Positions 1-64,000 of a stretch of 64,000 bases of DNA are shown here, piece after piece. The stretch is from a virus, in IMG/VR virus record IMGVR_UViG_3300028073_000008, positions 64,001-128,000 of that record; one strand, given 5' to 3'. Under the pieces are notes generated by a model. The model worked only from the letters and a program-made list of their open reading frames with translations. It did no database searches and had not been told where the DNA came from. Made by a program: the position numbers and the translations under genes. Each line of letters starts with the position of its first letter. Position 1 is the stretch's first letter.

Positions 1-1074
1 GATCAACTGTATCAGATACACCTAGAGATATCAAATAACTGTCAAGCACGATGTCCTATGTGTGCTAGGAACAACCACGGAGGCTTGCCCAATCCTTTGC
101 TGAGCAACAGTGAATGGACTCTCGATGACTACAGGAAAATAATGTCTAGCGAAGTACTCTTCCAAATCAAGCGTATCTATTTCTGTGGTAACTTCGGCGA
201 TCCTATGCTCAATGATGAATTCATAGATATGGTTCGTTACACTGTCAGTGTCAATCCTAACATAGGTATAAGCGTACACACAAATGGAGGTGCTCGTAAG
301 ACCAGCTGGTGGCAGGATCTTGCGGTAGCACTACCTGTAGATCATATGGTACACTTTGGCATCGATGGTCTAGAAGATACTCATAGTCTACATCGTGTAG
401 GAACAACATACGAGAACGTTATTAAAAATGCCACAGCATTTATACAGCGTGGTGGGAATGCCGAATGGACTTTCTTAGAATTTAAACACAACGAACATCA
501 AGTAGAAGAATGCCAGCTTAGAGCAAAAGAACTGGGCTTTAAAAAGTTTGTTTTAAAATCTAGTTCTAGATTTGTAGGCGAACCCAAGTTTGATGTTTAT
601 GACAAGAATGGAAATACAACTCATGTCATTCATCCACCTACTAGCAGCAAGTTAACTTATATCAGCAAAGAAGTCATAAACAACTATAAAAGCATGGTTA
701 AGGAAGCTGAGATTTCCTGTCATGTTCAGAACATAAAAGAAATATACATAGACGCACACAAAAAGATTATGCCCTGCTGCTGGTTAAGTTCTATTCCTGA
801 AACTTATTATGATAACAAGTTCGTAGACAAAAGCATTGACGACGAAATTAAATCACAATACAACAAGTTAGTTAACGACCTCGGTGGTCCGGATGCTATC
901 GATGCATTTAATGGAATAAAGAATGTCGTTGAGTCTAATGCTTATCAAACTGTGTGGAACAAATATTGGACTGAGGAAAAACTGATCACTTGTGCTAGGA
1001 TCTGTGGCAAGTTTAAAAATGTAAAACTTTCACAGCCAAACGATCAGTTTTTAGAAAATCATTCTTACGAATAA
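1..1074 (+). CDS. Radical SAM protein with C-terminal SPASM/twitch-like domain (5'-truncated by window edge)
   Basis: Frame open from base 1 (DQLYQIHLEISNNCQARCPMC: CxxxCxxC); GNFGDP, TNG and C-terminal PCC...CARIC motifs. Confidence 0.9.
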   Translation, partial: DQLYQIHLEISNNCQARCPMCARNNHGGLPNPLLSNSEWTLDDYRKIMSSEVLFQIKRIYFCGNFGDPMLNDEFIDMVRYTVSVNPNIGISVHTNGGARKTSWWQDLAVALPVDHMVHFGIDGLEDTHSLHRVGTTYENVIKNATAFIQRGGNAEWTFLEFKHNEHQVEECQLRAKELGFKKFVLKSSSRFVGEPKFDVYDKNGNTTHVIHPPTSSKLTYISKEVINNYKSMVKEAEISCHVQNIKEIYIDAHKKIMPCCWLSSIPETYYDNKFVDKSIDDEIKSQYNKLVNDLGGPDAIDAFNGIKNVVESNAYQTVWNKYWTEEKLITCARICGKFKNVKLSQPNDQFLENHSYE

Positions 1075-2096
1075 AATTTTTGTGAAATGCTCGATCCTGT
1101 TTTGCTCTTTCCACAAATCAAAGAGCACATAGGATTCCTACCTGCTTGTATAGTTTTGTTCCAATTTTCTTTTAACATCATATATGTTTTACTAGCAAAT
1201 ATAGAAAAAATATCTGCCTTGTAAAGACTGATATCATCTCTAGAAAAACTTTCTTTAGCTTTCGGAATCCAGTCATATTCATCTGGTAAAAAGTCATCTG
1301 GTAATAACATCAGGCTGGCAAGATGACAGCACGGATATACTAGTCCTTCGGCAGAAATATAACAACTAGAATCGTTGATGGCTGCGCATGAAATATCTAA
1401 CTCATCAAAATGTTTTTCTATCTTTGCTTTATTAGTAAAATCTAATATTGGAAAGTCGTGAGTATATCTAGGATCGTCGGCATATTCTATCTCTGTCTGA
1501 GGAGTCATTACGTTCCTATAAGTTATCTTGGTCTTGAACTCTTTGAATCCCATCTCTTTAGATAAAGCTTCTGCGTATTCTACTTGATGTTGATTATGCT
1601 TAAATGGTATGAACTGCCACGTCGCCGGTGCTCCAGAATCTATATAAAATTTGGCGTTCCTCATTACAGCAGCCCATTTAACATTTCTACGATAGATATG
1701 ATTAGTATCTTCCATACCATCTATAGCGAAAGTCATCTTGCTATTCTGTCCTAATAATTCTCCTAGCTCATACCACCATGTTTCTTTCTGTATTCCGCCG
1801 TTAGAAGAAATTTCTATAAACACGTCTGGGTTGGCATTCCTAAACCATCGTATGACGTTAGGTAGATGAGGATTCATCGCTGGATCACCTGTCACTCCTG
1901 CGATATAGATATGCTCTAGATTTTTAGCAAATTCTTCCCCAAGACAGATTTCTAAAAATATAGTATCTAGATTTTTCTGGGCAAAGAAACTATGATCGCC
2001 ACCTTTCATTTCTCTAACACACAGAGGACATCTAGCATTACAGAAAGAGGATACTTCAAATTCTATTTTTTTAACAGTATCTTTATAAAATGTCAT
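1065..2096 (-). CDS. Radical SAM protein (paralog of 1-1074)
   Basis: CNARCPLC; GVTGDP; DGMEDTNHIYR; PCC...CSLIC. Confidence 0.9.
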   Translation of the reverse strand: MTFYKDTVKKIEFEVSSFCNARCPLCVREMKGGDHSFFAQKNLDTIFLEICLGEEFAKNLEHIYIAGVTGDPAMNPHLPNVIRWFRNANPDVFIEISSNGGIQKETWWYELGELLGQNSKMTFAIDGMEDTNHIYRRNVKWAAVMRNAKFYIDSGAPATWQFIPFKHNQHQVEYAEALSKEMGFKEFKTKITYRNVMTPQTEIEYADDPRYTHDFPILDFTNKAKIEKHFDELDISCAAINDSSCYISAEGLVYPCCHLASLMLLPDDFLPDEYDWIPKAKESFSRDDISLYKADIFSIFASKTYMMLKENWNKTIQAGRNPMCSLICGKSKTGSSISQKFYS

Positions 2097-2755
2097 GATA
2101 TAAAAACTCTAAAACCTTTTGCTCTCAATTCTGCTACATAAGGATCTAAAACTTTTAGATCGCAGTTTATTAATGCTTCTCGCTCATTTACTTTCTCAAA
2201 CCCCTGTATGATATTTTCTTTGATGGCTTTATTAAAAAATTTCATCACCACAGTGTATGCTTCTTGCTTCCAATCAAAATCATTAGGTTCTATGCTTAAC
2301 CTATGATAAGGTTCTTTTACAGCTGGCAAGGGGACACGTATGTTTAGATGTATACGATCTCTGCCACCGTAGTTTGCTGCCACATGAGTATGGCTGGTGT
2401 CCATATACCATAACTGACCATCTACAGGTATGTGATACAGTTTCTGTTCGTCAAGGTCTATGAGATAGCAGTGTAGGTTAGTAGTGATAGCTAAATGTAT
2501 CCTGTCGTCTGGATCACAATGAGCTGTGTAACTTTCTGCCGATTTTAATTTGAGTAGACGTGCTTCACCTATGTTGTCTAATGACTCTAATAGATCTCCC
2601 AAAGGTGTGCCTTTATATTCCTGTTTGACGGTATATGGTCCGTTTAAGATATTTCCAGTTGTTTCGTTTAGTTGTAATCTTTTTTCAAAATGAAGATTGT
2701 TGACCTGCTCTACTATAGGTCCAATATCAACGTTTTTTGGATATTTGGTAATCAT
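2093..2755 (-). CDS. 2OG-Fe(II)/Asp-Asn beta-hydroxylase-like cupin
   Basis: HxD (AHCDPD)...H (HVAAN)...RIHL pattern. Confidence 0.7.
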   Translation of the reverse strand: MITKYPKNVDIGPIVEQVNNLHFEKRLQLNETTGNILNGPYTVKQEYKGTPLGDLLESLDNIGEARLLKLKSAESYTAHCDPDDRIHLAITTNLHCYLIDLDEQKLYHIPVDGQLWYMDTSHTHVAANYGGRDRIHLNIRVPLPAVKEPYHRLSIEPNDFDWKQEAYTVVMKFFNKAIKENIIQGFEKVNEREALINCDLKVLDPYVAELRAKGFRVFIS

Positions 2756-2794
2756 GAAATATTTATGTGCTACTTTAATGATGTAAATAGTTTC

Positions 2795-3658
2795 ATGGAT
2801 CGCTTAAAAGTAGCAGAGCAGTATGACGAAAGGTATCTAGAAATAGATAGGCCACAGCCGTTGTCTGACAATCGTATCGACGCTCTTATTTTAGAAGTGT
2901 TGAGCGGACGTATAGATAGAGATTTTAGTGATTCCATATTTCAAAAGTTCAAAGACGAAACGACTGATTGGTTTTTGAAATCTTCATTAAACCATTTGAC
3001 TGGGTTGGACACGTTTGCCAGAGTAGACATATGCTCTGGCTGTACACAGTTTATCGACGACATCTATATGACTGGTGCGTTACAGGTGTTACGTGGAGAT
3101 TACAAATACCATGAAAGATTGAATATAGCATATATCAAAGATGTAGGAGGTCTGATACCAGGGTTGCCGTTGATCATAGCTATGCCGTTTCCTCAAATAG
3201 GAGCGCCACACTTTGACATGGAGGAAATTTTACATGAGTGTAAAATTAAAAAAATTGAAGTACACATCGATGGCGCTTGGATCGGTTGCTGCCGTGATAT
3301 TAATTTTGATTTTAGCAATAAAGTTATTAGATCCGTTGGCATCAGCCTTAGCAAAGGTCTTGGTCTCGGGTGGAACCGGGTAGCACTTCGTTGGAATAGA
3401 TTTGATAATCAAGATAGCATATCTATCATGAATGACTTTGCTATGGTCAATAAAGCACCTGTGATGATAGGATCACATTTCATAAAAAACTTACAGCCAG
3501 ACTATCTCTGGAACACACACGGAGAGCGTTATCAAAGAGTATGTAACGACTTCGGTTTAGAGCCCACTAAGGCCATACACTTGGCTTTGAAAGATGGACG
3601 ACCAGTGGGTGTAAGCCCACTGATAAGATTTTTGGAAAACAATAATGATAATACATAA
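2795..3658 (+). CDS. PLP-dependent (fold-type I)-like protein
   Basis: HIDGAW and SLSKGLG motifs resemble the PLP Asp and Schiff-base Lys; start moved to the ATG after TAAATA. Confidence 0.55.
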   Translation: MDRLKVAEQYDERYLEIDRPQPLSDNRIDALILEVLSGRIDRDFSDSIFQKFKDETTDWFLKSSLNHLTGLDTFARVDICSGCTQFIDDIYMTGALQVLRGDYKYHERLNIAYIKDVGGLIPGLPLIIAMPFPQIGAPHFDMEEILHECKIKKIEVHIDGAWIGCCRDINFDFSNKVIRSVGISLSKGLGLGWNRVALRWNRFDNQDSISIMNDFAMVNKAPVMIGSHFIKNLQPDYLWNTHGERYQRVCNDFGLEPTKAIHLALKDGRPVGVSPLIRFLENNNDNT

Positions 3659-4385
3659 TATCGACGGAGTCTTATTACCTTATGATCCAACTTGGAAAAA
3701 TATAGCTGTTAGCATCAGTGGTGGTGCAGACAGCACTCTATTATCCTATCTAGTATGCGATCTTATAGAAAAATACAAAGCACAAACTATAGTACATCAT
3801 ATCAGTCATGTACGTATGTGGAAAACTAGACCGTGGCAAGAAAGCGATGCTAGAGTCATACATGTAGAATTAAACAAGCGTTTTCCTAATGTTGTGTTTT
3901 CTAAAAGACATGTAAATTTTATAGCACCGGATATAGAATATGGAAACATAGGTGCTATTGTAAAAGATGAATATGGAAAATATGTCAGTGGCGACAATGC
4001 TCAGATACGTGCGTTCTCTGAATACATATGCCATAAAGAAAATGTTGATGCCTATTACAACGGAGTTACCCGTAATCCTAGAGGAATAGATCTAGGAGGT
4101 ATGAAGGAAAGAGATATAGAACCCAACGAATCAAATAAACATCTAGAAATGATGGAACACATGGGTCGTTGGGCATTACATCCTTTTAGATTTACAGAAA
4201 AATCTTGGGTAGTAAAACAGTATAGAAAATTAGGTATTATGGATCTGTTCGATCTCACACGTAGCTGCGAAGGCGAGTTCGAAGGAATTGATTATAAAAA
4301 TTATATATCAGGAGATACTGTACCAACGTGCGGTAAGTGTTTCTGGTGTAAAGAACGGGAGTGGGCCATTGAACAATCAAAGTAA
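3645..4385 (+). CDS. PP-loop ATPase, QueC-like
   Basis: ISGGADST PP-loop; TRSC...CGKCFWCKER Zn motif. Confidence 0.7.
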   Translation: MIIHNIDGVLLPYDPTWKNIAVSISGGADSTLLSYLVCDLIEKYKAQTIVHHISHVRMWKTRPWQESDARVIHVELNKRFPNVVFSKRHVNFIAPDIEYGNIGAIVKDEYGKYVSGDNAQIRAFSEYICHKENVDAYYNGVTRNPRGIDLGGMKERDIEPNESNKHLEMMEHMGRWALHPFRFTEKSWVVKQYRKLGIMDLFDLTRSCEGEFEGIDYKNYISGDTVPTCGKCFWCKEREWAIEQSK

Positions 4386-5634
4386 AACATTTTGTCTACA
4401 TCCATTTACTGGATTAGCAACTAGTACAGACGGCTCTATATTGGTCTGTTGCCGTAGTCATCCTATAGGAAATATCAAAGATAATTCTCTAGAAGAAATA
4501 TGGAACAACGATAAGATGCGTGAAATACGTAGAAAGGTCTTAAACGGAGAATGGCCTAGCGAATGTGCTTCATGTAAGTTAGACGAAGACAGCGGAGTTG
4601 AAAGCATGAGGCTTAGACATATTTCAGGAAGAATTCCTGAAACAAGATCTTTGTTATATCCTAATGCTCTAGATGAGCTTGACGACGATCACAAGATGCC
4701 TTTTAAGATTCCAAGCATGGAGATTAAGCTGAATAATCTCTGTAATCTAAAATGTCGCATGTGCCATCCTATGGATAGTACAAGTTGGAACGATTGGGAC
4801 CAAGTAGAAGAATTCTATAAAAAAGAAGGCAACTTTATGATCAATTTTATAGAAAAAAATAACCTTAAAAGAAAACCATATCTTAACTTCTACGAAGACA
4901 ATCCTAACTGGTGGAACAGCTTTGAAAAGAATATACCTTACTTTGATCGTGTAGAGTTTGCGGGCGGCGAACCATTGATGGATCCTGAACACTATAAAAT
5001 ACTGTCAATGCTAAAACCCTACGGCAAAAATATCACTTTGAAATACGCTACCAACGGTACTACTCTAGGAATCAAGAGCGGAAACATATATGATTATTGG
5101 CCAAATTTTAAATCAGTGATGGTATCTATAAGCATGGACGGCATCGGAGATGTCTACAATTATATCCGTGGTAATAGCGAGTGGCAACTTGTACTTGATA
5201 ATATTAAACGTATACAGATGATGCCTAATATCAAACGCATCGTATGCTCAGCAGCAGTACAGGTCGGTAACGTGATGAAAATAGATCAGATGATAGAATT
5301 TTTACTCGACGATCTAGGAGTTGTTTATTGGAATAATTTTGTCAACCATCCTAATCTTTTATCAGCACAGGTACTTCCTGAACCGTTGAAAAAAATAGCA
5401 GCAGAAAGATTGATGGATATGAGAGATAAAGTACCAGGTTTTAAAATGGTACAGCAATATCCTATTTTAAAAGATTTAACAATTAACCAGATCAACGGAA
5501 TAATAAGTTATATGTATGCTAAGGATCTAAGTCATATGTGGAAGGACTGTGTGGAGTTTAATCATAGATTAGATACTAGTAGAAATCAAAAGAAATTTGA
5601 AGAAGTTAACGAGGATTTCCTACCCTATGTCTGA
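4369..5634 (+). CDS. Radical SAM protein with N-terminal twitch/SPASM domain
   Basis: FCLHPF...VCC...CASC N-domain; CNLKCRMC; GGEP; likely TTG start. Confidence 0.9.
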   Translation: MNNQSKTFCLHPFTGLATSTDGSILVCCRSHPIGNIKDNSLEEIWNNDKMREIRRKVLNGEWPSECASCKLDEDSGVESMRLRHISGRIPETRSLLYPNALDELDDDHKMPFKIPSMEIKLNNLCNLKCRMCHPMDSTSWNDWDQVEEFYKKEGNFMINFIEKNNLKRKPYLNFYEDNPNWWNSFEKNIPYFDRVEFAGGEPLMDPEHYKILSMLKPYGKNITLKYATNGTTLGIKSGNIYDYWPNFKSVMVSISMDGIGDVYNYIRGNSEWQLVLDNIKRIQMMPNIKRIVCSAAVQVGNVMKIDQMIEFLLDDLGVVYWNNFVNHPNLLSAQVLPEPLKKIAAERLMDMRDKVPGFKMVQQYPILKDLTINQINGIISYMYAKDLSHMWKDCVEFNHRLDTSRNQKKFEEVNEDFLPYV

Positions 5635-6532
5635 GATAGAAAATTTATTCCGTAATGGGTTTGGTAACAACACTCTGAGAATAACACTAGACAACGGAAT
5701 AGATTTATACTACCATCTGTTTGATAATCCTGTACAACATTGCTGGCAAGATTATTGGCAAAACATTCTAGTCGAAAATCTATCAATAGATTCTGAATTC
5801 GCTAATCAAGAACTAGCAAATTATGTAGATCAATTAAACAACTACCATTTGCGATTGGGGTTTGACAAAATTGATAACAGGCCTAGTAGAGAGTTGCTTA
5901 ACGATTTACACAATCGTTTCGTAGAAAATAAAGATAATCCAGATTGGGATACTGTTAATAAATTAATACATAAGATAGAAAATAATTTAATTATAGATTG
6001 GAATTCGCAGATAAAATTTTATTGCGGTCAGATAAAGCCTTCAGTTCTTATAAAACCCTATCATAAATTATTTTTATCAACAGAATTTAGTAACTGGGGA
6101 ACACTGTATCTAGGATACGAAACTATAGGCAAAGACTGGGCAGACATAGCATTAGATAATGATAACGGAAACGATCTAGCTGTACAAGATAGTATAGGTA
6201 CAGAAACAGTCATGAGTTTTCAAACTCAAGCACCTTATGAAAAATTAATAGAAAATCAATTTTACAAATGGTATATGAAAAACGACAGTTTTATGAATAT
6301 ACCTATAGACAATCTAAATAAATTATCATTAGGAAGATATCTATTAGGAAAGGTAATCGTCACTGAAGCATTTTTAGATTATGAAAAGAATCCATTAGTA
6401 TGGTATATGCCTAATCATAATATAAAACAAAAATGGAACAAAGATATACTTTCAAAAGCCAATAGCATTTCTAAGTTAGAATTTTTTAATTCTACTATGT
6501 TCTATGATACATTAGTTAAACATACAACATGA
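5627..6532 (+). CDS. Hypothetical protein
   Basis: Long ORF coupled to neighbours. Confidence 0.75.
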   Translation: MSEIENLFRNGFGNNTLRITLDNGIDLYYHLFDNPVQHCWQDYWQNILVENLSIDSEFANQELANYVDQLNNYHLRLGFDKIDNRPSRELLNDLHNRFVENKDNPDWDTVNKLIHKIENNLIIDWNSQIKFYCGQIKPSVLIKPYHKLFLSTEFSNWGTLYLGYETIGKDWADIALDNDNGNDLAVQDSIGTETVMSFQTQAPYEKLIENQFYKWYMKNDSFMNIPIDNLNKLSLGRYLLGKVIVTEAFLDYEKNPLVWYMPNHNIKQKWNKDILSKANSISKLEFFNSTMFYDTLVKHTT

Positions 6533-7431
6533 AATCAATAACTAGTCGCTGGCCACACCAGGATCAATTAAAAGTAGAATGGAACATAGGTAAACGCTGT
6601 AACTATGATTGTTCATATTGTCCTGACAGTATACATGACAATTGGAGTCCGCATACATCTATTGATGTACTAGAAAAGACCGTGGATAAATTATCAGAGA
6701 TTGGGCGTCCGCTACGATTAAGTCTTACTGGCGGAGAACCTTGCGTACATCCTGACATAGAAGATCTTTTTGAATATACTAAACGCAAAGGAGTTTTTTG
6801 GCTCAGCGTGACCACTAACGGTACTCGAGCTGCTCAGTGGTATATTGACAATTCGGAATTTTATCAACATCTTGTTATCAGTTTACATTTCGAGCATGAC
6901 TGGCGCCGTGTGTTGAATACCATATATGAAATCAAACATTCAAGTAAATTACAATACTTTGTCAATGTTATGGCCCACCACGACTATATGGACGATGTGA
7001 AGAAAGCTGTAGAATTCTTAGACGATAAAGATATCAAATATGCTATAAGACGCATACGCTGGACTGAAGGTGACCATAATGTGTTTGACGACATGCGCTA
7101 CGATGGAAAAGATCTCCAATGGATATTAAGCAAACAATCAACAGTGTCCCCGAATACAATAATTCGAAATGATGATCAAACAGAAATACTTCACGCCAAT
7201 GATGTCATAAAGCTACACTTAAATAAATTTAAAGGATGGTCATGTCAAGCAGGTATAGAAAGTCTCATGATAAATTGGGACGGCGAAGTACACCGAGCAA
7301 CTTGTAGAGTTGGAGGTAGTCTAGGTAATATATACAAAGATACTTTTACAGTACCTAGAGAACCGATTATATGTACTCGTGATTTCTGTACCTGCGCTGC
7401 CGACATACCTATTAGCAAGAATGAAAATTAA
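6529..7431 (+). CDS. Radical SAM protein with twitch domain
   Basis: CNYDCSYC; TGGEP; CQAG...C...CTCAAD. Confidence 0.9.
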   Translation: MKSITSRWPHQDQLKVEWNIGKRCNYDCSYCPDSIHDNWSPHTSIDVLEKTVDKLSEIGRPLRLSLTGGEPCVHPDIEDLFEYTKRKGVFWLSVTTNGTRAAQWYIDNSEFYQHLVISLHFEHDWRRVLNTIYEIKHSSKLQYFVNVMAHHDYMDDVKKAVEFLDDKDIKYAIRRIRWTEGDHNVFDDMRYDGKDLQWILSKQSTVSPNTIIRNDDQTEILHANDVIKLHLNKFKGWSCQAGIESLMINWDGEVHRATCRVGGSLGNIYKDTFTVPREPIICTRDFCTCAADIPISKNEN

Positions 7432-8188
7432 AAATTTAGATCCGACAAAGTACAAAAGATTTTTTGCGTTCGGCTGTAGCTTTACCAGATACAAATGGGC
7501 TACATGGGCAGATATTATAGGACAGAATATTCCTTACTACGAAAACTGGGGTAGACAGGGAGTAGGCAATCATTATATCTTTAATGCGGTATTAGAAGCA
7601 GACGCCAAGCACAACTTTGGTCCAGACGATCTAGTGATAATAATGTGGTCCCAGTTAGGGAGAGAAGATAGATATTTTGATAAGCGTTGGATCAGCCAAA
7701 CTATATCTGAACTCACAGACTCCGAATCGAGAAAATATGCCATAGACACTAGAGCTCACCTAATACGAGACTTAGCTTACATTAAGTCGATACAGACTTT
7801 CTTAGAACATAAAAAATGTGATTACGCACATTTGGCTATGTATCCTTTAGTGTATCTTACAACTGACTTACCATTTGCTTTTTCAGCACCGGATATGATA
7901 AGAACGGAAATGCTGCTGTCAGCTTGGATCGATCTTCGAGTGAATAAACACATTGGTAAGAGTATAGAACACCCAGATGTAGTAGAATCTTATATAGACG
8001 TTTATACAAGTATAGAAAAAACTATATTAGAATGTTTTTCCTCTATGTATGTTCTAAAAAGAGAAAATAATGATCCACATCCCACGCCCGAAGAATTTGT
8101 CAAATACCTAGACAAATTATGGCCGGATAATAAATTAGAAAATAAAACTATCCCAGATAGTTTATCACAGGCTCCACAGAGATTGTAA
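7421..8188 (+). CDS. SGNH/GDSL-hydrolase-like protein
   Basis: FGCSFT block, G.GN, DPHP C-terminal motif. Confidence 0.6.
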   Translation: MKIKNLDPTKYKRFFAFGCSFTRYKWATWADIIGQNIPYYENWGRQGVGNHYIFNAVLEADAKHNFGPDDLVIIMWSQLGREDRYFDKRWISQTISELTDSESRKYAIDTRAHLIRDLAYIKSIQTFLEHKKCDYAHLAMYPLVYLTTDLPFAFSAPDMIRTEMLLSAWIDLRVNKHIGKSIEHPDVVESYIDVYTSIEKTILECFSSMYVLKRENNDPHPTPEEFVKYLDKLWPDNKLENKTIPDSLSQAPQRL

Positions 8189-9556
8189 CTCCGGAAATAT
8201 AGATAAAAATTCAGTTTGTCTTATTCTATCTAGATTTTTTATATATTCTCGAAAGTCAGGTAACAAATGCGTATGGTCTTCTGCTGTAACAAATTTTAAT
8301 ATAGCTTCCCAACGTTTCCACCCATAGGGATTGATATTCCAAAAGTCATCATCCTGCCTATAGTTATCCCATAACCAAGTTTTTAATTCTTCAAAACTAT
8401 TACGCACTTCTTGTTTTTCATTCTCTGGTAATATCCGTGCGCTAAGATATGTAGGTATGTATAACAGATGTAGATTGATTATTCCGCCGCCTGCTTCATA
8501 TTCATCTAATTTAAATTTATTGATCTTTTTAAAATTTTGTGTCAATTTCCATTTGGCAAAATCTGCGATATGCTTGATGTTCAATATCTGTACAGCACAA
8601 GCTATATGTACGTGAATATTGTCTGGTGTATTATCTAGTAGTCTAAGACTACGTTCTACATCAGTCCATGCTGTAGGATATCTAATGTACGAATTCCGTT
8701 CACCTACAGCATCAATACTAAAAGCAAAACGCACCTGCTTGAATTTGGACCAAACATCTATTATATCCTGATCTACTAGTATACCATTAGAGTTGTATCT
8801 TAATGTTATTTTATCAGCATAACCTCTTGCTATGATTTCATCCAAGAACTTACGATGTTCCTTAATCATCAAGGGCTCGCCGCCGGCAAAATATAAGTGT
8901 CGTATGTTGGGTATCTGATCAAATATCTGTTCCCACAACTCAGGTCTTTCGTACCAATAGTTATTAAACTCTTTACGATCCCAGTTGATTTGATGTAACA
9001 CTGTCTTGCTACTAGTCATATTGACCAATTTGTCATAATCCTGTACCCAACGACTACTGTCATGAGGACTACACATTACACATTTCAAATTACAAGTATG
9101 TCCTAATCTTAGATCTAGATATCTGATCACTGGAGGAATTTTACCATCAGGATCTGTATTATCTATAAGGTCATTAAAATCCAATCCTTCTTTATTCCAT
9201 TCGTACAGTTCCCATAATCTTTTGCTAACTACACCATTAGATTCCTCTTCGAAACATTTGGTACAACTTGCTGGAATTTTTCCTTCTAGCATGGTCTTAC
9301 GAACACTACACATATATTCGTTGTTCAGCGCATCTAAAGGAAGCTCTCGACCAAAGTTAGCTGGCTGTCCGTTTTCTTTCTTTACCAACCCTACTGTATG
9401 ATCACCTGTGGCCGCGCCTGATGCGTTAGTGACACAGCAGAGTCTAGCATCACCGTTTGGTCTTGTGGCTATGTGTATCCATGGCAACGCACAAAAAGTA
9501 GGAGTACCTGTGCGCTCTTCAACTAACTTTATATAATTTTGGATTTTATCTTTCAC
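8165..9556 (-). CDS. Radical SAM protein with N-terminal twitch/SPASM domain (paralog of 4369-5634)
   Basis: FCALPW...LCC...CTKC; CNLKCVMC; AGGEP; GTG start. Confidence 0.9.
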   Translation of the reverse strand: MKDKIQNYIKLVEERTGTPTFCALPWIHIATRPNGDARLCCVTNASGAATGDHTVGLVKKENGQPANFGRELPLDALNNEYMCSVRKTMLEGKIPASCTKCFEEESNGVVSKRLWELYEWNKEGLDFNDLIDNTDPDGKIPPVIRYLDLRLGHTCNLKCVMCSPHDSSRWVQDYDKLVNMTSSKTVLHQINWDRKEFNNYWYERPELWEQIFDQIPNIRHLYFAGGEPLMIKEHRKFLDEIIARGYADKITLRYNSNGILVDQDIIDVWSKFKQVRFAFSIDAVGERNSYIRYPTAWTDVERSLRLLDNTPDNIHVHIACAVQILNIKHIADFAKWKLTQNFKKINKFKLDEYEAGGGIINLHLLYIPTYLSARILPENEKQEVRNSFEELKTWLWDNYRQDDDFWNINPYGWKRWEAILKFVTAEDHTHLLPDFREYIKNLDRIRQTEFLSIFPELQSLWSL

Positions 9557-9581
9557 TCTGTAGTTATCCTATAAATAGTTC

Positions 9582-10259
9582 ATGAACACTAATAATTGGA
9601 AACCCTATTACAAACAAGCCGAAAAAGAAGGTGGTTCAATAACCACACAGATGTGCTATACTCCGTTAGTCAGCCCCGATGGAAAGACTTTCTGTATGGA
9701 CTACAACTACCCTAGCCAATACCAGCTATCACAAGACAGGCTATGCTATAGAGAAGAGTTTGTCGAACTTATGTGGCAACGTGAAGTTGAATTCGTCAAC
9801 CACGTGAGATACTATCAGTGGGCACCCGAACTTGTAGATATCGCCGATCATAAGATATTTTTTAAATGGTATGGCGGTACCGTCAACGATGTTATCTATG
9901 GTAGTAGAGATCTAGAAAATAGACATCCTACTTGGAGACGAGATATACTTCGTGTGATCACCCAACAGTATAACGATGCTGGAATCATTAAACCAACAGT
10001 GTATCCACATAGTTATTATTATGATGGAATCGGAAATCTAAGAACTTTTGATTTTTATAGCTGCGTTTATAAAACTGATGTCAAGATACCTTATGAAGAT
10101 ATCAAAGATCTAGTAAGTGATAATTCTAGATTTGACGAAGCATTAGAAGATGATCAAGTTAACGTAGAAACTATTTTTAAATCTGGATTGTTAAAATATT
10201 CTAAATGGCCTGATAATCTACAGGCTGTTTATGATGCTATTTTTAGTGCCAAAGATTAA
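9582..10259 (+). CDS. Hypothetical protein, possible kinase-like fold (paralog of 14079-14762)
   Basis: WQRE..., PEL.DI, YPHSYY...LRTFDF similar to 14079 ORF. Confidence 0.55.
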   Translation: MNTNNWKPYYKQAEKEGGSITTQMCYTPLVSPDGKTFCMDYNYPSQYQLSQDRLCYREEFVELMWQREVEFVNHVRYYQWAPELVDIADHKIFFKWYGGTVNDVIYGSRDLENRHPTWRRDILRVITQQYNDAGIIKPTVYPHSYYYDGIGNLRTFDFYSCVYKTDVKIPYEDIKDLVSDNSRFDEALEDDQVNVETIFKSGLLKYSKWPDNLQAVYDAIFSAKD

Positions 10260-10794
10260 AAGTATATTTCGGTGTCAGCCCACAGTTGGCACCAGCATGC
10301 CATGATCTTCTTTCAGGCCAGCGAAATACATCTCCTTGCCTTCTGAGATATAGACATTCATCTTCTACTATGAATATATGACCATGAGTAGGAGGTGAAA
10401 TATGGCAATGGAATCTATCCATTCCTCTTCCTTCTTTTATTAATGTTTCCTCGTCATCAGTGATATCCCAATGCCACGGAGCTACATCACCGGGTTTTAC
10501 TCTACTGATCCAACAGTTAGTATAACCGTCAAGGCCTACAAAATCTATAAATTTCTCGACGATGTCTCGACTAAAATTTACTCCCGGAAGATACATATCC
10601 CATCTAGCATTGCCTCCCTCGTGAGCCATCTTGTATCCAGCATTCCTTAGTTGGCCTGCTACTTCTTCTACACCAGGAACAGCGTGTCCTACGTCATGCT
10701 TAGGACCTACATAAGCAGGTTCTTGGTTGGCTAGATCTTCTATGACTTTGTTCCAATCTATTATCTCGGAACAGTTACCTACATATTTTACCAT
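10243..10794 (-). CDS. 2OG-Fe(II) oxygenase-like cupin
   Basis: PWHWD...WHAGANCG. Confidence 0.7.
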   Translation of the reverse strand: MVKYVGNCSEIIDWNKVIEDLANQEPAYVGPKHDVGHAVPGVEEVAGQLRNAGYKMAHEGGNARWDMYLPGVNFSRDIVEKFIDFVGLDGYTNCWISRVKPGDVAPWHWDITDDEETLIKEGRGMDRFHCHISPPTHGHIFIVEDECLYLRRQGDVFRWPERRSWHAGANCGLTPKYTFNLWH

Positions 10795-11346
10795 TTAAAT
10801 CTCTCTAAAATCTAGGCTAGAAATATATGTGTTTGACTTGAGAACAAAATCTACTATCTCAGTCATTTGTTTTTCTGTGCTGTATGGTTCATTAGATCTC
10901 TTGTCGGTTTTCATACCGTAATTAGCAAACCGTATCAATACGCTCTGAGGTTGCGGACCGAAAGGAGTTTCTATTGATAATTCTGCGTGTATTTTTTCTA
11001 GACTTAATTTATGTCCTAGCATGAACATATCGACAGGAATCCTTTTTAATAAACTGAAAGGAGCAGCAGTAGCCAGTGTGCCAAAGCTGATTATCTTTCC
11101 TGGTTTATTATTTTCCTGCCAGAGTCTATATACTCCATAGAGTAGGTCGCATTGAGAATGTCCCACATTGGCCAGATTAATAAAGTGATCGCAATCTAAA
11201 GATAATGCTATAACTTTTTCAATATCGGCAGGATCGGTAAGATCAAAATTACTAGAACGAGATATACCCACTATCTCGTGATCCTTATAAAACTCACAAA
11301 GTGCTCGTCCTACGCTAGAAGTATGTCCAGTCATTAACAGTTTCAT
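10795..11346 (-). CDS. Short-chain dehydrogenase/Rossmann-fold protein
   Basis: N-terminal MTGHTSSVG; FINLA; IISFG. Confidence 0.6.
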   Translation of the reverse strand: MKLLMTGHTSSVGRALCEFYKDHEIVGISRSSNFDLTDPADIEKVIALSLDCDHFINLANVGHSQCDLLYGVYRLWQENNKPGKIISFGTLATAAPFSLLKRIPVDMFMLGHKLSLEKIHAELSIETPFGPQPQSVLIRFANYGMKTDKRSNEPYSTEKQMTEIVDFVLKSNTYISSLDFREI

Positions 11347-12149
11347 CAGTAGGCCTCTATATGATCTATGCCCAATTTCTTACGGAACTCGTCGGTAAAT
11401 TTTCCATCTATTCTTAGACCATAACTCTGTTCCATTATGCGTTCACCGCCGTGCCAGTCAGTGTCGTTCCACCATGCTGCTCTTGTATTGAGATAGGTTT
11501 TGTTTTTTGTTTCTGGATCCCAAAGATAAAATGCTTTTTTAGTATTAGGACGTATGTGTATAAATTCATTCCTATGCGGCTTGATCACATTGATGCCATT
11601 AGCAGCATCTAGATCTCTATGCTCAAATGGAATGCCATCTGCTTCACAGTGAAAGAAAATAACACGACCTATATCAACAAAAATTTCTCCTACCATATTT
11701 TCTATCCAATTAACTACGTTAGGAAAATATTGTGCTTCGGGTGTTAGCTTTCTAGGTGCTGTTCTGTCATCCCATGAACCTTCTTCCCAAAGGAAATAAT
11801 AGATATATGGATCATATGCCCCCATTGCCATTTTGATATATCTAGTGAATATATTACGTTCTTGAAAATTTTTGAAATCTTTGGGCATCAGTTCTAAGCC
11901 TGCTTGTTTGATAGGATCGCTGTCAGGCAGATCGAGAAAGTCTTTCATGGCTTGATAAATTGGTTTCCAGTTATGGACATAACTCATATTATCAAAAGTA
12001 AATCCAGGAGTCATCCATGTGCCTTCTTTGGCATGATGCCTAGCCAAAGCAAACCCTTTGTATATTTCGGGCTGTAACCGATCAAACTCTACCATATTTA
12101 GGTAAGGTTCTATATCTATATAAGGTTGATTATTAATTCCTCTGAGCAT
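11346..12149 (-). CDS. 2OG-Fe(II)/cupin-like protein
   Basis: EHRD...WHGG...LRIDG; start chosen at the ATG 5 nt after TAAATA. Confidence 0.6.
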   Translation of the reverse strand: MLRGINNQPYIDIEPYLNMVEFDRLQPEIYKGFALARHHAKEGTWMTPGFTFDNMSYVHNWKPIYQAMKDFLDLPDSDPIKQAGLELMPKDFKNFQERNIFTRYIKMAMGAYDPYIYYFLWEEGSWDDRTAPRKLTPEAQYFPNVVNWIENMVGEIFVDIGRVIFFHCEADGIPFEHRDLDAANGINVIKPHRNEFIHIRPNTKKAFYLWDPETKNKTYLNTRAAWWNDTDWHGGERIMEQSYGLRIDGKFTDEFRKKLGIDHIEAY

Positions 12150-12191
12150 AAAATTATTTATAGGGTGGTTCCCAGCGGAGTTAAATATCTG

Positions 12192-12851
12192 ATGATACAC
12201 GATGGTCGATACTATTTGGTAAGCACTGCCAGAAGTCTTAAACTGGACTTAAAAATTCCGCATGAAGAAATGCTAAGTGAAGCCAAAGCACTGCGCGAAC
12301 ACTTCATAGAATACCGGGCCGATGGTGATCAATATAAAGGTTGGCACAGTTTACCTATACACGGGCTAGGCGATGACAAACCCTATAGCTGGGAAGATTA
12401 CGGCTACAAGACAGCTAACGCAGCCAGTGATGATATGAAATGGACTACATGGGCCAATTTATGTCCGGTCACTGTGGCTTGGCTCAAGATGGTCTTTCCT
12501 AGCAAACGTTTTGGTCGGGTGAGGTTTATGTTACTAGAAGCCGGTGGCAGTATAGGTCTACATAAAGACACCGATCATAGCATATTGGAAATGGTAAACA
12601 TAGCACTAAACAATCCGGAAGGGTGTGAATGGCATTGGGGTGATGGCAGTAGTCTAGACTTTTCACCAGGTGATGCTTATGCGGTCAATCTTAGCTACGA
12701 GCATCGAGTGATCAATAACAGTGGAATAGATAGGTATCATCTGATAGTACACCATCATGATTCTACACCAGAATGGGTATCTATGATGAAGAAAGCATTA
12801 AAGGAACATGGCGAAAAAGGTGAGTTTCATCACAGTACGATGCTGTACTGA
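12192..12851 (+). CDS. Aspartyl/asparaginyl beta-hydroxylase-like 2OG-Fe(II) oxygenase
   Basis: RVRFMLLEAGGSIGLHKD...HRVIN...RYHLIVH. Confidence 0.8.
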   Translation: MIHDGRYYLVSTARSLKLDLKIPHEEMLSEAKALREHFIEYRADGDQYKGWHSLPIHGLGDDKPYSWEDYGYKTANAASDDMKWTTWANLCPVTVAWLKMVFPSKRFGRVRFMLLEAGGSIGLHKDTDHSILEMVNIALNNPEGCEWHWGDGSSLDFSPGDAYAVNLSYEHRVINNSGIDRYHLIVHHHDSTPEWVSMMKKALKEHGEKGEFHHSTMLY

Positions 12852-14082
12852 TGACGAGTGGTTGAACAACAAGATGCTCCAGATCACTAGATCGGGTCAG
12901 GAGCATCTGGTGAACGGAAGATATCCTACATATATCATTGACAACTATGACCAAATCAACAACTACCTAGATGACGCCGATTGGCTATTTGTACAGACAG
13001 CAGGCGACTACATATTAGATTTTGATCACTTATGGACAAAGATACACTCCATACCTGACTATGTAGGACTTGTAGGACATCTAATCTGGGACCAAGGTGA
13101 ATTTACTCCCTATCTAGAGGAACAGTGTTTTATTATAAACACCAAAGCTGTTAAACATCTAGATTTTAATTCATATATCGAAACAGGTAAAAACTTCATA
13201 AGAAGCGAAGATGACTTACATGAAGGTCATGCTCCTTTATGGTTAGCATTAGGAGATCGTACAGAGATACGACATGGTAAGTTTGGAACCAAGCTGATGT
13301 CAGATATCTTAGAGAACGATTACTCTGTAGTAAATTTTGATCAGTCGTGGAGATATTCTGACACGATCAAATTACCTATTAGACAAAATCCCTTGATAGA
13401 ACAGCTGCCTACTAGAGGATATCTCTATCCGTATATAAAAACAGTGGCTTTTTCAGAAGCTCTAAAGTCTCTCAAGAGCAGCGATTATCTAGATCCAGCA
13501 CAGCAGATAGCACTATCTGTGATCAACGAAACTATGAAGTTTAATTATATCAACGCCCTCTATTGGGATGATATCGTCAAAGACTACGACTGCGACTTAG
13601 TCATAGCACCTGCTAATGGGCTTATGGCTGAAACTTTGGCCTACTACAATCATGCCAAGAAGATTGTGATATACGATATTAATCCAAACAACATAGAATT
13701 CAAAAAATTTCTATATGAAAATTTTGATGGGCATGACTATGAACAATTTTATAAAAAATATGCCAAAGAAAGAAATCTCAAGATAGAACCCAATCATACT
13801 GTAGCGATAACCGATGAAATAAAATACCATAACAGAGAAGTGTTAGCCAATTGGGATAAGATCAAGAAGATAGAAAAGACGTATATCAGTGGTGATCTAT
13901 TTACGACATTGCCTTGGATACTTCCTCTTATAAGCAGCAAGACTATCATACACACTAGCACTATCTTAGGATACTATATCTTTTCCAATATACTACACGA
14001 CCAAGAAGAGATAGATATGCGTGTAAGTGAACTATCAGCAGTTATAGAATCCACTGGAGCCGTTTGGTTAGGAGAAAGATGA
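12808..14082 (+). CDS. Hypothetical protein (C-terminal half possibly methyltransferase-like Rossmann fold)
   Basis: 424 aa ORF; IVIYDIN motif. Confidence 0.6.
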   Translation: MAKKVSFITVRCCTDDEWLNNKMLQITRSGQEHLVNGRYPTYIIDNYDQINNYLDDADWLFVQTAGDYILDFDHLWTKIHSIPDYVGLVGHLIWDQGEFTPYLEEQCFIINTKAVKHLDFNSYIETGKNFIRSEDDLHEGHAPLWLALGDRTEIRHGKFGTKLMSDILENDYSVVNFDQSWRYSDTIKLPIRQNPLIEQLPTRGYLYPYIKTVAFSEALKSLKSSDYLDPAQQIALSVINETMKFNYINALYWDDIVKDYDCDLVIAPANGLMAETLAYYNHAKKIVIYDINPNNIEFKKFLYENFDGHDYEQFYKKYAKERNLKIEPNHTVAITDEIKYHNREVLANWDKIKKIEKTYISGDLFTTLPWILPLISSKTIIHTSTILGYYIFSNILHDQEEIDMRVSELSAVIESTGAVWLGER

Positions 14083-14762
14083 AGTACGAATACTATTACA
14101 ATCAGATGCCAGGGCAAGAACCTTGGCGCAACAATCTGATCTATACCAGCCTTATGAGCGAAGATGGTACTGTATTCGTACAATGGTACTATAATGATAC
14201 TGCCTATCACCAAGGGCAGAATCAGGTAGTGGATCCCGAATTGATGGAAGAAAAATGGCAACGTGAGCTAAAGTATCTACAGCTGATGCGAGCTTCGCAC
14301 AGTCATCTGGTGCCAGAAATACTAGACATCGATTACAAGTATAGAAAAATCTATCTGCGTGTCAATGGCAACGACTTTTGGCAGCGTAAGCTAGACGTTG
14401 GCAGTTTCGATGCTGTGTTGCCCAATTGGCGTGAACAGATGTTGGAAATCATAGACGCACACAAGAAGCTAAAATTACACAAATACAGCATGCATCCCAG
14501 CAGCTATTTCCTAGTCGACGGACAGTTGAAAAGCATCAACTACTTTTTTACCTATCACGACAGCGAACCTTATATCAGCATAGCCGACGTAGAAAGCCAT
14601 ATCTATTCTACGAGACAGGAACAGATGAAGAAAGTGTTAGCTGAAAGCACGATTAGCTGGAACGATCCGCAACCCTGGACCACTTTCGATTGGCTGTGTT
14701 GGAACAGCTTTAGATCAGAATATCCAGCAGATTTCGTAGAGGAAGCATTAAAACATGTTTAA
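14079..14762 (+). CDS. Hypothetical protein, possible kinase-like fold
   Basis: Paralog of 9582-10259 (WQRE, VPEILDID, HPSSYF...LKSINYF). Confidence 0.55.
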   Translation: MKYEYYYNQMPGQEPWRNNLIYTSLMSEDGTVFVQWYYNDTAYHQGQNQVVDPELMEEKWQRELKYLQLMRASHSHLVPEILDIDYKYRKIYLRVNGNDFWQRKLDVGSFDAVLPNWREQMLEIIDAHKKLKLHKYSMHPSSYFLVDGQLKSINYFFTYHDSEPYISIADVESHIYSTRQEQMKKVLAESTISWNDPQPWTTFDWLCWNSFRSEYPADFVEEALKHV

Positions 14763-15312
14763 ACTCATACGCTGGAACCCCGATCTAGATCTTTCGGACT
14801 TTTACAGGCGAGCAGCAGCCAAAGGTTTTGAAAATAATTCCAATCAGCAGATCATGATCGATTCTTTGAGCAAAGAAGAACGATGGGCCGCATGGATTTT
14901 ATATTATAATGATCTAGCTGCTGGTGCTGTAGCTGCGCATTCTTTTCCTGAGATGGGAGAAAATGCTTATAGGATCTGCGCCAGGACTTGTGTACTATCT
15001 GATGATCTGCCTTTACATCATTTGAGAACCAAATGGGGAATCATACGGCATCAAAACTACACCGCACAGTTTTTCATACCTGCCTGTATAGAATGGGCCG
15101 GTCGTGACAAAGATCTTTACATCACTAGCAATGAAAGCAAATCAGGTAGCCAAAGACTGGTACATGAAATTTTTTGTCCTTTATTAGCCAAAAGTGGTGT
15201 ACTTTCCAAAACAAAGGATATATACTATAGAGGTCTTACACAAACTGCTTGGCGTCTCGATGTTGAGCTGTTTTTTAAGCAACTAGATCAATTTGGTAGA
15301 TGGGTGTTGTAA
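14755..15312 (+). CDS. Hypothetical protein, possibly GNAT-like
   Basis: ORF coupled to upstream gene; fold guess weak. Confidence 0.55.
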   Translation: MFKLIRWNPDLDLSDFYRRAAAKGFENNSNQQIMIDSLSKEERWAAWILYYNDLAAGAVAAHSFPEMGENAYRICARTCVLSDDLPLHHLRTKWGIIRHQNYTAQFFIPACIEWAGRDKDLYITSNESKSGSQRLVHEIFCPLLAKSGVLSKTKDIYYRGLTQTAWRLDVELFFKQLDQFGRWVL

Positions 15313-15347
15313 AAATGCAACAATTTTACCAAAAATGAATCTAGGGG

Positions 15348-15376
15348 TTGACAACGAGACTAAATAAACTTATACT
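15348..15376 (+). promoter_or_regulatory. Sigma70-type promoter at head of tRNA region
   Basis: TTGACA-N17-TATACT; followed by 5' hairpin CTGTTA-GAAA-TAACAG (15385-15400). Confidence 0.85.
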
Positions 15377-15417
15377 TGGACTAACTGTTAGAAATAACAG
15401 AAAGGAAACTGAAGCAA

Positions 15418-15567
15418 ATGAAATCATCGACATTACATAGACAAATGATACAGAAAGCGCAATTGGGCGGCTTTAATGCCACCTATTGGCCCGTATGTTC
15501 AATTAGTCTCGCTAATGATCGTACACCAGAGCTACAGCCGGGGTCCACGAAGGATACGATGATGTAA
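15418..15567 (+). CDS. 49-aa leader peptide (MKSSTLHRQMIQKAQLGGFNATYWPVCSISLANDRTPELQPGSTKDTMM), putative attenuator leader
   Basis: AAGGA SD at 15402-15406; all 20 amino acids; lies between the promoter and a terminator; not in the ORF track. Confidence 0.7.
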   Translation: MKSSTLHRQMIQKAQLGGFNATYWPVCSISLANDRTPELQPGSTKDTMM

Positions 15568-15603
15568 CACAAATTACACATCAAGAATTCAAAGGACCCC
15601 AGG
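15538..15603 (+). promoter_or_regulatory. Putative antiterminator hairpin
   Basis: GGGGTCC (15540-46) complements GGACCCC (15594-600); inner helix GATGATGTAA/TTACACATC. Confidence 0.65.
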
Positions 15604-15628
15604 ATTAAAAACCCTGGGGTTTTTGTTT
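15594..15628 (+). terminator. Intrinsic terminator (attenuator)
   Basis: ACCCCAGG-9nt-CCTGGGGT followed by TTTTGTTT. Confidence 0.85.
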
Positions 15629-15642
15629 ATAAGGAATGAAGA

Positions 15643-15831
15643 ATGGAATGGAAATACGAAAACATCGATCATAGCAAGCTCAATGATCGTATCGTCGAGC
15701 AAGCATATCATGGAACGCTTCCATCTGTTTTAAACGAGGAAAGTGTTCAGCGTATGATCGCTGACAAGATTGAAAGAGCAAAACAGGAAAGAAACTGCTT
15801 AGTTAAGCTAGGTTACTTTACTGAGAACTAA
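15643..15831 (+). CDS. Small hypothetical protein
   Basis: AAGGA SD; 62 aa. Confidence 0.6.
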   Translation: MEWKYENIDHSKLNDRIVEQAYHGTLPSVLNEESVQRMIADKIERAKQERNCLVKLGYFTEN

Positions 15832-15840
15832 AGTGTGTAT

Positions 15841-16064
15841 AGGGAACGCGGCCCTGCTGGCACTATAAACATCGGCTATTAACGTGGGCGGCCTGGGGGA
15901 TGAGAAGCCTGTGGCGGAAACGCAGGTGGTAAAAACCCAGTGTAGTTAAACACTCTCTCTTGCCTTTGAAACAGGCATGACAGCATAGCGGAGAGTGCTT
16001 AACTACCCACACCTACCCTTCTCCCCCTGACGGATAAAACGCATAGCGGCTGGAATAGGTGTGG
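15841..16064 (+). ncRNA. Unassigned structured RNA (multiple hairpins)
   Basis: GC-rich non-coding; helices 15893-97/15936-40, 15942-57/15991-16006, 16007-15/16056-64. Confidence 0.55.
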
Positions 16065-16074
16065 TACATAATTT

Positions 16075-16160
16075 GGAGGCGTGTGCCGAGCAGCGAAGGC
16101 AGCGGTCTGTAAAACCGTGACATAGAAACAGCGTAGGTGCGAGTCCTACCGCCTCCACCA
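16075..16160 (+). tRNA. tRNA-Tyr(GTA)
   Basis: Cloverleaf, gcggt-CT-GTA-AA-accgt, long V arm, ACCA. Confidence 0.92.
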
Positions 16161-16188
16161 TATTCACGCTAAATATTAGGCAAGGAGA

Positions 16189-16626
16189 ATGCCTATGATA
16201 GCTACTAAATTTACTACGACTAACAATGATTCTAATTTTACAACCATCGACGAGTTCAGTGGGTGGTTAAGGGATCTTGTAGGAATAGAATATTTTAAAG
16301 AACTGACTTATATTAGGTCGGATGCGATCATAGACGGAATTGCTACTCCTGTAGGTAGTTATTATTGGGAAGCAGAAACAAAGAGTGCGATTTATATGGT
16401 CTTTCATCGAGATCTGCTTGACGCTAAATCCTTCCAATTAAATTACCTTTCTAATGATATAGCACGTTCTGTAGAGCAGGCCGTCAAAGAACACGGTTGG
16501 TCTATTAAGATGGAATCACTATCAGCAGATCCTGATCCGGAAGTTAGCAATTTCCAAATCATAGATCATCCTACAAACGTAGAAAACATACGCCCTAGCA
16601 GAAGAACAGAAATTAGCGGCCCTTAA
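16189..16626 (+). CDS. Hypothetical protein
   Basis: AAGGAG SD, TAAATA upstream; 3' end overlaps tRNA-Arg. Confidence 0.7.
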   Translation: MPMIATKFTTTNNDSNFTTIDEFSGWLRDLVGIEYFKELTYIRSDAIIDGIATPVGSYYWEAETKSAIYMVFHRDLLDAKSFQLNYLSNDIARSVEQAVKEHGWSIKMESLSADPDPEVSNFQIIDHPTNVENIRPSRRTEISGP

Positions 16627-16694
16627 CTCAGCTGGACCAGAGTGCTTGTCTTCGAAACAAGAAGTCGGGAGTTCGAATCTCTCAGGGCCGGCCA
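16617..16694 (+). tRNA. tRNA-Arg(TCG)
   Basis: cttgt-CT-TCG-AA-acaag; GTTCGAATC; GCCA. Confidence 0.92.
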
Positions 16695-16700
16695 ATCATT

Positions 16701-16774
16701 ATCGGACTGATGTAACGGCAGCATGACGGTCTCCAAAACCGTTCGTTGGGGTTCAAATCCCTAGTCCGGTGCCA
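16701..16774 (+). tRNA. tRNA-Trp(CCA)
   Basis: acggt-CT-CCA-AA-accgt; GCCA. Confidence 0.92.
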
Positions 16775-16777
16775 TTT

Positions 16778-16855
16778 ACCACTTTAGCTCAACTGGATAA
16801 GAGCACAACCTTGCGAAGGTTGAGGTTAGGGGTTCGAGTCCCTTAAGTGGTGCCA
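16778..16855 (+). tRNA. tRNA-Arg(GCG)
   Basis: caacc-TT-GCG-AA-ggttg; acceptor ACCACTT/AAGTGGT; GCCA. Confidence 0.9.
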
Positions 16856-17268
16856 AAGATGTCTGGATGTGAAGGTTTAACTGTAACATTTATGACTTTG
16901 CTGACAAATTTAAAATGTCGGCTCAACGTATCAAATATTTCGATGTTAAGTGCTTGACCTGCTCGGCTATAACTGTTACTGCCTATAGCACCATAGTAAT
17001 CTATGTCAAGACCTTTGCGTCGACCATAGTCAGGAAATACACCACAAAGAAAGAGACATTCGTCTCCTAAGCTCTTAGCATCATGTGAGTTTTTTATCCT
17101 ATGATAAGTTTCTATGAAACTATCTTCGGGCATCCAGTTTGGACGATCGATATGGCTGGCGAGCAACATGACTACATATTGCTCGACGAACAACGGCAGC
17201 TCATACCCGTAACTATCTTTAGTTTGGTTAATGAGCAGCTTGAATGCTGAAACGTATTCATCGCTCAT
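16843..17268 (-). CDS. Hypothetical protein antisense within tRNA array
   Basis: Start MSDEYVSAF 5 nt after TAAATA; LGDECLFLCGVFP...YY. Confidence 0.7.
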   Translation of the reverse strand: MSDEYVSAFKLLINQTKDSYGYELPLFVEQYVVMLLASHIDRPNWMPEDSFIETYHRIKNSHDAKSLGDECLFLCGVFPDYGRRKGLDIDYYGAIGSNSYSRAGQALNIEIFDTLSRHFKFVSKVINVTVKPSHPDIFGTT

Positions 17269-17286
17269 AATAATATTTATTTCAGA

Positions 17287-17360
17287 GGTGTCTTTAGTGT
17301 AGTGGTAGCAAAGCTGACTGTGAATCAGCAGGCGAGGGTTCGATTCCCCAAGGCACCCCA
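17287..17360 (+). tRNA. tRNA-His(GTG), canonical G-1:C73 type
   Basis: G-1 + GTGTCTT/AAGGCAC-C-CCA; gctga-CT-GTG-AA-tcagc. Confidence 0.9.
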
Positions 17361-17365
17361 TTTTA

Positions 17366-17520
17366 AGGGATAGACGATAGTTTAGAGTCCCTGCCAGTCT
17401 AGGCACAGTGGGGTTGACTGTGTTGACACTATAGTATGACTGAAGCCGGTATGTTAAACTTGACTATTCGAGACAATCTAGCGAGTCCTCCCAGGAGGAT
17501 AGTTAGGCGCCCGACTTTTA
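17366..17520 (+). ncRNA. Unassigned structured spacer RNA
   Basis: Hairpins AGGGA/TCCCT, GCACAGT/ACTGTGT, TCCTC/GAGGA; no credible ORF. Confidence 0.4.
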
Positions 17521-17521
17521 T

Positions 17522-17599
17522 CTGTGTGTAATGTCAGCCCGGGAGACGGCCTGGTTTGGAGCCAGGAGGCCGTAGGTTCAAATCCTACCACACAGACCA
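17522..17599 (+). tRNA. tRNA-Pro(TGG)
   Basis: cctgg-TT-TGG-AG-ccagg; ACCA. Confidence 0.9.
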
Positions 17600-17604
17600 A
17601 ATAT

Positions 17605-17680
17605 GCCAGTTTAGCTGATGTGGTCATAGCGGTGGTCTGAAGAACCATTGAACTAGGTTCGATTCCTAGAGCTGGCACCA
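17605..17680 (+). tRNA. tRNA-Phe(GAA)
   Basis: gtggt-CT-GAA-GA-accat; ACCA. Confidence 0.92.
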
Positions 17681-17690
17681 AATTTTTTAG

Positions 17691-17718
17691 TTGACACGTT
17701 TTTTAGATGTGCTATATT
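17691..17718 (+). promoter_or_regulatory. Sigma70-type promoter (internal to tRNA array)
   Basis: TTGACA-N16-TATATT with extended TG. Confidence 0.65.
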
Positions 17719-17735
17719 AGTATCATAACTGGCTA

Positions 17736-17810
17736 GGGCGTGTAGCTTAAAGGTGAAGCCGGCCGCTCATAACGGTCTTAGTGTGTGTTCGAGTCACACC
17801 GCGCCCACCA
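17736..17810 (+). tRNA. tRNA-Ile2(CAT) (lysidine type)
   Basis: GGCCGCTCATAACGGT anticodon arm typical of proteobacterial Ile2; ACCA. Confidence 0.8.
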
Positions 17811-17825
17811 GTTATTAAAGTTTTT

Positions 17826-17924
17826 GCCCCTGTAGCTTAATGGTAAAGAAGCGAGCTTATACCTCGCCAAAGCACAGGCCAGATAAGCCTGAGTGTGCAG
17901 GTTCGAGTCCTGCCAGGGGCACCA
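17826..17924 (+). tRNA. tRNA-Ile(TAT) with abnormally long variable region
   Basis: gcgag-CT-TAT-AC-ctcgc; ~29-nt V region; perfect T arm and acceptor; ACCA. Confidence 0.8.
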
Positions 17925-17929
17925 TATGC

Positions 17930-18005
17930 GGGCGTATAACTCAGTCGGTAGAGTAGCTGACTCTTAATCAGTTTGTCGTAGGTTCGATCCCTACTGCGCC
18001 TACCA
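17930..18005 (+). tRNA. tRNA-Lys(CTT)
   Basis: gctga-CT-CTT-AA-tcagt; ACCA. Confidence 0.92.
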
Positions 18006-18010
18006 AGTAT

Positions 18011-18086
18011 GCCGTCGTAGTGTTAGTGGCTAGCACGACTGTTTGTGGAGCAGTAGGAGTTGGATCGAAACCAACCGCCGGTACCA
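18011..18086 (+). tRNA. tRNA-His(GTG), no G-1, A73 (alphaproteobacterial type)
   Basis: actgt-TT-GTG-GA-gcagt; starts GCCG preceded by T; ends A-CCA. Confidence 0.8.
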
Positions 18087-18091
18087 TTTAA

Positions 18092-18186
18092 GCACTAGCC
18101 GTAAGGCCGGCGATAAGAAGGAAGCACGAGCATAGCTGTGTTTGCTTGGTCGGTGGATTGGAACGACTCACTCTTTTCACTAGTGC
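18092..18186 (+). ncRNA. Unassigned structured spacer RNA
   Basis: Closing stem GCACTAG/CTAGTGC with internal hairpins (GCC-GTAA-GGC; AAGCAC...GTGTTT). Confidence 0.45.
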
Positions 18187-18191
18187 CCTTT

Positions 18192-18269
18192 GCCCCTGTG
18201 GACAAATTGGTAAAGTCATCTCTCTCAAAAGGAGAAGTTCTCTCAGTTCGAATCTGAGCAGGGGTACCA
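18192..18269 (+). tRNA. tRNA-Leu(CAA), short variable arm
   Basis: tctct-CT-CAA-AA-ggaga; ACCA. Confidence 0.88.
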
Positions 18270-18284
18270 CTTATAAATAGACTG

Positions 18285-19772
18285 ATGAAAGGTCTTATTT
18301 TTAATATTTTGGGTTCACCGACCCGAACGCTAGGCGCATATCGTATAGCTCATTGTCTCAGAGAAGAAGGTTGGGACATCGAAGTTATCGACTTCTGCGA
18401 AGTTTGGGAGTTAGATGAATTACAAGAGTTAGCAAAATCCCGGATCGACAAAGACACTGTCTTTCTAGGATTTAGTTTTCTTTTCAGCAACATGTCTGAA
18501 AGATTTGAAAACTATATCAAATGGTTGAAAGTTACTTTCCCAGATGTATTGTTGATTTCAGGAGGACAAGTAGCTGCTCAGTTTGATACTAGTTCTTTTG
18601 ATTTACATATAAAAGGTTTCGGTGAACTAGCACTGTTAGAATTCCTTAGATGGTACAAAGGCAACGGACCTAGACCGAGATTTGATTTGTTATCAAAAGG
18701 GTGTAAGCTCATAGATGCTAACAAACAGTATCCGGCATATCCAATGAAGAGTCTCATGGTCAAGTATGAAGATAGAGATTTCATAGACTCAAACGAATGG
18801 TTGACTATAGAGTTTGCTCGAGGTTGTAAATTTAAATGTGACTTCTGTAACTTTCCAATCTTAGGAGTCAAGGGCGACTATAGCAGAGATGCCGAAGACG
18901 CTAGGATACAATTACAAGACAGCTATGATAGATTCGGAGTATCCAACTATCTCGTATCAGATGAAACATTTAATGACCGAACTGAAAAGATCAGCAAGTT
19001 CGCTGATGTTGTAGAACAGCTTTCATTCCGACCTTGGTTCTCAGGATTCGTCAGGGCAGATTTATTGATATCTCGTCCTAGAGATAGAGAAGAACTGCTT
19101 AGGATGAATTTCCTAGGACAGTATTATGGTATAGAAAGTTTCAACAGAGATGCTGCCAGGATAGTTGGCAAAGGAATGGATCCTGAAAAGATCAAACAAG
19201 GGTTGATAGATATAAAAAATTATTATCATTCAAATGGTACAAAATTGTATCGAGGATCTATTAGTTTGATCATAGGGTTAGCAAAAGAAAATAGAGAAAG
19301 CCTAGACAATACTATTAGATGGTTGACAGAGAATTGGAGTGGCGAATCATTCAGTCCGTTTGTATTAGAAGTGCCTATAGGTTCGTTCGATACAAAATCT
19401 TCGATAAGTTCAAACTATCAATCATATGGTTATAGATTGATGAAAGATTCTGATGTAAAACGCAGCGCAAACTTGAATGTCGGGTATGTTAGGAGAGAAA
19501 CAGCTCTTAGTGAAGACTGTCTAAAATGGGAGCATGACGATCTTAACATAGTAGAAGCTACCCAGATACAGGATGAATGGTTAGAAGTTAGAGATAATCC
19601 TAACAATAAATTCACTGTAAACTGTTTTAGTTTAAGCGATGTCGGTAGACACTTACCTATATCTGAAAAATTAAAACTGCCTCAAAAGGCAATCGACATG
19701 AGTACAGATTGGAATCATCCAGATTTCAAAGAACTGATGGCGAATTATAAGTTCAAAAAATTATCTTTGTGA
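18285..19772 (+). CDS. B12-binding-domain radical SAM protein (class B-like)
   Basis: N-terminal cobalamin-binding-like domain (LGAYRIA...ISGG...GFGE); ARGCKFKCDFC; DETFN; GIESF. Confidence 0.85.
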   Translation: MKGLIFNILGSPTRTLGAYRIAHCLREEGWDIEVIDFCEVWELDELQELAKSRIDKDTVFLGFSFLFSNMSERFENYIKWLKVTFPDVLLISGGQVAAQFDTSSFDLHIKGFGELALLEFLRWYKGNGPRPRFDLLSKGCKLIDANKQYPAYPMKSLMVKYEDRDFIDSNEWLTIEFARGCKFKCDFCNFPILGVKGDYSRDAEDARIQLQDSYDRFGVSNYLVSDETFNDRTEKISKFADVVEQLSFRPWFSGFVRADLLISRPRDREELLRMNFLGQYYGIESFNRDAARIVGKGMDPEKIKQGLIDIKNYYHSNGTKLYRGSISLIIGLAKENRESLDNTIRWLTENWSGESFSPFVLEVPIGSFDTKSSISSNYQSYGYRLMKDSDVKRSANLNVGYVRRETALSEDCLKWEHDDLNIVEATQIQDEWLEVRDNPNNKFTVNCFSLSDVGRHLPISEKLKLPQKAIDMSTDWNHPDFKELMANYKFKKLSL

Positions 19773-19801
19773 TTGACAGCAGTCAGTTAATGTAGTACAA
19801 T
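19773..19801 (+). promoter_or_regulatory. Sigma70-type promoter
   Basis: TTGACA-N17-TACAAT. Confidence 0.8.
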
Positions 19802-19813
19802 AATCAAACTTAG

Positions 19814-19891
19814 GGACAGGTGCCAGAGAGGTCCAATGGAACAGTCTGCAAAACTGTAAAGCCGTGGGTTCAAATCCCACCCTGTCCTCCA
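19814..19891 (+). tRNA. tRNA-Cys(GCA)
   Basis: acagt-CT-GCA-AA-actgt; U73-CCA. Confidence 0.92.
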
Positions 19892-19918
19892 CGTTGTTTG
19901 ACAATCAAATCAGTTAAT

Positions 19919-19993
19919 GCTCCGGTCGTCTATCGGTCAGGACGCTGCCCTTTCAAGGCGGAAAGAGGGGTTCGACTCCCCTTCGGAGTACCA
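19919..19993 (+). tRNA. tRNA-Glu(TTC)
   Basis: ctgcc-CT-TTC-AA-ggcgg; ACCA. Confidence 0.92.
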
Positions 19994-19999
19994 TTTAAT

Positions 20000-20075
20000 G
20001 CGGGCGTAGCTCAGTTGGTAGAGCATTACCTTGCCAAGGTAAATGTCGTCGGTTCGAACCCGATCGCCCGCTCCA
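20000..20075 (+). tRNA. tRNA-Gly(GCC)
   Basis: ttacc-TT-GCC-AA-ggtaa; TCCA. Confidence 0.95.
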
Positions 20076-20130
20076 ATTTTTTAAAGGAGGAAACTATCAT
20101 GGGAGATGATGGTAAATCTGGTAAACGTTT

Positions 20131-20206
20131 GGGCCCTTAGCTCAGTAGGTAGAGCAGCGGACTTTTAATCCGTTGGTCGTGAGTTCGAATCTCACAGGGC
20201 CCACCA
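20131..20206 (+). tRNA. tRNA-Lys(TTT)
   Basis: gcgga-CT-TTT-AA-tccgt; ACCA. Confidence 0.95.
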
Positions 20207-20210
20207 TTAC

Positions 20211-20297
20211 CATATTGAAATATACTGTAGCGGGTTCGCAAGTATGAGTCGCATTCTAAAGAGTGTCCTTGAACTGAATATAGTGTATTTCAATATG
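20211..20297 (+). ncRNA. Unassigned long-stem RNA
   Basis: 19-bp closing helix (20211-29/20279-97) containing two G-U pairs. Confidence 0.5.
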
Positions 20298-20302
20298 TTA
20301 AT

Positions 20303-20378
20303 GGCAGTATAGCATAGCGGCTAATGCGGCACCTTCATACGGTGTATATCGTAGGTTCGAGTCCTACTACTGCTACCA
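20303..20378 (+). tRNA. tRNA-Met(CAT), elongator
   Basis: gcacc-TT-CAT-AC-ggtgt; ACCA. Confidence 0.85.
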
Positions 20379-20387
20379 TAAAAATTC

Positions 20388-20463
20388 GGGCCAGTAGCTC
20401 ATCTGGGAGAGCGCCTCGTTTGCACCGAGGAGGTAGCGGGTTCAAGTCCTGTCTGGTCCACCA
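20388..20463 (+). tRNA. tRNA-Ala(TGC)
   Basis: G3:U70; cctcg-TT-TGC-AC-cgagg. Confidence 0.93.
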
Positions 20464-20469
20464 TGTTAT

Positions 20470-20544
20470 GGCTCGTTCATATAGTGGCTATTATGCCTGC
20501 CTGTCTAGCAGGACATAGGGGTTCGATTCCCCTACGAGTCGCCA
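20470..20544 (+). tRNA. tRNA-Asp(GTC)
   Basis: cctgc-CT-GTC-TA-gcagg; GCCA. Confidence 0.92.
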
Positions 20545-20551
20545 ACTCTAT

Positions 20552-20627
20552 TCCGGAGTAGCACAGAGGTAGTTGCAGCGGACTGTTAATCCGCGTGTCG
20601 TTGGTTCGATCCCAACCTCCGGAGCCA
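20552..20627 (+). tRNA. tRNA-Asn(GTT)
   Basis: gcgga-CT-GTT-AA-tccgc; GCCA. Confidence 0.93.
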
Positions 20628-20630
20628 AGT

Positions 20631-20845
20631 TTTGAGAGTGTCAGCAAGAGAAAGACACGCTGGTTAGGTTTCTTCGAAGGACCGACCCAGTAGAAGGTGG
20701 CGGGTTCGATGCCCGGCGGATCGGAAGATCCGTGTACAAGGTGGCGTACTATCTGGTCCGGTATCCCGAGTGACGTACCGAGTCCCGCTAGCTAATCCGG
20801 AGAAGGGTGAATGGTAGCAATAACGATGGTGCTACAACTCTCAAA
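20631..20845 (+). ncRNA. Unassigned ~215-nt multibranch structured RNA
   Basis: Closing TTTGAGAGT/ACTCTCAAA; internal helices GCGGG/CCCGC, CGGATC-GGAA-GATCCG, CGGTA/TACCG; GC-rich in AT-rich genome. Confidence 0.6.
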
Positions 20846-20853
20846 TTCATTAT

Positions 20854-20928
20854 TGGGGAATCGTCTAATCGGTAGGACACCTGACTTTGACTCAGGCAGT
20901 ATTGGTTCGAGTCCAGTTTCCCCAGCCA
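20854..20928 (+). tRNA. tRNA-Gln(TTG)
   Basis: cctga-CT-TTG-AC-tcagg; GCCA. Confidence 0.92.
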
Positions 20929-20929
20929 C

Positions 20930-21004
20930 ACCGGAGTAGCTCAGAGGTAGAGCAGCGGCCCGATAAGCCGTTGGTCGTTGGTTCAATTCCAACCTTCGGT
21001 ACCA
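20930..21004 (+). tRNA. tRNA-Ile(GAT) (C33 instead of U33)
   Basis: gcggc-CC-GAT-AA-gccgt; ACCA. Confidence 0.88.
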
Positions 21005-21012
21005 GAATACGG

Positions 21013-21041
21013 TTGACACAGTCAACAAAAGACTACATAAT
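21013..21041 (+). promoter_or_regulatory. Sigma70-type promoter
   Basis: TTGACA-N17-CATAAT. Confidence 0.75.
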
Positions 21042-21050
21042 ATAAACAAT

Positions 21051-21133
21051 GCCCCGATGGTGGAATTGGTAGACACGCTGGTCTTAGAAGCCAGTACTTC
21101 GGTGTGCGAGTTCGAGTCTCGCTTGGGGCACCA
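21051..21133 (+). tRNA. tRNA-Leu(TAG)
   Basis: ctggt-CT-TAG-AA-gccag; V arm; ACCA. Confidence 0.93.
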
Positions 21134-21276
21134 TTAGTTAGTAGCATAGCTCGTCGGCCTACGATCAAGGCTAACCTTGTCCGAAGCGGGAAGCCTATGA
21201 TACTAGTAACTGGTCTGTGTAACAGATCAACAATAGGTAGCAAGAGGATAGTAAACTATGCTACTAACTAATGGTG
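21129..21276 (+). ncRNA. Unassigned RNA closed by a perfect 21-bp inverted repeat
   Basis: CACCATTAGTTAGTAGCATAG (21129-49) / CTATGCTACTAACTAATGGTG (21256-76). Confidence 0.55.
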
Positions 21277-21284
21277 AAAGTTTA

Positions 21285-21359
21285 GGGTGATTAGCTCAGT
21301 GGTAGAGCGCCTCGTTTACACCGAGGATGTCGGGAGTTCGACCCTCTCATCACCCACCA
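21285..21359 (+). tRNA. tRNA-Val(TAC)
   Basis: cctcg-TT-TAC-AC-cgagg; ACCA. Confidence 0.95.
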
Positions 21360-21364
21360 ATTAT

Positions 21365-21454
21365 GGAAGTGTGGTCGAGTCTGGTTTATGGCAACGGTCT
21401 TGAAAACCGTCGAACCGAAAGGTTCCGTGAGTTCGAATCTCACCGCTTCCGCCA
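21365..21454 (+). tRNA. tRNA-Ser(TGA)
   Basis: acggt-CT-TGA-AA-accgt; long V arm; GCCA. Confidence 0.95.
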
Positions 21455-21468
21455 TATTAAATAGTATC

Positions 21469-22257
21469 ATGAAAGCTATAAAGATACTGATCTGCGGACT
21501 GCCAGGAGCAGGTAAAACAACACTGGCTAAAGCATTACAATCTAGATTAGGTGATACCGAACACCTAGAAGCAGATGCTGTTAGAAAACGGTTTGATGAT
21601 TGGGACTTCAGTGAAGAAGGACGAATCAGGCAAAGCTTCAGGATGAAACTGCTGTCAGATGAAAGCGAAGCACGTTACGTGATCGCCGACTTCATAGCAC
21701 CTCTAGAAGCTACTAGAAAAAACTATTCAGCAGATTGGACCATTTGGGTTGACACTATCCGCGAAGGCAGATATGAAGATACCAACAAGATGTTCCAAGA
21801 ACCAGACATATATGATTTCCGTATCACTGAACAAGATGCTGAAAAATGGGCAGCGTTTATCTCTGATCATATATTGGCCGATCGCAGACGTCCTGTATGG
21901 AATAATCGCAAAGAAACTGTACAGATGTTAGGTCGTTGGCAACCATGGCATGATGGGCATCGTGCTCTATTCGAAAGAGCGTTGGCCAAGACTGGTCAAG
22001 TCTGTATCATGGTGCGTGATTGCCAAGGTTGGAATGATAGTAATCCGTTCAACTTCTACGATGTGGCTAGATTTATCAAGAGAGATCTAGATCCTTTGTA
22101 TCAAGGTCAATTCCAAATCGTGCTTGTGCCTAATATCGTGAACATCACGTATGGTAGGGATGTAGGTTACAAGATCGAACAAGAACATTTTGATCAATCT
22201 ATCACTGATATCTCTGCTACAAAGATAAGAGAATCGTTGAATATCAAGAAGGATTGA
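21469..22257 (+). CDS. Adenylylsulfate-kinase-like P-loop domain fused to HIGH-type nucleotidyltransferase domain
   Basis: GLPGAGKTT...DAVRK..DFSEEGR; C-terminal GRWQPWHDGH...ISATKIR; start corrected to avoid tRNA overlap. Confidence 0.75.
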   Translation: MKAIKILICGLPGAGKTTLAKALQSRLGDTEHLEADAVRKRFDDWDFSEEGRIRQSFRMKLLSDESEARYVIADFIAPLEATRKNYSADWTIWVDTIREGRYEDTNKMFQEPDIYDFRITEQDAEKWAAFISDHILADRRRPVWNNRKETVQMLGRWQPWHDGHRALFERALAKTGQVCIMVRDCQGWNDSNPFNFYDVARFIKRDLDPLYQGQFQIVLVPNIVNITYGRDVGYKIEQEHFDQSITDISATKIRESLNIKKD

Positions 22258-22258
22258 T

Positions 22259-22900
22259 ATGAGTAGCGTTGTTGTTACAGGTGAAAAGAACATAGCGTTC
22301 GTACACAATCCCAAAGTGGCTGGTATGAGTATCAAGAGTTGGTTGATATCTAACAGAAAGAACAGCACGTATCAAGAATTTGATCTCAAAGTAACGTTCA
22401 ATGATCTAAAAAACACAGTAGACAATTTGCCATTTAGCTTTAGCATAGTTAGAAACCCTTGGGACCGCATGGTCAGTGGTTACTATGAACTGCGTAGATG
22501 GTATGATAATCCAGGAAAAGCCAGCCAAGACAATTTAAATTTTGTCCGAGACTATTTTAATAGATCTCCGTTTCCATCTTTCGATCAGTTTATGAACGAA
22601 TTTCCACAAGACGAAATGTGGTCTGTGTTATATCCTATGCTGTCTCCATATCCTCCTACATGGCCTAAAGGTGCCGTGACACAGAAGCAGTATGTTGACG
22701 GTGTAAATTTGATATTGCGATATGAAAATATCGAAGAAGATTTCAAACAGATACAAAAGATCTATGATTGTGATGTGCCATTGCCCATGATCAATACTTC
22801 CGAAAATAATGACTATAGATCATACTACAACGATAGGACTAAAGCCATAGTAGCTGCGTTCTTCCAAGAAGACATAGACACATTCAGATACAGTTTCTAA
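22259..22900 (+). CDS. Sulfotransferase family 2 protein
   Basis: FVHNPKVAGMS (5'-PSB) and VRNPWDRMVSGY (3'-PB). Confidence 0.85.
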   Translation: MSSVVVTGEKNIAFVHNPKVAGMSIKSWLISNRKNSTYQEFDLKVTFNDLKNTVDNLPFSFSIVRNPWDRMVSGYYELRRWYDNPGKASQDNLNFVRDYFNRSPFPSFDQFMNEFPQDEMWSVLYPMLSPYPPTWPKGAVTQKQYVDGVNLILRYENIEEDFKQIQKIYDCDVPLPMINTSENNDYRSYYNDRTKAIVAAFFQEDIDTFRYSF

Positions 22901-22961
22901 AATCTTATACCACGATAAGTATCATTGTTCCGCAGTGCGGTAAAAAACAAGGAGGACTATC

Positions 22962-23381
22962 ATGAGTATCATGGACTTTATCCATAAGATAGAACAAGTC
23001 AGTGAAACTGCTGCTAGAAGACTGTCTCATCGTGCTTTACACGCGGCCGCAACTGTCTATAGTGATGCTAAAGAATTAGCCGACAAGTCGGCCAAGGACG
23101 TAGACAAAGCCAAGGCCAAACTAGAAGATGCCATGAAGAAGGCATATCAACACGCCGATGCTGCCCATTCAGCCGCAGTCGACGCATATGAAAAAGCCAA
23201 TGCTGAAGCACAAAGATTGGCACAAGAAGTCGAAGACGCTGCTTTCGAAGCAGCAAATAAACTGAATGCTCTTATCAATGCTGGGTTACAACCTATTCCC
23301 GGCAAAGAAGAGAAAAAAGAAGAACCAGAACCTTATTCTAGAGCAAATGCTGTAGACAAAGATTCTGTTTCAGTGTTATAA
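22962..23381 (+). CDS. Ala/Lys-rich helical hypothetical protein
   Basis: AGGAGG SD; 139 aa. Confidence 0.75.
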   Translation: MSIMDFIHKIEQVSETAARRLSHRALHAAATVYSDAKELADKSAKDVDKAKAKLEDAMKKAYQHADAAHSAAVDAYEKANAEAQRLAQEVEDAAFEAANKLNALINAGLQPIPGKEEKKEEPEPYSRANAVDKDSVSVL

Positions 23382-23390
23382 TAGAACATT

Positions 23391-23482
23391 GGTGAGGTGG
23401 ATGAGAGGCTTAAATCAGCAGTTTGCTAAACTGTCGTAGGCAGAAATGTCTACCGCGGGTTCGAATCCCGCCCTCACCGCCA
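23391..23482 (+). tRNA. tRNA-Ser(GCT)
   Basis: gcagt-TT-GCT-AA-actgt; long V arm; GCCA. Confidence 0.95.
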
Positions 23483-23505
23483 AGTTCAAATATAAGTAAG
23501 AATAC

Positions 23506-23581
23506 GCTGCTTTAGCTCAGCCGGTAGAGCAACTGCCTTGTAAGCAGTAGGTCGTCAGTTCGAATCCGACAAGCAGCACCA
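23506..23581 (+). tRNA. tRNA-Thr(TGT)
   Basis: actgc-CT-TGT-AA-gcagt; ACCA. Confidence 0.95.
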
Positions 23582-23595
23582 TAATAAGGCAATAG

Positions 23596-24213
23596 ATGAA
23601 ATACGCTTATATCAATCCAACTGTGATAGCTGTAGACGACCTGCCAGCAGATGTCTTTGCCTATCTCAAGAACATGGTAGATACAGCGCATCAAATGACT
23701 CAGTTCAACGATGCTGGAGATCAATCCATTAGCATTAGAGGCGGTCAACAGATACAGCTATTGCCTAACGACTTTGGTCAGGATGTCACTGTATTGAAAA
23801 GTTTCGTGGAACAACGATGCTATGATTACATGGATACACTGACTAGACAATCGGGTAAACCTGATCTAGTCAATCTTGAACCAGAACTTGTGAGTGCCTG
23901 GACTATCAGACAAACAGCTGGTAACTATCAGGCCTTACATACACATAACGCACATATCAGCGGCAACATCTACATAGATGTTCCAGACCTAGATCCAGGA
24001 AGTCAATCTTCAGATGCCAATCTAGAATTTAGATTTCCTGTGGTCAAGGATCCCAGCAAGTTTACTTTTATAGATCAATTGAGATTTTCTCCGCGACCCA
24101 TGATGATGGTCATGTTTCCTAGCTATCTTCCACATACAGTATACCCGTGGAATGGACAAGGACACAGAACTATTTTGGCATGGGACGTGAAATTAAAGCC
24201 AAAAATGGCTTGA
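23596..24213 (+). CDS. Putative 2OG-Fe(II) oxygenase (phage TIGR02466-like)
   Basis: W...HTH...ISG..Y...FPSYLPHTVYP...R. Confidence 0.8.
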   Translation: MKYAYINPTVIAVDDLPADVFAYLKNMVDTAHQMTQFNDAGDQSISIRGGQQIQLLPNDFGQDVTVLKSFVEQRCYDYMDTLTRQSGKPDLVNLEPELVSAWTIRQTAGNYQALHTHNAHISGNIYIDVPDLDPGSQSSDANLEFRFPVVKDPSKFTFIDQLRFSPRPMMMVMFPSYLPHTVYPWNGQGHRTILAWDVKLKPKMA

Positions 24214-24238
24214 CAGCATACACAAAATATCGTATTAT
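24210..24238 (+). promoter_or_regulatory. Sigma70-type promoter
   Basis: TTGACA-N17-TATTAT. Confidence 0.75.
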
Positions 24239-24242
24239 AGAG

Positions 24243-24510
24243 TTGTTGCGTAGGAAACTGCGCAGCCGGCGAGGTAAAGGGTAGATGAGGATAGACAATC
24301 GTTCGGCTTCATGCCGAGCTCCAATACTGGCAAACAGTCTTGAAAACTGTCCGTGCTTGTGTGTTCCGATACCAAAATAGAATGTCTGTTGATAGTCGGA
24401 AATAAGCAGGCCTCTGTGCTATGTACATTGAGGTTTGTCAAAGGCGTTATCGTTGATCCGCCCCTGTCAGTTGTCCGGTCTATTACTTGACCTTTTACCA
24501 ACCCGTTATT
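24243..24510 (+). ncRNA. Unassigned ~270-nt structured RNA/leader
   Basis: GGTAAAGGGT/ACCTTTTACC and ATAGAC/GTCTAT long-range helices, several hairpins; directly after promoter. Confidence 0.55.
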
Positions 24511-24527
24511 AATCAAAGGAAAAAGAA

Positions 24528-25100
24528 ATGAACATCACTCTACGCAAGGCAAACGCACTACAAACAGCAATCAATGATGCTATCCGTAGCATCAAGGTCG
24601 AAACTTCGATCGAACTGAACGAATTCCAAGATGTAGCAGCAGAATTGAAAGCTGCCAATGACCAACTGTTTGCCAGCGATGCTCGTAGACAGAAGTTGCT
24701 GTTGGCTCTTTACAACATCCGCGGTCTAGTAGCCGCAGCCAACGCTACTAATGACATCGATCTCAACCTAACCAAGGCTGCGTTCATCGACAAGCGCATC
24801 GGCCAGTTGGAAGAAATGGCTAACCAAAAGCCAGTGACTGATGTCGCTGTGCTCACAGGCAAGCTGGAAAAGATCAAGAATGACAAGGGCGAACATCGTA
24901 GCCGCATTTACGGCTACAGCGATACTGTCGCTACTTCTGTGCTCAGCCAGGAACAGATCGACAAGGTCAAGGCTGAGATCTTGAATCTCAAGAAGCAGAA
25001 GCAAAAGATCAACGATTCTATCTTGGAAGCTAACATCAAGACAGAAATTCCGTTGAGCGACGATGTCGCAGAAACATTGAAAGTAGAAAATCTACTGTAA
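24528..25100 (+). CDS. Coiled-coil hypothetical protein
   Basis: AAGGA SD; 190 aa. Confidence 0.8.
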   Translation: MNITLRKANALQTAINDAIRSIKVETSIELNEFQDVAAELKAANDQLFASDARRQKLLLALYNIRGLVAAANATNDIDLNLTKAAFIDKRIGQLEEMANQKPVTDVAVLTGKLEKIKNDKGEHRSRIYGYSDTVATSVLSQEQIDKVKAEILNLKKQKQKINDSILEANIKTEIPLSDDVAETLKVENLL

Positions 25101-25106
25101 GTTTAT

Positions 25107-25181
25107 AGCAGGGTAGAGAAGCAGTAACTCACCAGGTTCATACCCTGGAGATCGGTGGTGCGATTCCACCCCCTGCAACCA
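25107..25181 (+). tRNA. tRNA-Met(CAT), initiator-like
   Basis: A1:A72 mismatch; ccagg-TT-CAT-AC-cctgg; ACCA. Confidence 0.75.
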
Positions 25182-25185
25182 GTTT

Positions 25186-25262
25186 CGGAGTGTAGCGCAG
25201 CCTGGTAGCGCAACTGGTTTGGGACCAGTGGGTCGGGAGTTCGAATCTCTCCACTCCGACCA
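25186..25262 (+). tRNA. tRNA-Pro(TGG)
   Basis: actgg-TT-TGG-GA-ccagt; ACCA. Confidence 0.95.
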
Positions 25263-25277
25263 TTTATTGAGGTATAT

Positions 25278-25625
25278 ATGAGTGACGGCGGCAAAGGTAG
25301 TAAACCAAGACCATTTAGTGTTGATCAAAAGACATTCGATAATAACTGGGATAATATCTTTAACAGAAAAAAGAAAACAGACGCAGAACTGTTTGATGAA
25401 GCTGTCATGAAAGATGAATACTACGATTTGGAGAATGAAATGCAGATGCCTGTAGAAGAAAACGCAGATGAAATTGGTAAATGTGGTTGTGGTCGCAGCC
25501 CCACTGGTAAGTGTATCGGTTGGCATGGACTGACCGAAGAAGACTATCGAGTCAAGCTAGCAGAATGGGAAGAAAAGAAACTAAGCGATCGCAAAGTCGC
25601 AGCCAGCTATATCAAAGAAGATTAA
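25278..25625 (+). CDS. Protein with CDGSH-type iron-sulfur/zinc finger
   Basis: CGCGRSPTGKCIGWH. Confidence 0.75.
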   Translation: MSDGGKGSKPRPFSVDQKTFDNNWDNIFNRKKKTDAELFDEAVMKDEYYDLENEMQMPVEENADEIGKCGCGRSPTGKCIGWHGLTEEDYRVKLAEWEEKKLSDRKVAASYIKED

Positions 25626-25632
25626 TAAAAAT

Positions 25633-25708
25633 GCGGGTGTAACTCAGTTGGTAGAGTGATAGCCTTCCAAGCTATATGTCGCGAGTTCGAACCTCGTCGC
25701 CCGCTCCA
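25633..25708 (+). tRNA. tRNA-Gly(TCC)
   Basis: atagc-CT-TCC-AA-gctat; TCCA. Confidence 0.95.
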
Positions 25709-25719
25709 GGATTTTTTCT

Positions 25720-26289
25720 ATGATACCGGTCATCGATAGTAACGACATCTTTAAGACATATGATTTCAGTTCTGTCATAACACAACAGGATGTCGATCAG
25801 GCTATTTCTAGTATCGAGCGTGTCATAGCAGATGGTAACTATTTTGAAAATAGTCCCAAGTTCCAAACCAAAGAAAACATATTCCAAAGACCAGAATCCT
25901 GTTGGTTGAAGTTTCGTATGAGCTTTATATTCAGTGTGTTCATGTATCTAGGACGTGAAGCAAAGATATCAAATATGATGGCTTGGTCATTTATGACCAA
26001 TCTACACGGTGCCGAGGATCGAGATAAACTTTGGCATCATCATCACCATAAAACAAATACTAACATGCTCAGTGGCATAATGTATCTTCATATACCCGAC
26101 GATGTTACCAATCGGGATACCTGCGGAACAGAAATGGCTCCAAACGGTCTAGAATCAGATGACAGACTGTTTATTAGACCATATAATTATACTTGGTTGA
26201 TATATCCAAGCAGGATATGGCACCGCCCGGGAATAGTACAGAGTAACAACTATAGATTCGTATTAGCAGGAGATATCGAATACAGTTAA
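25720..26289 (+). CDS. Putative 2OG-Fe(II) oxygenase-like protein
   Basis: WHHH...LSGIMYL...YPSRIWHRP...R. Confidence 0.7.
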   Translation: MIPVIDSNDIFKTYDFSSVITQQDVDQAISSIERVIADGNYFENSPKFQTKENIFQRPESCWLKFRMSFIFSVFMYLGREAKISNMMAWSFMTNLHGAEDRDKLWHHHHHKTNTNMLSGIMYLHIPDDVTNRDTCGTEMAPNGLESDDRLFIRPYNYTWLIYPSRIWHRPGIVQSNNYRFVLAGDIEYS

Positions 26290-26295
26290 AAACAT

Positions 26296-26373
26296 CTGCC
26301 CGTAGCTCAGCCGGATTAGAGCAACAGCCTTCTAAGCTGTGGGTCGGGGGTTCGAATCCCTCCGGGCAGGCCA
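26296..26373 (+). tRNA. tRNA-Arg(TCT)
   Basis: acagc-CT-TCT-AA-gctgt; GCCA. Confidence 0.95.
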
Positions 26374-26376
26374 CTA

Positions 26377-26452
26377 CTCTCCGTAGTTCAACAGGATAGA
26401 ACAAGACACTCCTAAGGTTTAGATGGCTGTTCGAGTCAGCCCGGGGAGGCCA
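26377..26452 (+). tRNA. tRNA-Arg(CCT)
   Basis: CT-CCT-AA loop, weak anticodon stem; T arm and GCCA intact. Confidence 0.8.
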
Positions 26453-26455
26453 AAT

Positions 26456-26538
26456 GCGAGCGTGGAGAAATCGGTAAACTCAGGAGACTTAAAATCTCCC
26501 GCTTCGGCTTGTGGGTTCGAGTCCCACCGCTCGCACCA
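26456..26538 (+). tRNA. tRNA-Leu(TAA)
   Basis: ggaga-CT-TAA-AA-tctcc; ACCA. Confidence 0.93.
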
Positions 26539-26541
26539 AAG

Positions 26542-26615
26542 GCTCCTATAGTTAAGTGGTATAACACATCCTTGGTAAGGATGAATTACAAGTTCAATTC
26601 TTGTTGGGAGCACCA
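26542..26615 (+). tRNA. tRNA-Thr(GGT)
   Basis: catcc-TT-GGT-AA-ggatg; ACCA. Confidence 0.9.
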
Positions 26616-26690
26616 TCTTTATCTGTATGTTTTTAAAGGTATTTGTCCAAAATAAGTAATAAGTTGGCCTTTAAAAACATGGAGGTTATT

Positions 26691-27194
26691 ATGAGAAACA
26701 TAGCAATAGTCTGTGTTGCCCTGTTATTAGGTGGCTGTCAGACTACAACACAAGCAGCTAGACCCTACATGGAAGAAGCACATCGTATGGAGGGCATGGA
26801 TGCTAAAACTAATCGTAAAGAACTCAAGCATTATATGAATTCGGCCAGAACAGGCACCGTAGATCCTTTACATATTCCTTGGTGTGCTGGTTGGGCAAAT
26901 GCCGTATTACAGAATAATGGAGTACAAGGAACTCATAGTCTAATGGCTCGCAGTTTCTTGAAATGGGGTCATCCTACACATAATCCACAAGAAGGCGACA
27001 TCGTGGTTCTGCGTAGAGGTCGAGCCGAATGGAGTGGTCATGTGGGATTCTTCAAAGGATATGAAGTAGTCGATGGCGTCACTTATGTCAAGGTATTGGG
27101 AGGCAATACTGACAAGAGTGTCGCGATCGGATACTTTCCGACTAATTATGTCCTAGCATTTAGAGCACCAAATTATTCTCCCAAAATGAATTAG
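26691..27194 (+). CDS. TIGR02594-like NlpC/P60-CHAP cell-wall peptidase with lipoprotein signal
   Basis: GGAGG SD; LLLGGC lipobox; PWCAGWAN...GDIVVL...GHVGF...LGGN. Confidence 0.8.
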   Translation: MRNIAIVCVALLLGGCQTTTQAARPYMEEAHRMEGMDAKTNRKELKHYMNSARTGTVDPLHIPWCAGWANAVLQNNGVQGTHSLMARSFLKWGHPTHNPQEGDIVVLRRGRAEWSGHVGFFKGYEVVDGVTYVKVLGGNTDKSVAIGYFPTNYVLAFRAPNYSPKMN

Positions 27195-27270
27195 CCCTGG
27201 TGGCGGAATCGGTATACGCACTACGTTGAGGTCGTAGGTTTTGCGGGTTCGAATCCCGCCTAGGGCACCA
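27194..27270 (+). tRNA. tRNA-Leu(GAG), short variable arm
   Basis: ctacg-TT-GAG-GT-cgtag; 5-nt V region; ACCA. Confidence 0.88.
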
Positions 27271-27271
27271 C

Positions 27272-27300
27272 TTGACTTTTCGATCGTTTTTGTGTATAAT
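27272..27300 (+). promoter_or_regulatory. Sigma70-type promoter
   Basis: TTGACT-N17-TATAAT. Confidence 0.8.
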
Positions 27301-27329
27301 AAACACATGTTCAATTCTTAAGGACTTTT

Positions 27330-27590
27330 ATGAATCGCGATGAGCATTTTGAGTATAACAATGAAGAAGAAGCTGAGATCGCACAGATCAACAGCTTAGT
27401 GATGAATATGAACGCAGAGAGAGCACTGCGTGACAAATTGGAAAAGCAACGTTCGCAACCTTCCGCTGAGTTCTGCGAAGGCTGTGGCGATGAAATTCCA
27501 GAACCGCGTAGATTGGCTATACCTGGTGTCACACACTGCGTATACTGCCAAGATCGAAATGAACGACTGAGCAAACTAACTGCTAAATGA
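27330..27590 (+). CDS. TraR/DksA C4-type zinc-finger protein
   Basis: CEGCGDEIPEPRRLAIPGVTHCVYCQ. Confidence 0.9.
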   Translation: MNRDEHFEYNNEEEAEIAQINSLVMNMNAERALRDKLEKQRSQPSAEFCEGCGDEIPEPRRLAIPGVTHCVYCQDRNERLSKLTAK

Positions 27591-27601
27591 AAGGGGCCGT
27601 C

Positions 27602-28051
27602 ATGGCTAGAGAACGTGCGAAATTGAGCGAAAAGGAAGAACGAATCCTGATCCAAAGTCAGTTGATGGGTCTTACTACTGCTAACATGATCCGTATCGGT
27701 AATCGCCTGCGAGCCATTGATATCGAACGCGAGCAAAAAGAACTGATCAATCGTCTGATGGAAGGACGTTCTTATAGCAAGCAGACCAATGGTTGGAAAA
27801 TCGTTGATCAAGATGGTGTGAACTATGAGTTCAACAAGATCAAACTCAAGCGCAAGACCAACTATTACGAATCAGCATGGGCTTGGGAAGTCACTATCAC
27901 TAAGCCAGGTACTAGATTCGTGCCCAAGAAATTGGAGAAAGTTTCTCGCTACAACGGCAATTACGATGATCCTCCTCAGCGTCTCTGCCCTGACAACAGC
28001 AAGGAACTATTTGGAGTATTGAAAGTTTTAAACAACGTAAGGATCTCATGA
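27602..28051 (+). CDS. Hypothetical protein
   Basis: ORF in operon. Confidence 0.7.
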   Translation: MARERAKLSEKEERILIQSQLMGLTTANMIRIGNRLRAIDIEREQKELINRLMEGRSYSKQTNGWKIVDQDGVNYEFNKIKLKRKTNYYESAWAWEVTITKPGTRFVPKKLEKVSRYNGNYDDPPQRLCPDNSKELFGVLKVLNNVRIS

Positions 28052-28260
28052 TGAAAGTCTTAGACGTTAGGTGGTTTAGTGGTGGTCATGTGGTAGGCAT
28101 CGTTCGAGTCGATGTTCCATATGAAGGTATCAAATATTACATAGGTTCAGGAAACGGTGACGACGAAGCTGTGGATATCGAATACATCTCTGCGTATGGC
28201 GCTACATTTCCTAGCGATGTAGGAGATATTTTATTTGGAATAAAAAATGAACAAGAATAA
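28048..28260 (+). CDS. Hypothetical protein
   Basis: ATGA overlap. Confidence 0.65.
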   Translation: MMKVLDVRWFSGGHVVGIVRVDVPYEGIKYYIGSGNGDDEAVDIEYISAYGATFPSDVGDILFGIKNEQE

Positions 28261-28340
28261 ACTGTATTGTGTGACTTGTTTTGGACCCTTCGCTCGTTTC
28301 CGGCAGAACGGTGTGTGGCACGTGAATCATAGGTGCTGAA

Positions 28341-28556
28341 ATGACTATAGAAGATTTACAACATATTTTTCAGCCTCAGATTGACGAAGGCACAACCAAA
28401 CTCTACTATATGTTAGTAGACGCATTTACGCCTGACTCAGGTATTACTGGTACGGTGTTGCGACACGATGTAAACGATCTCGAATCTCTGTTACCCATGC
28501 TGGACTGTTTTCAATACGCTGGAACTAGAGCAAGAATGCCAAGGTTTAGAAAATGA
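28341..28556 (+). CDS. Hypothetical protein
   Basis: ORF in operon. Confidence 0.55.
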   Translation: MTIEDLQHIFQPQIDEGTTKLYYMLVDAFTPDSGITGTVLRHDVNDLESLLPMLDCFQYAGTRARMPRFRK

Positions 28557-28624
28557 CGCCAGAATATGGCGGCAGGTAGGTCGACAGCGGCACGGCTGAT
28601 TAAAGAACATTTCGGAGTTGAAGA

Positions 28625-29188
28625 ATGAAACCGTGGATACAGAACGTAAGCCTTAGCGATGTCCGTAAGGGATTCCACATCGACGCTGGTATCAATTCTA
28701 TGTTGATCCAGATCGTAGATCCCGGTATGGAGTTTCCTACACCTTCTTATCAATTCCGCGAGGTCCATCAATTTGAATTCTTGGATGTCGAAGAAAAAGA
28801 TGAGGTCTTGGAAGAAGCCATGCGATGCTCGCATGAGCAGGCAGCTGAACTAGTACGACTGCTAGAACATGCGATGGAACAGCATATGAATGTAGTTGTC
28901 CATTGTGTAGCCGGAGTCTGTCGTTCGGGTGCTGTCTGTGAAATCGGTGTCATGATGGGCTTCCGAGACACAGAAGCTTTCCGTAGCCCTAATCTTCTAG
29001 TCAAGCATCGCATGATGAAACAGTTAGGTTGGACCTACGACGAGAATGAACCTCATACCATCAATGGTTATACTACTGATGCGGGGATCGTTCTTCCTAA
29101 GACCATAGACTGGGATACTGATAACGAAAAGGTCTTTACACTAGCGGCAGAACGTCGTGAGCGTAGACAGCGTGAAGGCGATATTTAA
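28625..29188 (+). CDS. Cys-dependent (PTP/DSP-like) phosphatase
   Basis: VHCVAGVCRS (HCX5R). Confidence 0.8.
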   Translation: MKPWIQNVSLSDVRKGFHIDAGINSMLIQIVDPGMEFPTPSYQFREVHQFEFLDVEEKDEVLEEAMRCSHEQAAELVRLLEHAMEQHMNVVVHCVAGVCRSGAVCEIGVMMGFRDTEAFRSPNLLVKHRMMKQLGWTYDENEPHTINGYTTDAGIVLPKTIDWDTDNEKVFTLAAERRERRQREGDI

Positions 29189-29227
29189 ACTGTGGCTTTT
29201 TTACAACAGCCCTGTAACCTATTTTGG

Positions 29228-29256
29228 TTGACAGGGTTTCTTTTTGGTGCTACAAT
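29228..29256 (+). promoter_or_regulatory. Sigma70-type promoter overlapping a terminator-like hairpin
   Basis: TTGACA-N17-TACAAT; CCCTGT...ACAGGG + T run. Confidence 0.75.
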
Positions 29257-29291
29257 AGACAAAGAATGAAAGTAAAAGAAAGAGGGCGAGT

Positions 29292-29726
29292 ATGTCAGTA
29301 TTCAAAGATTTGATCGGAAAAAGAATCAACGGAGTGTTCGTTGGTAACGAAAACTGGAGCCTTGTGTTCCGTACGACCGATGGTAAGTTCTATCGTTACG
29401 ACACTAGAAATGATTGCTGTAACAGTGTGTGGGTAAATCATATCACTGGTGTCGACTGTGTGGGTAAAGGCGACTCCTTTGACATCATCAAAGGTGCTCT
29501 TGTTATCGACACCGAAGACAAAGGATGGGGTGAGAACCGAAGCGACGACGAAGACGGTTACGAAGTCATCCAAGATGGCTTCTGGACTATCAAGACCGAC
29601 CGAGGTTATATCGATATCGAAGTTCGTAACAGCCACAATGGTTACTACGGCGGCGACATCGAGTTCCAAGAAAACGAAGGTGTTTCAGATATCGACAACT
29701 TCAAACAAGTATTAGAAGATTTTTAA
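29292..29726 (+). CDS. Hypothetical phage protein
   Basis: DCC...RNSHNGYYGG. Confidence 0.75.
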   Translation: MSVFKDLIGKRINGVFVGNENWSLVFRTTDGKFYRYDTRNDCCNSVWVNHITGVDCVGKGDSFDIIKGALVIDTEDKGWGENRSDDEDGYEVIQDGFWTIKTDRGYIDIEVRNSHNGYYGGDIEFQENEGVSDIDNFKQVLEDF

Positions 29727-29740
29727 GAAAGGAGGGCACA

Positions 29741-30346
29741 ATGCCTAGTGTATTTTTAGTTAGCGATACGCACTTTGGTCACGCAGGTGTGTGCCGCTTC
29801 ACACGTAACGACGGTGTTACAAAGTTGCGTCCATGGACTGATCCAGACGAAATGGATGAAGCTATGGTCAAGGCTTGGAACGAACGTGTCAAGCCCACGG
29901 ACAAGGTCTATCATTTAGGCGACGTGGTTATAAACCGCAAGGCAATGAAGACATTGGCTCGGTTGAACGGTGACAAGGTCTTGATCCGTGGTAACCACGA
30001 TATCTTCCGTGACGACGAGTACAGACAGTACTTCCGTGAGTTACGAGCATATCATGTTATGAACGGGATGATCTTAAGCCATATTCCTGTACACAGTGAC
30101 AGCTTGGGACGTTTTGGTGTTAACATTCACGGACACTTACACGCAAACCGCGTTAAGAAAGCTCGTGGCGTTGATGCTCGCACAGGAGAAATCTTGTACA
30201 GCGAGGAAAACGATGTTCGTTATCATTGCGTCTGCGTAGAACAGACTCCGGACTTTGCGCCTATATTGTTTGAAGATGTTATCAAGAACATCGAAGCAGA
30301 AGGTGGAAGTGTTGGATTTCGAAACGGCAACGGTCCGGAGATGTAA
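29741..30346 (+). CDS. Calcineurin-like metallophosphoesterase
   Basis: SDTHFGH, HLGD, GNHD, HGHLH. Confidence 0.9.
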   Translation: MPSVFLVSDTHFGHAGVCRFTRNDGVTKLRPWTDPDEMDEAMVKAWNERVKPTDKVYHLGDVVINRKAMKTLARLNGDKVLIRGNHDIFRDDEYRQYFRELRAYHVMNGMILSHIPVHSDSLGRFGVNIHGHLHANRVKKARGVDARTGEILYSEENDVRYHCVCVEQTPDFAPILFEDVIKNIEAEGGSVGFRNGNGPEM

Positions 30347-30810
30347 TGCCAAAATGTTATCAACTTATCGGAGTCCCAGGTAGTGGAAAATCTACCTGGG
30401 TTTCCAATCAAGAGTGGGCCAAAGATTGTAGTATTGTATCCACCGATGCATGGGTAGAAGATTACGCAAAACGAATGGGAAAAACTTATTCAGAAGTTTT
30501 TACTGAATACATGCCTGTAGCAGTAAAGCTAATGGCTGATCATGTTGTCAAATGCCGTCAAGATGGTATAGATATTATTTGGGATCAGACTAGTACTACT
30601 GTCAAAAGTCGTGCCCGAAAATTCAATATGTTGCCAGAATATGAGCATATTGCTGTAGTATTCCGTACACCCGAGCATACAGAACTCATGCGTCGGCTGA
30701 TGAGTCGACCTGGTAAAGAAATTCCCGAACACGTTATTACTAGCATGATCGACGGATGGGAAGATCCAACTGAGGAAGAAGGATTTAAAGAAATTTGGTA
30801 CGCTCAATAA
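30346..30810 (+). CDS. P-loop kinase (AAA_33 / polynucleotide-kinase-like)
   Basis: GVPGSGKST; STD; WDQT...R. Confidence 0.85.
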   Translation: MPKCYQLIGVPGSGKSTWVSNQEWAKDCSIVSTDAWVEDYAKRMGKTYSEVFTEYMPVAVKLMADHVVKCRQDGIDIIWDQTSTTVKSRARKFNMLPEYEHIAVVFRTPEHTELMRRLMSRPGKEIPEHVITSMIDGWEDPTEEEGFKEIWYAQ

Positions 30811-30835
30811 AAGGACCCTAGGGTCCTTTTTTTTT
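30809..30835 (+). terminator. Intrinsic terminator
   Basis: AAAAGGACCC-TA-GGGTCCTTTT + T run. Confidence 0.75.
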
Positions 30836-30885
30836 GACTTTTTTTTGGAAATCAATAAATACGCATATAATCCTGGAGAAATAAA

Positions 30886-31437
30886 ATGCTGCTTGGCCTT
30901 GATGACCTCAGGTTTAATCAAGAATGGTTAGACCTTTTGAAAAATGATCCCGTACATCCCGATATACCTATACATGATCGTTTGATCGATGGTCGAACTG
31001 TGTTTGCTTTCGCACCAGAAGGCACTCCGGTAGCTATGGTCTGTGCCAAACTATCAGATCATATTAACAAATCAATGACTGATATCCTTAGCCCTAGCCA
31101 ACAGAAAATGGTAGCTATGTTCTATACCGTATTCCGTTTGCCTGGAGCAGCAGGCAGTGTCGGAGCCGATATCATCAATCAGGCTATCGCATACTGTAAA
31201 TCTCAAGGTGTAGAACAACTTTACACTCTAAGCCCAATCCCTAGCCTCAGGAAAAATTTCGTCGAAATGCCCACAGAAGAAGAAATTAGAGAATACATAC
31301 AAGCTCGTAAAGATCCTGTAGCTCGTTTCCATTTGGGCAATGGTGCTCGTTTAGCTGGTGTTAATTTCGCAGCCGATTCTAGTCCAAAACGTTTGGAAGA
31401 AAGCTGGGGGATTATGGTGAACTACGATTATTCTTAG
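30886..31437 (+). CDS. Malonyl-CoA decarboxylase catalytic-domain-like protein (minimal)
   Basis: TLSPIP, DPVARFHLGNGARL, AD.S, S.G.MVNY.Y signature motifs. Confidence 0.75.
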   Translation: MLLGLDDLRFNQEWLDLLKNDPVHPDIPIHDRLIDGRTVFAFAPEGTPVAMVCAKLSDHINKSMTDILSPSQQKMVAMFYTVFRLPGAAGSVGADIINQAIAYCKSQGVEQLYTLSPIPSLRKNFVEMPTEEEIREYIQARKDPVARFHLGNGARLAGVNFAADSSPKRLEESWGIMVNYDYS

Positions 31438-31521
31438 CTCGTTTTAAATTTTGGCGTGTGCTATACTAAATCATACCTCAGATAAATAACTTTGGACGGA
31501 GCGTCCTTGATTGGTGGATTT

Positions 31522-32166
31522 ATGCGCAAACGTATAGCTCTTTTTCTCAGCCACCCAAAATGTTCGATTCAATGCGGCAACGGCATGATCAGGGCCCTAA
31601 GCCCACATTACGATTTCAAAATTTTCAGCAAACACAGTCTAGAAGATGACTTCTTCGACGATGTCGATATAATCGCCATGCCCGGAGGCATAGGTGATTC
31701 CGACAGCTTCTTCAAACTTTTCAAAGAAAACGGTGAACGAGTCAAAGAATTTATAGACAACGGCGGATATTATTTGGGCATATGTATGGGCGCCTATTGG
31801 GCTGGCAGCAGATATTTTGATATACTAGAAGATGTAGATGCTGAACAATATATCACACGCCCAAACACAGACACAAGAAGGCCTCACCCAAAAAATATGC
31901 CCGTAGTTTGGAACGGTCAAAAAACCAATATGTATTTCTACGATGGCTGCGCACTAGTAGGCAATAGAAATAAATTCCAAACCATAGCCACATACAGCAA
32001 CGGTGATCCTATGGCTATCATACAAAATCGTATAGGAGTCATCGGGTGTCACCCTGAAAGCGAACCACACTGGTTTGAATTACAGAGCTGGATGAAAGGC
32101 AAATATCATAACGGTGTTCATCACCAATTACTGCTTGATTTTGTTGACAGGCTAACTAACAGATAG
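31522..32166 (+). CDS. BPL_N / class I glutamine-amidotransferase-like protein
   Basis: MPGG, GYYLGICMGAY, HPE. Confidence 0.8.
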   Translation: MRKRIALFLSHPKCSIQCGNGMIRALSPHYDFKIFSKHSLEDDFFDDVDIIAMPGGIGDSDSFFKLFKENGERVKEFIDNGGYYLGICMGAYWAGSRYFDILEDVDAEQYITRPNTDTRRPHPKNMPVVWNGQKTNMYFYDGCALVGNRNKFQTIATYSNGDPMAIIQNRIGVIGCHPESEPHWFELQSWMKGKYHNGVHHQLLLDFVDRLTNR

Positions 32167-32172
32167 TACACT
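32144..32172 (+). promoter_or_regulatory. Sigma70-type promoter
   Basis: TTGACA-N17-TACACT. Confidence 0.65.
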
Positions 32173-32200
32173 AGTCTAATAAAGTTACAAAGGTTTTATT

Positions 32201-32425
32201 ATGGACATGAATTCACTGGCTGTTTGGTTAGCCGGTTGCGTACTGTTTTCGTTAGGCGTAGTTGTTATCATGGCGGCTGTTATCGTCATTAATAATTTGA
32301 TCCACAGATTTTGGAAACCAGTTACATTTTTCTATACACAACACGGATTATTTCCTACAGTAAGATTTGTTACACAAGAAGAACTGATACAAATAGAACA
32401 GGAAAAGGAAAAGAAAAATGTCTAA
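32201..32425 (+). CDS. Small membrane protein
   Basis: Single N-terminal TM helix. Confidence 0.7.
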   Translation: MDMNSLAVWLAGCVLFSLGVVVIMAAVIVINNLIHRFWKPVTFFYTQHGLFPTVRFVTQEELIQIEQEKEKKNV

Positions 32426-32639
32426 CCTAATATGGAATTCAACACTAGACAGCATATATGATTGTGAAGTTACCAGGATCGACGAACGTACTGGTCTGCT
32501 CAAGGTAACTAATAGTGAGTCCAAGTCTGTACTTTTAGAAAAAACCGTAGGTCTCAGTTACGGTTCAATATTTGGTCCAGATGTAGAAGATGTCGCGATT
32601 TGGCAAGAACTAGCCGTCAAAGCCGTAGACAGCCAATAA
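32418..32639 (+). CDS. Hypothetical protein
   Basis: ORF coupled to upstream gene. Confidence 0.7.
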   Translation: MSNLIWNSTLDSIYDCEVTRIDERTGLLKVTNSESKSVLLEKTVGLSYGSIFGPDVEDVAIWQELAVKAVDSQ

Positions 32640-32645
32640 TACGTT

Positions 32646-32722
32646 ATTGATTTTTTCAATAACGCTCATAGAAATATTTTTAGAAAAAACCTATTGATTT
32701 AGGTTTTTAATAGACTATATAA
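32646..32722 (+). promoter_or_regulatory. OxyR-like (LysR) operator and promoter upstream of ahpC
   Basis: ATTG-N7-CAAT-N7-ATAG...CTAT periodic tetrads; TATAAT downstream. Confidence 0.5.
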
Positions 32723-32775
32723 TAACTGTATAGAGCAAAAGTTCTATCAGGTTTTAACACACACAAGGAGAAAAT

Positions 32776-33315
32776 ATGAAAACCGTTGGTAATAAACTAG
32801 ACCCATTTGTGATCACTGGCGTCAAGCCTGGTCAACCCGAAGATGCTTTCTTCGATATCACACACGAATCATTTCCAGGCAAGTGGAAAGTAATCGTGTA
32901 TTACCCAAAGGACTTTACATTCGTATGTCCTACTGAAATCGTAGCCTACGACAAATTGTCTAAAGATTTCGAAGACCGTGATGCTGTATTGCTAACTGGT
33001 TCAACAGACAATGAGTTCTGTAAGGTAGCTTGGCAGAACGCACACGAAGATCTCAAGAAGATTACTCACACACAGTTTGCTGATACACAGCGTGGCGAAA
33101 ACAGTTTGATCGAACAGCTTGGTGTATTTTATGCTCCAGCAGGTGCCGCACTTCGTGCCACTTTCATTGTTGATCCAAACAATGAGATCCAACACGTTAC
33201 TGTTAACAACTTGAACGTTGGTCGTAGCCCAGAGGAAACTCTACGTATCCTCGACGCTCTCCAAACTGGCGAGTTGTGCGCATGTAATCGTAAGGTTGGT
33301 GGCGAAACTCTTTAA
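32776..33315 (+). CDS. ahpC: Peroxiredoxin AhpC
   Basis: YPKDFTFVCPTEI; RATFIVDP; GRSPEE; ELCACN. Confidence 0.95.
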   Translation: MKTVGNKLDPFVITGVKPGQPEDAFFDITHESFPGKWKVIVYYPKDFTFVCPTEIVAYDKLSKDFEDRDAVLLTGSTDNEFCKVAWQNAHEDLKKITHTQFADTQRGENSLIEQLGVFYAPAGAALRATFIVDPNNEIQHVTVNNLNVGRSPEETLRILDALQTGELCACNRKVGGETL

Positions 33316-33325
33316 TAGGTGAACC

Positions 33326-33733
33326 ATGCTTGAGTGTTTGATATTAGGTGACAGCATAGCAGTAGGTACTATCCAGGCTAGACCTGGTTGTGTTGAAATG
33401 GCCAAAGGTGGCATCAACAGTTGGCAATGGAACAAACAATTCAGCGATCGTCCGGCACTGGACGGAATGGAATATAAGTTTGTTGTGATCAGTCTAGGTT
33501 CGAACGATCACAAAGGTGTCAACACAGAAAAGGAAATACTTGCTATCAGAGAAAAGGTAATCGCTAAACACGTTTACTGGATCCTTCCTGCTATCAAACC
33601 AGATGTACAAGCGATCGTACAAAAGGTTGCGGGTAGGTATGGCGATACTGTCCTACCGATCCGCACTCTTTCTAAAGACGGCGTACATCCTACAGGCAAA
33701 GGTTACAAAGAAATAGCAGAGACACTAAAATGA
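33326..33733 (+). CDS. SGNH/GDSL hydrolase
   Basis: GDSIA, SLGSND, DGVHP. Confidence 0.85.
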   Translation: MLECLILGDSIAVGTIQARPGCVEMAKGGINSWQWNKQFSDRPALDGMEYKFVVISLGSNDHKGVNTEKEILAIREKVIAKHVYWILPAIKPDVQAIVQKVAGRYGDTVLPIRTLSKDGVHPTGKGYKEIAETLK

Positions 33734-34245
33734 CAACATGGGTAGATCAAATCAAAGAGGCATTGCCAGATTATGCCAAAGACACTAGACTTAATCTGGA
33801 CGCGGTTATTAATCGCAGCACATTGGATCCAATCGAGGCAAACGGTTGCGCACTCGCCGCAGCCATGGCTACCGGCAATGGAAAGCTGGTTACATTCATT
33901 CAGTCTGGGATTGAAGACACTGTTGAGCGCGATGCTGCGTTGACTGCTGCCGCTATCATGGCACAGAATAACGTATGGTATCCATATGTTGAAATGGCTG
34001 ATGATGCAAACCTCAAAGGTTTGCCAGCACAGCTACGCATGAATGCTATTGCCAGCCACGGCGGTACTACCAAGGCTCGTTTTGAATCATATAGCCTTGC
34101 TGCCAGTATCGTAGGCAAATGTCATTTCTGCGTCAAGGCGCACTATGAAACACTCAAGAAGGAAGGCTACACAGTAGAACAACTTCGAGACATAGGACGC
34201 ATTGCCGCAGTAATTACATCAGTGGCAAGAGTATTAAATTCATGA
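33730..34245 (+). CDS. ahpD: Alkylhydroperoxidase AhpD
   Basis: LPDYAKD..LNL; MAQNNVWY; ASIVGKCHFCVKAH. Confidence 0.93.
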   Translation: MTTWVDQIKEALPDYAKDTRLNLDAVINRSTLDPIEANGCALAAAMATGNGKLVTFIQSGIEDTVERDAALTAAAIMAQNNVWYPYVEMADDANLKGLPAQLRMNAIASHGGTTKARFESYSLAASIVGKCHFCVKAHYETLKKEGYTVEQLRDIGRIAAVITSVARVLNS

Positions 34246-34436
34246 ATGTAAAACGTATCAGAGTCTATAAAAGCACAGGGAGAAGTCCGGACTATATAAG
34301 TGTAGGAAAAAGTTGGCCTACATATGGTCCGGGCCAGACCCCGCCTAAAGAATCTCGCACAGACGAAGACTTTCGCCTGGAGCAAGAACGAATCGCTAGA
34401 GCAATTGAACAGGCTAAGAGCGGTTTGGTAAGATAA
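34242..34436 (+). CDS. Small hypothetical protein
   Basis: ATGA overlap with ahpD. Confidence 0.55.
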   Translation: MNVKRIRVYKSTGRSPDYISVGKSWPTYGPGQTPPKESRTDEDFRLEQERIARAIEQAKSGLVR

Positions 34437-34544
34437 ATAGTTGGACTAGATTTACAGTCACACTATAATACATTACTCCATAGCAATACTGCTATGCGTG
34501 TCAATATTCTATAGTCAAGGACTATAGCAACTAGAGGAAGTAAA

Positions 34545-35222
34545 ATGAAGAAAACTTTACTACTGTCTGCGGTAGCAGTTATCGCACTGGCGTCTGCCGG
34601 TATCGCTGCTGATCTACCAAAGAAGAAGAAGACTGAGCCTGCTGCGGCTGCTCCAGTCGTATCAGCAGTGCCTACTGAAAAACCAGTACAAGTAGCCAGT
34701 GCTGATACCACTATCGCTCTTGGATTCGGAATGGAATCTAATGACGGTGTTTACGACACCGCTAACAAGTATGCCTATAAGGTAGCTGTTGAGCGTAACA
34801 TCGGCGGTGGTGCGTTTGTTGGTGGTAATTTCCAAACCAGCCAAACACAACCAAACAATGGTGCTATCAAGCAGAACATCGAAGTCATCGGCGGCTACAA
34901 GCTGCCAATGGGTCCTGTATCTGTCAAGGGAAGTTTAGGTGTCGGTGAACGTTATACCGATGGCAATAACTTTTCTTACTATGTTGCTCGTGCTGGCGCA
35001 GACTATAAGCTGACCGACTCGATCACATTGAACGCTGCTCAATATCGTTATCGTAATGCGTTCGACACTACCAACAACTATCAGAGCCACCAAATCGGCA
35101 CTGGTATGACTTTCAACTACACGCAGAATCAGGCCATCTATGCCAATGTCTACCGTAACCTAGACAGCGGTTTCAATGTCACTGACAATGGTGTAGAAAT
35201 GGGACTTAAGGTTTCTTTCTAA
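34545..35222 (+). CDS. Outer-membrane beta-barrel protein
   Basis: Signal peptide, AADLP start of mature chain, alternating beta strands, C-terminal Phe (GLKVSF). Confidence 0.8.
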   Translation: MKKTLLLSAVAVIALASAGIAADLPKKKKTEPAAAAPVVSAVPTEKPVQVASADTTIALGFGMESNDGVYDTANKYAYKVAVERNIGGGAFVGGNFQTSQTQPNNGAIKQNIEVIGGYKLPMGPVSVKGSLGVGERYTDGNNFSYYVARAGADYKLTDSITLNAAQYRYRNAFDTTNNYQSHQIGTGMTFNYTQNQAIYANVYRNLDSGFNVTDNGVEMGLKVSF

Positions 35223-35229
35223 TTAACTG

Positions 35230-35260
35230 AAATAGCGGCGAGAGTCGCTATTTCCTTTAT
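35230..35260 (+). terminator. Probable terminator hairpin
   Basis: AAATAGCGGC-GAGA-GTCGCTATTT. Confidence 0.6.
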
Positions 35261-35356
35261 ATCATTTTCATGATTTTCACTATGTTTTTGAAGTTGGTTT
35301 TCCTGTAATATTACGATACATACTGTACACAAGTATGTTTCATAAAGGAGAATATT

Positions 35357-35428
35357 ATGTGGACCAAACCAGAAGCAGTTGAAATGCGATATGGTTTCGA
35401 AATCACTATGTACGTGATGAATCGATAA
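35357..35428 (+). CDS. pqqA: Pyrroloquinoline quinone precursor peptide PqqA (MWTKPEAVEMRYGFEITMYVMNR)
   Basis: AAGGAG SD; 23 aa; MWTKP...R.GFE.TMY..NR with ExxxY core; not in the ORF track. Confidence 0.9.
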   Translation: MWTKPEAVEMRYGFEITMYVMNR

Positions 35429-35430
35429 CC

Positions 35431-35463
35431 AAAAAAGGCCCTAAGCGATTAGGGCTTTTTTTT
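35431..35463 (+). terminator. Intrinsic terminator after pqqA
   Basis: GGCCCTAA-GCGA-TTAGGGCT + T run. Confidence 0.85.
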
Positions 35464-35511
35464 GACTAAAATACCGTTGTACTTTAAATACTTTCCTGCT
35501 ATACTAAATTT

Positions 35512-35622
35512 GTGGCCGTGAGTGGAATATGGCAGACCTCCAATCCGTTGTGAAACGCATTCGGGAAAGGGACACAGGCATAGCCGCCGTCTTTGTAGGT
35601 TCGAATCCTACCGGCCACACCA
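35512..35622 (+). ncRNA. tRNA-like RNA without canonical anticodon loop
   Basis: Perfect acceptor GTGGCCG/CGGCCAC-A-CCA, T arm GTAGG-TTCGAAT-CCTAC, Leu/Ser-type D loop; aberrant anticodon and V arms. Confidence 0.75.
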
Positions 35623-35663
35623 ATTACTACTATAAGTAGATACACATAACTTAAGGAAAAATT

Positions 35664-35855
35664 ATGTCAACAGTAAATCAAATCACAGAAGCAGTAACAG
35701 CATGGAAAGCAGAAGATGACAAGTTCACCGCAGGCAATGGTGCCGCAGGTACTCGTGCTCGCAAGGCACTAGCAGAACTTAGCAAGTTGATCAAGGCACG
35801 CCGTAACGAAATCACGGCAGAAAAGAACGCCCGCAAAGAAGCTAAGGCAAAGTAA
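35664..35855 (+). CDS. Histone H1-like (Hc1-type) small basic protein
   Basis: GNGAAGTRARKALAEL...R..I...KN. Confidence 0.75.
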   Translation: MSTVNQITEAVTAWKAEDDKFTAGNGAAGTRARKALAELSKLIKARRNEITAEKNARKEAKAK

Positions 35856-35865
35856 ACAAGACGAC

Positions 35866-36282
35866 ATGAGCACATGTTACCCAAATACTATCACAGTCGG
35901 TAGTGGTGCTACCGGTAGCACTACCTACACTACTGCTGGTGCTACTGTCGGAGGTATTACTACTATACCGATTGGAAATGTTACTATAGGTAGTGGTAAT
36001 AGCCCTTACACGTATAGTAGCGGAACAACATGGACTACTTCTCCTATCTATACCACTGGCAGTAATGGTAGTTCAATAAAGGTAACAGGCGATGCCGAGT
36101 TTGATGGCGATGTAAAAATCAAAGGTCATAGTCTGATGAAACTTTTAGAAAAGATGGAAGACCGTCTAGCTATTTTAATGGATCCTGATCCAGAGAAATT
36201 AGAAAAATTCGCAGCATTAAAAAAGGCTTACGAGAATTACAAATTGCTAGAAAAACTTTGCCAAGAAGAAAAAGATAAGTGA
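35866..36282 (+). CDS. Hypothetical protein (Thr/Gly-rich N-terminus)
   Basis: ORF in operon. Confidence 0.75.
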   Translation: MSTCYPNTITVGSGATGSTTYTTAGATVGGITTIPIGNVTIGSGNSPYTYSSGTTWTTSPIYTTGSNGSSIKVTGDAEFDGDVKIKGHSLMKLLEKMEDRLAILMDPDPEKLEKFAALKKAYENYKLLEKLCQEEKDK

Positions 36283-36848
36283 TGTTATTAAGAGTCTATG
36301 ATGATCTGATACCTCAACACTTACAGGATTATCTAGAGATGATCTGTTTAGGTAAGTCAGGTGATCAGCTCATACATCCCGCAGTAGATTTTAGATGTAA
36401 GTACGAAACCACAGCAAAGGAAGATGAACGATCTTATGCTCCGCTGAGTTTCGTACACATCCTTAAATCGAGCACAGCGACTTCTACTCACATGGATAAC
36501 TTCGGTCTAGTGCCCATGGCAGTTTGCCAAGAAAATAATCTTATCATAAACAGTATACCTGTAGCAAGAGTTTTTATAACATTGCCATACGATACAGAAT
36601 TAGATCATTATGCTCCGCATGTAGATTATCCTGGTGAGCATACTGTGGTAATTTACTACGTCAACGACGCAGATGGCGATACTGTGTTCTTTGATCAATC
36701 AGGTAAAAACATCATCAAACGTGTCAGCCCAAAGAAAGGAAGAGTCGTGATCTTCGATGGCCGTATACTACACGGAGGTGGTATACCTAAGAAAGGCCCT
36801 CGTTGTATCGTAAACTACGATCTACACACTTCAAATGGAAAAAGATAA
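36279..36848 (+). CDS. 2OG-Fe(II) oxygenase
   Basis: PHVD...YYVND.DG.T.F...PKKGR...FDG...H...R. Confidence 0.85.
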   Translation: MMLLRVYDDLIPQHLQDYLEMICLGKSGDQLIHPAVDFRCKYETTAKEDERSYAPLSFVHILKSSTATSTHMDNFGLVPMAVCQENNLIINSIPVARVFITLPYDTELDHYAPHVDYPGEHTVVIYYVNDADGDTVFFDQSGKNIIKRVSPKKGRVVIFDGRILHGGGIPKKGPRCIVNYDLHTSNGKR

Positions 36849-37215
36849 ACTGAGAAAATTCTGCGAACATTACGAAGTTCAAATCTTGAACGATCAGAAT
36901 CGCACACAGAGATATAGGCGTCCTAATTTTTTCGCATATCCGCTCGATGCCGATGTTATCGATATCGCTTCGGAATTTTATGAAGAAAGATTGTACACAG
37001 TACAGATTCCCGAAAGCCGTTTAAAGACTCTAGTAGAAATGGAAGAAATGTTTTTCCGTGCTAGAGAACACGGACAGGGCAAAGACATGTTCGATATGCT
37101 GATGGAAAAAGAACGTGAAGAAAGAAATTTTAGGAATACAAACGAAGCTGTCAAAAAAGCCTACGAACAGTATTCCATGCTATTGAATCTAGCAGGATAT
37201 CAAAGAAAGATATGA
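36835..37215 (+). CDS. Hypothetical protein
   Basis: Coupled ORF. Confidence 0.75.
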   Translation: MEKDKLRKFCEHYEVQILNDQNRTQRYRRPNFFAYPLDADVIDIASEFYEERLYTVQIPESRLKTLVEMEEMFFRAREHGQGKDMFDMLMEKEREERNFRNTNEAVKKAYEQYSMLLNLAGYQRKI

Positions 37216-37787
37216 CTCCACAGGCTCTTTTCCCAACAGTAGTAGCTACATCTGATTTTAGCAAAGATTTAGATATTCCTGTGCTTTTAAAAATTATAGA
37301 AAGACAAAAAACTAACCCACATAGTCTAGTCGACGAATCACCTAGTAGTTATGGTACATATATCAATGTGTTAGATGACATCAAACTAGAAGGTTTGAAA
37401 AAAAGAATACAGGTAGAAGTCGACAACTATACCGAACTGCTGGGACTTAGAAAAGTAAAGATAACTGGATCGTGGTTTAATATTCTAGGACAGGGAGGTA
37501 GAGTCAATGCTCACAGACATGAGTTGAGTGTGATATCAGGTGCCTTTTATGTCAAGGCAGATCCTGGTAGTGTTGGATTAAGATTACACAGTCCGCTGGC
37601 TCCTATGCGTATGTATGAATTCGCAGAAAAGGTGAATGACATCAACAGCAATTTTTGGGTGATGCCCTGTTACACTGGACAACTGGTTTTATTTCCTAGT
37701 TGGTTAGAACATAGCACACTTCCAAACCAAACTGAATCTAGAATAACGGTCAGTTTTAACACCAAATATATCAAAGAAATAGGTTGA
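37212..37787 (+). CDS. Putative 2OG-Fe(II) oxygenase (TIGR02466-like)
   Basis: SWFN...HRH...ISGAFY...FPSWLEH...RITVSFN. Confidence 0.85.
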   Translation: MTPQALFPTVVATSDFSKDLDIPVLLKIIERQKTNPHSLVDESPSSYGTYINVLDDIKLEGLKKRIQVEVDNYTELLGLRKVKITGSWFNILGQGGRVNAHRHELSVISGAFYVKADPGSVGLRLHSPLAPMRMYEFAEKVNDINSNFWVMPCYTGQLVLFPSWLEHSTLPNQTESRITVSFNTKYIKEIG

Positions 37788-37812
37788 CAGTATAAGTAAT
37801 TTGCTCTATAAT
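37784..37812 (+). promoter_or_regulatory. Sigma70-type promoter
   Basis: TTGACA-N17-TATAAT (perfect consensus). Confidence 0.9.
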
Positions 37813-37836
37813 CTAAATTAGATAAAGGACTCAAAG

Positions 37837-38652
37837 ATGCGTAACTATTGGACCTGTTCAAAATTTGCTGATTGGCTTCGTGGTACTATGAAGCCATCTG
37901 CCGAAACTTCTAAAGGTTGGGCTACTTGGAAAAAGGAAGCCAAAGCCAAGCATCCTGTCCGCTATTGGATTGCCGAAGAAGGTCTCGATTACATCCAAGA
38001 TGTTTGGATGTTTGTTCCTGATAGGATTAATGATGTCCGCTATTATATCAACAACCGTTGGATTACTCGTACTCATTGCCTCACTGCTCATGGTCGTGAT
38101 ATCAAACCTGGTAGTTGGTGTGATGTGGGTAATCGCTTTTTGCCATGTCTCTTTAATGAACTTGTTGACTTCGTCGAAATCGAACTAGCATGGTCTAATT
38201 GTCTTTGGAGCGATGAAGCACGTAAAAAGTATAGCTATCCTTGGTGGCGTCGATGGTATCGCAACTGGCGCTGTGAAGAAGCTGCCATGGAGTATCTCAA
38301 TTGGGCCAAAACATTAACCAACGCAGAGTTTTTGGACGAAGATAAGAAGCATGAAGCTGTTCCTACAGCACAAGCAGAAGCCGCAAAGGAAATCGAAATC
38401 CTTTATAAATGGTGGAAGTACGAACGTCCACAACGTCCAGATCCATATGATGTCAGCGGTTGGTCAGCTATCTGCGAACGTCGTCGTGTAAAGTATCCCG
38501 ACGAAATTTTTCCAGAAGATGAGAACAAAAAGGAAAAAGCTGAATCTCGCAAAGCACTTGACGTATTACACAAATTAGAACGCAAATACGAACAAGAAGA
38601 TGAAGCGATGATGATCCGTTTAATTAAAATCCGTCAAAGCCTATGGACTTAA
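37837..38652 (+). CDS. Trp-rich hypothetical phage protein
   Basis: AAGGA SD; 271 aa. Confidence 0.8.
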   Translation: MRNYWTCSKFADWLRGTMKPSAETSKGWATWKKEAKAKHPVRYWIAEEGLDYIQDVWMFVPDRINDVRYYINNRWITRTHCLTAHGRDIKPGSWCDVGNRFLPCLFNELVDFVEIELAWSNCLWSDEARKKYSYPWWRRWYRNWRCEEAAMEYLNWAKTLTNAEFLDEDKKHEAVPTAQAEAAKEIEILYKWWKYERPQRPDPYDVSGWSAICERRRVKYPDEIFPEDENKKEKAESRKALDVLHKLERKYEQEDEAMMIRLIKIRQSLWT

Positions 38653-38834
38653 CTGAAAAGAAAAAACCTTCATTCTTCAGACTTTGGGTACATCAATTTT
38701 ATATGGCCAATTGCGAAGAACATGACGTGTTCAACGAACCAAAATTAACTATGAGCCAATATTGGCAAATGTATAAATGGTTCGTTAGAAGTAAATTCAG
38801 AGACCAACAACTAAAGGTTAGAAACAATGGATGA
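38643..38834 (+). CDS. Hypothetical protein
   Basis: Coupled ORF. Confidence 0.65.
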   Translation: MDLTEKKKPSFFRLWVHQFYMANCEEHDVFNEPKLTMSQYWQMYKWFVRSKFRDQQLKVRNNG

Positions 38835-39045
38835 TAAATTAGAAAATGTCTATGTTGAATATTTGAAATTCACAGACAAAATGGCTGGAGAATATTCTGC
38901 CATGGCTATCGCAGGTGTCATGATGGCACAGGCTTTGAGCATCTATAAGACTGCGTTAAAACCAGACGAGTTTGACAGCATGGTAGAAAACATCGTAAAC
39001 TGTAAAGACAAAGTGAAAACATTCGCAGGACCTATTTTACAATGA
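38827..39045 (+). CDS. Hypothetical protein
   Basis: Coupled ORF. Confidence 0.7.
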   Translation: MDDKLENVYVEYLKFTDKMAGEYSAMAIAGVMMAQALSIYKTALKPDEFDSMVENIVNCKDKVKTFAGPILQ

Positions 39046-39293
39046 CCGAAGAAAAGAAAATGAAAGTGGAATTTGCTCCCGGTGCTTTTGATGGATTCGA
39101 AGGCACACAAGAAGAACTTGACGAGTTGATCGCAGAAGTCAAAGCCATGTTCGAAGGCAAGACTCGTGAAGAAATCGAATCTATGGGTCGTCCAATGGAT
39201 GATGACCTCTTTGATGACATGAGCGAAGAAGAACAGATTCGCCTTATGAGGTCGTTAGGATTTGATGATCTACCACCGAGGAATCTACAATGA
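39042..39293 (+). CDS. Acidic hypothetical protein
   Basis: Coupled ORF. Confidence 0.7.
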   Translation: MTEEKKMKVEFAPGAFDGFEGTQEELDELIAEVKAMFEGKTREEIESMGRPMDDDLFDDMSEEEQIRLMRSLGFDDLPPRNLQ

Positions 39294-39763
39294 AAGCACA
39301 AAAGCCAGCTGAAGGTATTTTGATCAACAGAGATTACGGTGATGCTAAAAACTACACCGTAACCTGCGAGTGCGGGGACAGCGATCATTCTCATCACATC
39401 TGGGTTGAATCCGAAGATACTGGCGTCACTGTTCATACTCATACAGAACAAACTACCGATTACTGGTCACAAAAATTAGAAACTCGTTATGATATCAATA
39501 ACGAAATCTATCAGAATATACATTGGTTCTTCGTTGGACTGTTTAATGATTGGTATCGTCGATTTAAACTAGTATGGCAAGTATTGACTAAAGGTCATAT
39601 CAAATATCAGGCTACTATCATCATGACTGAACAACAGGCATTGAACTACGCAGAAACACTTAAATCTGCTGTAGCAGATGTAAAAGAATTTAAAAAACAA
39701 AGACAATCTAAAAAGGAAAACGTTGAAGCTGTAAGAGCAGCTAGCGAACAAGATTGCGTCTGA
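39290..39763 (+). CDS. Hypothetical protein
   Basis: Coupled ORF; CEC...H. Confidence 0.75.
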   Translation: MKAQKPAEGILINRDYGDAKNYTVTCECGDSDHSHHIWVESEDTGVTVHTHTEQTTDYWSQKLETRYDINNEIYQNIHWFFVGLFNDWYRRFKLVWQVLTKGHIKYQATIIMTEQQALNYAETLKSAVADVKEFKKQRQSKKENVEAVRAASEQDCV

Positions 39764-39765
39764 TC

Positions 39766-40290
39766 ATGAGTGACCCAAGCAAGAGCCCGCATAGGCATAC
39801 CTTCCAAAAAGATGGTTATATCAAACGTATGGAAGAAAAGGGAGAAAAGCCTAACGAAGCTTATCTAGATTACTTCCAACAAATCTTAGAAGATCATAAG
39901 CACAAGTTTGACGATCCAGAAAGCCGTGTCAACAACATGGAATACGATCTCCTAACCACTGATTGGATTTTAGAAAAAGCTCGTGCTAGCGAAACTTATT
40001 CTCAAAATCTTTATGCTGCCATGTGTAATAATGATTTCCAAAAACTAGATGTACTGCCAATCCTAAAAGAACAGTCTTGGAGTTGCTCATGGAGGTATGC
40101 GGGCGGCATCATCGCAGACATGCGACAGCAAGGAGATTACATTGACTGGTACTGTTCTGGTATCGGTGATGGTCTGGGTAATGGTGACGAAGATGGCACA
40201 AAAGGATATGTGGCAGAAAGCGTAGTAACTGATGAAATCAAGGAGGATCTGAAAAAGCTAGGATGGGTTGTCCTAGATAACGATGACTGA
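39766..40290 (+). CDS. Hypothetical phage protein
   Basis: LYAAMCNN...SWRYAGG...YIDWYCSG. Confidence 0.75.
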   Translation: MSDPSKSPHRHTFQKDGYIKRMEEKGEKPNEAYLDYFQQILEDHKHKFDDPESRVNNMEYDLLTTDWILEKARASETYSQNLYAAMCNNDFQKLDVLPILKEQSWSCSWRYAGGIIADMRQQGDYIDWYCSGIGDGLGNGDEDGTKGYVAESVVTDEIKEDLKKLGWVVLDNDD

Positions 40291-40618
40291 TATGATTATC
40301 GACGACGGTTACAGAAAGCATGTGTTGGAAAGATTGCGAGCCAACATTAAAGCTATAAGAAATATCGCAGAAGATTCCCTAGAGGGAGAACTATTGATAG
40401 GCATTTATGCTGTAGGAGATGTCATCCAAGCTGGAAGTTTTGATGAATCTAGCGAAGTAGAATTGCTATTTCATATCGATGGTGATGGTGAAATGGACCC
40501 TTATCTCTCAGATCAACTTCAAATTGATTTGGAATTAAATCCAGTCAGTGATTTGGAAAGCATCAAAGCTATCGTTTGGAGAGGTCCTATCGAAGAAGAT
40601 ACAGTGAGGTTGTATTGA
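40283..40618 (+). CDS. Acidic hypothetical protein
   Basis: Coupled ORF. Confidence 0.65.
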   Translation: MTDMIIDDGYRKHVLERLRANIKAIRNIAEDSLEGELLIGIYAVGDVIQAGSFDESSEVELLFHIDGDGEMDPYLSDQLQIDLELNPVSDLESIKAIVWRGPIEEDTVRLY

Positions 40619-40770
40619 AATTTTGGAGACTTTGGGCTAAAGCATTAGGTGAAAAATCGGGCAAGACAGACAAAGAAGCCGATATAGTAGCCTTGATTAG
40701 GACTTTAATAATATTATGCTATATAATTACCAATGCTTTTATCATAGCAGGGGTCATACGCCATTGGTAG
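40615..40770 (+). CDS. Small membrane protein
   Basis: WRLWAKALGEK...AD...IRT...TN.FI.AGVIRHW; likely TTG start. Confidence 0.65.
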   Translation: MKFWRLWAKALGEKSGKTDKEADIVALIRTLIILCYIITNAFIIAGVIRHW

Positions 40771-40773
40771 TGG

Positions 40774-40802
40774 TTGACAGCACTATCATTTGAGCATATA
40801 AT
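40774..40802 (+). promoter_or_regulatory. Sigma70-type promoter
   Basis: TTGACA-N17-TATAAT (perfect consensus). Confidence 0.9.
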
Positions 40803-40836
40803 AATAGTATTGTTAAACACAGCATAGGAGCAATAG

Positions 40837-42045
40837 ATGGCCGTTACTAAAGCCAAACCCAAAAAAGTTGTCGTATCAGCCGGCACACGTCGAGGTGCCA
40901 ATCCTGATCCAAAGTGGACCGATTGGGAAAAGATGACTGGCGAACAGTATCACCGTTTTCGCCGTAACGCTGTAGCCTATTACTATGCCGAATACAAGAC
41001 CGCAGATCTTCTTCCTGATCTGTATGCGTGGATGAAAGAAAACAAATACTCGTCAGAAGATATCCGTATGGCAAAAGCAGCCAATGGATTCAATCTAACA
41101 CAGGCTGCTATAATCGCTCGTTGTCTGCGTACTGGTATGCCAGACTTCAACGAGAAAGAAGCCAAGCATTGGGAAGAACTTCCAGGCACCATGGGCGAAC
41201 TTAAACCTGTAACTATTTTTCTCCGGGAGCGTATCGCAGATGCTATTGAACGCGGTCGTGACGTCAAAGAACCCGAAGAAGAAAAGAAAGAAGTTTCTAC
41301 TGCGCCTCAGCCTAGCATCCAAGATCGATTGCGTGAAGCTGCGTTTAAGATGACCGAGGAAATCGAAGATGCTCACGAAAGCTTCTTGATGGATCCTGAA
41401 GGGTTTGACCCCAAGGCTATCAAGATCGTTAACCTACTCAAGGGCAAAGAGTGTAAAGGTGCTCATGCTCGTGTGATCAAAGAAATCTATCAACGCCCGT
41501 TCGACGAAGTCGTTGAAGCTATGGCAGGCAAAGACGAGCAGCTGAAAGAAGGATATGCTTGGTTAGGCAAAAAGAATATCAAGAAGCTTCATGATTTTTA
41601 CCAAGAGATCATCAGTGCTTGTGATATGCTACAGCAAGAAGGCAAAGTCAATCGCAAGCCACGTGTCAAGAAGGCTGTGCCTAAGGACAAGTTGGTCGCT
41701 AAGATGAAGTACAAAAAGACTGACGACCAGCTCAAACTAGTGTCTATCAATCCTGCGGATATCATTGGTAGTCAAGAAGTTTGGGTGTTCAACACCAAGA
41801 CTCGCAAGTTGGGCAAATATGTAGCGGCAGCTTACAATGATCTGCGTGTCAAAGGTACGACCATCATCGGGTTCGATGAGAACAAGAGCGTACAAAAAAC
41901 TCTGCGTAAACCCGAAGAACAGTTGAAAGAGTTTAAGGCAGCAGGCAAGGTAGCACTGCGCAAGTTCTTGGAAGATATCAAGGCTGTGGACATCAAGCTC
42001 AACGGACGTATCAACGAAGACACTATCCTGCTTAAGGTAGCTTAA
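40837..42045 (+). CDS. Hypothetical phage protein (402 aa, Lys-rich C-terminus)
   Basis: AGGAG SD after strong promoter. Confidence 0.85.
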   Translation: MAVTKAKPKKVVVSAGTRRGANPDPKWTDWEKMTGEQYHRFRRNAVAYYYAEYKTADLLPDLYAWMKENKYSSEDIRMAKAANGFNLTQAAIIARCLRTGMPDFNEKEAKHWEELPGTMGELKPVTIFLRERIADAIERGRDVKEPEEEKKEVSTAPQPSIQDRLREAAFKMTEEIEDAHESFLMDPEGFDPKAIKIVNLLKGKECKGAHARVIKEIYQRPFDEVVEAMAGKDEQLKEGYAWLGKKNIKKLHDFYQEIISACDMLQQEGKVNRKPRVKKAVPKDKLVAKMKYKKTDDQLKLVSINPADIIGSQEVWVFNTKTRKLGKYVAAAYNDLRVKGTTIIGFDENKSVQKTLRKPEEQLKEFKAAGKVALRKFLEDIKAVDIKLNGRINEDTILLKVA

Positions 42046-45000
42046 ACTGCTGAACCAGCTATGGTGCCGTTGGCATTAAACACGGTAACCATAGCTGTAC
42101 CACTAGTGGCTGCTAGAGTTATTGTACTAGCACTGACTTGACCTACAGCATTGGCTCCTACAAAACTTCCTGCCATCGCTACGTTGGCAAAACCAGAAGC
42201 AGTAGTGCTAGCTGTAATCGTGATAGCCTTAGTAGCTGCGTTAGTATTTCTTAGATAGATCCTGACTTCTCTACCGGCTGTAAGATTACTGATATTGATA
42301 GTTCTTGCTGTACCAGATGCGCTCTGGACATAAGCATAGAAAGTCGTTGTCGAAGCATCAACCGTAGCATCGGCATCAGAAGTCGAACTAGAATTGCCAT
42401 AAGTTGGTGAAACTAATGTTGGGTTTGATCCCAATACAACGTTGCCGGTACCTGTTGTTGACAACACACTGAGGGTGCCATCACCACCTGAAGTAGTTAC
42501 GATACCATTCGAAGTCAAACTACCAAGTTTCTTGTTAGTTAGACTTTCTGATCCTGCTAGTGTGGCCAATGTACCCGTAGTTGGCAGTGTTACACTTGTA
42601 GATGCTGTAGTCGTTAAGGTAAGAGCAAAATTACCAGATGTAGTTAGATTATTGGCAATATCGATATTGCCAGCTAGTTTAACTGTTCGAGCAGCATTTA
42701 CGACATCTAGTGTCAATGTCCTACCTGCGGTTAACGCTGTCGAACTAGTCGCAGCTATCGTTAGATCAAAAGCAGCACTAGTATCGCGTAAGGCAAACGT
42801 TCCTACATTCGTGATGCTAGTTGAAGTGCCGCTGATAGTAGGACTGGTTCCGAGAACAACACTACCGCTACCTGTGGTTGCTGTTACACTTAATGTACCA
42901 TCTCCGCCAGATGTAGTCACAATACCGTTTGAAGTTAGGCTTCCTAGTTTCTTGTTTGTAAGACTTTCAGATCCTGCTAGTGTGGCTAGGGTGCCAGTTG
43001 TAGGCAATGTGACGTTTGTAGTGTTTGTTGTTGTCAGTGTAAGAGCAAAGTTTCCACTAGTTGTAAGAGCGTTAGCAGTTGTTAGGTTTCCGCCTAAATC
43101 AATATTGCCGTTTAATTTAACTGTGCGGTCGGCATTAATAACGTCAACTGTTAGAGAACGTCCTGCCGTTAACGCTGTAGAACTTGTAGGAATAACTGAT
43201 AAGTCAAACGCAGCACTTGTATCTTTTACTTTTAGTGTAGTGAAACGACCTGCTGCCGCGGTCGTTACACCAATGCTCATATTATTGATTGTACCAGCTG
43301 TGGCAGGATTTACTGTCACAGTACCTGTGCCTGTGGGACTAAATGTCACATTTAAATTTGCTGGACTTGCTGTCAATGCGTTATTAACAGTTGTTGTACC
43401 TGTAGCAGCACCGATGCTTACTGTAGTGGCTGCTCCAAAGGCATTAACTGTTGTCGCTGTGGTATTCAACAGATTAAACGAAGTTTGGTCTGTGGTTATA
43501 TCACCACCTTTGACCTGTAGATCAAGGTCTACTACAAGATTGTTATTGATATTTGTCGTACCACTAGAATTTCCAATCTCTATAGTCGTTCCAACTGTAG
43601 CAAGATTAACTGTTGACGCTGCGCCAAAGGCATTGATCGTAGTAGCATCAGTGTTCAACAAATTGAATGTAAGTGCGTTAGTGGTTAGATCGCCACCTTT
43701 GATCTGTAGATCTTGGTTGATCACTACATCACTTCTAAATGTAGTTGTACCGCCAGCTGTTGAGAACGTCAATGTAGTGGCTGCGCCAAATGCCTGGACT
43801 GTTGTTGCTGTGCCATCGATTAAATTAAACGAAGTTTGGTTAGTGGTTATATCGCCACCTTTAACCTGTAGATCACCATTTATAACAACGTTGTCATTTT
43901 TGATCGTTAATGTTCCTGCTCCTCCCGACGCACCAATGTCAATCGTAGTAGCTGCGCCAAACAGGTTTCCAGTCACTGCATTAGTATTAAACACAGACAC
44001 TGTGCCTGTCGATGTTGTCGTGATAGATGGCGATGAACCATTTAGATTCAATGATGTAGCATTCGTTCCGGTAATTGTAGGATTGCCAATAGTCAGCGTT
44101 CCGCTGTTGGCTCCTATGTTAACTGCCGTAGCCGCTCCAAATAGATTACCGGTAAGAGCATTAGTATTGAATACTGAAGCAGTACCTGTGCTAGTAGTAC
44201 TGACACTAGGATTTGCTCCGTTCATATTGAACGTGCTCAGGTTAGGAGTGGTCAGTGTAGGATTGTTGATATTGAAAGTGCCTGTTGCTGCTCCCATCGT
44301 TATGGTAGTAGCAGAACCACCTATATTCAATGTAGTAGCTGTAGTATTGATCAGATTAAACGAAGTCTGATCGGTCTTTAATGTAGTAGCTCTTAGCTCT
44401 AAAGCACCTGTTCCGTTTAGATCTATAACTATATCATCATTGGAATTAGTACCTATGATGTTATTTTCAAAAATCCTTAGACCATTAGTGTCAACACGAC
44501 TGTTAAGATAGATAGTGCCGCCACTGCTGCCCAATGTCAGTGTCTGATTGTCAGTGTCGGTGGTCAACATGGTAACACCAGTTACAGGCGCAGGATTGAA
44601 TGAAACTCTTATCCTATAACTAACATTGCCAGTATTGCCAGTCCAATCAATGATTATCCTATAATTTACTGCTCCATTATAAACTTCTGAATATATGTTA
44701 CTGATTTGATAACTTTGTAAAGCCACCACACCGCTGGCGCTGTCTAGATTTGACCAAATCAATGTGCTAGGATCTTGCCTTTGTAGTACGACAGATCCTG
44801 ATACTATACTATCTAATACTTTATAAACAGCGGTATAATCTAGCATACCGTCACCGGCTGCTGTGAAGTTGATAGTAACAGTCCTAGCAGCCGACGAGCT
44901 TTGTGTTTCATCGGGACTGAGCAATAGTGGATTGCCAATGGTACCAGTACCTGTAACGTTGTCACCAGCACTGATTGTGATACCAGATAGCCCGCCGTCG

Positions 45001-45731
45001 CTGCTTTCGATATCAGCGACTACTAAATTTTTTACATAAATGGTATTGCTGGTTATGTTGCCTCTAGTAGTCACAGACTGTAGATTGTCAGTTTCTGTAA
45101 CACCGAAACTTTCGAATTTTAATTCTTGTGGGCCGCCGCGTGTGATAGAAATACCACGCACAGGAGTTATAGTGATGCTTTGATTAGCACCTGCTGTGCT
45201 GCTAAGGTTGATATCTGTAGTTGCTAAAGGAACAGTCATGCTGTATTCAGCAGAGTTAATGTTCACAGATCCTGTATCTTGATCGATACCGTTGACAAAC
45301 ATACCAGCACCTAAAGTTATGTTTAGGCTGTCTCTGACACTTTTGGCTTCCAGGGTAGATCCAACAACAGGCAGTGTAGGATGGAAAAATCTCACAGTCC
45401 TAAAGGTGTCTATATAGGCTGTATCATAAGGAAAAGTATAATCAGCTACTAGCAAATGATTCGACCCAGATCCAACTGACAGCAGATCTATAGGAACGAT
45501 TTCCCTAGCATTTTGCTCAGTGGTTGCCAGTTTAAATGTGTTGGCTGTGAGATAGATAATGTAATACTTGTGTCCGTCTACTAATCCGCCTATACTGGTT
45601 CCGCCACCGTTATAATATATAACACCTTGATAATTATTGAATCCGTGGCTGTTCTTTGTAATTACGTCTGTACCAATGTTAACCGCTGTAGCAGGGTTAA
45701 ACGTTATCGGGCTAGTTGAAATCGCTGGCAT
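42042..45731 (-). CDS. Virion fibre/structural protein with internal repeats
   Basis: 1229 aa Thr/Gly/Asn-rich; repeated DLQ.KGGD.TT...FNL and a 140-aa tandem duplication. Confidence 0.8.
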   Translation of the reverse strand: MPAISTSPITFNPATAVNIGTDVITKNSHGFNNYQGVIYYNGGGTSIGGLVDGHKYYIIYLTANTFKLATTEQNAREIVPIDLLSVGSGSNHLLVADYTFPYDTAYIDTFRTVRFFHPTLPVVGSTLEAKSVRDSLNITLGAGMFVNGIDQDTGSVNINSAEYSMTVPLATTDINLSSTAGANQSITITPVRGISITRGGPQELKFESFGVTETDNLQSVTTRGNITSNTIYVKNLVVADIESSDGGLSGITISAGDNVTGTGTIGNPLLLSPDETQSSSAARTVTINFTAAGDGMLDYTAVYKVLDSIVSGSVVLQRQDPSTLIWSNLDSASGVVALQSYQISNIYSEVYNGAVNYRIIIDWTGNTGNVSYRIRVSFNPAPVTGVTMLTTDTDNQTLTLGSSGGTIYLNSRVDTNGLRIFENNIIGTNSNDDIVIDLNGTGALELRATTLKTDQTSFNLINTTATTLNIGGSATTITMGAATGTFNINNPTLTTPNLSTFNMNGANPSVSTTSTGTASVFNTNALTGNLFGAATAVNIGANSGTLTIGNPTITGTNATSLNLNGSSPSITTTSTGTVSVFNTNAVTGNLFGAATTIDIGASGGAGTLTIKNDNVVINGDLQVKGGDITTNQTSFNLIDGTATTVQAFGAATTLTFSTAGGTTTFRSDVVINQDLQIKGGDLTTNALTFNLLNTDATTINAFGAASTVNLATVGTTIEIGNSSGTTNINNNLVVDLDLQVKGGDITTDQTSFNLLNTTATTVNAFGAATTVSIGAATGTTTVNNALTASPANLNVTFSPTGTGTVTVNPATAGTINNMSIGVTTAAAGRFTTLKVKDTSAAFDLSVIPTSSTALTAGRSLTVDVINADRTVKLNGNIDLGGNLTTANALTTSGNFALTLTTTNTTNVTLPTTGTLATLAGSESLTNKKLGSLTSNGIVTTSGGDGTLSVTATTGSGSVVLGTSPTISGTSTSITNVGTFALRDTSAAFDLTIAATSSTALTAGRTLTLDVVNAARTVKLAGNIDIANNLTTSGNFALTLTTTASTSVTLPTTGTLATLAGSESLTNKKLGSLTSNGIVTTSGGDGTLSVLSTTGTGNVVLGSNPTLVSPTYGNSSSTSDADATVDASTTTFYAYVQSASGTARTINISNLTAGREVRIYLRNTNAATKAITITASTTASGFANVAMAGSFVGANAVGQVSASTITLAATSGTAMVTVFNANGTIAGSAV
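42471..43230 (-). repeat. 420-bp-period tandem duplication inside fibre gene
   Basis: DTSAAFDL...LTTSGNFALTLTTT...TLPTTGTLATLAGSESLTNKKLGSLTSNGIVTTSGGDGTLSV occurs twice. Confidence 0.85.
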
Positions 45732-45788
45732 TATCCTGTCCTTTTACCAAGTATTTATTGTTTTTGACAAAGGATAAATATTCGTACT

Positions 45789-47231
45789 ATGGAACAAACC
45801 AACATTGATCAAATACTCGGTGGCTTGGCTGATGAGCTAAAAGCCATTTCTGCTGCTAACAAAGTCACTGCGCCCGGAGAAATACTAGCTGTTATTGAAC
45901 AGAATCTAGCTAGTCTTTTCAGGAATGTACCCTACGGTTCATTGAGCGGAGACCACATAGAAGGCGGAAAAATCAAAAATTTCAGCAGCTCTGGTATAAG
46001 AGATTCTGCTACAAAAACTGTTCTGACTATCGACGACACAGGAATCAAAACTAGAAATGCCAGCATCGACAACGTTGATTCCAATCTAAATGTATCTAAA
46101 ACATTGACTGCCAACGAGCTAGTAGTAGTCAACGATCTCACAGTATCAGGCATTTTAAGAGCCAATTTAGAAGTAGACTACAAAAAAATACTCAATCAGA
46201 TTCCGCAAAGAGCCTTTACAGGCGATATGATCGCAGGCGGTACTATAAGAAACTTTGCTAGTACCGGTATACGAGATGTAGCTACTAGTCCAAAGATCGT
46301 AGTCCAAGATGATGCTGTAGCGATAGAAGCACTCAAGACTCCTTTAATCAAAGGCGATGTCGCTGTAGAAAACTCACTCACAGTCAAAGATGCCAGGATT
46401 ACTGGCACACTTACTGCTGAAGTAATTACTGTAAAAGAATTAAGAACTGATATCAGGATTGAAAGATCTACACCATTAGAATTCGTAGAGACAGCAGACA
46501 GTCCTATCATAGGAAAAGGGCTAGTTTGGAAAAGCGGTAAGAGTCCTAAACAACTGATATTAAAAGATCAAGAAACTATTTGGTCTTCACAAAATATAGA
46601 TCTAGCACAAGAACGTTCTTACATGATAGACAGTGTGTCTGTGCTGAGTGTAAAAGAACTTGGGCCCACAGTTTCCAAGAGCAGACTCAAAGAAGTCGGC
46701 AATCTTAATAAACTAACAGTGTTGGGAGATGTAAACTTCAATGATGTATTCGTTTACAATTCTGTCAGCGATAGGATTGGTATAGGCATAGAACAAGGAC
46801 ACAGCAAGCTATCTGTATTCGAGCATAATGTAGAAATCATGGTAGGCACTAAAGATCAAAGCAAGGCTGTGATCGGAACTTTTGCCAGCAATGAATTACA
46901 TCTAGTCACAGATGATACTTCAAGGATCGTGATTGACGGCTCTGGTAATACCACAGTGGGCGATGCCAATAATCCAAAACAGGTCAAGATATTTGGCAAG
47001 GTTAGTATAGGTATCAAGAATCCAGATCCTTCAGTTTCACTACATGTCGACGGACCTATCAGGATCGCAGATCGACTACAGTCATATGGTTCAGCAGCAC
47101 CTATCTATGGTACTTACAAGAAAGGTGATATTGTTTGGAATTCAGAACCTGCTATCAATCAACCCATAGGTTGGGTATGTGTAGCAGACGGTAGCCCTGG
47201 TATCTGGGCCAAGTTTGGTATGATCGGATAA
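45789..47231 (+). CDS. Putative structural protein
   Basis: Duplicated GD.I.GG.I.NF.S.GIRD.AT; C-terminal KGDIVWNSEP...GWVC...G.W..FG. Confidence 0.7.
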   Translation: MEQTNIDQILGGLADELKAISAANKVTAPGEILAVIEQNLASLFRNVPYGSLSGDHIEGGKIKNFSSSGIRDSATKTVLTIDDTGIKTRNASIDNVDSNLNVSKTLTANELVVVNDLTVSGILRANLEVDYKKILNQIPQRAFTGDMIAGGTIRNFASTGIRDVATSPKIVVQDDAVAIEALKTPLIKGDVAVENSLTVKDARITGTLTAEVITVKELRTDIRIERSTPLEFVETADSPIIGKGLVWKSGKSPKQLILKDQETIWSSQNIDLAQERSYMIDSVSVLSVKELGPTVSKSRLKEVGNLNKLTVLGDVNFNDVFVYNSVSDRIGIGIEQGHSKLSVFEHNVEIMVGTKDQSKAVIGTFASNELHLVTDDTSRIVIDGSGNTTVGDANNPKQVKIFGKVSIGIKNPDPSVSLHVDGPIRIADRLQSYGSAAPIYGTYKKGDIVWNSEPAINQPIGWVCVADGSPGIWAKFGMIG

Positions 47232-47233
47232 AG

Positions 47234-47824
47234 ATGCCAGTCCTAGCGATAGGAAACGGTGAAAGCCGAACAAACATAGATCTAACACCGTATACTAAAA
47301 AATATCTCACAGTAGGTTGTAATGCTCTGATCAGAGACTACGATGTCGATCATCTGGTCTGTGTAGATCGAAGAATGGTCACGGAAGCAGTAGCATTAAA
47401 CAAACAATGTCGCATCTATACTAGACCAGATTGGATCGATCAATTTCAATCATATCCCCAAGTAACTACGGTACCCAAATTGCCTTATAAAGGTGATCAA
47501 AGAGCAGACGAGCCATTCCAATGGGGTAGTGGACCTTATGCTATATTGCTAGCTGCCAATCTATGTACAGACACAGTATACATGATGTCTTTTGATCTAT
47601 ATGGAAAAGTAGACAAGGTCAACAACGTGTACAAAGGTACATCCAATTATGTCAAAGACGATTCTCATGCTATAGATCCTAGTTATTGGATACATCAAAC
47701 CAAAAAAGTATTCGAAAGTTTTCCAGAGTTAACATTTGTGATAGTCAACGATGATGATTGGCCTAATCCATTAGAATGGCGACTGCCCAATGTGGAACTA
47801 ATCAGTTTTAAAGATTTCTCTTGA
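47234..47824 (+). CDS. Hypothetical protein (possible glycosyltransferase-related Rossmann fold)
   Basis: AIGNGESR...GCNA...D.LVCVD...SG. Confidence 0.6.
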   Translation: MPVLAIGNGESRTNIDLTPYTKKYLTVGCNALIRDYDVDHLVCVDRRMVTEAVALNKQCRIYTRPDWIDQFQSYPQVTTVPKLPYKGDQRADEPFQWGSGPYAILLAANLCTDTVYMMSFDLYGKVDKVNNVYKGTSNYVKDDSHAIDPSYWIHQTKKVFESFPELTFVIVNDDDWPNPLEWRLPNVELISFKDFS

Positions 47825-47862
47825 CCATGTTATAAATATCCTGTAACATTATTAAATGTTAC

Positions 47863-47904
47863 GAGGACTAAGACGCTCACCCCTCTTTAAATACTCTGCG
47901 TGTC
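47863..47904 (+). promoter_or_regulatory. Candidate H-type pseudoknot in queD 5' leader
   Basis: GAGG/CCTC stem, loop GACGC pairing with GCGT(G)TC after an AU-rich linker; downstream of TATAAATA (47831). Confidence 0.4.
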
Positions 47905-47938
47905 ATCAAACTTGCTCATTTGTTACAGGAGACTAGAG

Positions 47939-48478
47939 ATGGCAAAATATTACTCAACAAAAACTTACGGCAATGACAGAGGGCTGTCATGCTGTTTTAG
48001 ACAATGGCGTTCAACACATAGCCATTGTTCACTATTACACGGTTACTCTATCGGAATCAAACTGATTTTTGAAAGTGAAACCCTAGATGATCGCAATTGG
48101 GTCATGGACTTTGGAGGTCTAAAGGCATTCAAAGAATGGTCAGAATTTATGTTTGATCATACCTTGGTAGTCGCCCATGATGATCCTCATCTTGAAAAAT
48201 TTCAAACGCTAGCAGAATTGGGTTTGAATGATGTAGGAGGGATCTGCGATCTACGTGTAGTCGACGGAGTCGGTTGTGAAAAGTTTGCCGAATTGGCATA
48301 CAAAACAATGGACGATATCTTGAAAACGTTCCAAGCAGGTAAAGTTTGGCGTTACACTGATCATAGAAACAATTACCTAAAAGCGTTCGAACCTCGCTAT
48401 CCTGTAGGCAGCGGTGTGAGGATCAAGAGCGCAGAAGTATTCGAACACGCAGGTAATTCCGCGATCTACGAAGGTTAA
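47939..48478 (+). CDS. queD: 6-carboxytetrahydropterin / 6-pyruvoyl-tetrahydropterin synthase
   Basis: CSLLHGY...WVMDFGGLK...FDH...E..A...VFEHAGNSA; AGGAGA SD. Confidence 0.85.
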   Translation: MAKYYSTKTYGNDRGLSCCFRQWRSTHSHCSLLHGYSIGIKLIFESETLDDRNWVMDFGGLKAFKEWSEFMFDHTLVVAHDDPHLEKFQTLAELGLNDVGGICDLRVVDGVGCEKFAELAYKTMDDILKTFQAGKVWRYTDHRNNYLKAFEPRYPVGSGVRIKSAEVFEHAGNSAIYEG

Positions 48479-48480
48479 TC

Positions 48481-49179
48481 ATGCTCAATGTGATCTGTTT
48501 AAAACACGGAACCAAGTACAGTTCCGATTATGTAAACAGATTGTATAACATGATCGAGAGGCATCTAACGGTGCCTCATCGTTTTGTCTGCTTCACAGAC
48601 GATCCTTCAAATCTAAACACAGCTATCGAAATACGTATGCTGCCAGACAATCACCTACAAGGTTGGTGGTGGAAACCATATGTATTCAAAAAAGATCATT
48701 TTCCAGAAGGAGATACTTGCTTCTTTATAGATCTAGATATGGTCATTGTACGAAACATCGATCATTTGATTTCCTATAGGTCAGGAGATTTTGTAGGACT
48801 GAGAGACCCTGGTCGTGTGTTTAGGAGAGATTATCAAAAATTAGGCAGCGCAGTCATGCGTTGGCCAGCAGGAAAATTTTCTAATATATGGGATGATTTT
48901 GTAGTCAAATTTGAAACTATCTGCGCTAGACTACACGGAGATCAAGATTGGATATATGATCTACACAAAAATAACATTTACTTCTATCCAGACGAATGGA
49001 TCAAAAGTTATAAATGGGAAGTACGAACTAGGGATGAAATTTTAGGCTTCGGTAAGAATTCAAAATTTAAATTCGTATCTAATCCCAAAGTTTTAAAAGA
49101 AACTGCTGTGTTGGCCTTCCACGGGTATCCTATGGTACACGAAGTTCAAGATCCTATTATCGTAGACAATTGGAGATAG
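48481..49179 (+). CDS. Glycosyltransferase (GT-A fold)
   Basis: VICLKHGTKY...FVCFTD...WWWK...DLD...GDQDWI...FHG. Confidence 0.8.
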   Translation: MLNVICLKHGTKYSSDYVNRLYNMIERHLTVPHRFVCFTDDPSNLNTAIEIRMLPDNHLQGWWWKPYVFKKDHFPEGDTCFFIDLDMVIVRNIDHLISYRSGDFVGLRDPGRVFRRDYQKLGSAVMRWPAGKFSNIWDDFVVKFETICARLHGDQDWIYDLHKNNIYFYPDEWIKSYKWEVRTRDEILGFGKNSKFKFVSNPKVLKETAVLAFHGYPMVHEVQDPIIVDNWR

Positions 49180-49979
49180 GGCGAAAGCAGGCTCTGAGGA
49201 ATGCCTTCTCTCATTTCATCTTCAGTCCATTCACACCAACAAATATCATTAGCCCATTGTTCTCTATCCAATCTTGGTAGATTTTCGATCAAAGAAATAT
49301 CAGTAGCAGAAACAGGTGCTGCCAAACTGCTTCTATCTACTATAGCCGGAACTCCTGCTATAACAGATTCGATACCAGGATTGCTATTATGGTTAATAAC
49401 ACAATAGGCATCCAGAAGTTCTTGTTGGAAAGGTTTAGAATCGTCAACTTCCACTCCACTAACCGCAAACTTAAATCTAGGATGTTGGCGCAACACTATA
49501 TTCCTGTCTGTATACTTTCGAACTTCTTCTATTATATTTTTGGTCCAGGTAATAGGATCAGGCTGACCTGCCCACTGTTGGCTGTGTGCGTGTTGAGAAC
49601 ATATGATTATCTTTCCGTCATTGTTCTTCCAAGGCTGTAGTTCTATTCCTAATTTCTTTCTACGTGTCGAATCTTTTGGACCTTGTACAAAATAGTGTCC
49701 TGCGTTTATGCCGTTGACTCCTATCTTCCAAGTGATATCTCTTTTCAGTCCGCCGATTTCCAAAACTACTACCGGCTTGTTTTGGGCTCTATATGAATCA
49801 AAAACAGCTTTGTTGAATCTCATACGACCATACCAAAGCACACTCCAGATAACGGCTACGTCACCGTCTCCGGAATTATAAACGACTTCGTGTCGAAATT
49901 TTTTCAAACCTCGAGCAAAGGATTCGAATATGGGCGGACTATTCATGGCCCCGAAATTGGTGTAGAGATCAAATTTCAT
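49146..49979 (-). CDS. Glycosyltransferase-like / capsule-synthesis-type protein
   Basis: LRQHP...NSNPGIESVIAGVP. Confidence 0.7.
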   Translation of the reverse strand: MKFDLYTNFGAMNSPPIFESFARGLKKFRHEVVYNSGDGDVAVIWSVLWYGRMRFNKAVFDSYRAQNKPVVVLEIGGLKRDITWKIGVNGINAGHYFVQGPKDSTRRKKLGIELQPWKNNDGKIIICSQHAHSQQWAGQPDPITWTKNIIEEVRKYTDRNIVLRQHPRFKFAVSGVEVDDSKPFQQELLDAYCVINHNSNPGIESVIAGVPAIVDRSSLAAPVSATDISLIENLPRLDREQWANDICWCEWTEDEMREGIPQSLLSPYLQLSTIIGS

Positions 49980-49989
49980 ACTGTATATA

Positions 49990-50018
49990 TTGACTTATAG
50001 CTCTGTTGATAGTATAAT
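49990..50018 (+). promoter_or_regulatory. Sigma70-type promoter (likely leaderless transcript)
   Basis: TTGACT-N17-TATAAT, ATG 6 nt downstream. Confidence 0.8.
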
Positions 50019-50024
50019 AAGACT

Positions 50025-50486
50025 ATGACTAAGACTATCTTCTATAAAAAAGTAGGACGCCGTTATGTTCCGGTTTCGGAATATGACAGCGAATATTTGG
50101 ATAGCTTTCCAAAAGGAAATCATTTGGTCAGTGTATATCCGGGAGGTTCTAGTCGAAGATTCAATATCAATCCAAACTACGCTGCTATGATCGCAGCAGG
50201 CCGAATTGCCGAAGATGCTATCAGTCGTGCTGTCTATCAAGCGACAGAAGTCCGACCAAAACGCAAAGCTATGACCCAGGCAGAAATAGATGCTTGGAAC
50301 AATCTTATCAAAGTATGGGGAGAAGAAGCTCGTGGCCTTGTTCACCCATCTGCTAGAGAAGTTGCTGAAGTCGGAGTCGCTGCTATGGTAGAAGAAGCTG
50401 AAAAACTTTTACAAAACGAAAGTGTTCGCAAGGCATATGAACATTTTATGCTAATGTGCGAACTTACCAAGGATAAAAATGACTAA
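50025..50486 (+). CDS. Hypothetical phage protein
   Basis: 153 aa ORF. Confidence 0.8.
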   Translation: MTKTIFYKKVGRRYVPVSEYDSEYLDSFPKGNHLVSVYPGGSSRRFNINPNYAAMIAAGRIAEDAISRAVYQATEVRPKRKAMTQAEIDAWNNLIKVWGEEARGLVHPSAREVAEVGVAAMVEEAEKLLQNESVRKAYEHFMLMCELTKDKND

Positions 50487-50889
50487 GATTGGTTTTACTT
50501 GCTCTACGTTTGATCTGTTCCACGCAGGTCATGTGATGATGCTAGAAGAAGCTAAAACAAAATGCGATTATCTAATTGTGGGATTACAGACCGATCCCAC
50601 ACTAGATCGGCCACACAAGAATAAACCTGTACAAGGTGTATTTGAAAGGTGGGTACAGCTTAATGGCTGTAAGCATGTGGATCAGATCGTTCCATATGCT
50701 ACAGAACAAGAGCTCTACGATATCTTGAATTCTTTTCCTATTGATGTTAGAATATTAGGAGAAGAATACATAGACAAAGATTTTACTGGCAGCGGTCTAC
50801 CGATGGAATATCATTTCAATAGACGCAGGCACAGTTTTTCCACAACCGAATTAAGACAGCGTGTAGTTGACGCAGAAAGCAACAAATGA
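50479..50889 (+). CDS. Cytidylyltransferase (glycerol-3-phosphate cytidylyltransferase-like)
   Basis: FDLFHAGH; R.H.FSTT.LR. Confidence 0.88.
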   Translation: MTKIGFTCSTFDLFHAGHVMMLEEAKTKCDYLIVGLQTDPTLDRPHKNKPVQGVFERWVQLNGCKHVDQIVPYATEQELYDILNSFPIDVRILGEEYIDKDFTGSGLPMEYHFNRRRHSFSTTELRQRVVDAESNK

Positions 50890-51914
50890 CTAAACGTATA
50901 GGGTTTGCCTGTAAATGGATCGACGGTCCTAGCCAAATCGACGGCATCAAACAGAAGGACGACTGTAAGCAGTACAATACAGGTAGCACCACTGTGGCAT
51001 GGTTAAATAGACAGACGAGAGAAGTAGCAGAACAAAAGCTATGGGATCTAGCTAATGCTAATATCGAAGCTACTCGTAAACTTGTCGAACGTGTAGGAGA
51101 ATTACCCGATGAACTCCGTATGGTCCGCCTTAGCAGTGATATTCTTCCTGTCTACACTGAGCCTAGCTGGTCTTACTATTATCGTCAGCCTGATGTCCGC
51201 TTACATCTTGAAAGAGCCTTTTCGAGTGTGGGCGATCTGGGACGCAGTCGGGGGGTACGCCTTAGCTTTCACCCTGGTCAATTTTGTGTGTTGGCTAGTG
51301 ATAATGATGACGTTGTTAGTCGCTCTATAGAGGAGTTCGAATATCATGTGGACATGGCTCGCTGGATGGGATATGGCAAAACGTTTCAAGACTTTAAAAT
51401 CAATGTTCATATCGCAGGCCGACAAGGCCCAATGGGAATACGTGCTGCGTTGGCTAGGATGACTCCCGAGGCCCGTAACACGCTAACTATCGAAAATGAT
51501 GAAATGACTTGGGGCATAGAAGACAGCATCGAGCTAGTCAACGATTGTGCCCTTGTACTAGATATACATCATCATTGGGTAAACTCAGGAGAATATATCG
51601 ATGCTAATGACGACCGTGTTAAAAGGATTATTGATAGCTGGCGGGGTGCTAGCCGCCCTGTGCTTCATTACTCTGTCAGCCGTGAAGATATATTGGTTGG
51701 ACACGACATGTATACCCTTCCTGATATGGCCCAACTGCTGAGCCAAGGATACAAAAAACAAAAACTCAGAGCTCATTCTAACTTTTACTGGAATCAACCA
51801 GCAAACGAATGGGCTCTGAGTTTCCGAGACAACTTCGATATCATGTGCGAGAGCAAAGCTAAAAATCTAGCTAGTTTCGCACTATACGAAGAAGCGCAAC
51901 AGTTAGGCTGCTGA
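50886..51914 (+). CDS. uvsE: UV damage endonuclease
   Basis: RIGFACK; RLSSD; SFHPGQF; IEND; LDIHH; HYS; RAHS; MCESKAK. Confidence 0.9.
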   Translation: MTKRIGFACKWIDGPSQIDGIKQKDDCKQYNTGSTTVAWLNRQTREVAEQKLWDLANANIEATRKLVERVGELPDELRMVRLSSDILPVYTEPSWSYYYRQPDVRLHLERAFSSVGDLGRSRGVRLSFHPGQFCVLASDNDDVVSRSIEEFEYHVDMARWMGYGKTFQDFKINVHIAGRQGPMGIRAALARMTPEARNTLTIENDEMTWGIEDSIELVNDCALVLDIHHHWVNSGEYIDANDDRVKRIIDSWRGASRPVLHYSVSREDILVGHDMYTLPDMAQLLSQGYKKQKLRAHSNFYWNQPANEWALSFRDNFDIMCESKAKNLASFALYEEAQQLGC

Positions 51915-52172
51915 TTTTGGTTTACGGCCGCGTTTAGGCGTTCCTTCTTTCTTCTGAGCAGGCTTCTTAGCAGGAGCCTTTTTCTTTGGAGTAGGAATGC
52001 TCTTTACAGCAGCTTCTGTAGCAGCTTCAGCTACGCTAACTGGTGGTTCAACTTTATATGGGGCTACTGGTGTAGAATTAGCTACAGCTACCGCAGAACT
52101 ATCTGTAGTAGGACTGCCTGCCGGTAATACAGTTGTACCAAACCCAAAAAGCTGTTTTAGAAATTTAATCAT
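51903..52172 (-). CDS. Small protein with Lys/Pro/Ala-rich tail
   Basis: AGGAGA SD and TAAATA upstream. Confidence 0.7.
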   Translation of the reverse strand: MIKFLKQLFGFGTTVLPAGSPTTDSSAVAVANSTPVAPYKVEPPVSVAEAATEAAVKSIPTPKKKAPAKKPAQKKEGTPKRGRKPKSAA

Positions 52173-52212
52173 GTTAATCTCCTTACAGCCTATTTAGCTG
52201 GTAAATATAGTC

Positions 52213-52770
52213 ATGAAGGACATAAAGACCTATATCAATTTAATAGAAGTAGCAGACAAACAGCTCAGGCAAGAGCCACTGCCTTATAAAAGAACCGAGC
52301 TAGATCCTGTTTTGAGTGAAAAAACTCTGGATTATCATTATGGTAAGCTAGCTAAAGCCTACGTAGAACGTTACAATAAAGGTGAAGGTGATTCAGATTT
52401 TAATAAAGGCGGAGCAGTACTACATAACATTTATTTTTCACAGCTAAAGCCGCCCGGTGGTGCTAATCGCCCATTCGGTGCTAGTGAAGAACTTATAGAA
52501 AGAAAATACAAATCGTTCGACAGTTTTAAAGAAGAATTTTTAAAAACTGCTATGACTATACAGGGCAGCGGTTGGGTGTTTATGGACAGACAAGGTGAAA
52601 TAAAGACTATAAAAAATCATAATATCACCGGTGATCCTACTAGGATAGCACTGTTAGTAGATTGGTGGGAACACGCTTGGGCATTAGATTACCAAGCAGA
52701 CAAAGACAAATATATGAATAACTTTTGGCGCATAATAGATTGGGCCATAGTAAATGATAGATTACAATAA
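52213..52770 (+). CDS. sod: Fe/Mn superoxide dismutase
   Basis: LPY...HYGK...LHN...GSGW...DWWEHAW (first helix His region atypical). Confidence 0.85.
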   Translation: MKDIKTYINLIEVADKQLRQEPLPYKRTELDPVLSEKTLDYHYGKLAKAYVERYNKGEGDSDFNKGGAVLHNIYFSQLKPPGGANRPFGASEELIERKYKSFDSFKEEFLKTAMTIQGSGWVFMDRQGEIKTIKNHNITGDPTRIALLVDWWEHAWALDYQADKDKYMNNFWRIIDWAIVNDRLQ

Positions 52771-52786
52771 CTAAAGGAGACCAAAC

Positions 52787-52903
52787 ATGTTAGAAACAGT
52801 ATTTTGGATTTTAGTAGGTGCATTCGTGGGCTGGCATATTCCACAGCCATCTTGGGCTAAGGCTTTGGAAGATAAAGTCAAAGGTTTTTTTATTAAGGAC
52901 TAA
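52787..52903 (+). CDS. 38-aa membrane peptide (MLETVFWILVGAFVGWHIPQPSWAK...)
   Basis: AAGGAG SD; TM helix; not in the ORF track. Confidence 0.7.
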   Translation: MLETVFWILVGAFVGWHIPQPSWAKALEDKVKGFFIKD

Positions 52904-52905
52904 TC

Positions 52906-53325
52906 GTGGCATATAGCAACCAGGTTATTGATCATTATGAAAACCCCCGCAATGTGGGTAGTCTTGATAAGTCTGATCCTACCGTTGGTACTGGTATGGT
53001 TGGGGCACCTGCTTGCGGCGATGTGATGAAACTTCAAATAAAGGTAGATGAAAATGGAATCATCGAAGACGCAAAGTTTAAAACCTACGGGTGCGGTTCG
53101 GCGATTGCGAGTAGCTCGCTCGTTACCGAATGGCTTAAAGGTAAGACGCTCGACCAAGCGGGTACGATTAAAAATTCGGCTATCGCAGCAGAACTCGCTT
53201 TGCCCCCCGTCAAGATCCACTGCTCTATCCTCGCAGAAGATGCTATTAAATCAGCCATTGAAGATTATCGTAGAAAGCAAAGAGAAACTGAATTAAATGA
53301 TAACACTGTCGGAACTAGCAGCTGA
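52906..53325 (+). CDS. iscU: Fe-S cluster scaffold IscU
   Basis: [10 protein letters not shown]; APACGDVM; [11 protein letters not shown]; LPPVKIHCS. Confidence 0.95.
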
Positions 53326-53617
53326 AAAAGTAAAGACACAGTTAGAACGCAGAGGCAAAGGATTGGGCATAAGAGTAGGAGTAAAAAACTCCGGATGTTC
53401 AGGTCTTGCTTATGTTTTAGAATATGTCGACACTCCAAACGAGCATGATGACGTTTGGCAAAGCAATGGTGTTAACATTTACACAGATAAGAAATCTCTA
53501 GTGTACCTGCTAGGTTTAGAAATGGATTGGATCAAAAACGGACTTAACGAAGGGTTTGATTTTAAAAACCCCAACGAAACTGCTCGCTGCGGGTGTGGGG
53601 AAAGTTTCAAAGTATAG
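53297..53617 (+). CDS. iscA: Fe-S cluster carrier IscA
   Basis: SGCSGLAY...NPN...CGCGESF. Confidence 0.93.
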
Positions 53618-53618
53618 A

Positions 53619-53714
53619 ACACCTACCTTAGGACGTTATCGTTACATAGGTGTGCCCGGCTGCTGGGCGAGGATGATAGTAGGAGTCGTGCCCGAGGGCA
53701 TCCTTAAGTGAGCA
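53619..53714 (+). ncRNA. Unassigned structured RNA
   Basis: ACACCTA/TAGGTGT, GCCCGG/CTGGGC, AGGATG/CATCCT helices in a GC-rich intergenic gap. Confidence 0.45.
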
Positions 53715-54002
53715 TTAATATTTGCTAACAGGTAACAGACTGCTAGCGGGCATGTCCCATATCTTTTTCCTATCTACTCCTTTTTTCTGTGCGAAACGTT
53801 TAACATCGCACTTTGAGCAGCAATGGAAATAATTGTTACTTAGACGCCTATGGTCTATGTGTTTTAGATCTCTTTCAAATTCTTCATCACAACTGTCGCA
53901 ACGGAATACCGCCACAGTCTTTTCTCTCGTATAGACATGATCCTTACCTAGCTTGCTAGGTCTAGTGTATTCTGTGGTACGTGTCAGTTGTTTCAAGTAC
54001 AT
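53715..54002 (-). CDS. Small Zn-finger protein
   Basis: CDSC...CSKC. Confidence 0.7.
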   Translation of the reverse strand: MYLKQLTRTTEYTRPSKLGKDHVYTREKTVAVFRCDSCDEEFERDLKHIDHRRLSNNYFHCCSKCDVKRFAQKKGVDRKKIWDMPASSLLPVSKY

Positions 54003-54074
54003 AAGATATTTACATTCGGCTTATAGAATTTTGGGCTAAATATTAGGAGCAAGTAGCTTTTTCCGGAGTTTATA

Positions 54075-57000
54075 ATGGCTAGACAAGAGATTAATATTGG
54101 TATCGAAGGCAATGACGGTACCGGCGACAGTATTCGTGACAGTTTTAAGAAAGTCAACGAAAATTTCACAGAACTATATGCTATTCTAGGACAAGAAGGT
54201 AAACTGTCCTTTACTGGGCTATCTGACACACCTAGCCAGATACGCCTAGCTGATTCAAATAAAATACTGGTCGTTGATGGTGTAACTGAAGAAATTGTTT
54301 TTAAAGAACTAGTAGGTGATGCTACTCTAGTTATCAACCAAGTAGATCCAGGAGTTATCCGTTTTAGTTCTCTAGCTTCTGCGTTGATCAACGATGCCAC
54401 TCCAACACTTGCTGCCAACTTAAACTCTAATTTCAAACGTCTAACAAATCTTAGTCCAGCTCAATTAGATACAGATGCTGCTACAAAAGGATATGTAGAC
54501 GGAAAATTATCTCTAGCTGGCGTAAATGCTAGAGATCCAAACACTAATGCTATTAGGACAGAATGGGGAACTATGACTGGTCCGCTGATCCTAAGCAGAA
54601 ATCCTATACAAAGCGATGATGCCAACTACAATGGGTTAATCGCTGCTACAAAATCTTATGTAGATGGCAAAACATTTACCAGTGCTAATAACATCTTTGT
54701 TGCTAAAAATGGTAGCGACAATAGAACAGATATTCCAGAAAACCAAAGAGGACGTTCTTGGTCAGCTGCCTATGCTACTGTTAGCTATGCTGCTCAAGTA
54801 GCAGAGCAGATCATTAACAGTGCTCCATTTGAACTAGGTCCTTATAGAAAGAAACTTACCTACGATTTTGGTACCAAGAATTCAACACTTTATTCGTTTG
54901 CTGCTTCTCCCTTGTCAGGAGTAGGTGCTACAGCAGTAGCAAGGATGGGCGTCGATTCTTTCACTATCCCTATCGTAGGAACTGGGTACGAACTCGGAGA
55001 TGTGTTAACGCTATCTGGAGGTACTCCTGTTATTCCAGCACAGGTGCGTGTAGAAGCCAAAGATATCACAGGCGGCATTACTCAACTTTCTATCGTAGAA
55101 GCAGGTGTCTATAGCGCATTACCTGATAATATAACCAATATCACTCTCGTAGGAGGAACCGGTAACGGTGCTAGGATATCGGCTACCTGGAAAGTCAGTA
55201 GCATCATAGTTACTAATGGAGGTAGCAATTACGGTTCTGCTTCTGCCATATTCTCAGGAGGATCTCCTACATTAGGAGCAGAAGCCACTCCTATAGAAGT
55301 AGGTGGAGTTATCAAGGATGTGAATATCGTAAGCAATGGTTCTGGATATACATCTATTCCAACTATCGATATCTATCTACCAAGAATAACCATAACTACA
55401 GAAAATCTAGGTTCCGACTTTGACAACGATCTATCAGATGGTCAACTATTACGAGGATTAACTTCAGGTGCTGTAGCTAGAATCGTTAACTTTGCTGCCG
55501 AAATAGATAATCTAGGCAACGAAATATTTGATATACAAACACTTACTGGTAATCTTCTTGTAGGAGAAGAAATAGAATACGGCCAAGCTACCAAGAACGT
55601 ACAAGTTACTATTGAAGTAGAAAGTGGTATCTATTACGAACATTTTCCTATACGTCTAGCAGCTAACGTTTCTATCAAAGGAACAGAATTTAGACGTGTC
55701 CAGATCAGACCAAAACCAGGAATCAGCAGATCCCCTTGGGCTAGATTATATTTCCGTAGAGATCCTATCATCGACGGAATCCGTGTCTCGACCACAGAAT
55801 ACGGTTATCACTATCTAACAGATCCGCTGGACTACTCAAGCACTCCCAAGAATAACGACGAAATGGATGTGTTCTTAGCCAATGACGCTGTTGTTGTACG
55901 TAACATGAGTGTTCAAGGTCACGGCGGATTCATGATGGTACTTGACCCCGAAGGTCAGATATCTGCCAAGTCACCATACATGCAAGTTGGATCAAGTTTT
56001 ACTGGCAGCACTAATGCCAAGAGATTTGCTGGTGGACAATACGTCGATGGATTCGTAGCTAACATGCCCGGTGTGCTACTAGATAAGAGCGATGACGGAT
56101 ATAAGATCACTATCGGTGGTCTTTACAGAGAACCTCAGCTACCAACATCATTTGTGTTCGGCAGTGATTTATATAGGATTACCTTAGCGACTAGAGTAGA
56201 AACACCATATTTTGGCGCTAAGACTCTGCTGGCTGCTAACAAAACATTCATACAAACAGAAACCATAGCATGGATCAATTCACCTAGTGGATTTCCTAAT
56301 CTAAACTATGACGAAGATATTTGTTATAGAGATGTAGGACTGATCGTTGATGCTGTCATGGAAGACCTTCTATATGGCGGTTATAGACATAGCTCACAAG
56401 CAGGTAGACTATATTTTTCTAGTGGTTCTACTATCATTGCCGGTCAAGTAACACAGACTGCCGCAGCTATAAGACATGCTAGAGATATCGCGATAAAATG
56501 TATCAAACAAGAACTGTTTACACCTGTGCTAGGCAGCGCAGGACAAACTACTATTCCGTCGATCACTGATGGTGCCACTGCTCAAACTATCGTTGACAAC
56601 TGTTTTGAAATCATAGCTAATATTGTTCAATACGGAGAAGCTATGTATAAGGCCAAGGCCTTGATACAGGCTAACAAAGAACTCATACAGGTAGAAACTG
56701 TTAAATTTGTCGATCAATATTATCCTTCACTAAATTATCTTAAAGACACTTGTAAGCGAGATGTTGGACTTATAGTTGATGCTATTGCTATAGACATGTT
56801 TGGAGATTTTACAGAATCTCTAAGAGCAGGATATTCTTACTACAGACAAGGAGTATTGGTATATGCGCAGGATCAAATTCCTGCCGAAACAGATGCTGTT
56901 AATTTTATAGGTTCTACTATAACCGATATTATACAGAACATCACCATAAGTCCTTTACGTAGCAAACAGACTTTCAATCCCTCATCTGCTGTTTCTATAT

Positions 57001-60000
57001 CAGCAAATACAATAACACTACCTTCGCACCCATTTACTAATGGATCTAAGGTACAATATAGCAACGGCGGTGGGTCTTCTATTACCACAGATTTTGGTAC
57101 CTTATCAACTGTAGATCCATATTATGTTTATGTGATAGATGCTGACACTATTCAACTGTTCGAATCATTTGATCTGATAGTAGCCGCAGAAAAAGGTCTT
57201 TCTACAGCATTGGCAATCAATATCACAGGATCAGGCAGTGGGTCCAGCCATACTATTCAGTTCTACCAGACTAAAGACCTAACACTATCAGGTGTAGATC
57301 TAACCAACGCTAAAGTACTAACAGGAACTAGCACAGGTACTATAGACACTGCTGTAGGTTATATTAATACTATCGCAGCAGGCGGTGATAGTACCACTGT
57401 GCCTGATATCTATCCACAATATAACTGCGTGTTAGATACTCCATATAATGCCATGGTCGGTGGTAAAGTTATCTTAAGAACACCTGGTAACAAGTCAATG
57501 TTGAACAACGACTTTACACAGGTCAATGACTTGGGCTATGGAATTTTTGCCAACAATAACGGTTTGATCGAATCTGTGTCGCTGTTTACCTATTACTGCT
57601 ACACAGCCTACTACTCACTCAACGGTGGTCAGATACGTTCAGTGGGTGGCTCATGCTGTAACGGTGTGTATGGTTTAAGGGCAGAAGGTGCTGACCCTAA
57701 TGAAGTACCAGATTCAGTCAATCTAAAATTTCCGCTAGCCCAGACAGCTACATCTTATGAAAATGCTCTACTGTCTATTAGCAATGCCAAGGGATCGTTA
57801 ACTCTTTATGTGACCAATTATTCATATCTACCTCGAAATGGCTGTGTCGTCGACATTGATCATACAGGCGATTCTGGAGCAGGAGTTACATTAGGTTGGA
57901 GAACATACAACGTAGTAGGTGTATCCACAACAGGTTTACCAACCGGTGTTGCTGCGCTTTCATTAGCTAATGTGACTAGTGCTTCGGGAGTCACTGGTAT
58001 CGCCAACGATTTGACCAGCAAATCATTGATCATAAGACAAAGCGGTGAATTGGTCATTAGTGGTAAAGATGCCATCGTAAGCACAAGACCAAGCACTGCT
58101 CTAGTATTTTCAGAATCAACTGCCAACGTTATCAGAGTAACTGCGTTTAACCCATATCTAGATGTCGGAGCAGCAGACAAAGATGTGTTAGTGACCACTA
58201 GAGACGGATTCAGTTATGTTTCGTTACCTGTCAAGAAAAATGATACAACATTTACTATACCTCCAGGTTTCGGCAATGCTGGCGATGATTATATAGCTAT
58301 CCAACCTTTAAGCACAGCTAACGCTGCGAGACTGACTTATCAAACTACAGGTTATACTGTATATCCTAGTACAACAGGAACAGGAGGACAGATATTTGGT
58401 TATCAAGACTCTATATACGAAATAACAGGATATACGCTGGTTAATACCGGTCTACCAAATGCTTATGCCAAGGTTACATTTAACAACGTCACTAATCCTA
58501 ATGCTGCTACTGCTCGAGGAACGGTCAGCGCGGTTACCAAGGCCAATCCTGCTGTAGTCACTACTACACAGGCCCACATGATGACAGACGGCAAGAAGGT
58601 CAAATTCACCGGCGTCGGTGGTATGACAGAGTTGAATTTCTCAGGTTCAAACTATTACTATATCAAGAGACAGACTAACACTGTCAATATAACTGCCACT
58701 GCTGCCGGAACTAATTATGTAACTTTAGGATCAGCAGTGTCTACACCTGCGCTGGCTACTGGACAGGCTGTGATAGTTTCTGGATCTATAGGCGGATTGG
58801 TCAGCATACAAGACTATTTCGTCCATCGTGTGATTAATTCTACAACAATCACAGTGAGCACGTACAGGATCAATGCTACGGCAACAATCGTTTCTACAGA
58901 CCCATCAAGACCTAATCAGATAGTAGTCGACGATACCAGCAAGCTATCGCTGAATCAAGCTATCATCTTCTATGGTACAGGGTTTGGCGGTATCGTTAGT
59001 GGTACTACATATTATGTTCTATCTATACCAGATACTACACATATTACGATAACTGCCACTATCAGCGGTACGACCCCAGTGACATTGACTACTGCTTCCG
59101 GATATATTTGGGGTGGTACTACTGCTACACTTAGCAACGCTACTGGTTCTGTTTCTACAGTGATCAGATCATTTGATAGTTTTGAATTGTATTCAGATAG
59201 TGCGTTAACAACCGCAGTCAACAGTACCGGATATACTACATTTACCAGCGGTGGTACTGTCAGTGCCATGGGCGGATTAACTTACAGCATCAATAACAGT
59301 GCCAGCAATGTGTCACTCAACGCAGGTATAAGAGGTGGTGCTACAGGAACTGTCACCGTTAATATTTCTACTATGAGAGCCACTAGCGTGGACTTCTTGG
59401 ATATAGGAACTGGTAGCTACGCAGACACTAACTATCCATCAGATATTTTTGGTCCGCCGGCTAACACCCCTGATGTAGCTAAACAAGTTCTAGAACAAAA
59501 CAAGGGTCGTGTGTTCTATGTAAGCACAGACCAAAACGGTACATTCAAAGTCGGTGACTTCTTCGGTGTTGATCAAGGTACAGGTAATTTGACCCTGAGC
59601 GCCAAAATCAACTTGGCTGGTATCGAAACTCTAAGATTGAAGAGCGGCGTTGAAATTAACGAGTTCTCAAACGATACAACCTTAGGTGGAACAGGACCTG
59701 CTCCATCTACTTCTACACCTACATCTAATGCTGTTAGAACCTATATCGATTCTAGACTAGGTCTATCTAACAGCGGCACCATAGTAACTACAGGTTTGGT
59801 TGGTCCGGGGTATATGGCTCTAGATGGTACATTGGGCATGAAAGGTCCTATGGACCTTAACAACAACAGAATCATAAATGTTGCTAGTCCAACATCAGCG
59901 AATGATGCTGTTCCAAGAAATTACATGAAGCTGTTGAATCTAGAGGATGGTACGACTACTGGAGCAAGCAGCGGTGACCTATTGACATTCACTGGTACTG

Positions 60001-61607
60001 CTGCCGGCTTTACAAAAGCCACTGTTACTGGTGCTATAACTCTAAACAGAAGCGGAACTACATTAACATCTACCCTTGCTTCAAATTATGTTACTGATAA
60101 CAATATAGCTTACACTGCTGCTATCGGTCAATACAAGTTAAATCTTAACACTCTAAAAGCAAAAGCTGCGGATGGTCTACAGATAACTTCTTACACCAAT
60201 CAAACAGTAGGAGCTCCTCGAGTAACACTGACAGCCACATTACACGGATTTGTTAATGGAGAAAGCGTTGTCATTTCAGGTGAGACTTCAATAACTTCTT
60301 TAAACGGTCAATGGACCGTTTACAATGTGACTACTAACACATTCGATATAGCACTAGCTATACCGTCTGGCACACTAAGTTCTACTATACGAGTAAGATC
60401 GTTCGGTCTGTTATCAGCTGCCGATTCGGCTGTGTTCACAGTTAGTGCTAACGGTTTCTTGAGCTTGAATGATTCGACTTCTACTACTAGTGGTGTTAGA
60501 TTTACCAAGCTGGCATACATCGATCCTAGTGTTTATGATGCCACTGACAATCAATCATTGTCTGGAAACAGCACAAAGGTGTTGGCAAGAAGAGCAACAC
60601 CTGCTAGTGGAACCGCTATCGGAGCTCCGGTTCCCGTTGACGCTAGAACTATCGTAGAAGACGGCGACGGTCTAAGCAGAGCAGAAGTTCCATCAGTAGG
60701 TGCTGTGGTTAGAACAGCTACTGGTACTGGCTCTGGCAAATTTAGCACAATCGGTTACAGTTCTACAACTGCTGTAGGTGGTTTGAATCTAGTACAAAGA
60801 GATGCTTCAAACGGATTTTCGGCAGGCGCTGTATCTGTTACAGGATTGACCAGTAGTGGTGAAATTACGCTGGCAGGTGGTGGATCAATTAATGCTGTCG
60901 GTTCACTTGGTATCAAGATGACTGTTAACAGCACAACATCAACTGTACTATCTCGAGTATTAGATAACGCAGGTTCTCAAGCATATTATGTTGCTCTCAG
61001 AGATGGTAACGGTAATACTGCTATAAGATTAAACACCGGTACATCGGCAGCATATCAATACAATGCTTATTATGCTACTATTCACAATTTTTGGGATGCC
61101 ACCGGTAGTAACGCAGGTACAATTAATGTTAATAATGGCGGAACATTATCAACAGGCGCAGCAGCAAATACTGGACAGATTGTCGGTAACTGGTCTATAG
61201 GTTCGGGCAGTAGATTCTCAGCCACATGGGCCGACTTAGCAGAATGGTATACAAGTGATCAAGAATACGAACCAGGTACGATAGTAGAATTTGGAGGCTC
61301 TGCCGAAGTCACTAAGAGCAGCAAAGCAGCTACTACTAGAATAGCCGGTGTGGTTTCTACTAATCCGGCTTATGTGATGAACGGAGAATGCCCAGGCACT
61401 AGAGTATGTGTCGCACTACAAGGCCGTGTGCCATGTAAGGTAGTAGGCAAAATTTCCAAAGGAGATCTCATAGTTTCTAGCCAGATTCCGGGTGTAGCTA
61501 TTTCTTCCGGCGAAGAAGCTAAACCAGGAACAATCATAGGTAAAGCCCTAGAAAATTACGACAGCGATAGAATTGGTACGATCGAAGTTGCCGTAGGCAG
61601 GTTATAA
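54075..61607 (+). CDS. Giant virion structural protein (tail fibre/baseplate-associated) with C-terminal chaperone/peptidase-G2-like domain
   Basis: 2510 aa; N-terminal INIG...NDGTGDSIR..F.KVNENF; DAATKGYVD; C-terminal ADLAEWY...GVVSTNPAYVMN...VALQGRVPCKV. Confidence 0.85.
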   Translation: MARQEINIGIEGNDGTGDSIRDSFKKVNENFTELYAILGQEGKLSFTGLSDTPSQIRLADSNKILVVDGVTEEIVFKELVGDATLVINQVDPGVIRFSSLASALINDATPTLAANLNSNFKRLTNLSPAQLDTDAATKGYVDGKLSLAGVNARDPNTNAIRTEWGTMTGPLILSRNPIQSDDANYNGLIAATKSYVDGKTFTSANNIFVAKNGSDNRTDIPENQRGRSWSAAYATVSYAAQVAEQIINSAPFELGPYRKKLTYDFGTKNSTLYSFAASPLSGVGATAVARMGVDSFTIPIVGTGYELGDVLTLSGGTPVIPAQVRVEAKDITGGITQLSIVEAGVYSALPDNITNITLVGGTGNGARISATWKVSSIIVTNGGSNYGSASAIFSGGSPTLGAEATPIEVGGVIKDVNIVSNGSGYTSIPTIDIYLPRITITTENLGSDFDNDLSDGQLLRGLTSGAVARIVNFAAEIDNLGNEIFDIQTLTGNLLVGEEIEYGQATKNVQVTIEVESGIYYEHFPIRLAANVSIKGTEFRRVQIRPKPGISRSPWARLYFRRDPIIDGIRVSTTEYGYHYLTDPLDYSSTPKNNDEMDVFLANDAVVVRNMSVQGHGGFMMVLDPEGQISAKSPYMQVGSSFTGSTNAKRFAGGQYVDGFVANMPGVLLDKSDDGYKITIGGLYREPQLPTSFVFGSDLYRITLATRVETPYFGAKTLLAANKTFIQTETIAWINSPSGFPNLNYDEDICYRDVGLIVDAVMEDLLYGGYRHSSQAGRLYFSSGSTIIAGQVTQTAAAIRHARDIAIKCIKQELFTPVLGSAGQTTIPSITDGATAQTIVDNCFEIIANIVQYGEAMYKAKALIQANKELIQVETVKFVDQYYPSLNYLKDTCKRDVGLIVDAIAIDMFGDFTESLRAGYSYYRQGVLVYAQDQIPAETDAVNFIGSTITDIIQNITISPLRSKQTFNPSSAVSISANTITLPSHPFTNGSKVQYSNGGGSSITTDFGTLSTVDPYYVYVIDADTIQLFESFDLIVAAEKGLSTALAINITGSGSGSSHTIQFYQTKDLTLSGVDLTNAKVLTGTSTGTIDTAVGYINTIAAGGDSTTVPDIYPQYNCVLDTPYNAMVGGKVILRTPGNKSMLNNDFTQVNDLGYGIFANNNGLIESVSLFTYYCYTAYYSLNGGQIRSVGGSCCNGVYGLRAEGADPNEVPDSVNLKFPLAQTATSYENALLSISNAKGSLTLYVTNYSYLPRNGCVVDIDHTGDSGAGVTLGWRTYNVVGVSTTGLPTGVAALSLANVTSASGVTGIANDLTSKSLIIRQSGELVISGKDAIVSTRPSTALVFSESTANVIRVTAFNPYLDVGAADKDVLVTTRDGFSYVSLPVKKNDTTFTIPPGFGNAGDDYIAIQPLSTANAARLTYQTTGYTVYPSTTGTGGQIFGYQDSIYEITGYTLVNTGLPNAYAKVTFNNVTNPNAATARGTVSAVTKANPAVVTTTQAHMMTDGKKVKFTGVGGMTELNFSGSNYYYIKRQTNTVNITATAAGTNYVTLGSAVSTPALATGQAVIVSGSIGGLVSIQDYFVHRVINSTTITVSTYRINATATIVSTDPSRPNQIVVDDTSKLSLNQAIIFYGTGFGGIVSGTTYYVLSIPDTTHITITATISGTTPVTLTTASGYIWGGTTATLSNATGSVSTVIRSFDSFELYSDSALTTAVNSTGYTTFTSGGTVSAMGGLTYSINNSASNVSLNAGIRGGATGTVTVNISTMRATSVDFLDIGTGSYADTNYPSDIFGPPANTPDVAKQVLEQNKGRVFYVSTDQNGTFKVGDFFGVDQGTGNLTLSAKINLAGIETLRLKSGVEINEFSNDTTLGGTGPAPSTSTPTSNAVRTYIDSRLGLSNSGTIVTTGLVGPGYMALDGTLGMKGPMDLNNNRIINVASPTSANDAVPRNYMKLLNLEDGTTTGASSGDLLTFTGTAAGFTKATVTGAITLNRSGTTLTSTLASNYVTDNNIAYTAAIGQYKLNLNTLKAKAADGLQITSYTNQTVGAPRVTLTATLHGFVNGESVVISGETSITSLNGQWTVYNVTTNTFDIALAIPSGTLSSTIRVRSFGLLSAADSAVFTVSANGFLSLNDSTSTTSGVRFTKLAYIDPSVYDATDNQSLSGNSTKVLARRATPASGTAIGAPVPVDARTIVEDGDGLSRAEVPSVGAVVRTATGTGSGKFSTIGYSSTTAVGGLNLVQRDASNGFSAGAVSVTGLTSSGEITLAGGGSINAVGSLGIKMTVNSTTSTVLSRVLDNAGSQAYYVALRDGNGNTAIRLNTGTSAAYQYNAYYATIHNFWDATGSNAGTINVNNGGTLSTGAAANTGQIVGNWSIGSGSRFSATWADLAEWYTSDQEYEPGTIVEFGGSAEVTKSSKAATTRIAGVVSTNPAYVMNGECPGTRVCVALQGRVPCKVVGKISKGDLIVSSQIPGVAISSGEEAKPGTIIGKALENYDSDRIGTIEVAVGRL

Positions 61608-61641
61608 AAAACTAGGATAAATATAGGGTAAAGGTAATAAA

Positions 61642-62319
61642 ATGAGCATAACATCGATCAACATAGGTAATTTTGTCAATGACGGTCTCGGAGACGATCT
61701 TCGTGCGGCTTTCCAAAAAGTCAATGCTAATTTCGCGACTTTAGATAACCAACTGAGTGTTACTGGAAAAAACCTAGGTTCAGGTGCTAGGATCTTCAAG
61801 CAAAAGTCTAATTATAATCTCGAAATGAGATCATTAGTAGCTGGAACTAATATTAATCTTGTAGAAAATACTGATAACATCACTATTAATTCTCCTTTAC
61901 AAAACACATTTAATAGTATAGTAACTAGTAACGGTAATGTGGATGCTATCAGTCCAACTACAGAGGTTACTTTCCAGGGCGGAAACAATATTGTAATCAC
62001 TAAGTCTGGAAATACTATAGTGTTCGATGCTAACCTAGTAGCAGTCAATCTAGAAGAAGACCTAAATTTAAACGGACACAGTCTATTAGGTTTAGGTAAT
62101 ATAAACATAACAGGAAATATTACCGCTACAAATTTATTCGGTAATCTATTAGGCTACAACAGCCAAGCATTAATTTCAGGAGTATTCGATTATAACTTTG
62201 GTTCGATAACTCAAGGAAATTATATAAACGCAACAGAATTTTTATTTTCACAGCTCGATTGGGATTTTGGTACAGTAACAAGTCCAGGTACCTATGAACT
62301 CGATCTCGGAACGATTTAA
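61642..62319 (+). CDS. Virion structural protein
   Basis: Same INIG...NDG.GD.LR.AF.KVN.NF N-terminal motif as 54075. Confidence 0.8.
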   Translation: MSITSINIGNFVNDGLGDDLRAAFQKVNANFATLDNQLSVTGKNLGSGARIFKQKSNYNLEMRSLVAGTNINLVENTDNITINSPLQNTFNSIVTSNGNVDAISPTTEVTFQGGNNIVITKSGNTIVFDANLVAVNLEEDLNLNGHSLLGLGNINITGNITATNLFGNLLGYNSQALISGVFDYNFGSITQGNYINATEFLFSQLDWDFGTVTSPGTYELDLGTI

Positions 62320-62331
62320 CGGAGAAAAAGG

Positions 62332-63741
62332 ATGGCCCTAAAGATACGCAGAGGAACCAACGCAGAAAGGTTAACCATTACCCCAGCGGCAGGTGAATTA
62401 ATTTTTACGACAGATACAAAGTCGTTATACATAGGTGACGGATCTACTGTAGGTGGAAAATTTTTATCATCAGGTAGCAGCATCATCAACGATATCAACC
62501 TAAATGGTCATGATATTGTAGGTACTGGTAATATCGACATTAGTGGTAACATACATGCCAGCGGCACTATCACTGCCGATGGTGATATTACATTAGGTAA
62601 TGCGAGTACAGACAATGTGGTATTTCAAGCAGACATTAATTCAGACATAATCCCAAATACTAACAACACATACGACCTAGGTACTACCAGCAAGCGTTGG
62701 CAAAATCTTTGGGCCAATACTGTCAACGCAACCAACGTAGTGTCAAATCTACAAGGCAATGTTCACGGTGATCTAAATGGTTCTGTGTTTGCTGATGATA
62801 GTACACTTATAGTAGATGGCACCAGCGGAAAGATCTACGGTACATTTTATGGAAACTTGACTGGTGATGTTAGTGGTAACTTAACTGGTAGCAGCAATGG
62901 CACACATACTGGTCCTGTAATCGGAAACGTAACTGGCAATGTTAGCGGAAATCTAACAGGACTGTTAAAATCTACAGGCGGTCAAACTGTGATGACTACA
63001 GGAACCGATGGTACAGATGCTGCCTTCGGCGGACAGACCAGAGGCGATCATTATGGTTCTGTATTTCCAAATAATTCAGGTTTGGGAGGAGCACCATTAA
63101 TAGATGGTAACGATGTTAGTATTAATCTAAGAAATACAATCGTAGACGATGTCATTCCAAAAGTAGATGGAGTTACTAATCTAGGTTCTATAGCTTACCA
63201 AAAATTCAAAAGAGTATATCTATCAGATAGAATCAATCTCGGAGTAGAAAAAGATATAGGCGTCGTAAGACAATACGGCCTTGATATTAAAATTGACGAA
63301 AACAGCAATCACATCGTAGTTAAAAACGGTGTGTGGAACGCTTTACCTATCACGACCACATTGTCGGGTAATATCCCAGCAGGATCTAGGACCACATTTA
63401 CAGTCGACGATCCTACAAACATATTACCAGGTGCTGTATTCAGCTTACCAGGAGTAAGTGAACGAACTGTGTTGTCGGTAGTAGGCAATGTTATAACAGC
63501 TACAGAAACTTTTGCTATCAGCGCAGGTCACGGATTAAATGGTGATGAAGTTACATTCTATAATCCAGGACAGCCAACACTTACAGTAAGTTCTGTTGTC
63601 CCAACTACATCAGTAGGTTATCCAGGCAGTGTTCCCGGAATGGTCACTCTAGATAATACTTACTTCTATATCTGTAGCGGATTTTATGACGGAAGCACAA
63701 GTATTTGGTCAAGAATATCTATCCAGTCGTCAACCTTCTAA
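62332..63741 (+). CDS. Tail-fibre-like protein with Mtd-N-type N-terminus
   Basis: IRRGT...PAAGE...TDT..LYIGDG; G(N/D)(L/V)xG repeats. Confidence 0.8.
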   Translation: MALKIRRGTNAERLTITPAAGELIFTTDTKSLYIGDGSTVGGKFLSSGSSIINDINLNGHDIVGTGNIDISGNIHASGTITADGDITLGNASTDNVVFQADINSDIIPNTNNTYDLGTTSKRWQNLWANTVNATNVVSNLQGNVHGDLNGSVFADDSTLIVDGTSGKIYGTFYGNLTGDVSGNLTGSSNGTHTGPVIGNVTGNVSGNLTGLLKSTGGQTVMTTGTDGTDAAFGGQTRGDHYGSVFPNNSGLGGAPLIDGNDVSINLRNTIVDDVIPKVDGVTNLGSIAYQKFKRVYLSDRINLGVEKDIGVVRQYGLDIKIDENSNHIVVKNGVWNALPITTTLSGNIPAGSRTTFTVDDPTNILPGAVFSLPGVSERTVLSVVGNVITATETFAISAGHGLNGDEVTFYNPGQPTLTVSSVVPTTSVGYPGSVPGMVTLDNTYFYICSGFYDGSTSIWSRISIQSSTF

Positions 63742-63750
63742 GGAATTCGT

Positions 63751-64000
63751 ATGGCTGTAACATGGAATACTCCAGCTGGTACCTTAGGTACATTAAATGA
63801 AAGAACTAAACAAAATATAGTTCTTTCTGCCAGCTCTGGCGTATCTGCTGTCACTTATAAGCTGATATCAGGTTCATTACCTCTCGGGCTACGATTAGAA
63901 AATAATACCATAGTAGGTACTCCATTCGAAGTTAAGAAACCAATTACTTCTAGATTTGTTATCCGAGCTAGTGACAGTGTAGATAAAAAAGATAGAACAT
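63751..64000 (+). CDS. Structural protein, Ig-like start (3'-truncated)
   Basis: MAVTWNTPAGTLGTL...LISGSLPLGLRL...GTP; open to window end. Confidence 0.7.
   Translation, partial: MAVTWNTPAGTLGTLNERTKQNIVLSASSGVSAVTYKLISGSLPLGLRLENNTIVGTPFEVKKPITSRFVIRASDSVDKKDRT

Follow-up and report, generated by a model that had tools for sequence, protein, structure and literature searches.

Leader reading frames of amino-acid operons (trpL, hisL, pheL and leuL, and the multivalent thrL and ilvL) contain runs of codons for one to three cognate amino acids, whose synthesis they regulate, and T-box leaders bind one specific uncharged tRNA directly, without translation. The tRNA arrays of phages are usually discussed as constitutive cargo for codon usage or anti-defence. 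The closest known system to the locus described here appears to be the upstream open reading frame (uORF) attenuator of whiB7 (wblC) in mycobacteria and other Actinobacteria. Efficient translation of the whiB7 uORF leads to termination, and translation stress of many kinds leads to read-through (PMC10274678). The amino-acid content of this uORF sets which starvations are sensed, and removal of its Trp or His codons abolishes the matching response; the uORF of M. smegmatis holds 19 of the 20 amino acids, but content varies among species, is enriched in alanine and in M. tuberculosis lacks several amino acids altogether (PMC10274678). Finally, according to the abstract of PMC12121999, the toiL uORF of topAI-yjhQ in E. 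coli, a bacterial toxin-antitoxin transcript, senses ribosome-targeting antibiotics.

Here we describe a conserved module upstream of a phage tRNA array, which we consider to be, with good probability, a transcription attenuator of the ribosome-mediated type, with a leader ORF in which every one of the 20 amino acids is sampled and with read-through as the expected result of a slowed ribosome. Like whiB7, it combines a promoter-proximal uORF of mixed composition with a rho-independent terminator and a competing antiterminator, the response of the phage element being predicted from its sequence. It departs from whiB7 in that completeness of the amino-acid set itself is selected, whereas whiB7 content varies, and in its target, a structured RNA and tRNA genes instead of a cellular transcription factor; no sequence relation to the whiB7 leader and no related Rfam or Pfam family were detected. 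With amino-acid operon leaders the module shares a short leader ORF, mutually exclusive antiterminator and terminator helices, and an arrangement in which an upstream stall would free the antiterminator strand. Of the usual parts of an attenuator, a promoter-proximal ORF with a ribosome-binding site, an intrinsic terminator and a competing antiterminator that overlaps the translated region are all present, but there is no run of cognate regulatory codons: amino acids occur mostly once to three times each, with mostly one or two codons per amino acid. Judged by its composition, the element is new with respect to classical leader-peptide attenuators, in that all 20 amino acids take the place of cognate-codon runs. 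It resembles T-box leaders in that, as proposed, the state of tRNA would decide through an antiterminator whether an intrinsic terminator is read through, but its sensing element would be a reading frame, and no T-box model matches it. It would also resemble toiL as a uORF reporting general translation stress through ribosome stalling, and differs from it in the all-amino-acid composition and the link to tRNA genes, neither of which is found in the abstract of PMC12121999. Full-text literature searches turned up no description of phage tRNA genes being controlled in this way.

The phage is uncultured and was recovered from a river metagenome; since its assembly amounts to 101.6 kb, it is not a jumbo phage, as the first-pass annotation had implied. 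Positions below refer to the window, the whole stretch of 64,000 nt that was analysed. On the plus strand, a sigma-70-type promoter, TTGACA-N17-TATACT (15348–15376; 11 of 12 matches in a consensus scan), is predicted to start transcription at approx. 15383, and relatives carry TTGAC(A)-N17-TAnAAT at the equivalent position. The sequence at the transcript start folds into a hairpin, CUGUUA-GAAA-UAACAG, with a GAAA tetraloop (15385–15400); in relatives its stem changes are compensated and its loop is mostly GNRA, and it is absent from L053, L056 and L057. It is probably a stabiliser. A Shine-Dalgarno-like AAGGAA (15402–15407) follows 10 nt 5' of an ATG, with the AAGGAAA block and TGAAGCAAATGAAA conserved. 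These elements had been placed correctly by the first-pass annotation, as had the leader ORF itself (P0001; 15418–15567, ATG start), present in a single copy in the genome, for which a recount of the 49 sense codons again gave 37 distinct codons and all 20 amino acids. Nineteen of these are found in codons 1–36, and Glu occurs at codon 38 only. The NDRTPELQ codons (15514–15537) are nearly invariant in both nucleotides and peptide.

The 3' end of the ORF is part of the putative switch. Segment 2, CCGGGGUCC (codons 41–43; 15538–15546), forms by folding and covariation the 5' strand of the lower antiterminator stem, and within it GGGGTCC (15540–15546) is the exact complement of GGACCCC (15594–15600), as had been noted before. 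The latter lies in segment 3, GGACCCCAGG (15594–15603), which covariation and folding assign both to the antiterminator, with segment 2, and to the terminator, with segment 4. Folding adds a middle stem (15549–15551/15588–15590) and an upper stem (15558–15567/15574–15582; together 15549–15590), and so the inner helix around the stop codon that had been described from the letters was recovered at 15558–15582, with the stop codon (15565–15567) inside the 5' arm of the upper stem. The resulting three-tier hairpin spans 15538–15603, and its 5' half consists of the last approx. 10 codons of the ORF and the stop codon. The intrinsic terminator (15596–15628), supported by sequence, folding and the 20-leader alignment, has an 8-bp G+C-rich stem (15596–15603/15613–15620), a 9-nt loop and a U tract (15620–15628), and TTTTTGTTT lies directly 3' of the stem. 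The consensus scan gave a terminator site here on the minus strand only, because the 9-nt loop of the plus-strand site exceeds its loop limit of 8.

Directly downstream of the switch are a 62-aa ORF (15643–15831) of unassigned function, the proposed first gated gene, present in most relatives and absent from L046, L047, L052 and L054, and a conserved structured RNA (15832–16074) identified by covariation, with no Rfam match, in which 23 of 38 predicted pairs are maintained through two-sided changes. A tRNA search placed the first tRNA block (Tyr, Arg-UCG, Trp, Arg-GCG, His, Pro and Phe) at 16075–17680, up to a promoter at 17691; the ORF list has a 145-aa ORF inside it (16189–16626), for which relatives were sought in IMG/VR and none found. 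The array of 35 tRNAs reported earlier was recovered as 33 ARAGORN predictions (16075 to 27270) plus two more from Rfam. The internal promoters at 17691, 19773, 21013 and 24210 were all found again by consensus scan, along with three others (23353, 26159 and 27272), and since they are strong from 17691 onward, direct control by the leader would be limited to the first approx. 2.3 kb, in line with the restriction to the first tRNA block suggested in the first-pass annotation.

Could such a frame be a spurious ORF that happens to lie beside a terminator? Under the codon usage of the phage, 49 codons are expected to include 30.6 ± 2.4 distinct ones, compared with 37 observed, and the probability is 0.006 for at least 37 codons, 0.034 for all 20 amino acids and approx. 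0.001 for both, which as a post hoc figure, in a 64-kb window read for oddities, leaves chance some room; for this reason relatives were examined. Codon diversity given the peptide is weak (z = +1.9 in this leader, mean z = +1.0 over 20 relatives, 5 of the 20 below expectation), so that the signal resides in the choice of amino acids. The 'pan-codon' character originally proposed divides into two parts: all-20 amino-acid content, which is kept far above its null expectation as shown below, and an excess of synonymous codons, which we rejected on the weakness of these values. Counted by decoding, 28 of the 30 distinct phage anticodons can read codons of the leader (null 21.3 ± 2.0, P = 0.0003), and 28 anticodons were reached by none of 2218 windows in real genes.

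A peptide search yielded three IMG/VR contigs with the same promoter-ORF-switch module, and a DNA pattern search allowing any synonymous codon for NDRTPELQPGS added eight metagenome contigs; all matches of this codon-degenerate search carry the identical synonymous version of the NDRTPELQ codons. The close copies share the order of promoter, usually 5' hairpin, Shine-Dalgarno sequence, a 46–49-codon ORF and an identical terminator, mostly followed by the small ORF, the conserved RNA and the tRNA array, and all 20 amino acids are present in 12 of 12 (8 distinct peptides). A profile search extended the family to 100 members, and the module is also present at the 12 more diverse loci for which DNA was retrieved. 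At least 70 distinct relatives have the leader ORF; family members come mostly from called ORFs, so broken copies will have been missed. Reading frame, start codon and Shine-Dalgarno sequence are kept in 20 DNA copies, and the frame in about 170 distinct peptides, and indels within the ORF are multiples of three. Both ORF length (41–53 codons) and the position of the stop (15–26 nt after segment 2) are conserved, as had been anticipated. The leader peptide had no match in Pfam or PHROGs, and a search of INPHARED phage records gave nothing beyond a tRNA match. Conservation in relatives is, on these comparisons, the decisive evidence against chance: with the entire module retained across dozens of divergent phages, a spurious ORF is refuted by the comparative data, and we give it practically no credence.

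The amino-acid content of the family is more constant than its sequence would predict. All 20 amino acids are present in 76 of the 100 members, 19 in another 19 and 18 in the remaining 5, whereas shuffling within alignment columns gives 24 ± 3.8 complete peptides. An exhaustive search of 50%-identity cluster representatives returned 71 short members (median identity between pairs, 42%), and here 53 are complete (15 have 19 amino acids, 2 have 18 and 1 has 17), against 2.5 ± 1.5 expected from their own composition and 15.6 ± 3.2 under the column shuffle, which never exceeded 27 in 1000 trials. Rare residues shift position while the all-20 content stays: the sole Cys is spread over 23 alignment columns, the sole Val over 12, Phe over 10, His over 9 and Tyr over 5. 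His, Trp, Cys and Tyr show strong under-dispersion in their copy numbers, and His, Trp and Tyr occur in 100% of the members, on average in 1.1–1.3 copies, with variance-to-mean ratios of 0.09–0.26. A neighbouring small-ORF family, in contrast, is longer and has only 15–18 kinds of amino acid in 12 of its 13 copies. From these distributions we conclude that completeness of the leader's amino-acid set is under selection. Poor conservation of the peptide, as predicted in the first-pass annotation, was not found: there are conserved positions, mostly held by residues present once or twice per peptide. These are nearly fixed at synonymous sites too (AAU, GAU, UAU, ACA and GCC being near-fixed choices), and RNA-level or codon-specific constraints must therefore contribute.

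An ordinary small protein gene followed by its own terminator, with the alternative pairing as a by-product, would account for a conserved peptide family, and terminators after genes are common. A structural or binding role, however, does not readily allow the sole Cys to occupy 23 positions or the sole His 9, and the behaviour of the nucleotides themselves, as compared in 20 distinct leaders (alignment A3), speaks against it further. The helix between segments 2 and 3 is paired in 97% of cells and the terminator stem in 99%. At one pair of the former, 13 leaders have G-C and the other 7 have A-U, without a single mismatch, and a second pair changes from C-G to U-A in L057, so that covariation of GGGGTCC with GGACCCC, another expectation of the first-pass annotation, is borne out. 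Where segment 3 has U, segment 4 has G in four leaders and A in three and segment 2 always has A; the terminator thus often tolerates G-U at this place, and pairing with segment 2 is always Watson-Crick. L051 and L053 retain the segment 2 nucleotides in a shifted frame that encodes TGVQ and TRVR in place of PGS; it is therefore the RNA that is conserved. A small protein gene explains neither this retention in a different frame nor the covariation of segment 2 with the terminator arm.

The three-tier hairpin is found in all 20 leaders, with the segment 2:3 pairing as its lower stem, a middle stem that is mostly GGAG/CUUC and a lineage-specific upper stem, which differs in sequence between lineages, yet always pairs and always holds the stop codon, again an unexpected constancy for a plain protein gene. 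Spacing is 15–26 nt from segment 2 to the stop and 19–29 nt from the stop to segment 3. In the window, the predicted energy of the antiterminator hairpin is -22.7 kcal/mol, compared with -16.2 kcal/mol for the terminator alone, and the corresponding ranges across the 20 leaders are -21 to -27 and -14 to -16 kcal/mol. The leader fold has z = -4.4, and its minimum-energy structure contains the antiterminator. No consistent stable helix between segments 1 and 2 (an anti-antiterminator) was seen, either by eye or by folding. For both reasons, the greater stability of the antiterminator fold and the lack of a 1:2 helix, an untranslated leader should read through.

The strength of this fold, the covarying 5' hairpin and the extensive conservation of nucleotides at synonymous sites would equally suit a structured RNA that senses a ligand, a protein or a tRNA directly, in the manner of a riboswitch or T-box, with a reading frame that is incidental or serves only to clear the structure. 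We hold this to be very unlikely. All copies keep the frame, the start codon and the Shine-Dalgarno sequence, their ORF-internal indels respect the frame, and the all-20 composition, which lies far above the null, has meaning only when read in frame. Rfam searches over 15340–16080, with the T-box and the Trp, His, Thr and Leu leaders included, gave best scores of 8–21 bits against thresholds of 42–88, and likewise for L046. A long-range helix between codons 4–7 and the AAUGAU block, suggested by RNAalifold on 8 close copies, was discarded as a candidate, being no better than shuffled heads in most of 20 diverse copies.

Linkage of the module to tRNA genes is strict. At all 16 related loci with downstream DNA, 10–31 tRNA genes on the same strand begin within about 1.1 kb downstream, as the first-pass annotation had expected of homologues, and the genes upstream of these loci are unrelated (ClpP, a methyltransferase, a porin, an M23 peptidase and AhpC). 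The upstream 185-aa gene was considered as a possible part of the module and set aside, because 19 IMG/VR loci share that gene without the leader or an adjacent array. L046 has no promoter-like site between terminator and first tRNA, so that expression there must come from read-through; L054, on the other hand, has a 12-of-12 promoter just before the first tRNA, which counts against dependence on read-through at that locus. For a small protein gene, neither the fixed association with tRNA arrays despite differing upstream genes nor an L046 downstream RNA and tRNAs without a promoter of their own would be expected. A metatranscriptome contig that ends in the terminator stem, with higher mean word depth than the next one, might be counted in its favour, though word depth is a poor measure, and on balance we find a small protein gene quite unlikely.

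The metatranscriptome data consist of assembled contigs and cannot show RNA starts, ends or levels. The contig break inside the terminator was rejected as an RNA end: this stretch is identical in co-occurring relatives, and the break is therefore an assembly branch, as is also evident from a joint of 15628 to 15837 and from loose contig ends carrying the tails of other leaders. The U tract is not flanked by 31 letters on each side in any metatranscriptome contig. Positions 14600–15230 were uncovered in three of the four metatranscriptome runs, an observation on contigs only that carries no evidential weight.

Taking together the anatomy of the module, its conservation, the covariation of the antiterminator, the selected composition and the linkage to tRNA arrays, we infer by analogy with known attenuators that the ORF is translated and that a kinetic race sets the outcome, the direction of control and the biological trigger following from the same comparison. 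Host RNA polymerase would initiate at the 15348 promoter and produce an RNA with the 5' hairpin, the Shine-Dalgarno sequence and the 49-codon ORF. A ribosome keeping pace with it would unwind or cover segment 2 (at the last codons it would have to melt the 5' half of the antiterminator), the terminator would form and transcription would stop. If codons of approx. 38–49 were instead free of ribosomes while 15594–15628 is being made, the stronger antiterminator would form and polymerase would read through into the 62-aa ORF, the structured RNA at 15832–16074 and the first tRNA block. Since every amino acid is represented in the ORF, slow decoding of any class should delay the ribosome and turn the downstream genes on, the triggering tRNA being scarce, uncharged, cleaved or unmodified; and since the leader is stocked with all 20 and ends in a switch, transcription of the phage's own tRNAs is most likely a response to ribosomes delayed for want of any usable tRNA. 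Once made, the phage tRNAs would let decoding recover and thereby turn the switch off, as negative feedback.

Typical bacterial rates are roughly 40–50 nt/s for transcription and 15–20 codons/s for translation. Between the start codon and the last U of the tract, polymerase would have approx. 210 nt to transcribe while the ribosome covers approx. 38 codons, so the race would be close at such rates, and a delay of approx. 1 s at any codon would let segments 2 and 3 pair before segment 4 is made. In its fullest form, the module would act as a decoding meter for the whole amino-acid alphabet, switching on the structured RNA and the tRNAs when any tRNA class is lost, cleaved, left uncharged or left unmodified, and off again once new tRNAs are made, and would thus be both a homeostat and a counter-defence switch, with tRNA losses stemming from host shut-off or from anticodon-nuclease defences; to this extended reading we give even chances. 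In view of the near-fixed synonymous choices, the leader may respond to individual codons or to the modification state of tRNAs as well as to amino acids.

Two features near the 3' end of the ORF fit the attenuator less well. Glu is usually 0–3 codons before segment 2, or after it, and 62 of 98 members have none ahead of NDR; in this leader, at codon 38, it lies 7 nt before segment 2, and a ribosome stalled at this codon may mask segment 2 and favour termination. Being so near to segment 2, a shortage of Glu may therefore be sensed poorly. The second feature is the NDRTPE block, for which a pausing or arrest role is possible. An arrest peptide of the kind found in TnaC, SecM and Erm leaders would use NDRTPE and the Trp to stall or pause the ribosome, on a signal from some factor or small molecule, just ahead of segment 2, with the all-20 content secondary; its supporters could point to NDRTPE and W24, nearly invariant in about 170 distinct peptides amid variable surroundings, to the motif ending 0–3 codons 5' of segment 2, and to the motif nucleotides, for which an RNA pairing partner was sought by folding and shuffle comparison and none established. 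A role purely at the peptide level, however, does not need the motif to be fixed at synonymous sites as well, and a stall there would put the edge of the ribosome on segment 2 and so favour termination. Nor does it account for the retention of Cys, Val, His and Phe as they change position, and the block matches no known arrest motif and no Pfam or PHROG family. We regard an arrest peptide as unlikely.

The attenuator thus appears as the best reading of the locus, and the core of the first-pass interpretation is supported by the relatives, in a refined form: a pan-amino-acid rather than pan-codon attenuator that would gate the first block, with sensing uncertain near the 3' end of the ORF. Its conservation offers a rare type of evidence, selection that acts on which amino acids a peptide contains rather than on their order. 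As a natural module of approx. 250 nt, it should report shortage of any charged tRNA and is testable in E. coli-type systems, and it points to an uncharacterised structured RNA as the first gated product. More broadly, on-demand production of tRNAs, by means of a 20-amino-acid sensor that evolution keeps complete, is suggested by this element for a large group of freshwater phages, which bears on when and why phages express tRNAs and on how they respond to defences that target tRNA.

Immediately 3' of the antiterminator/terminator switch and 5' of tRNA-Tyr lies a structured RNA of approximately 230 nt (window 15832-16074), which was retained in all 12 of the loci examined. Its counterparts in related phages, which all carry a homologous leader module, include those at L020 6412-6679, L054 4208-4456 and L046 4200-4440, along with further loci. 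Pairing was preserved despite changes on both sides in 23 of the 38 predicted pairs, and no Rfam family matched this RNA. A TTGACA-N17-TAnAAT site overlaps its 3' end in L054 and L049. Separately, a tandem pair of consensus promoters (each 12/12) is located upstream of the leader in L046 (3836-3952).

Assembled contigs from the river metatranscriptome contained the terminator joined directly to the structured RNA (joint 15628/15837), with the 62-aa ORF skipped; the joint represents close relatives present in the same river samples. In other co-occurring relatives, these contigs showed the same terminator bearing different leader tails. Together, the joint and the differing tails on one terminator indicate that several variants of the module co-occur.

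In four related loci (L021, L046, L047 and L048) the structured RNA is followed by sequence resembling the 3' end of a tRNA, with T arm, acceptor and CCA, and by a GUA anticodon-like loop, positioned at approximately 6640-6709 in L021 and 4440-4512 in L046. ARAGORN made no call for these features in any of the four, and they are probably unusual tRNA-Tyr genes. Within the window, two tRNA-like genes (17826-17921, 96 nt, and 18011-18083) matched the Rfam tRNA model and had no ARAGORN call.

Three protein genes, encoding a B12-binding radical SAM protein, a kinase-like P-loop protein and a sulfotransferase-like protein, are interspersed with the tRNA genes (window 18285-19772 and 21388-22900). 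Directly 3' of the tRNA array in the relative L055 (6759-7645) are genes for release-factor-like (PCRF/RF-1) and IF1-like proteins, which point to a broader translation toolkit in this phage group.

Follow-up and report, generated by a model that had tools for sequence, protein, structure and literature searches.

Two histidine tRNA genes of opposite identity classes are conserved together in a clade of river jumbo phages

We found that an uncultured river jumbo phage carries, within a single tRNA array, two tRNA-His(GUG) genes that belong to different identity classes, and that across the clade this pair is an old trait, under selection and kept in synteny. One gene (His#1) is of the canonical bacterial class, with an encoded extra 5' G (G-1) opposite C73. 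The other (His#2) is of the G-1-less class, with A73. On the best reading of these genes, the two tRNAs would each work with a histidyl-tRNA synthetase (HisRS) of a different class.

The IMG/VR record of the phage (G000) has 101,649 bases, a GC content of ~40% and a completeness of ~29% (CheckV), which implies a genome near 350 kb. The window, which is the whole stretch of 64,000 nucleotides that was analysed, is the minus strand of this record. The phage is present in 20 riverine runs, and the region also appears in metatranscriptome assemblies. The part of the record beyond the window has genes for a family B DNA polymerase (PolB), a peptide deformylase, DnaJ and a ClpB-like ATPase (L147:4328-7030, L146:6238-9902). 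The features of the window that matter here are the following.

15348..15376, plus strand: sigma-70-like promoter match (11/12) upstream of the first tRNAs, from consensus comparison
16075..27270, plus strand: tRNA array holding His#1 and His#2, with 35 Rfam-positive tRNAs
17287..17360, plus strand: tRNA-His(GUG) #1, canonical class (Rfam 50.0 bits, ARAGORN, conserved homologues)
17691..17718, plus strand: second sigma-70-like promoter match (11/12, with TG), a consensus match only
18011..18086, plus strand: tRNA-His(GUG) #2, G-1-less class (Rfam 44.4 bits, ARAGORN -ps90, fold, homologues)

All 35 tRNAs of the array lie on a single strand, each with an encoded CCA, and 33 of them were also called by ARAGORN. 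Genes for a radical SAM enzyme, a kinase-like protein, a sulfotransferase, 2OG-oxygenases and a CHAP protein are interspersed among them. The sub-array Tyr-Arg-Trp-Arg-His#1 lies downstream of the first promoter match, and the second match sits after tRNA-Phe and before the run Met, long tRNA, Lys(CUU), His#2 and Leu(CAA). Over window positions 10001-30000, the depth of metatranscriptome contigs from four river assemblies was 0-3 at 10.0-14.7 kb and 10-50+ from ~15.3 kb. Counted on assembled contigs only, this rise is a weak hint that fits a transcription start at the promoter-like site at 15348. Far higher depth peaks were seen at 20.0-20.7 kb and 24.0-24.7 kb.

In the array, a tRNA of 96-99 nt (window 17826-17924, Rfam 59.8 bits) has an extra 25-nt hairpin, which in the Rfam reading is a D-loop insert, with the anticodon loop CAGAUAA. 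An alternative register gives the anticodon UAU and a long variable arm, and a tRNA called by ARAGORN in L509, a related array, is an Ile(UAU) of 96 nt. Outside the array there is one weak tRNA-like match (window 35512-35619, 108 nt, 29.7 bits), and ARAGORN found no tmRNA in the 101 kb.

Rfam confirmed the positions that the first-pass annotation had given for both histidine genes. The match for His#1 spans 17288-17357, with position 1 at 17288. G-1 at 17287 is thus opposite C73 at 17357, G1 pairs with C72, and CCA follows at 17358-60. The ARAGORN register is off by one base from that of Rfam, which was adopted because ARAGORN's would make His#1 the sole tRNA of the array without CCA. Position 37 is A, and the standard 5-pair T stem is absent, its 3' strand being one base short (4 bases). 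As in canonical bacterial tRNA-His (E. coli, T. thermophilus; PMC4357726), G-1:C73, G1:C72, an 8-pair acceptor helix in the predicted fold, GUG and the encoded CCA are all present, but the 8/4-like branch, the weak D stem and the 7-nt D-loop set His#1 apart.

As for His#2, its Rfam score is lower than that of His#1 but above the gathering score of 29 (E is 6.8e-7 when the 12.3 kb array is searched and 1.7e-8 when the search covers 301 bases around the gene). ARAGORN missed the gene at default settings and found it with -ps90, and its minimum-energy fold is a clean cloverleaf with a 7/5 branch. No G-1 is encoded, position 18010 being T. The acceptor contains G1:U72, C2:G71, C3:G70 and a U5xC68 mismatch, and ends in A73 and CCA. 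The D-loop has 9 nt and ends in UA (U20a), the anticodon GUG is followed by G37, and position 54 is A. The mismatch, A54, A73 and the missing G-1 had all been listed in the first-pass annotation and were all seen. A pattern for the 3' half of G-1-less tRNA-His matched the window once and none of 100 shuffles.

Identity between the two genes is 67%. They did not arise by recent duplication, since each resembles same-class genes of other genomes more than it does its partner; among the bacterial genes sampled, the nearest to His#2 is 75% identical. Among cultured phages, only Ochrobactrum phage vB_OspM_OC gave a useful match to His#2, with a tRNA-His that has A73 and no G-1 but U1:G72. No useful match came from searching cultured phages with two common G-1-less variants of uncultured origin.

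The two identity systems of tRNA-His are a textbook example of recognition that has co-evolved and is mutually exclusive. A G-1-less system was reportedly described by Wang, in 2007, from a clade of Alphaproteobacteria. This clade unites Rhizobiales, Rhodobacterales, Caulobacterales and Hyphomonadaceae, and the G-1-less tRNA-His with its divergent HisRS is also found in most SAR11 (PMC3064791, PMC3937112). The conserved marks of the group are A73, G1:U72, C3:G70, a nine-base D-loop with U20a, and G37 (PMC3064791), with the anticodon and U72 as major identity elements (Yuan et al., PMC3064791). On the side of the enzyme, a Gln-to-Gly change in the motif-2 loop of HisRS has been described (Amrine 2014, PMC3937112). 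Orthogonality was found in vitro with Caulobacter HisRS on E. coli tRNA (PMC3064791), and inside Caulobacter the pair of HisRS and tRNA-His from E. coli works orthogonally when both parts are supplied (Ko 2013, PMC3875453).

All the marks of Yuan et al. are present in His#2, which also matches Caulobacter-type tRNA-His in its GUG anticodon and lack of G-1. It differs from the Caulobacter-type genes in being phage-borne, in A54 and the 5:68 mismatch, and in having a gene of the opposite class alongside. The assignment of His#1 and His#2 to two orthogonal identity classes, as the first-pass annotation had it, is therefore borne out, His#1 being canonical and His#2 having every published G-1-less mark.

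Among bacteria, surveyed at one genome per species with the pattern for the 3' half of the G-1-less class, matches fall overwhelmingly in Rhodobacterales, Hyphomicrobiales/Rhizobiales, Caulobacterales, Hyphomonadaceae and Pelagibacterales. G1 is universal in 104 bacterial G-1-less genes, C2:G71 is found in 104/104 and C3:G70 in 78/104 (75%). Most have a 9-nt D-loop (90/104, 87%), the loop ends in UA in 103/104 (99%), and T is the commonest base at -1 (74%). None of the 50 genomes with a G-1-less gene that were checked carries a true G-1:C73-CCA gene. Three pattern matches for G-1:C73 in bacterial genomes were taken as chance, as they have no pairing T stem, and a reversed-pattern control in the 50-genome check gave 1 match. 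In these 50 bacterial genomes the two classes are thus exclusive, as had been supposed.

The first-pass annotation had also tied the G-1-less type to the alphaproteobacterial clade. This stands for the overwhelming part of the matches, but not for all, as a G-1-less tRNA-His with G1:U72 and A73 was also found in MAGs of Blastocatellia, Bryobacterales (a complete chromosome) and Thermoanaerobaculia (L148, L157, L198). The HisS of these MAGs (L520, L518, L519) have a motif-2 loop without the Gln (RPGPGR, KPHPGR, KPDKGR). Since the G-1-less system also exists outside Alphaproteobacteria, the tRNA-His class alone does not name the host. In terms of other host clues, the porin-like protein, which had looked alphaproteobacterial at first pass, could be placed no more narrowly than as an outer-membrane barrel of phages and Pseudomonadota (2 weak matches in 401 genomes), and the phage promoters look sigma-70-like. 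Just after a signal-peptide outer-membrane barrel gene (34545-35222), the window encodes a 23-aa PqqA-like peptide (MWTKP...GFEITMY...NR; 35357-35428), and several radical SAM/SPASM genes lie within its positions 1-15 kb.

Relatives of the array were located with a D-arm pattern in viral and metagenome collections and with a second, looser metagenome scan; a first, stricter metagenome scan gave no matches. PolB as an anchor gave more than 580 relatives, on contigs without the array. Two other probes were set aside: the radical SAM gene at 18285-19772 gave paralogues in the 1-15 kb island and not arrays, and the T-arm pattern GGATCGAAACC matched an unrelated phage group with G-1-type genes.

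Both classes occur together in four diverged lineages, namely G000 (with L527 and L529 counted as the same phage), L514/L523/L524, L522 and L531. The order is the same in all four: Arg(UCG), Arg, His(G-1:C73), then Phe, then His(G-1-less), with other stretches between the last three. In L514 and L523, His#2 is 100% identical, with coding DNA ~70% identical to the window. More distant homologues of His#2 (95% identical in L524, ~93% in L531, 90% in L522 and 86% in the L501/L504 group) keep the D arm and the A54 T loop, with compensatory changes in the acceptor, anticodon and T stems. In an alignment of 15 sequences, where the invariance of the D arm is a product of the D-arm search itself, 99.0% of stem cells are paired, against 71.4% in shuffles (0/500), and both sides have changed in 15/21 pairs. 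The canonical gene behaves alike: 93.9% of stem cells are paired in the G-1 family (71.9% in shuffles), both sides have changed in 14/22 pairs, and G-1:C73 and G1:C72 are invariant in 9/9 homologues from relatives. His#1 and L522 have in common the 4-base T-stem strand that gives the 8/4-like branch.

Both genes are thus under selection, and the pair is conserved. As diverged relatives keep the same pair, both genes are apparently needed and neither is a dead copy. The synteny across four diverged lineages argues against a recent switch of host, which the first-pass annotation had offered as one explanation, or a relic. Its own alternative, that His#2 is a degenerate pseudogene, fails in view of the identical copy in a diverged relative, the covarying homologues and the recurrence of A54 in unrelated phage tRNA-His genes of both classes.

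Some variants were observed among these loci. L531 has a third tRNA-His(GUG), with G1:U72 and G73 (L531:2872-2946), and elsewhere the D-arm family includes genes with U1:G72/A73, C1:G72/A73 or G1:U72/U73. The G-1:C73 genes at L524:2319-2395, L522:4850-4923 and L531:3035-3111 have in common the tandem acceptor mismatches U4.U69 and U5.U68.

Outside the clade, dual carriage is rare. A G-1:C73-CCA gene was found in 1/50 viral records with a G-1-less gene in an array and in 1/20 records of the D-arm family, that is, in 2/70 other phage records overall. The survey of co-occurrence in related phages that had been proposed at first pass thus finds the pair in the four lineages of the clade and seldom elsewhere. 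Single-class members of the wider family are of both kinds. Two phages that are ~92% complete, G035 (333 kb) and G504 (342 kb), with PolB 57-60% identical to that of G000, have only A73, G-1-less tRNA-His genes, and in the related arrays L433 and L437 the only tRNA-His is of the G-1:C73 type. The related array L414 has a single His gene, with C73 but T at -1.

We found no published description of both tRNA-His classes in one phage. A related report, in the part available to us, notes that tRNA clusters in alphaproteobacterial phages contain G-1-less tRNA-His genes with A73 or U73 and an 8/4 branch (Mukai 2017, PMC5389517). Their alphaproteobacterial-type ends are as in the window. His#2 is however 7/5 and lacks their 8-pair acceptor and 4-pair T stem, and the same part makes no mention of a G-1:C73 gene alongside them.

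From the sequences, His#1 and His#2 would both be working histidine tRNAs, each built for a different HisRS class. The acceptor end of His#1, with the extra 5' G paired to C73 and with G1:C72, would suit the ordinary bacterial HisRS. The marks of His#2, namely GUG, U72, A73, the 9-nt D-loop with U20a and no G-1, would suit the divergent Caulobacter-type HisRS. Given that the published pairs are orthogonal, a cell with one enzyme should charge only one of the two tRNAs well, and since each tRNA keeps its own identity marks under selection, two enzymes are implied. The pair could then keep the His codons of the phage readable under either charging regime. We infer the charging, the processing of the 5' end and the source of the two enzymes from the genes themselves. 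The irregular T stem of His#1 and the one acceptor mismatch of His#2 speak against this reading, as do the 71% of the genome that is unseen and the megaphages described below, which meet the same problem with a HisRS of their own.

As for where the two enzymes come from, we tentatively favour different hosts, because the wider phage family has single-class members of both kinds. In agreement with this, no phage HisRS gene was seen in the 101 kb. A host range across incompatible HisRS systems, as the first-pass annotation had suggested, fits the pattern at family level, and a phage-borne HisRS in the unseen 71% would explain it about as well. For both genes to be kept, however, four diverged lineages would have to go on using hosts from either side of the divide in HisRS. 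A host range of this kind is at least cross-order, which is unusual for phages.

The two regimes may instead meet in the same cell, where the host enzyme would charge one class and a HisRS encoded in the unseen 71% the other, which would give the phage a private histidine channel. We consider this somewhat doubtful, although it has a direct precedent. In 25 viral contigs, mostly of 400-600 kb, we found a mini-HisRS of 146-211 aa (L458:1474-2040, in G013; L459-L483 at ~6001-6560; also L362, L368 and L370). It consists of the catalytic core, with motifs 1-3 and without the insertion and anticodon-binding domains, and a tRNA-His nearly always lies within a few kb. In L459/L460, L461, L462 and L463, both tRNA-His classes are found around it. 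G013 is itself a dual carrier, a fragment (GC 58%) of a larger phage with PolB 50% identical to that of G000, and the 188-aa protein beside its two His genes aligns with the catalytic core of T. thermophilus HisRS, motifs 1-3 included. The motif-2 loop of the mini-HisRS (ERPQxGRYREF) keeps the Gln of enzymes that read G-1:C73, and in its place the Caulobacter type and SAR11 have Gly, the loops being EKPGPGR in the HisS of Brevundimonas, Microvirga and Tritonibacter and EKAGNAR in SAR11.

The megaphage module resembles the window in that both identity classes lie close together in a tRNA array. It differs in that the megaphages encode a G-1-type catalytic-core HisRS between the two His genes, and none was found in the window phage. 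PF13393 (HisRS) has no match in the 101 kb, from a record ~29% complete, and no homologue of the mini-HisRS was found in G000, in 15 clade contigs or in any clade locus examined. The array has no synthetase-like gene, and no HisRS-like gene lies near either His gene, whereas the megaphage gene adjoins tRNA-His. On the other hand, the near-complete G035 and G504, where HisRS was also not found, have no G-1 tRNA either, as a same-cell arrangement predicts.

In its more specific form, which strikes us as rather doubtful, the divergent HisRS of the host would charge the G-1-less tRNA and a phage HisRS of the catalytic-core type the G-1:C73 tRNA, as two insulated channels. The E. coli pair that functions in Caulobacter once both parts are given (PMC3875453) likewise puts two histidine charging systems in one cell without cross-talk, but that system is man-made with a suppressor anticodon, and both phage genes instead read His codons. 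If true, insulated channels would be a natural orthogonal synthetase/tRNA pair and would make phage translation partly independent of the host.

Another possibility is that one tRNA decodes His and the other serves a role outside decoding, for example as a decoy for a tRNA-cutting defence or as an uncharged regulator. Only one class should be charged per host, yet both are under selection, and there are other tRNA-like oddities in the array. This is nevertheless improbable: the exact class marks are selected (G-1:C73 in 9/9, G1:U72 and A73 in the near homologues), which points to recognition by a synthetase, and no nuclease or partner gene was identified.

It is still less probable that the pair only raises the dosage of tRNA-His, with a single host HisRS charging both adequately. 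Caulobacter HisRS does tolerate the addition of G-1, at a 5-fold loss, and A73C, at a 3-fold loss, but U72C costs it 91-fold and the whole E. coli tRNA-His >250-fold, and loss of G-1 costs ordinary HisRS >100-fold (all PMC3064791). Dosage would also leave the two distinct, conserved identity sets unexplained.

That one copy is the decaying relic of a past host is very improbable and already largely refuted. The mismatch and lower Rfam score of His#2, and the short T stem and weak D stem of His#1, could be read as decay. However, both genes have covarying homologues, His#2 is 100% conserved between flanks that are ~70% identical, and L522 has the same short T stem as His#1. Lastly, there is hardly any case for a Thg1-like enzyme adding G-1 to His#2 after transcription for an ordinary HisRS to read: eukaryotic tRNA-His likewise has A73 and no encoded G-1, and Thg1 is sporadic in jumbo phages (PMC7824862), but Thg1 (PF04446) has no match in the 101 kb, and U72, G37 and the 9-nt D-loop belong with the Caulobacter-type marks and not with the eukaryotic ones.

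Our preferred reading thus remains that each tRNA serves its own HisRS class, with different hosts tentatively favoured as the source of the two enzymes. The genes are short, so that direct tests with purified enzymes are feasible, and the mini-HisRS is a natural minimal enzyme for the engineering of orthogonal pairs. Phages that keep both classes are natural test cases of how far phage tRNA sets track the synthetases of their hosts. If they do, the tRNA-His class would be a mark for host prediction. A second question that dual-class phages raise is whether phages may have private charging systems.
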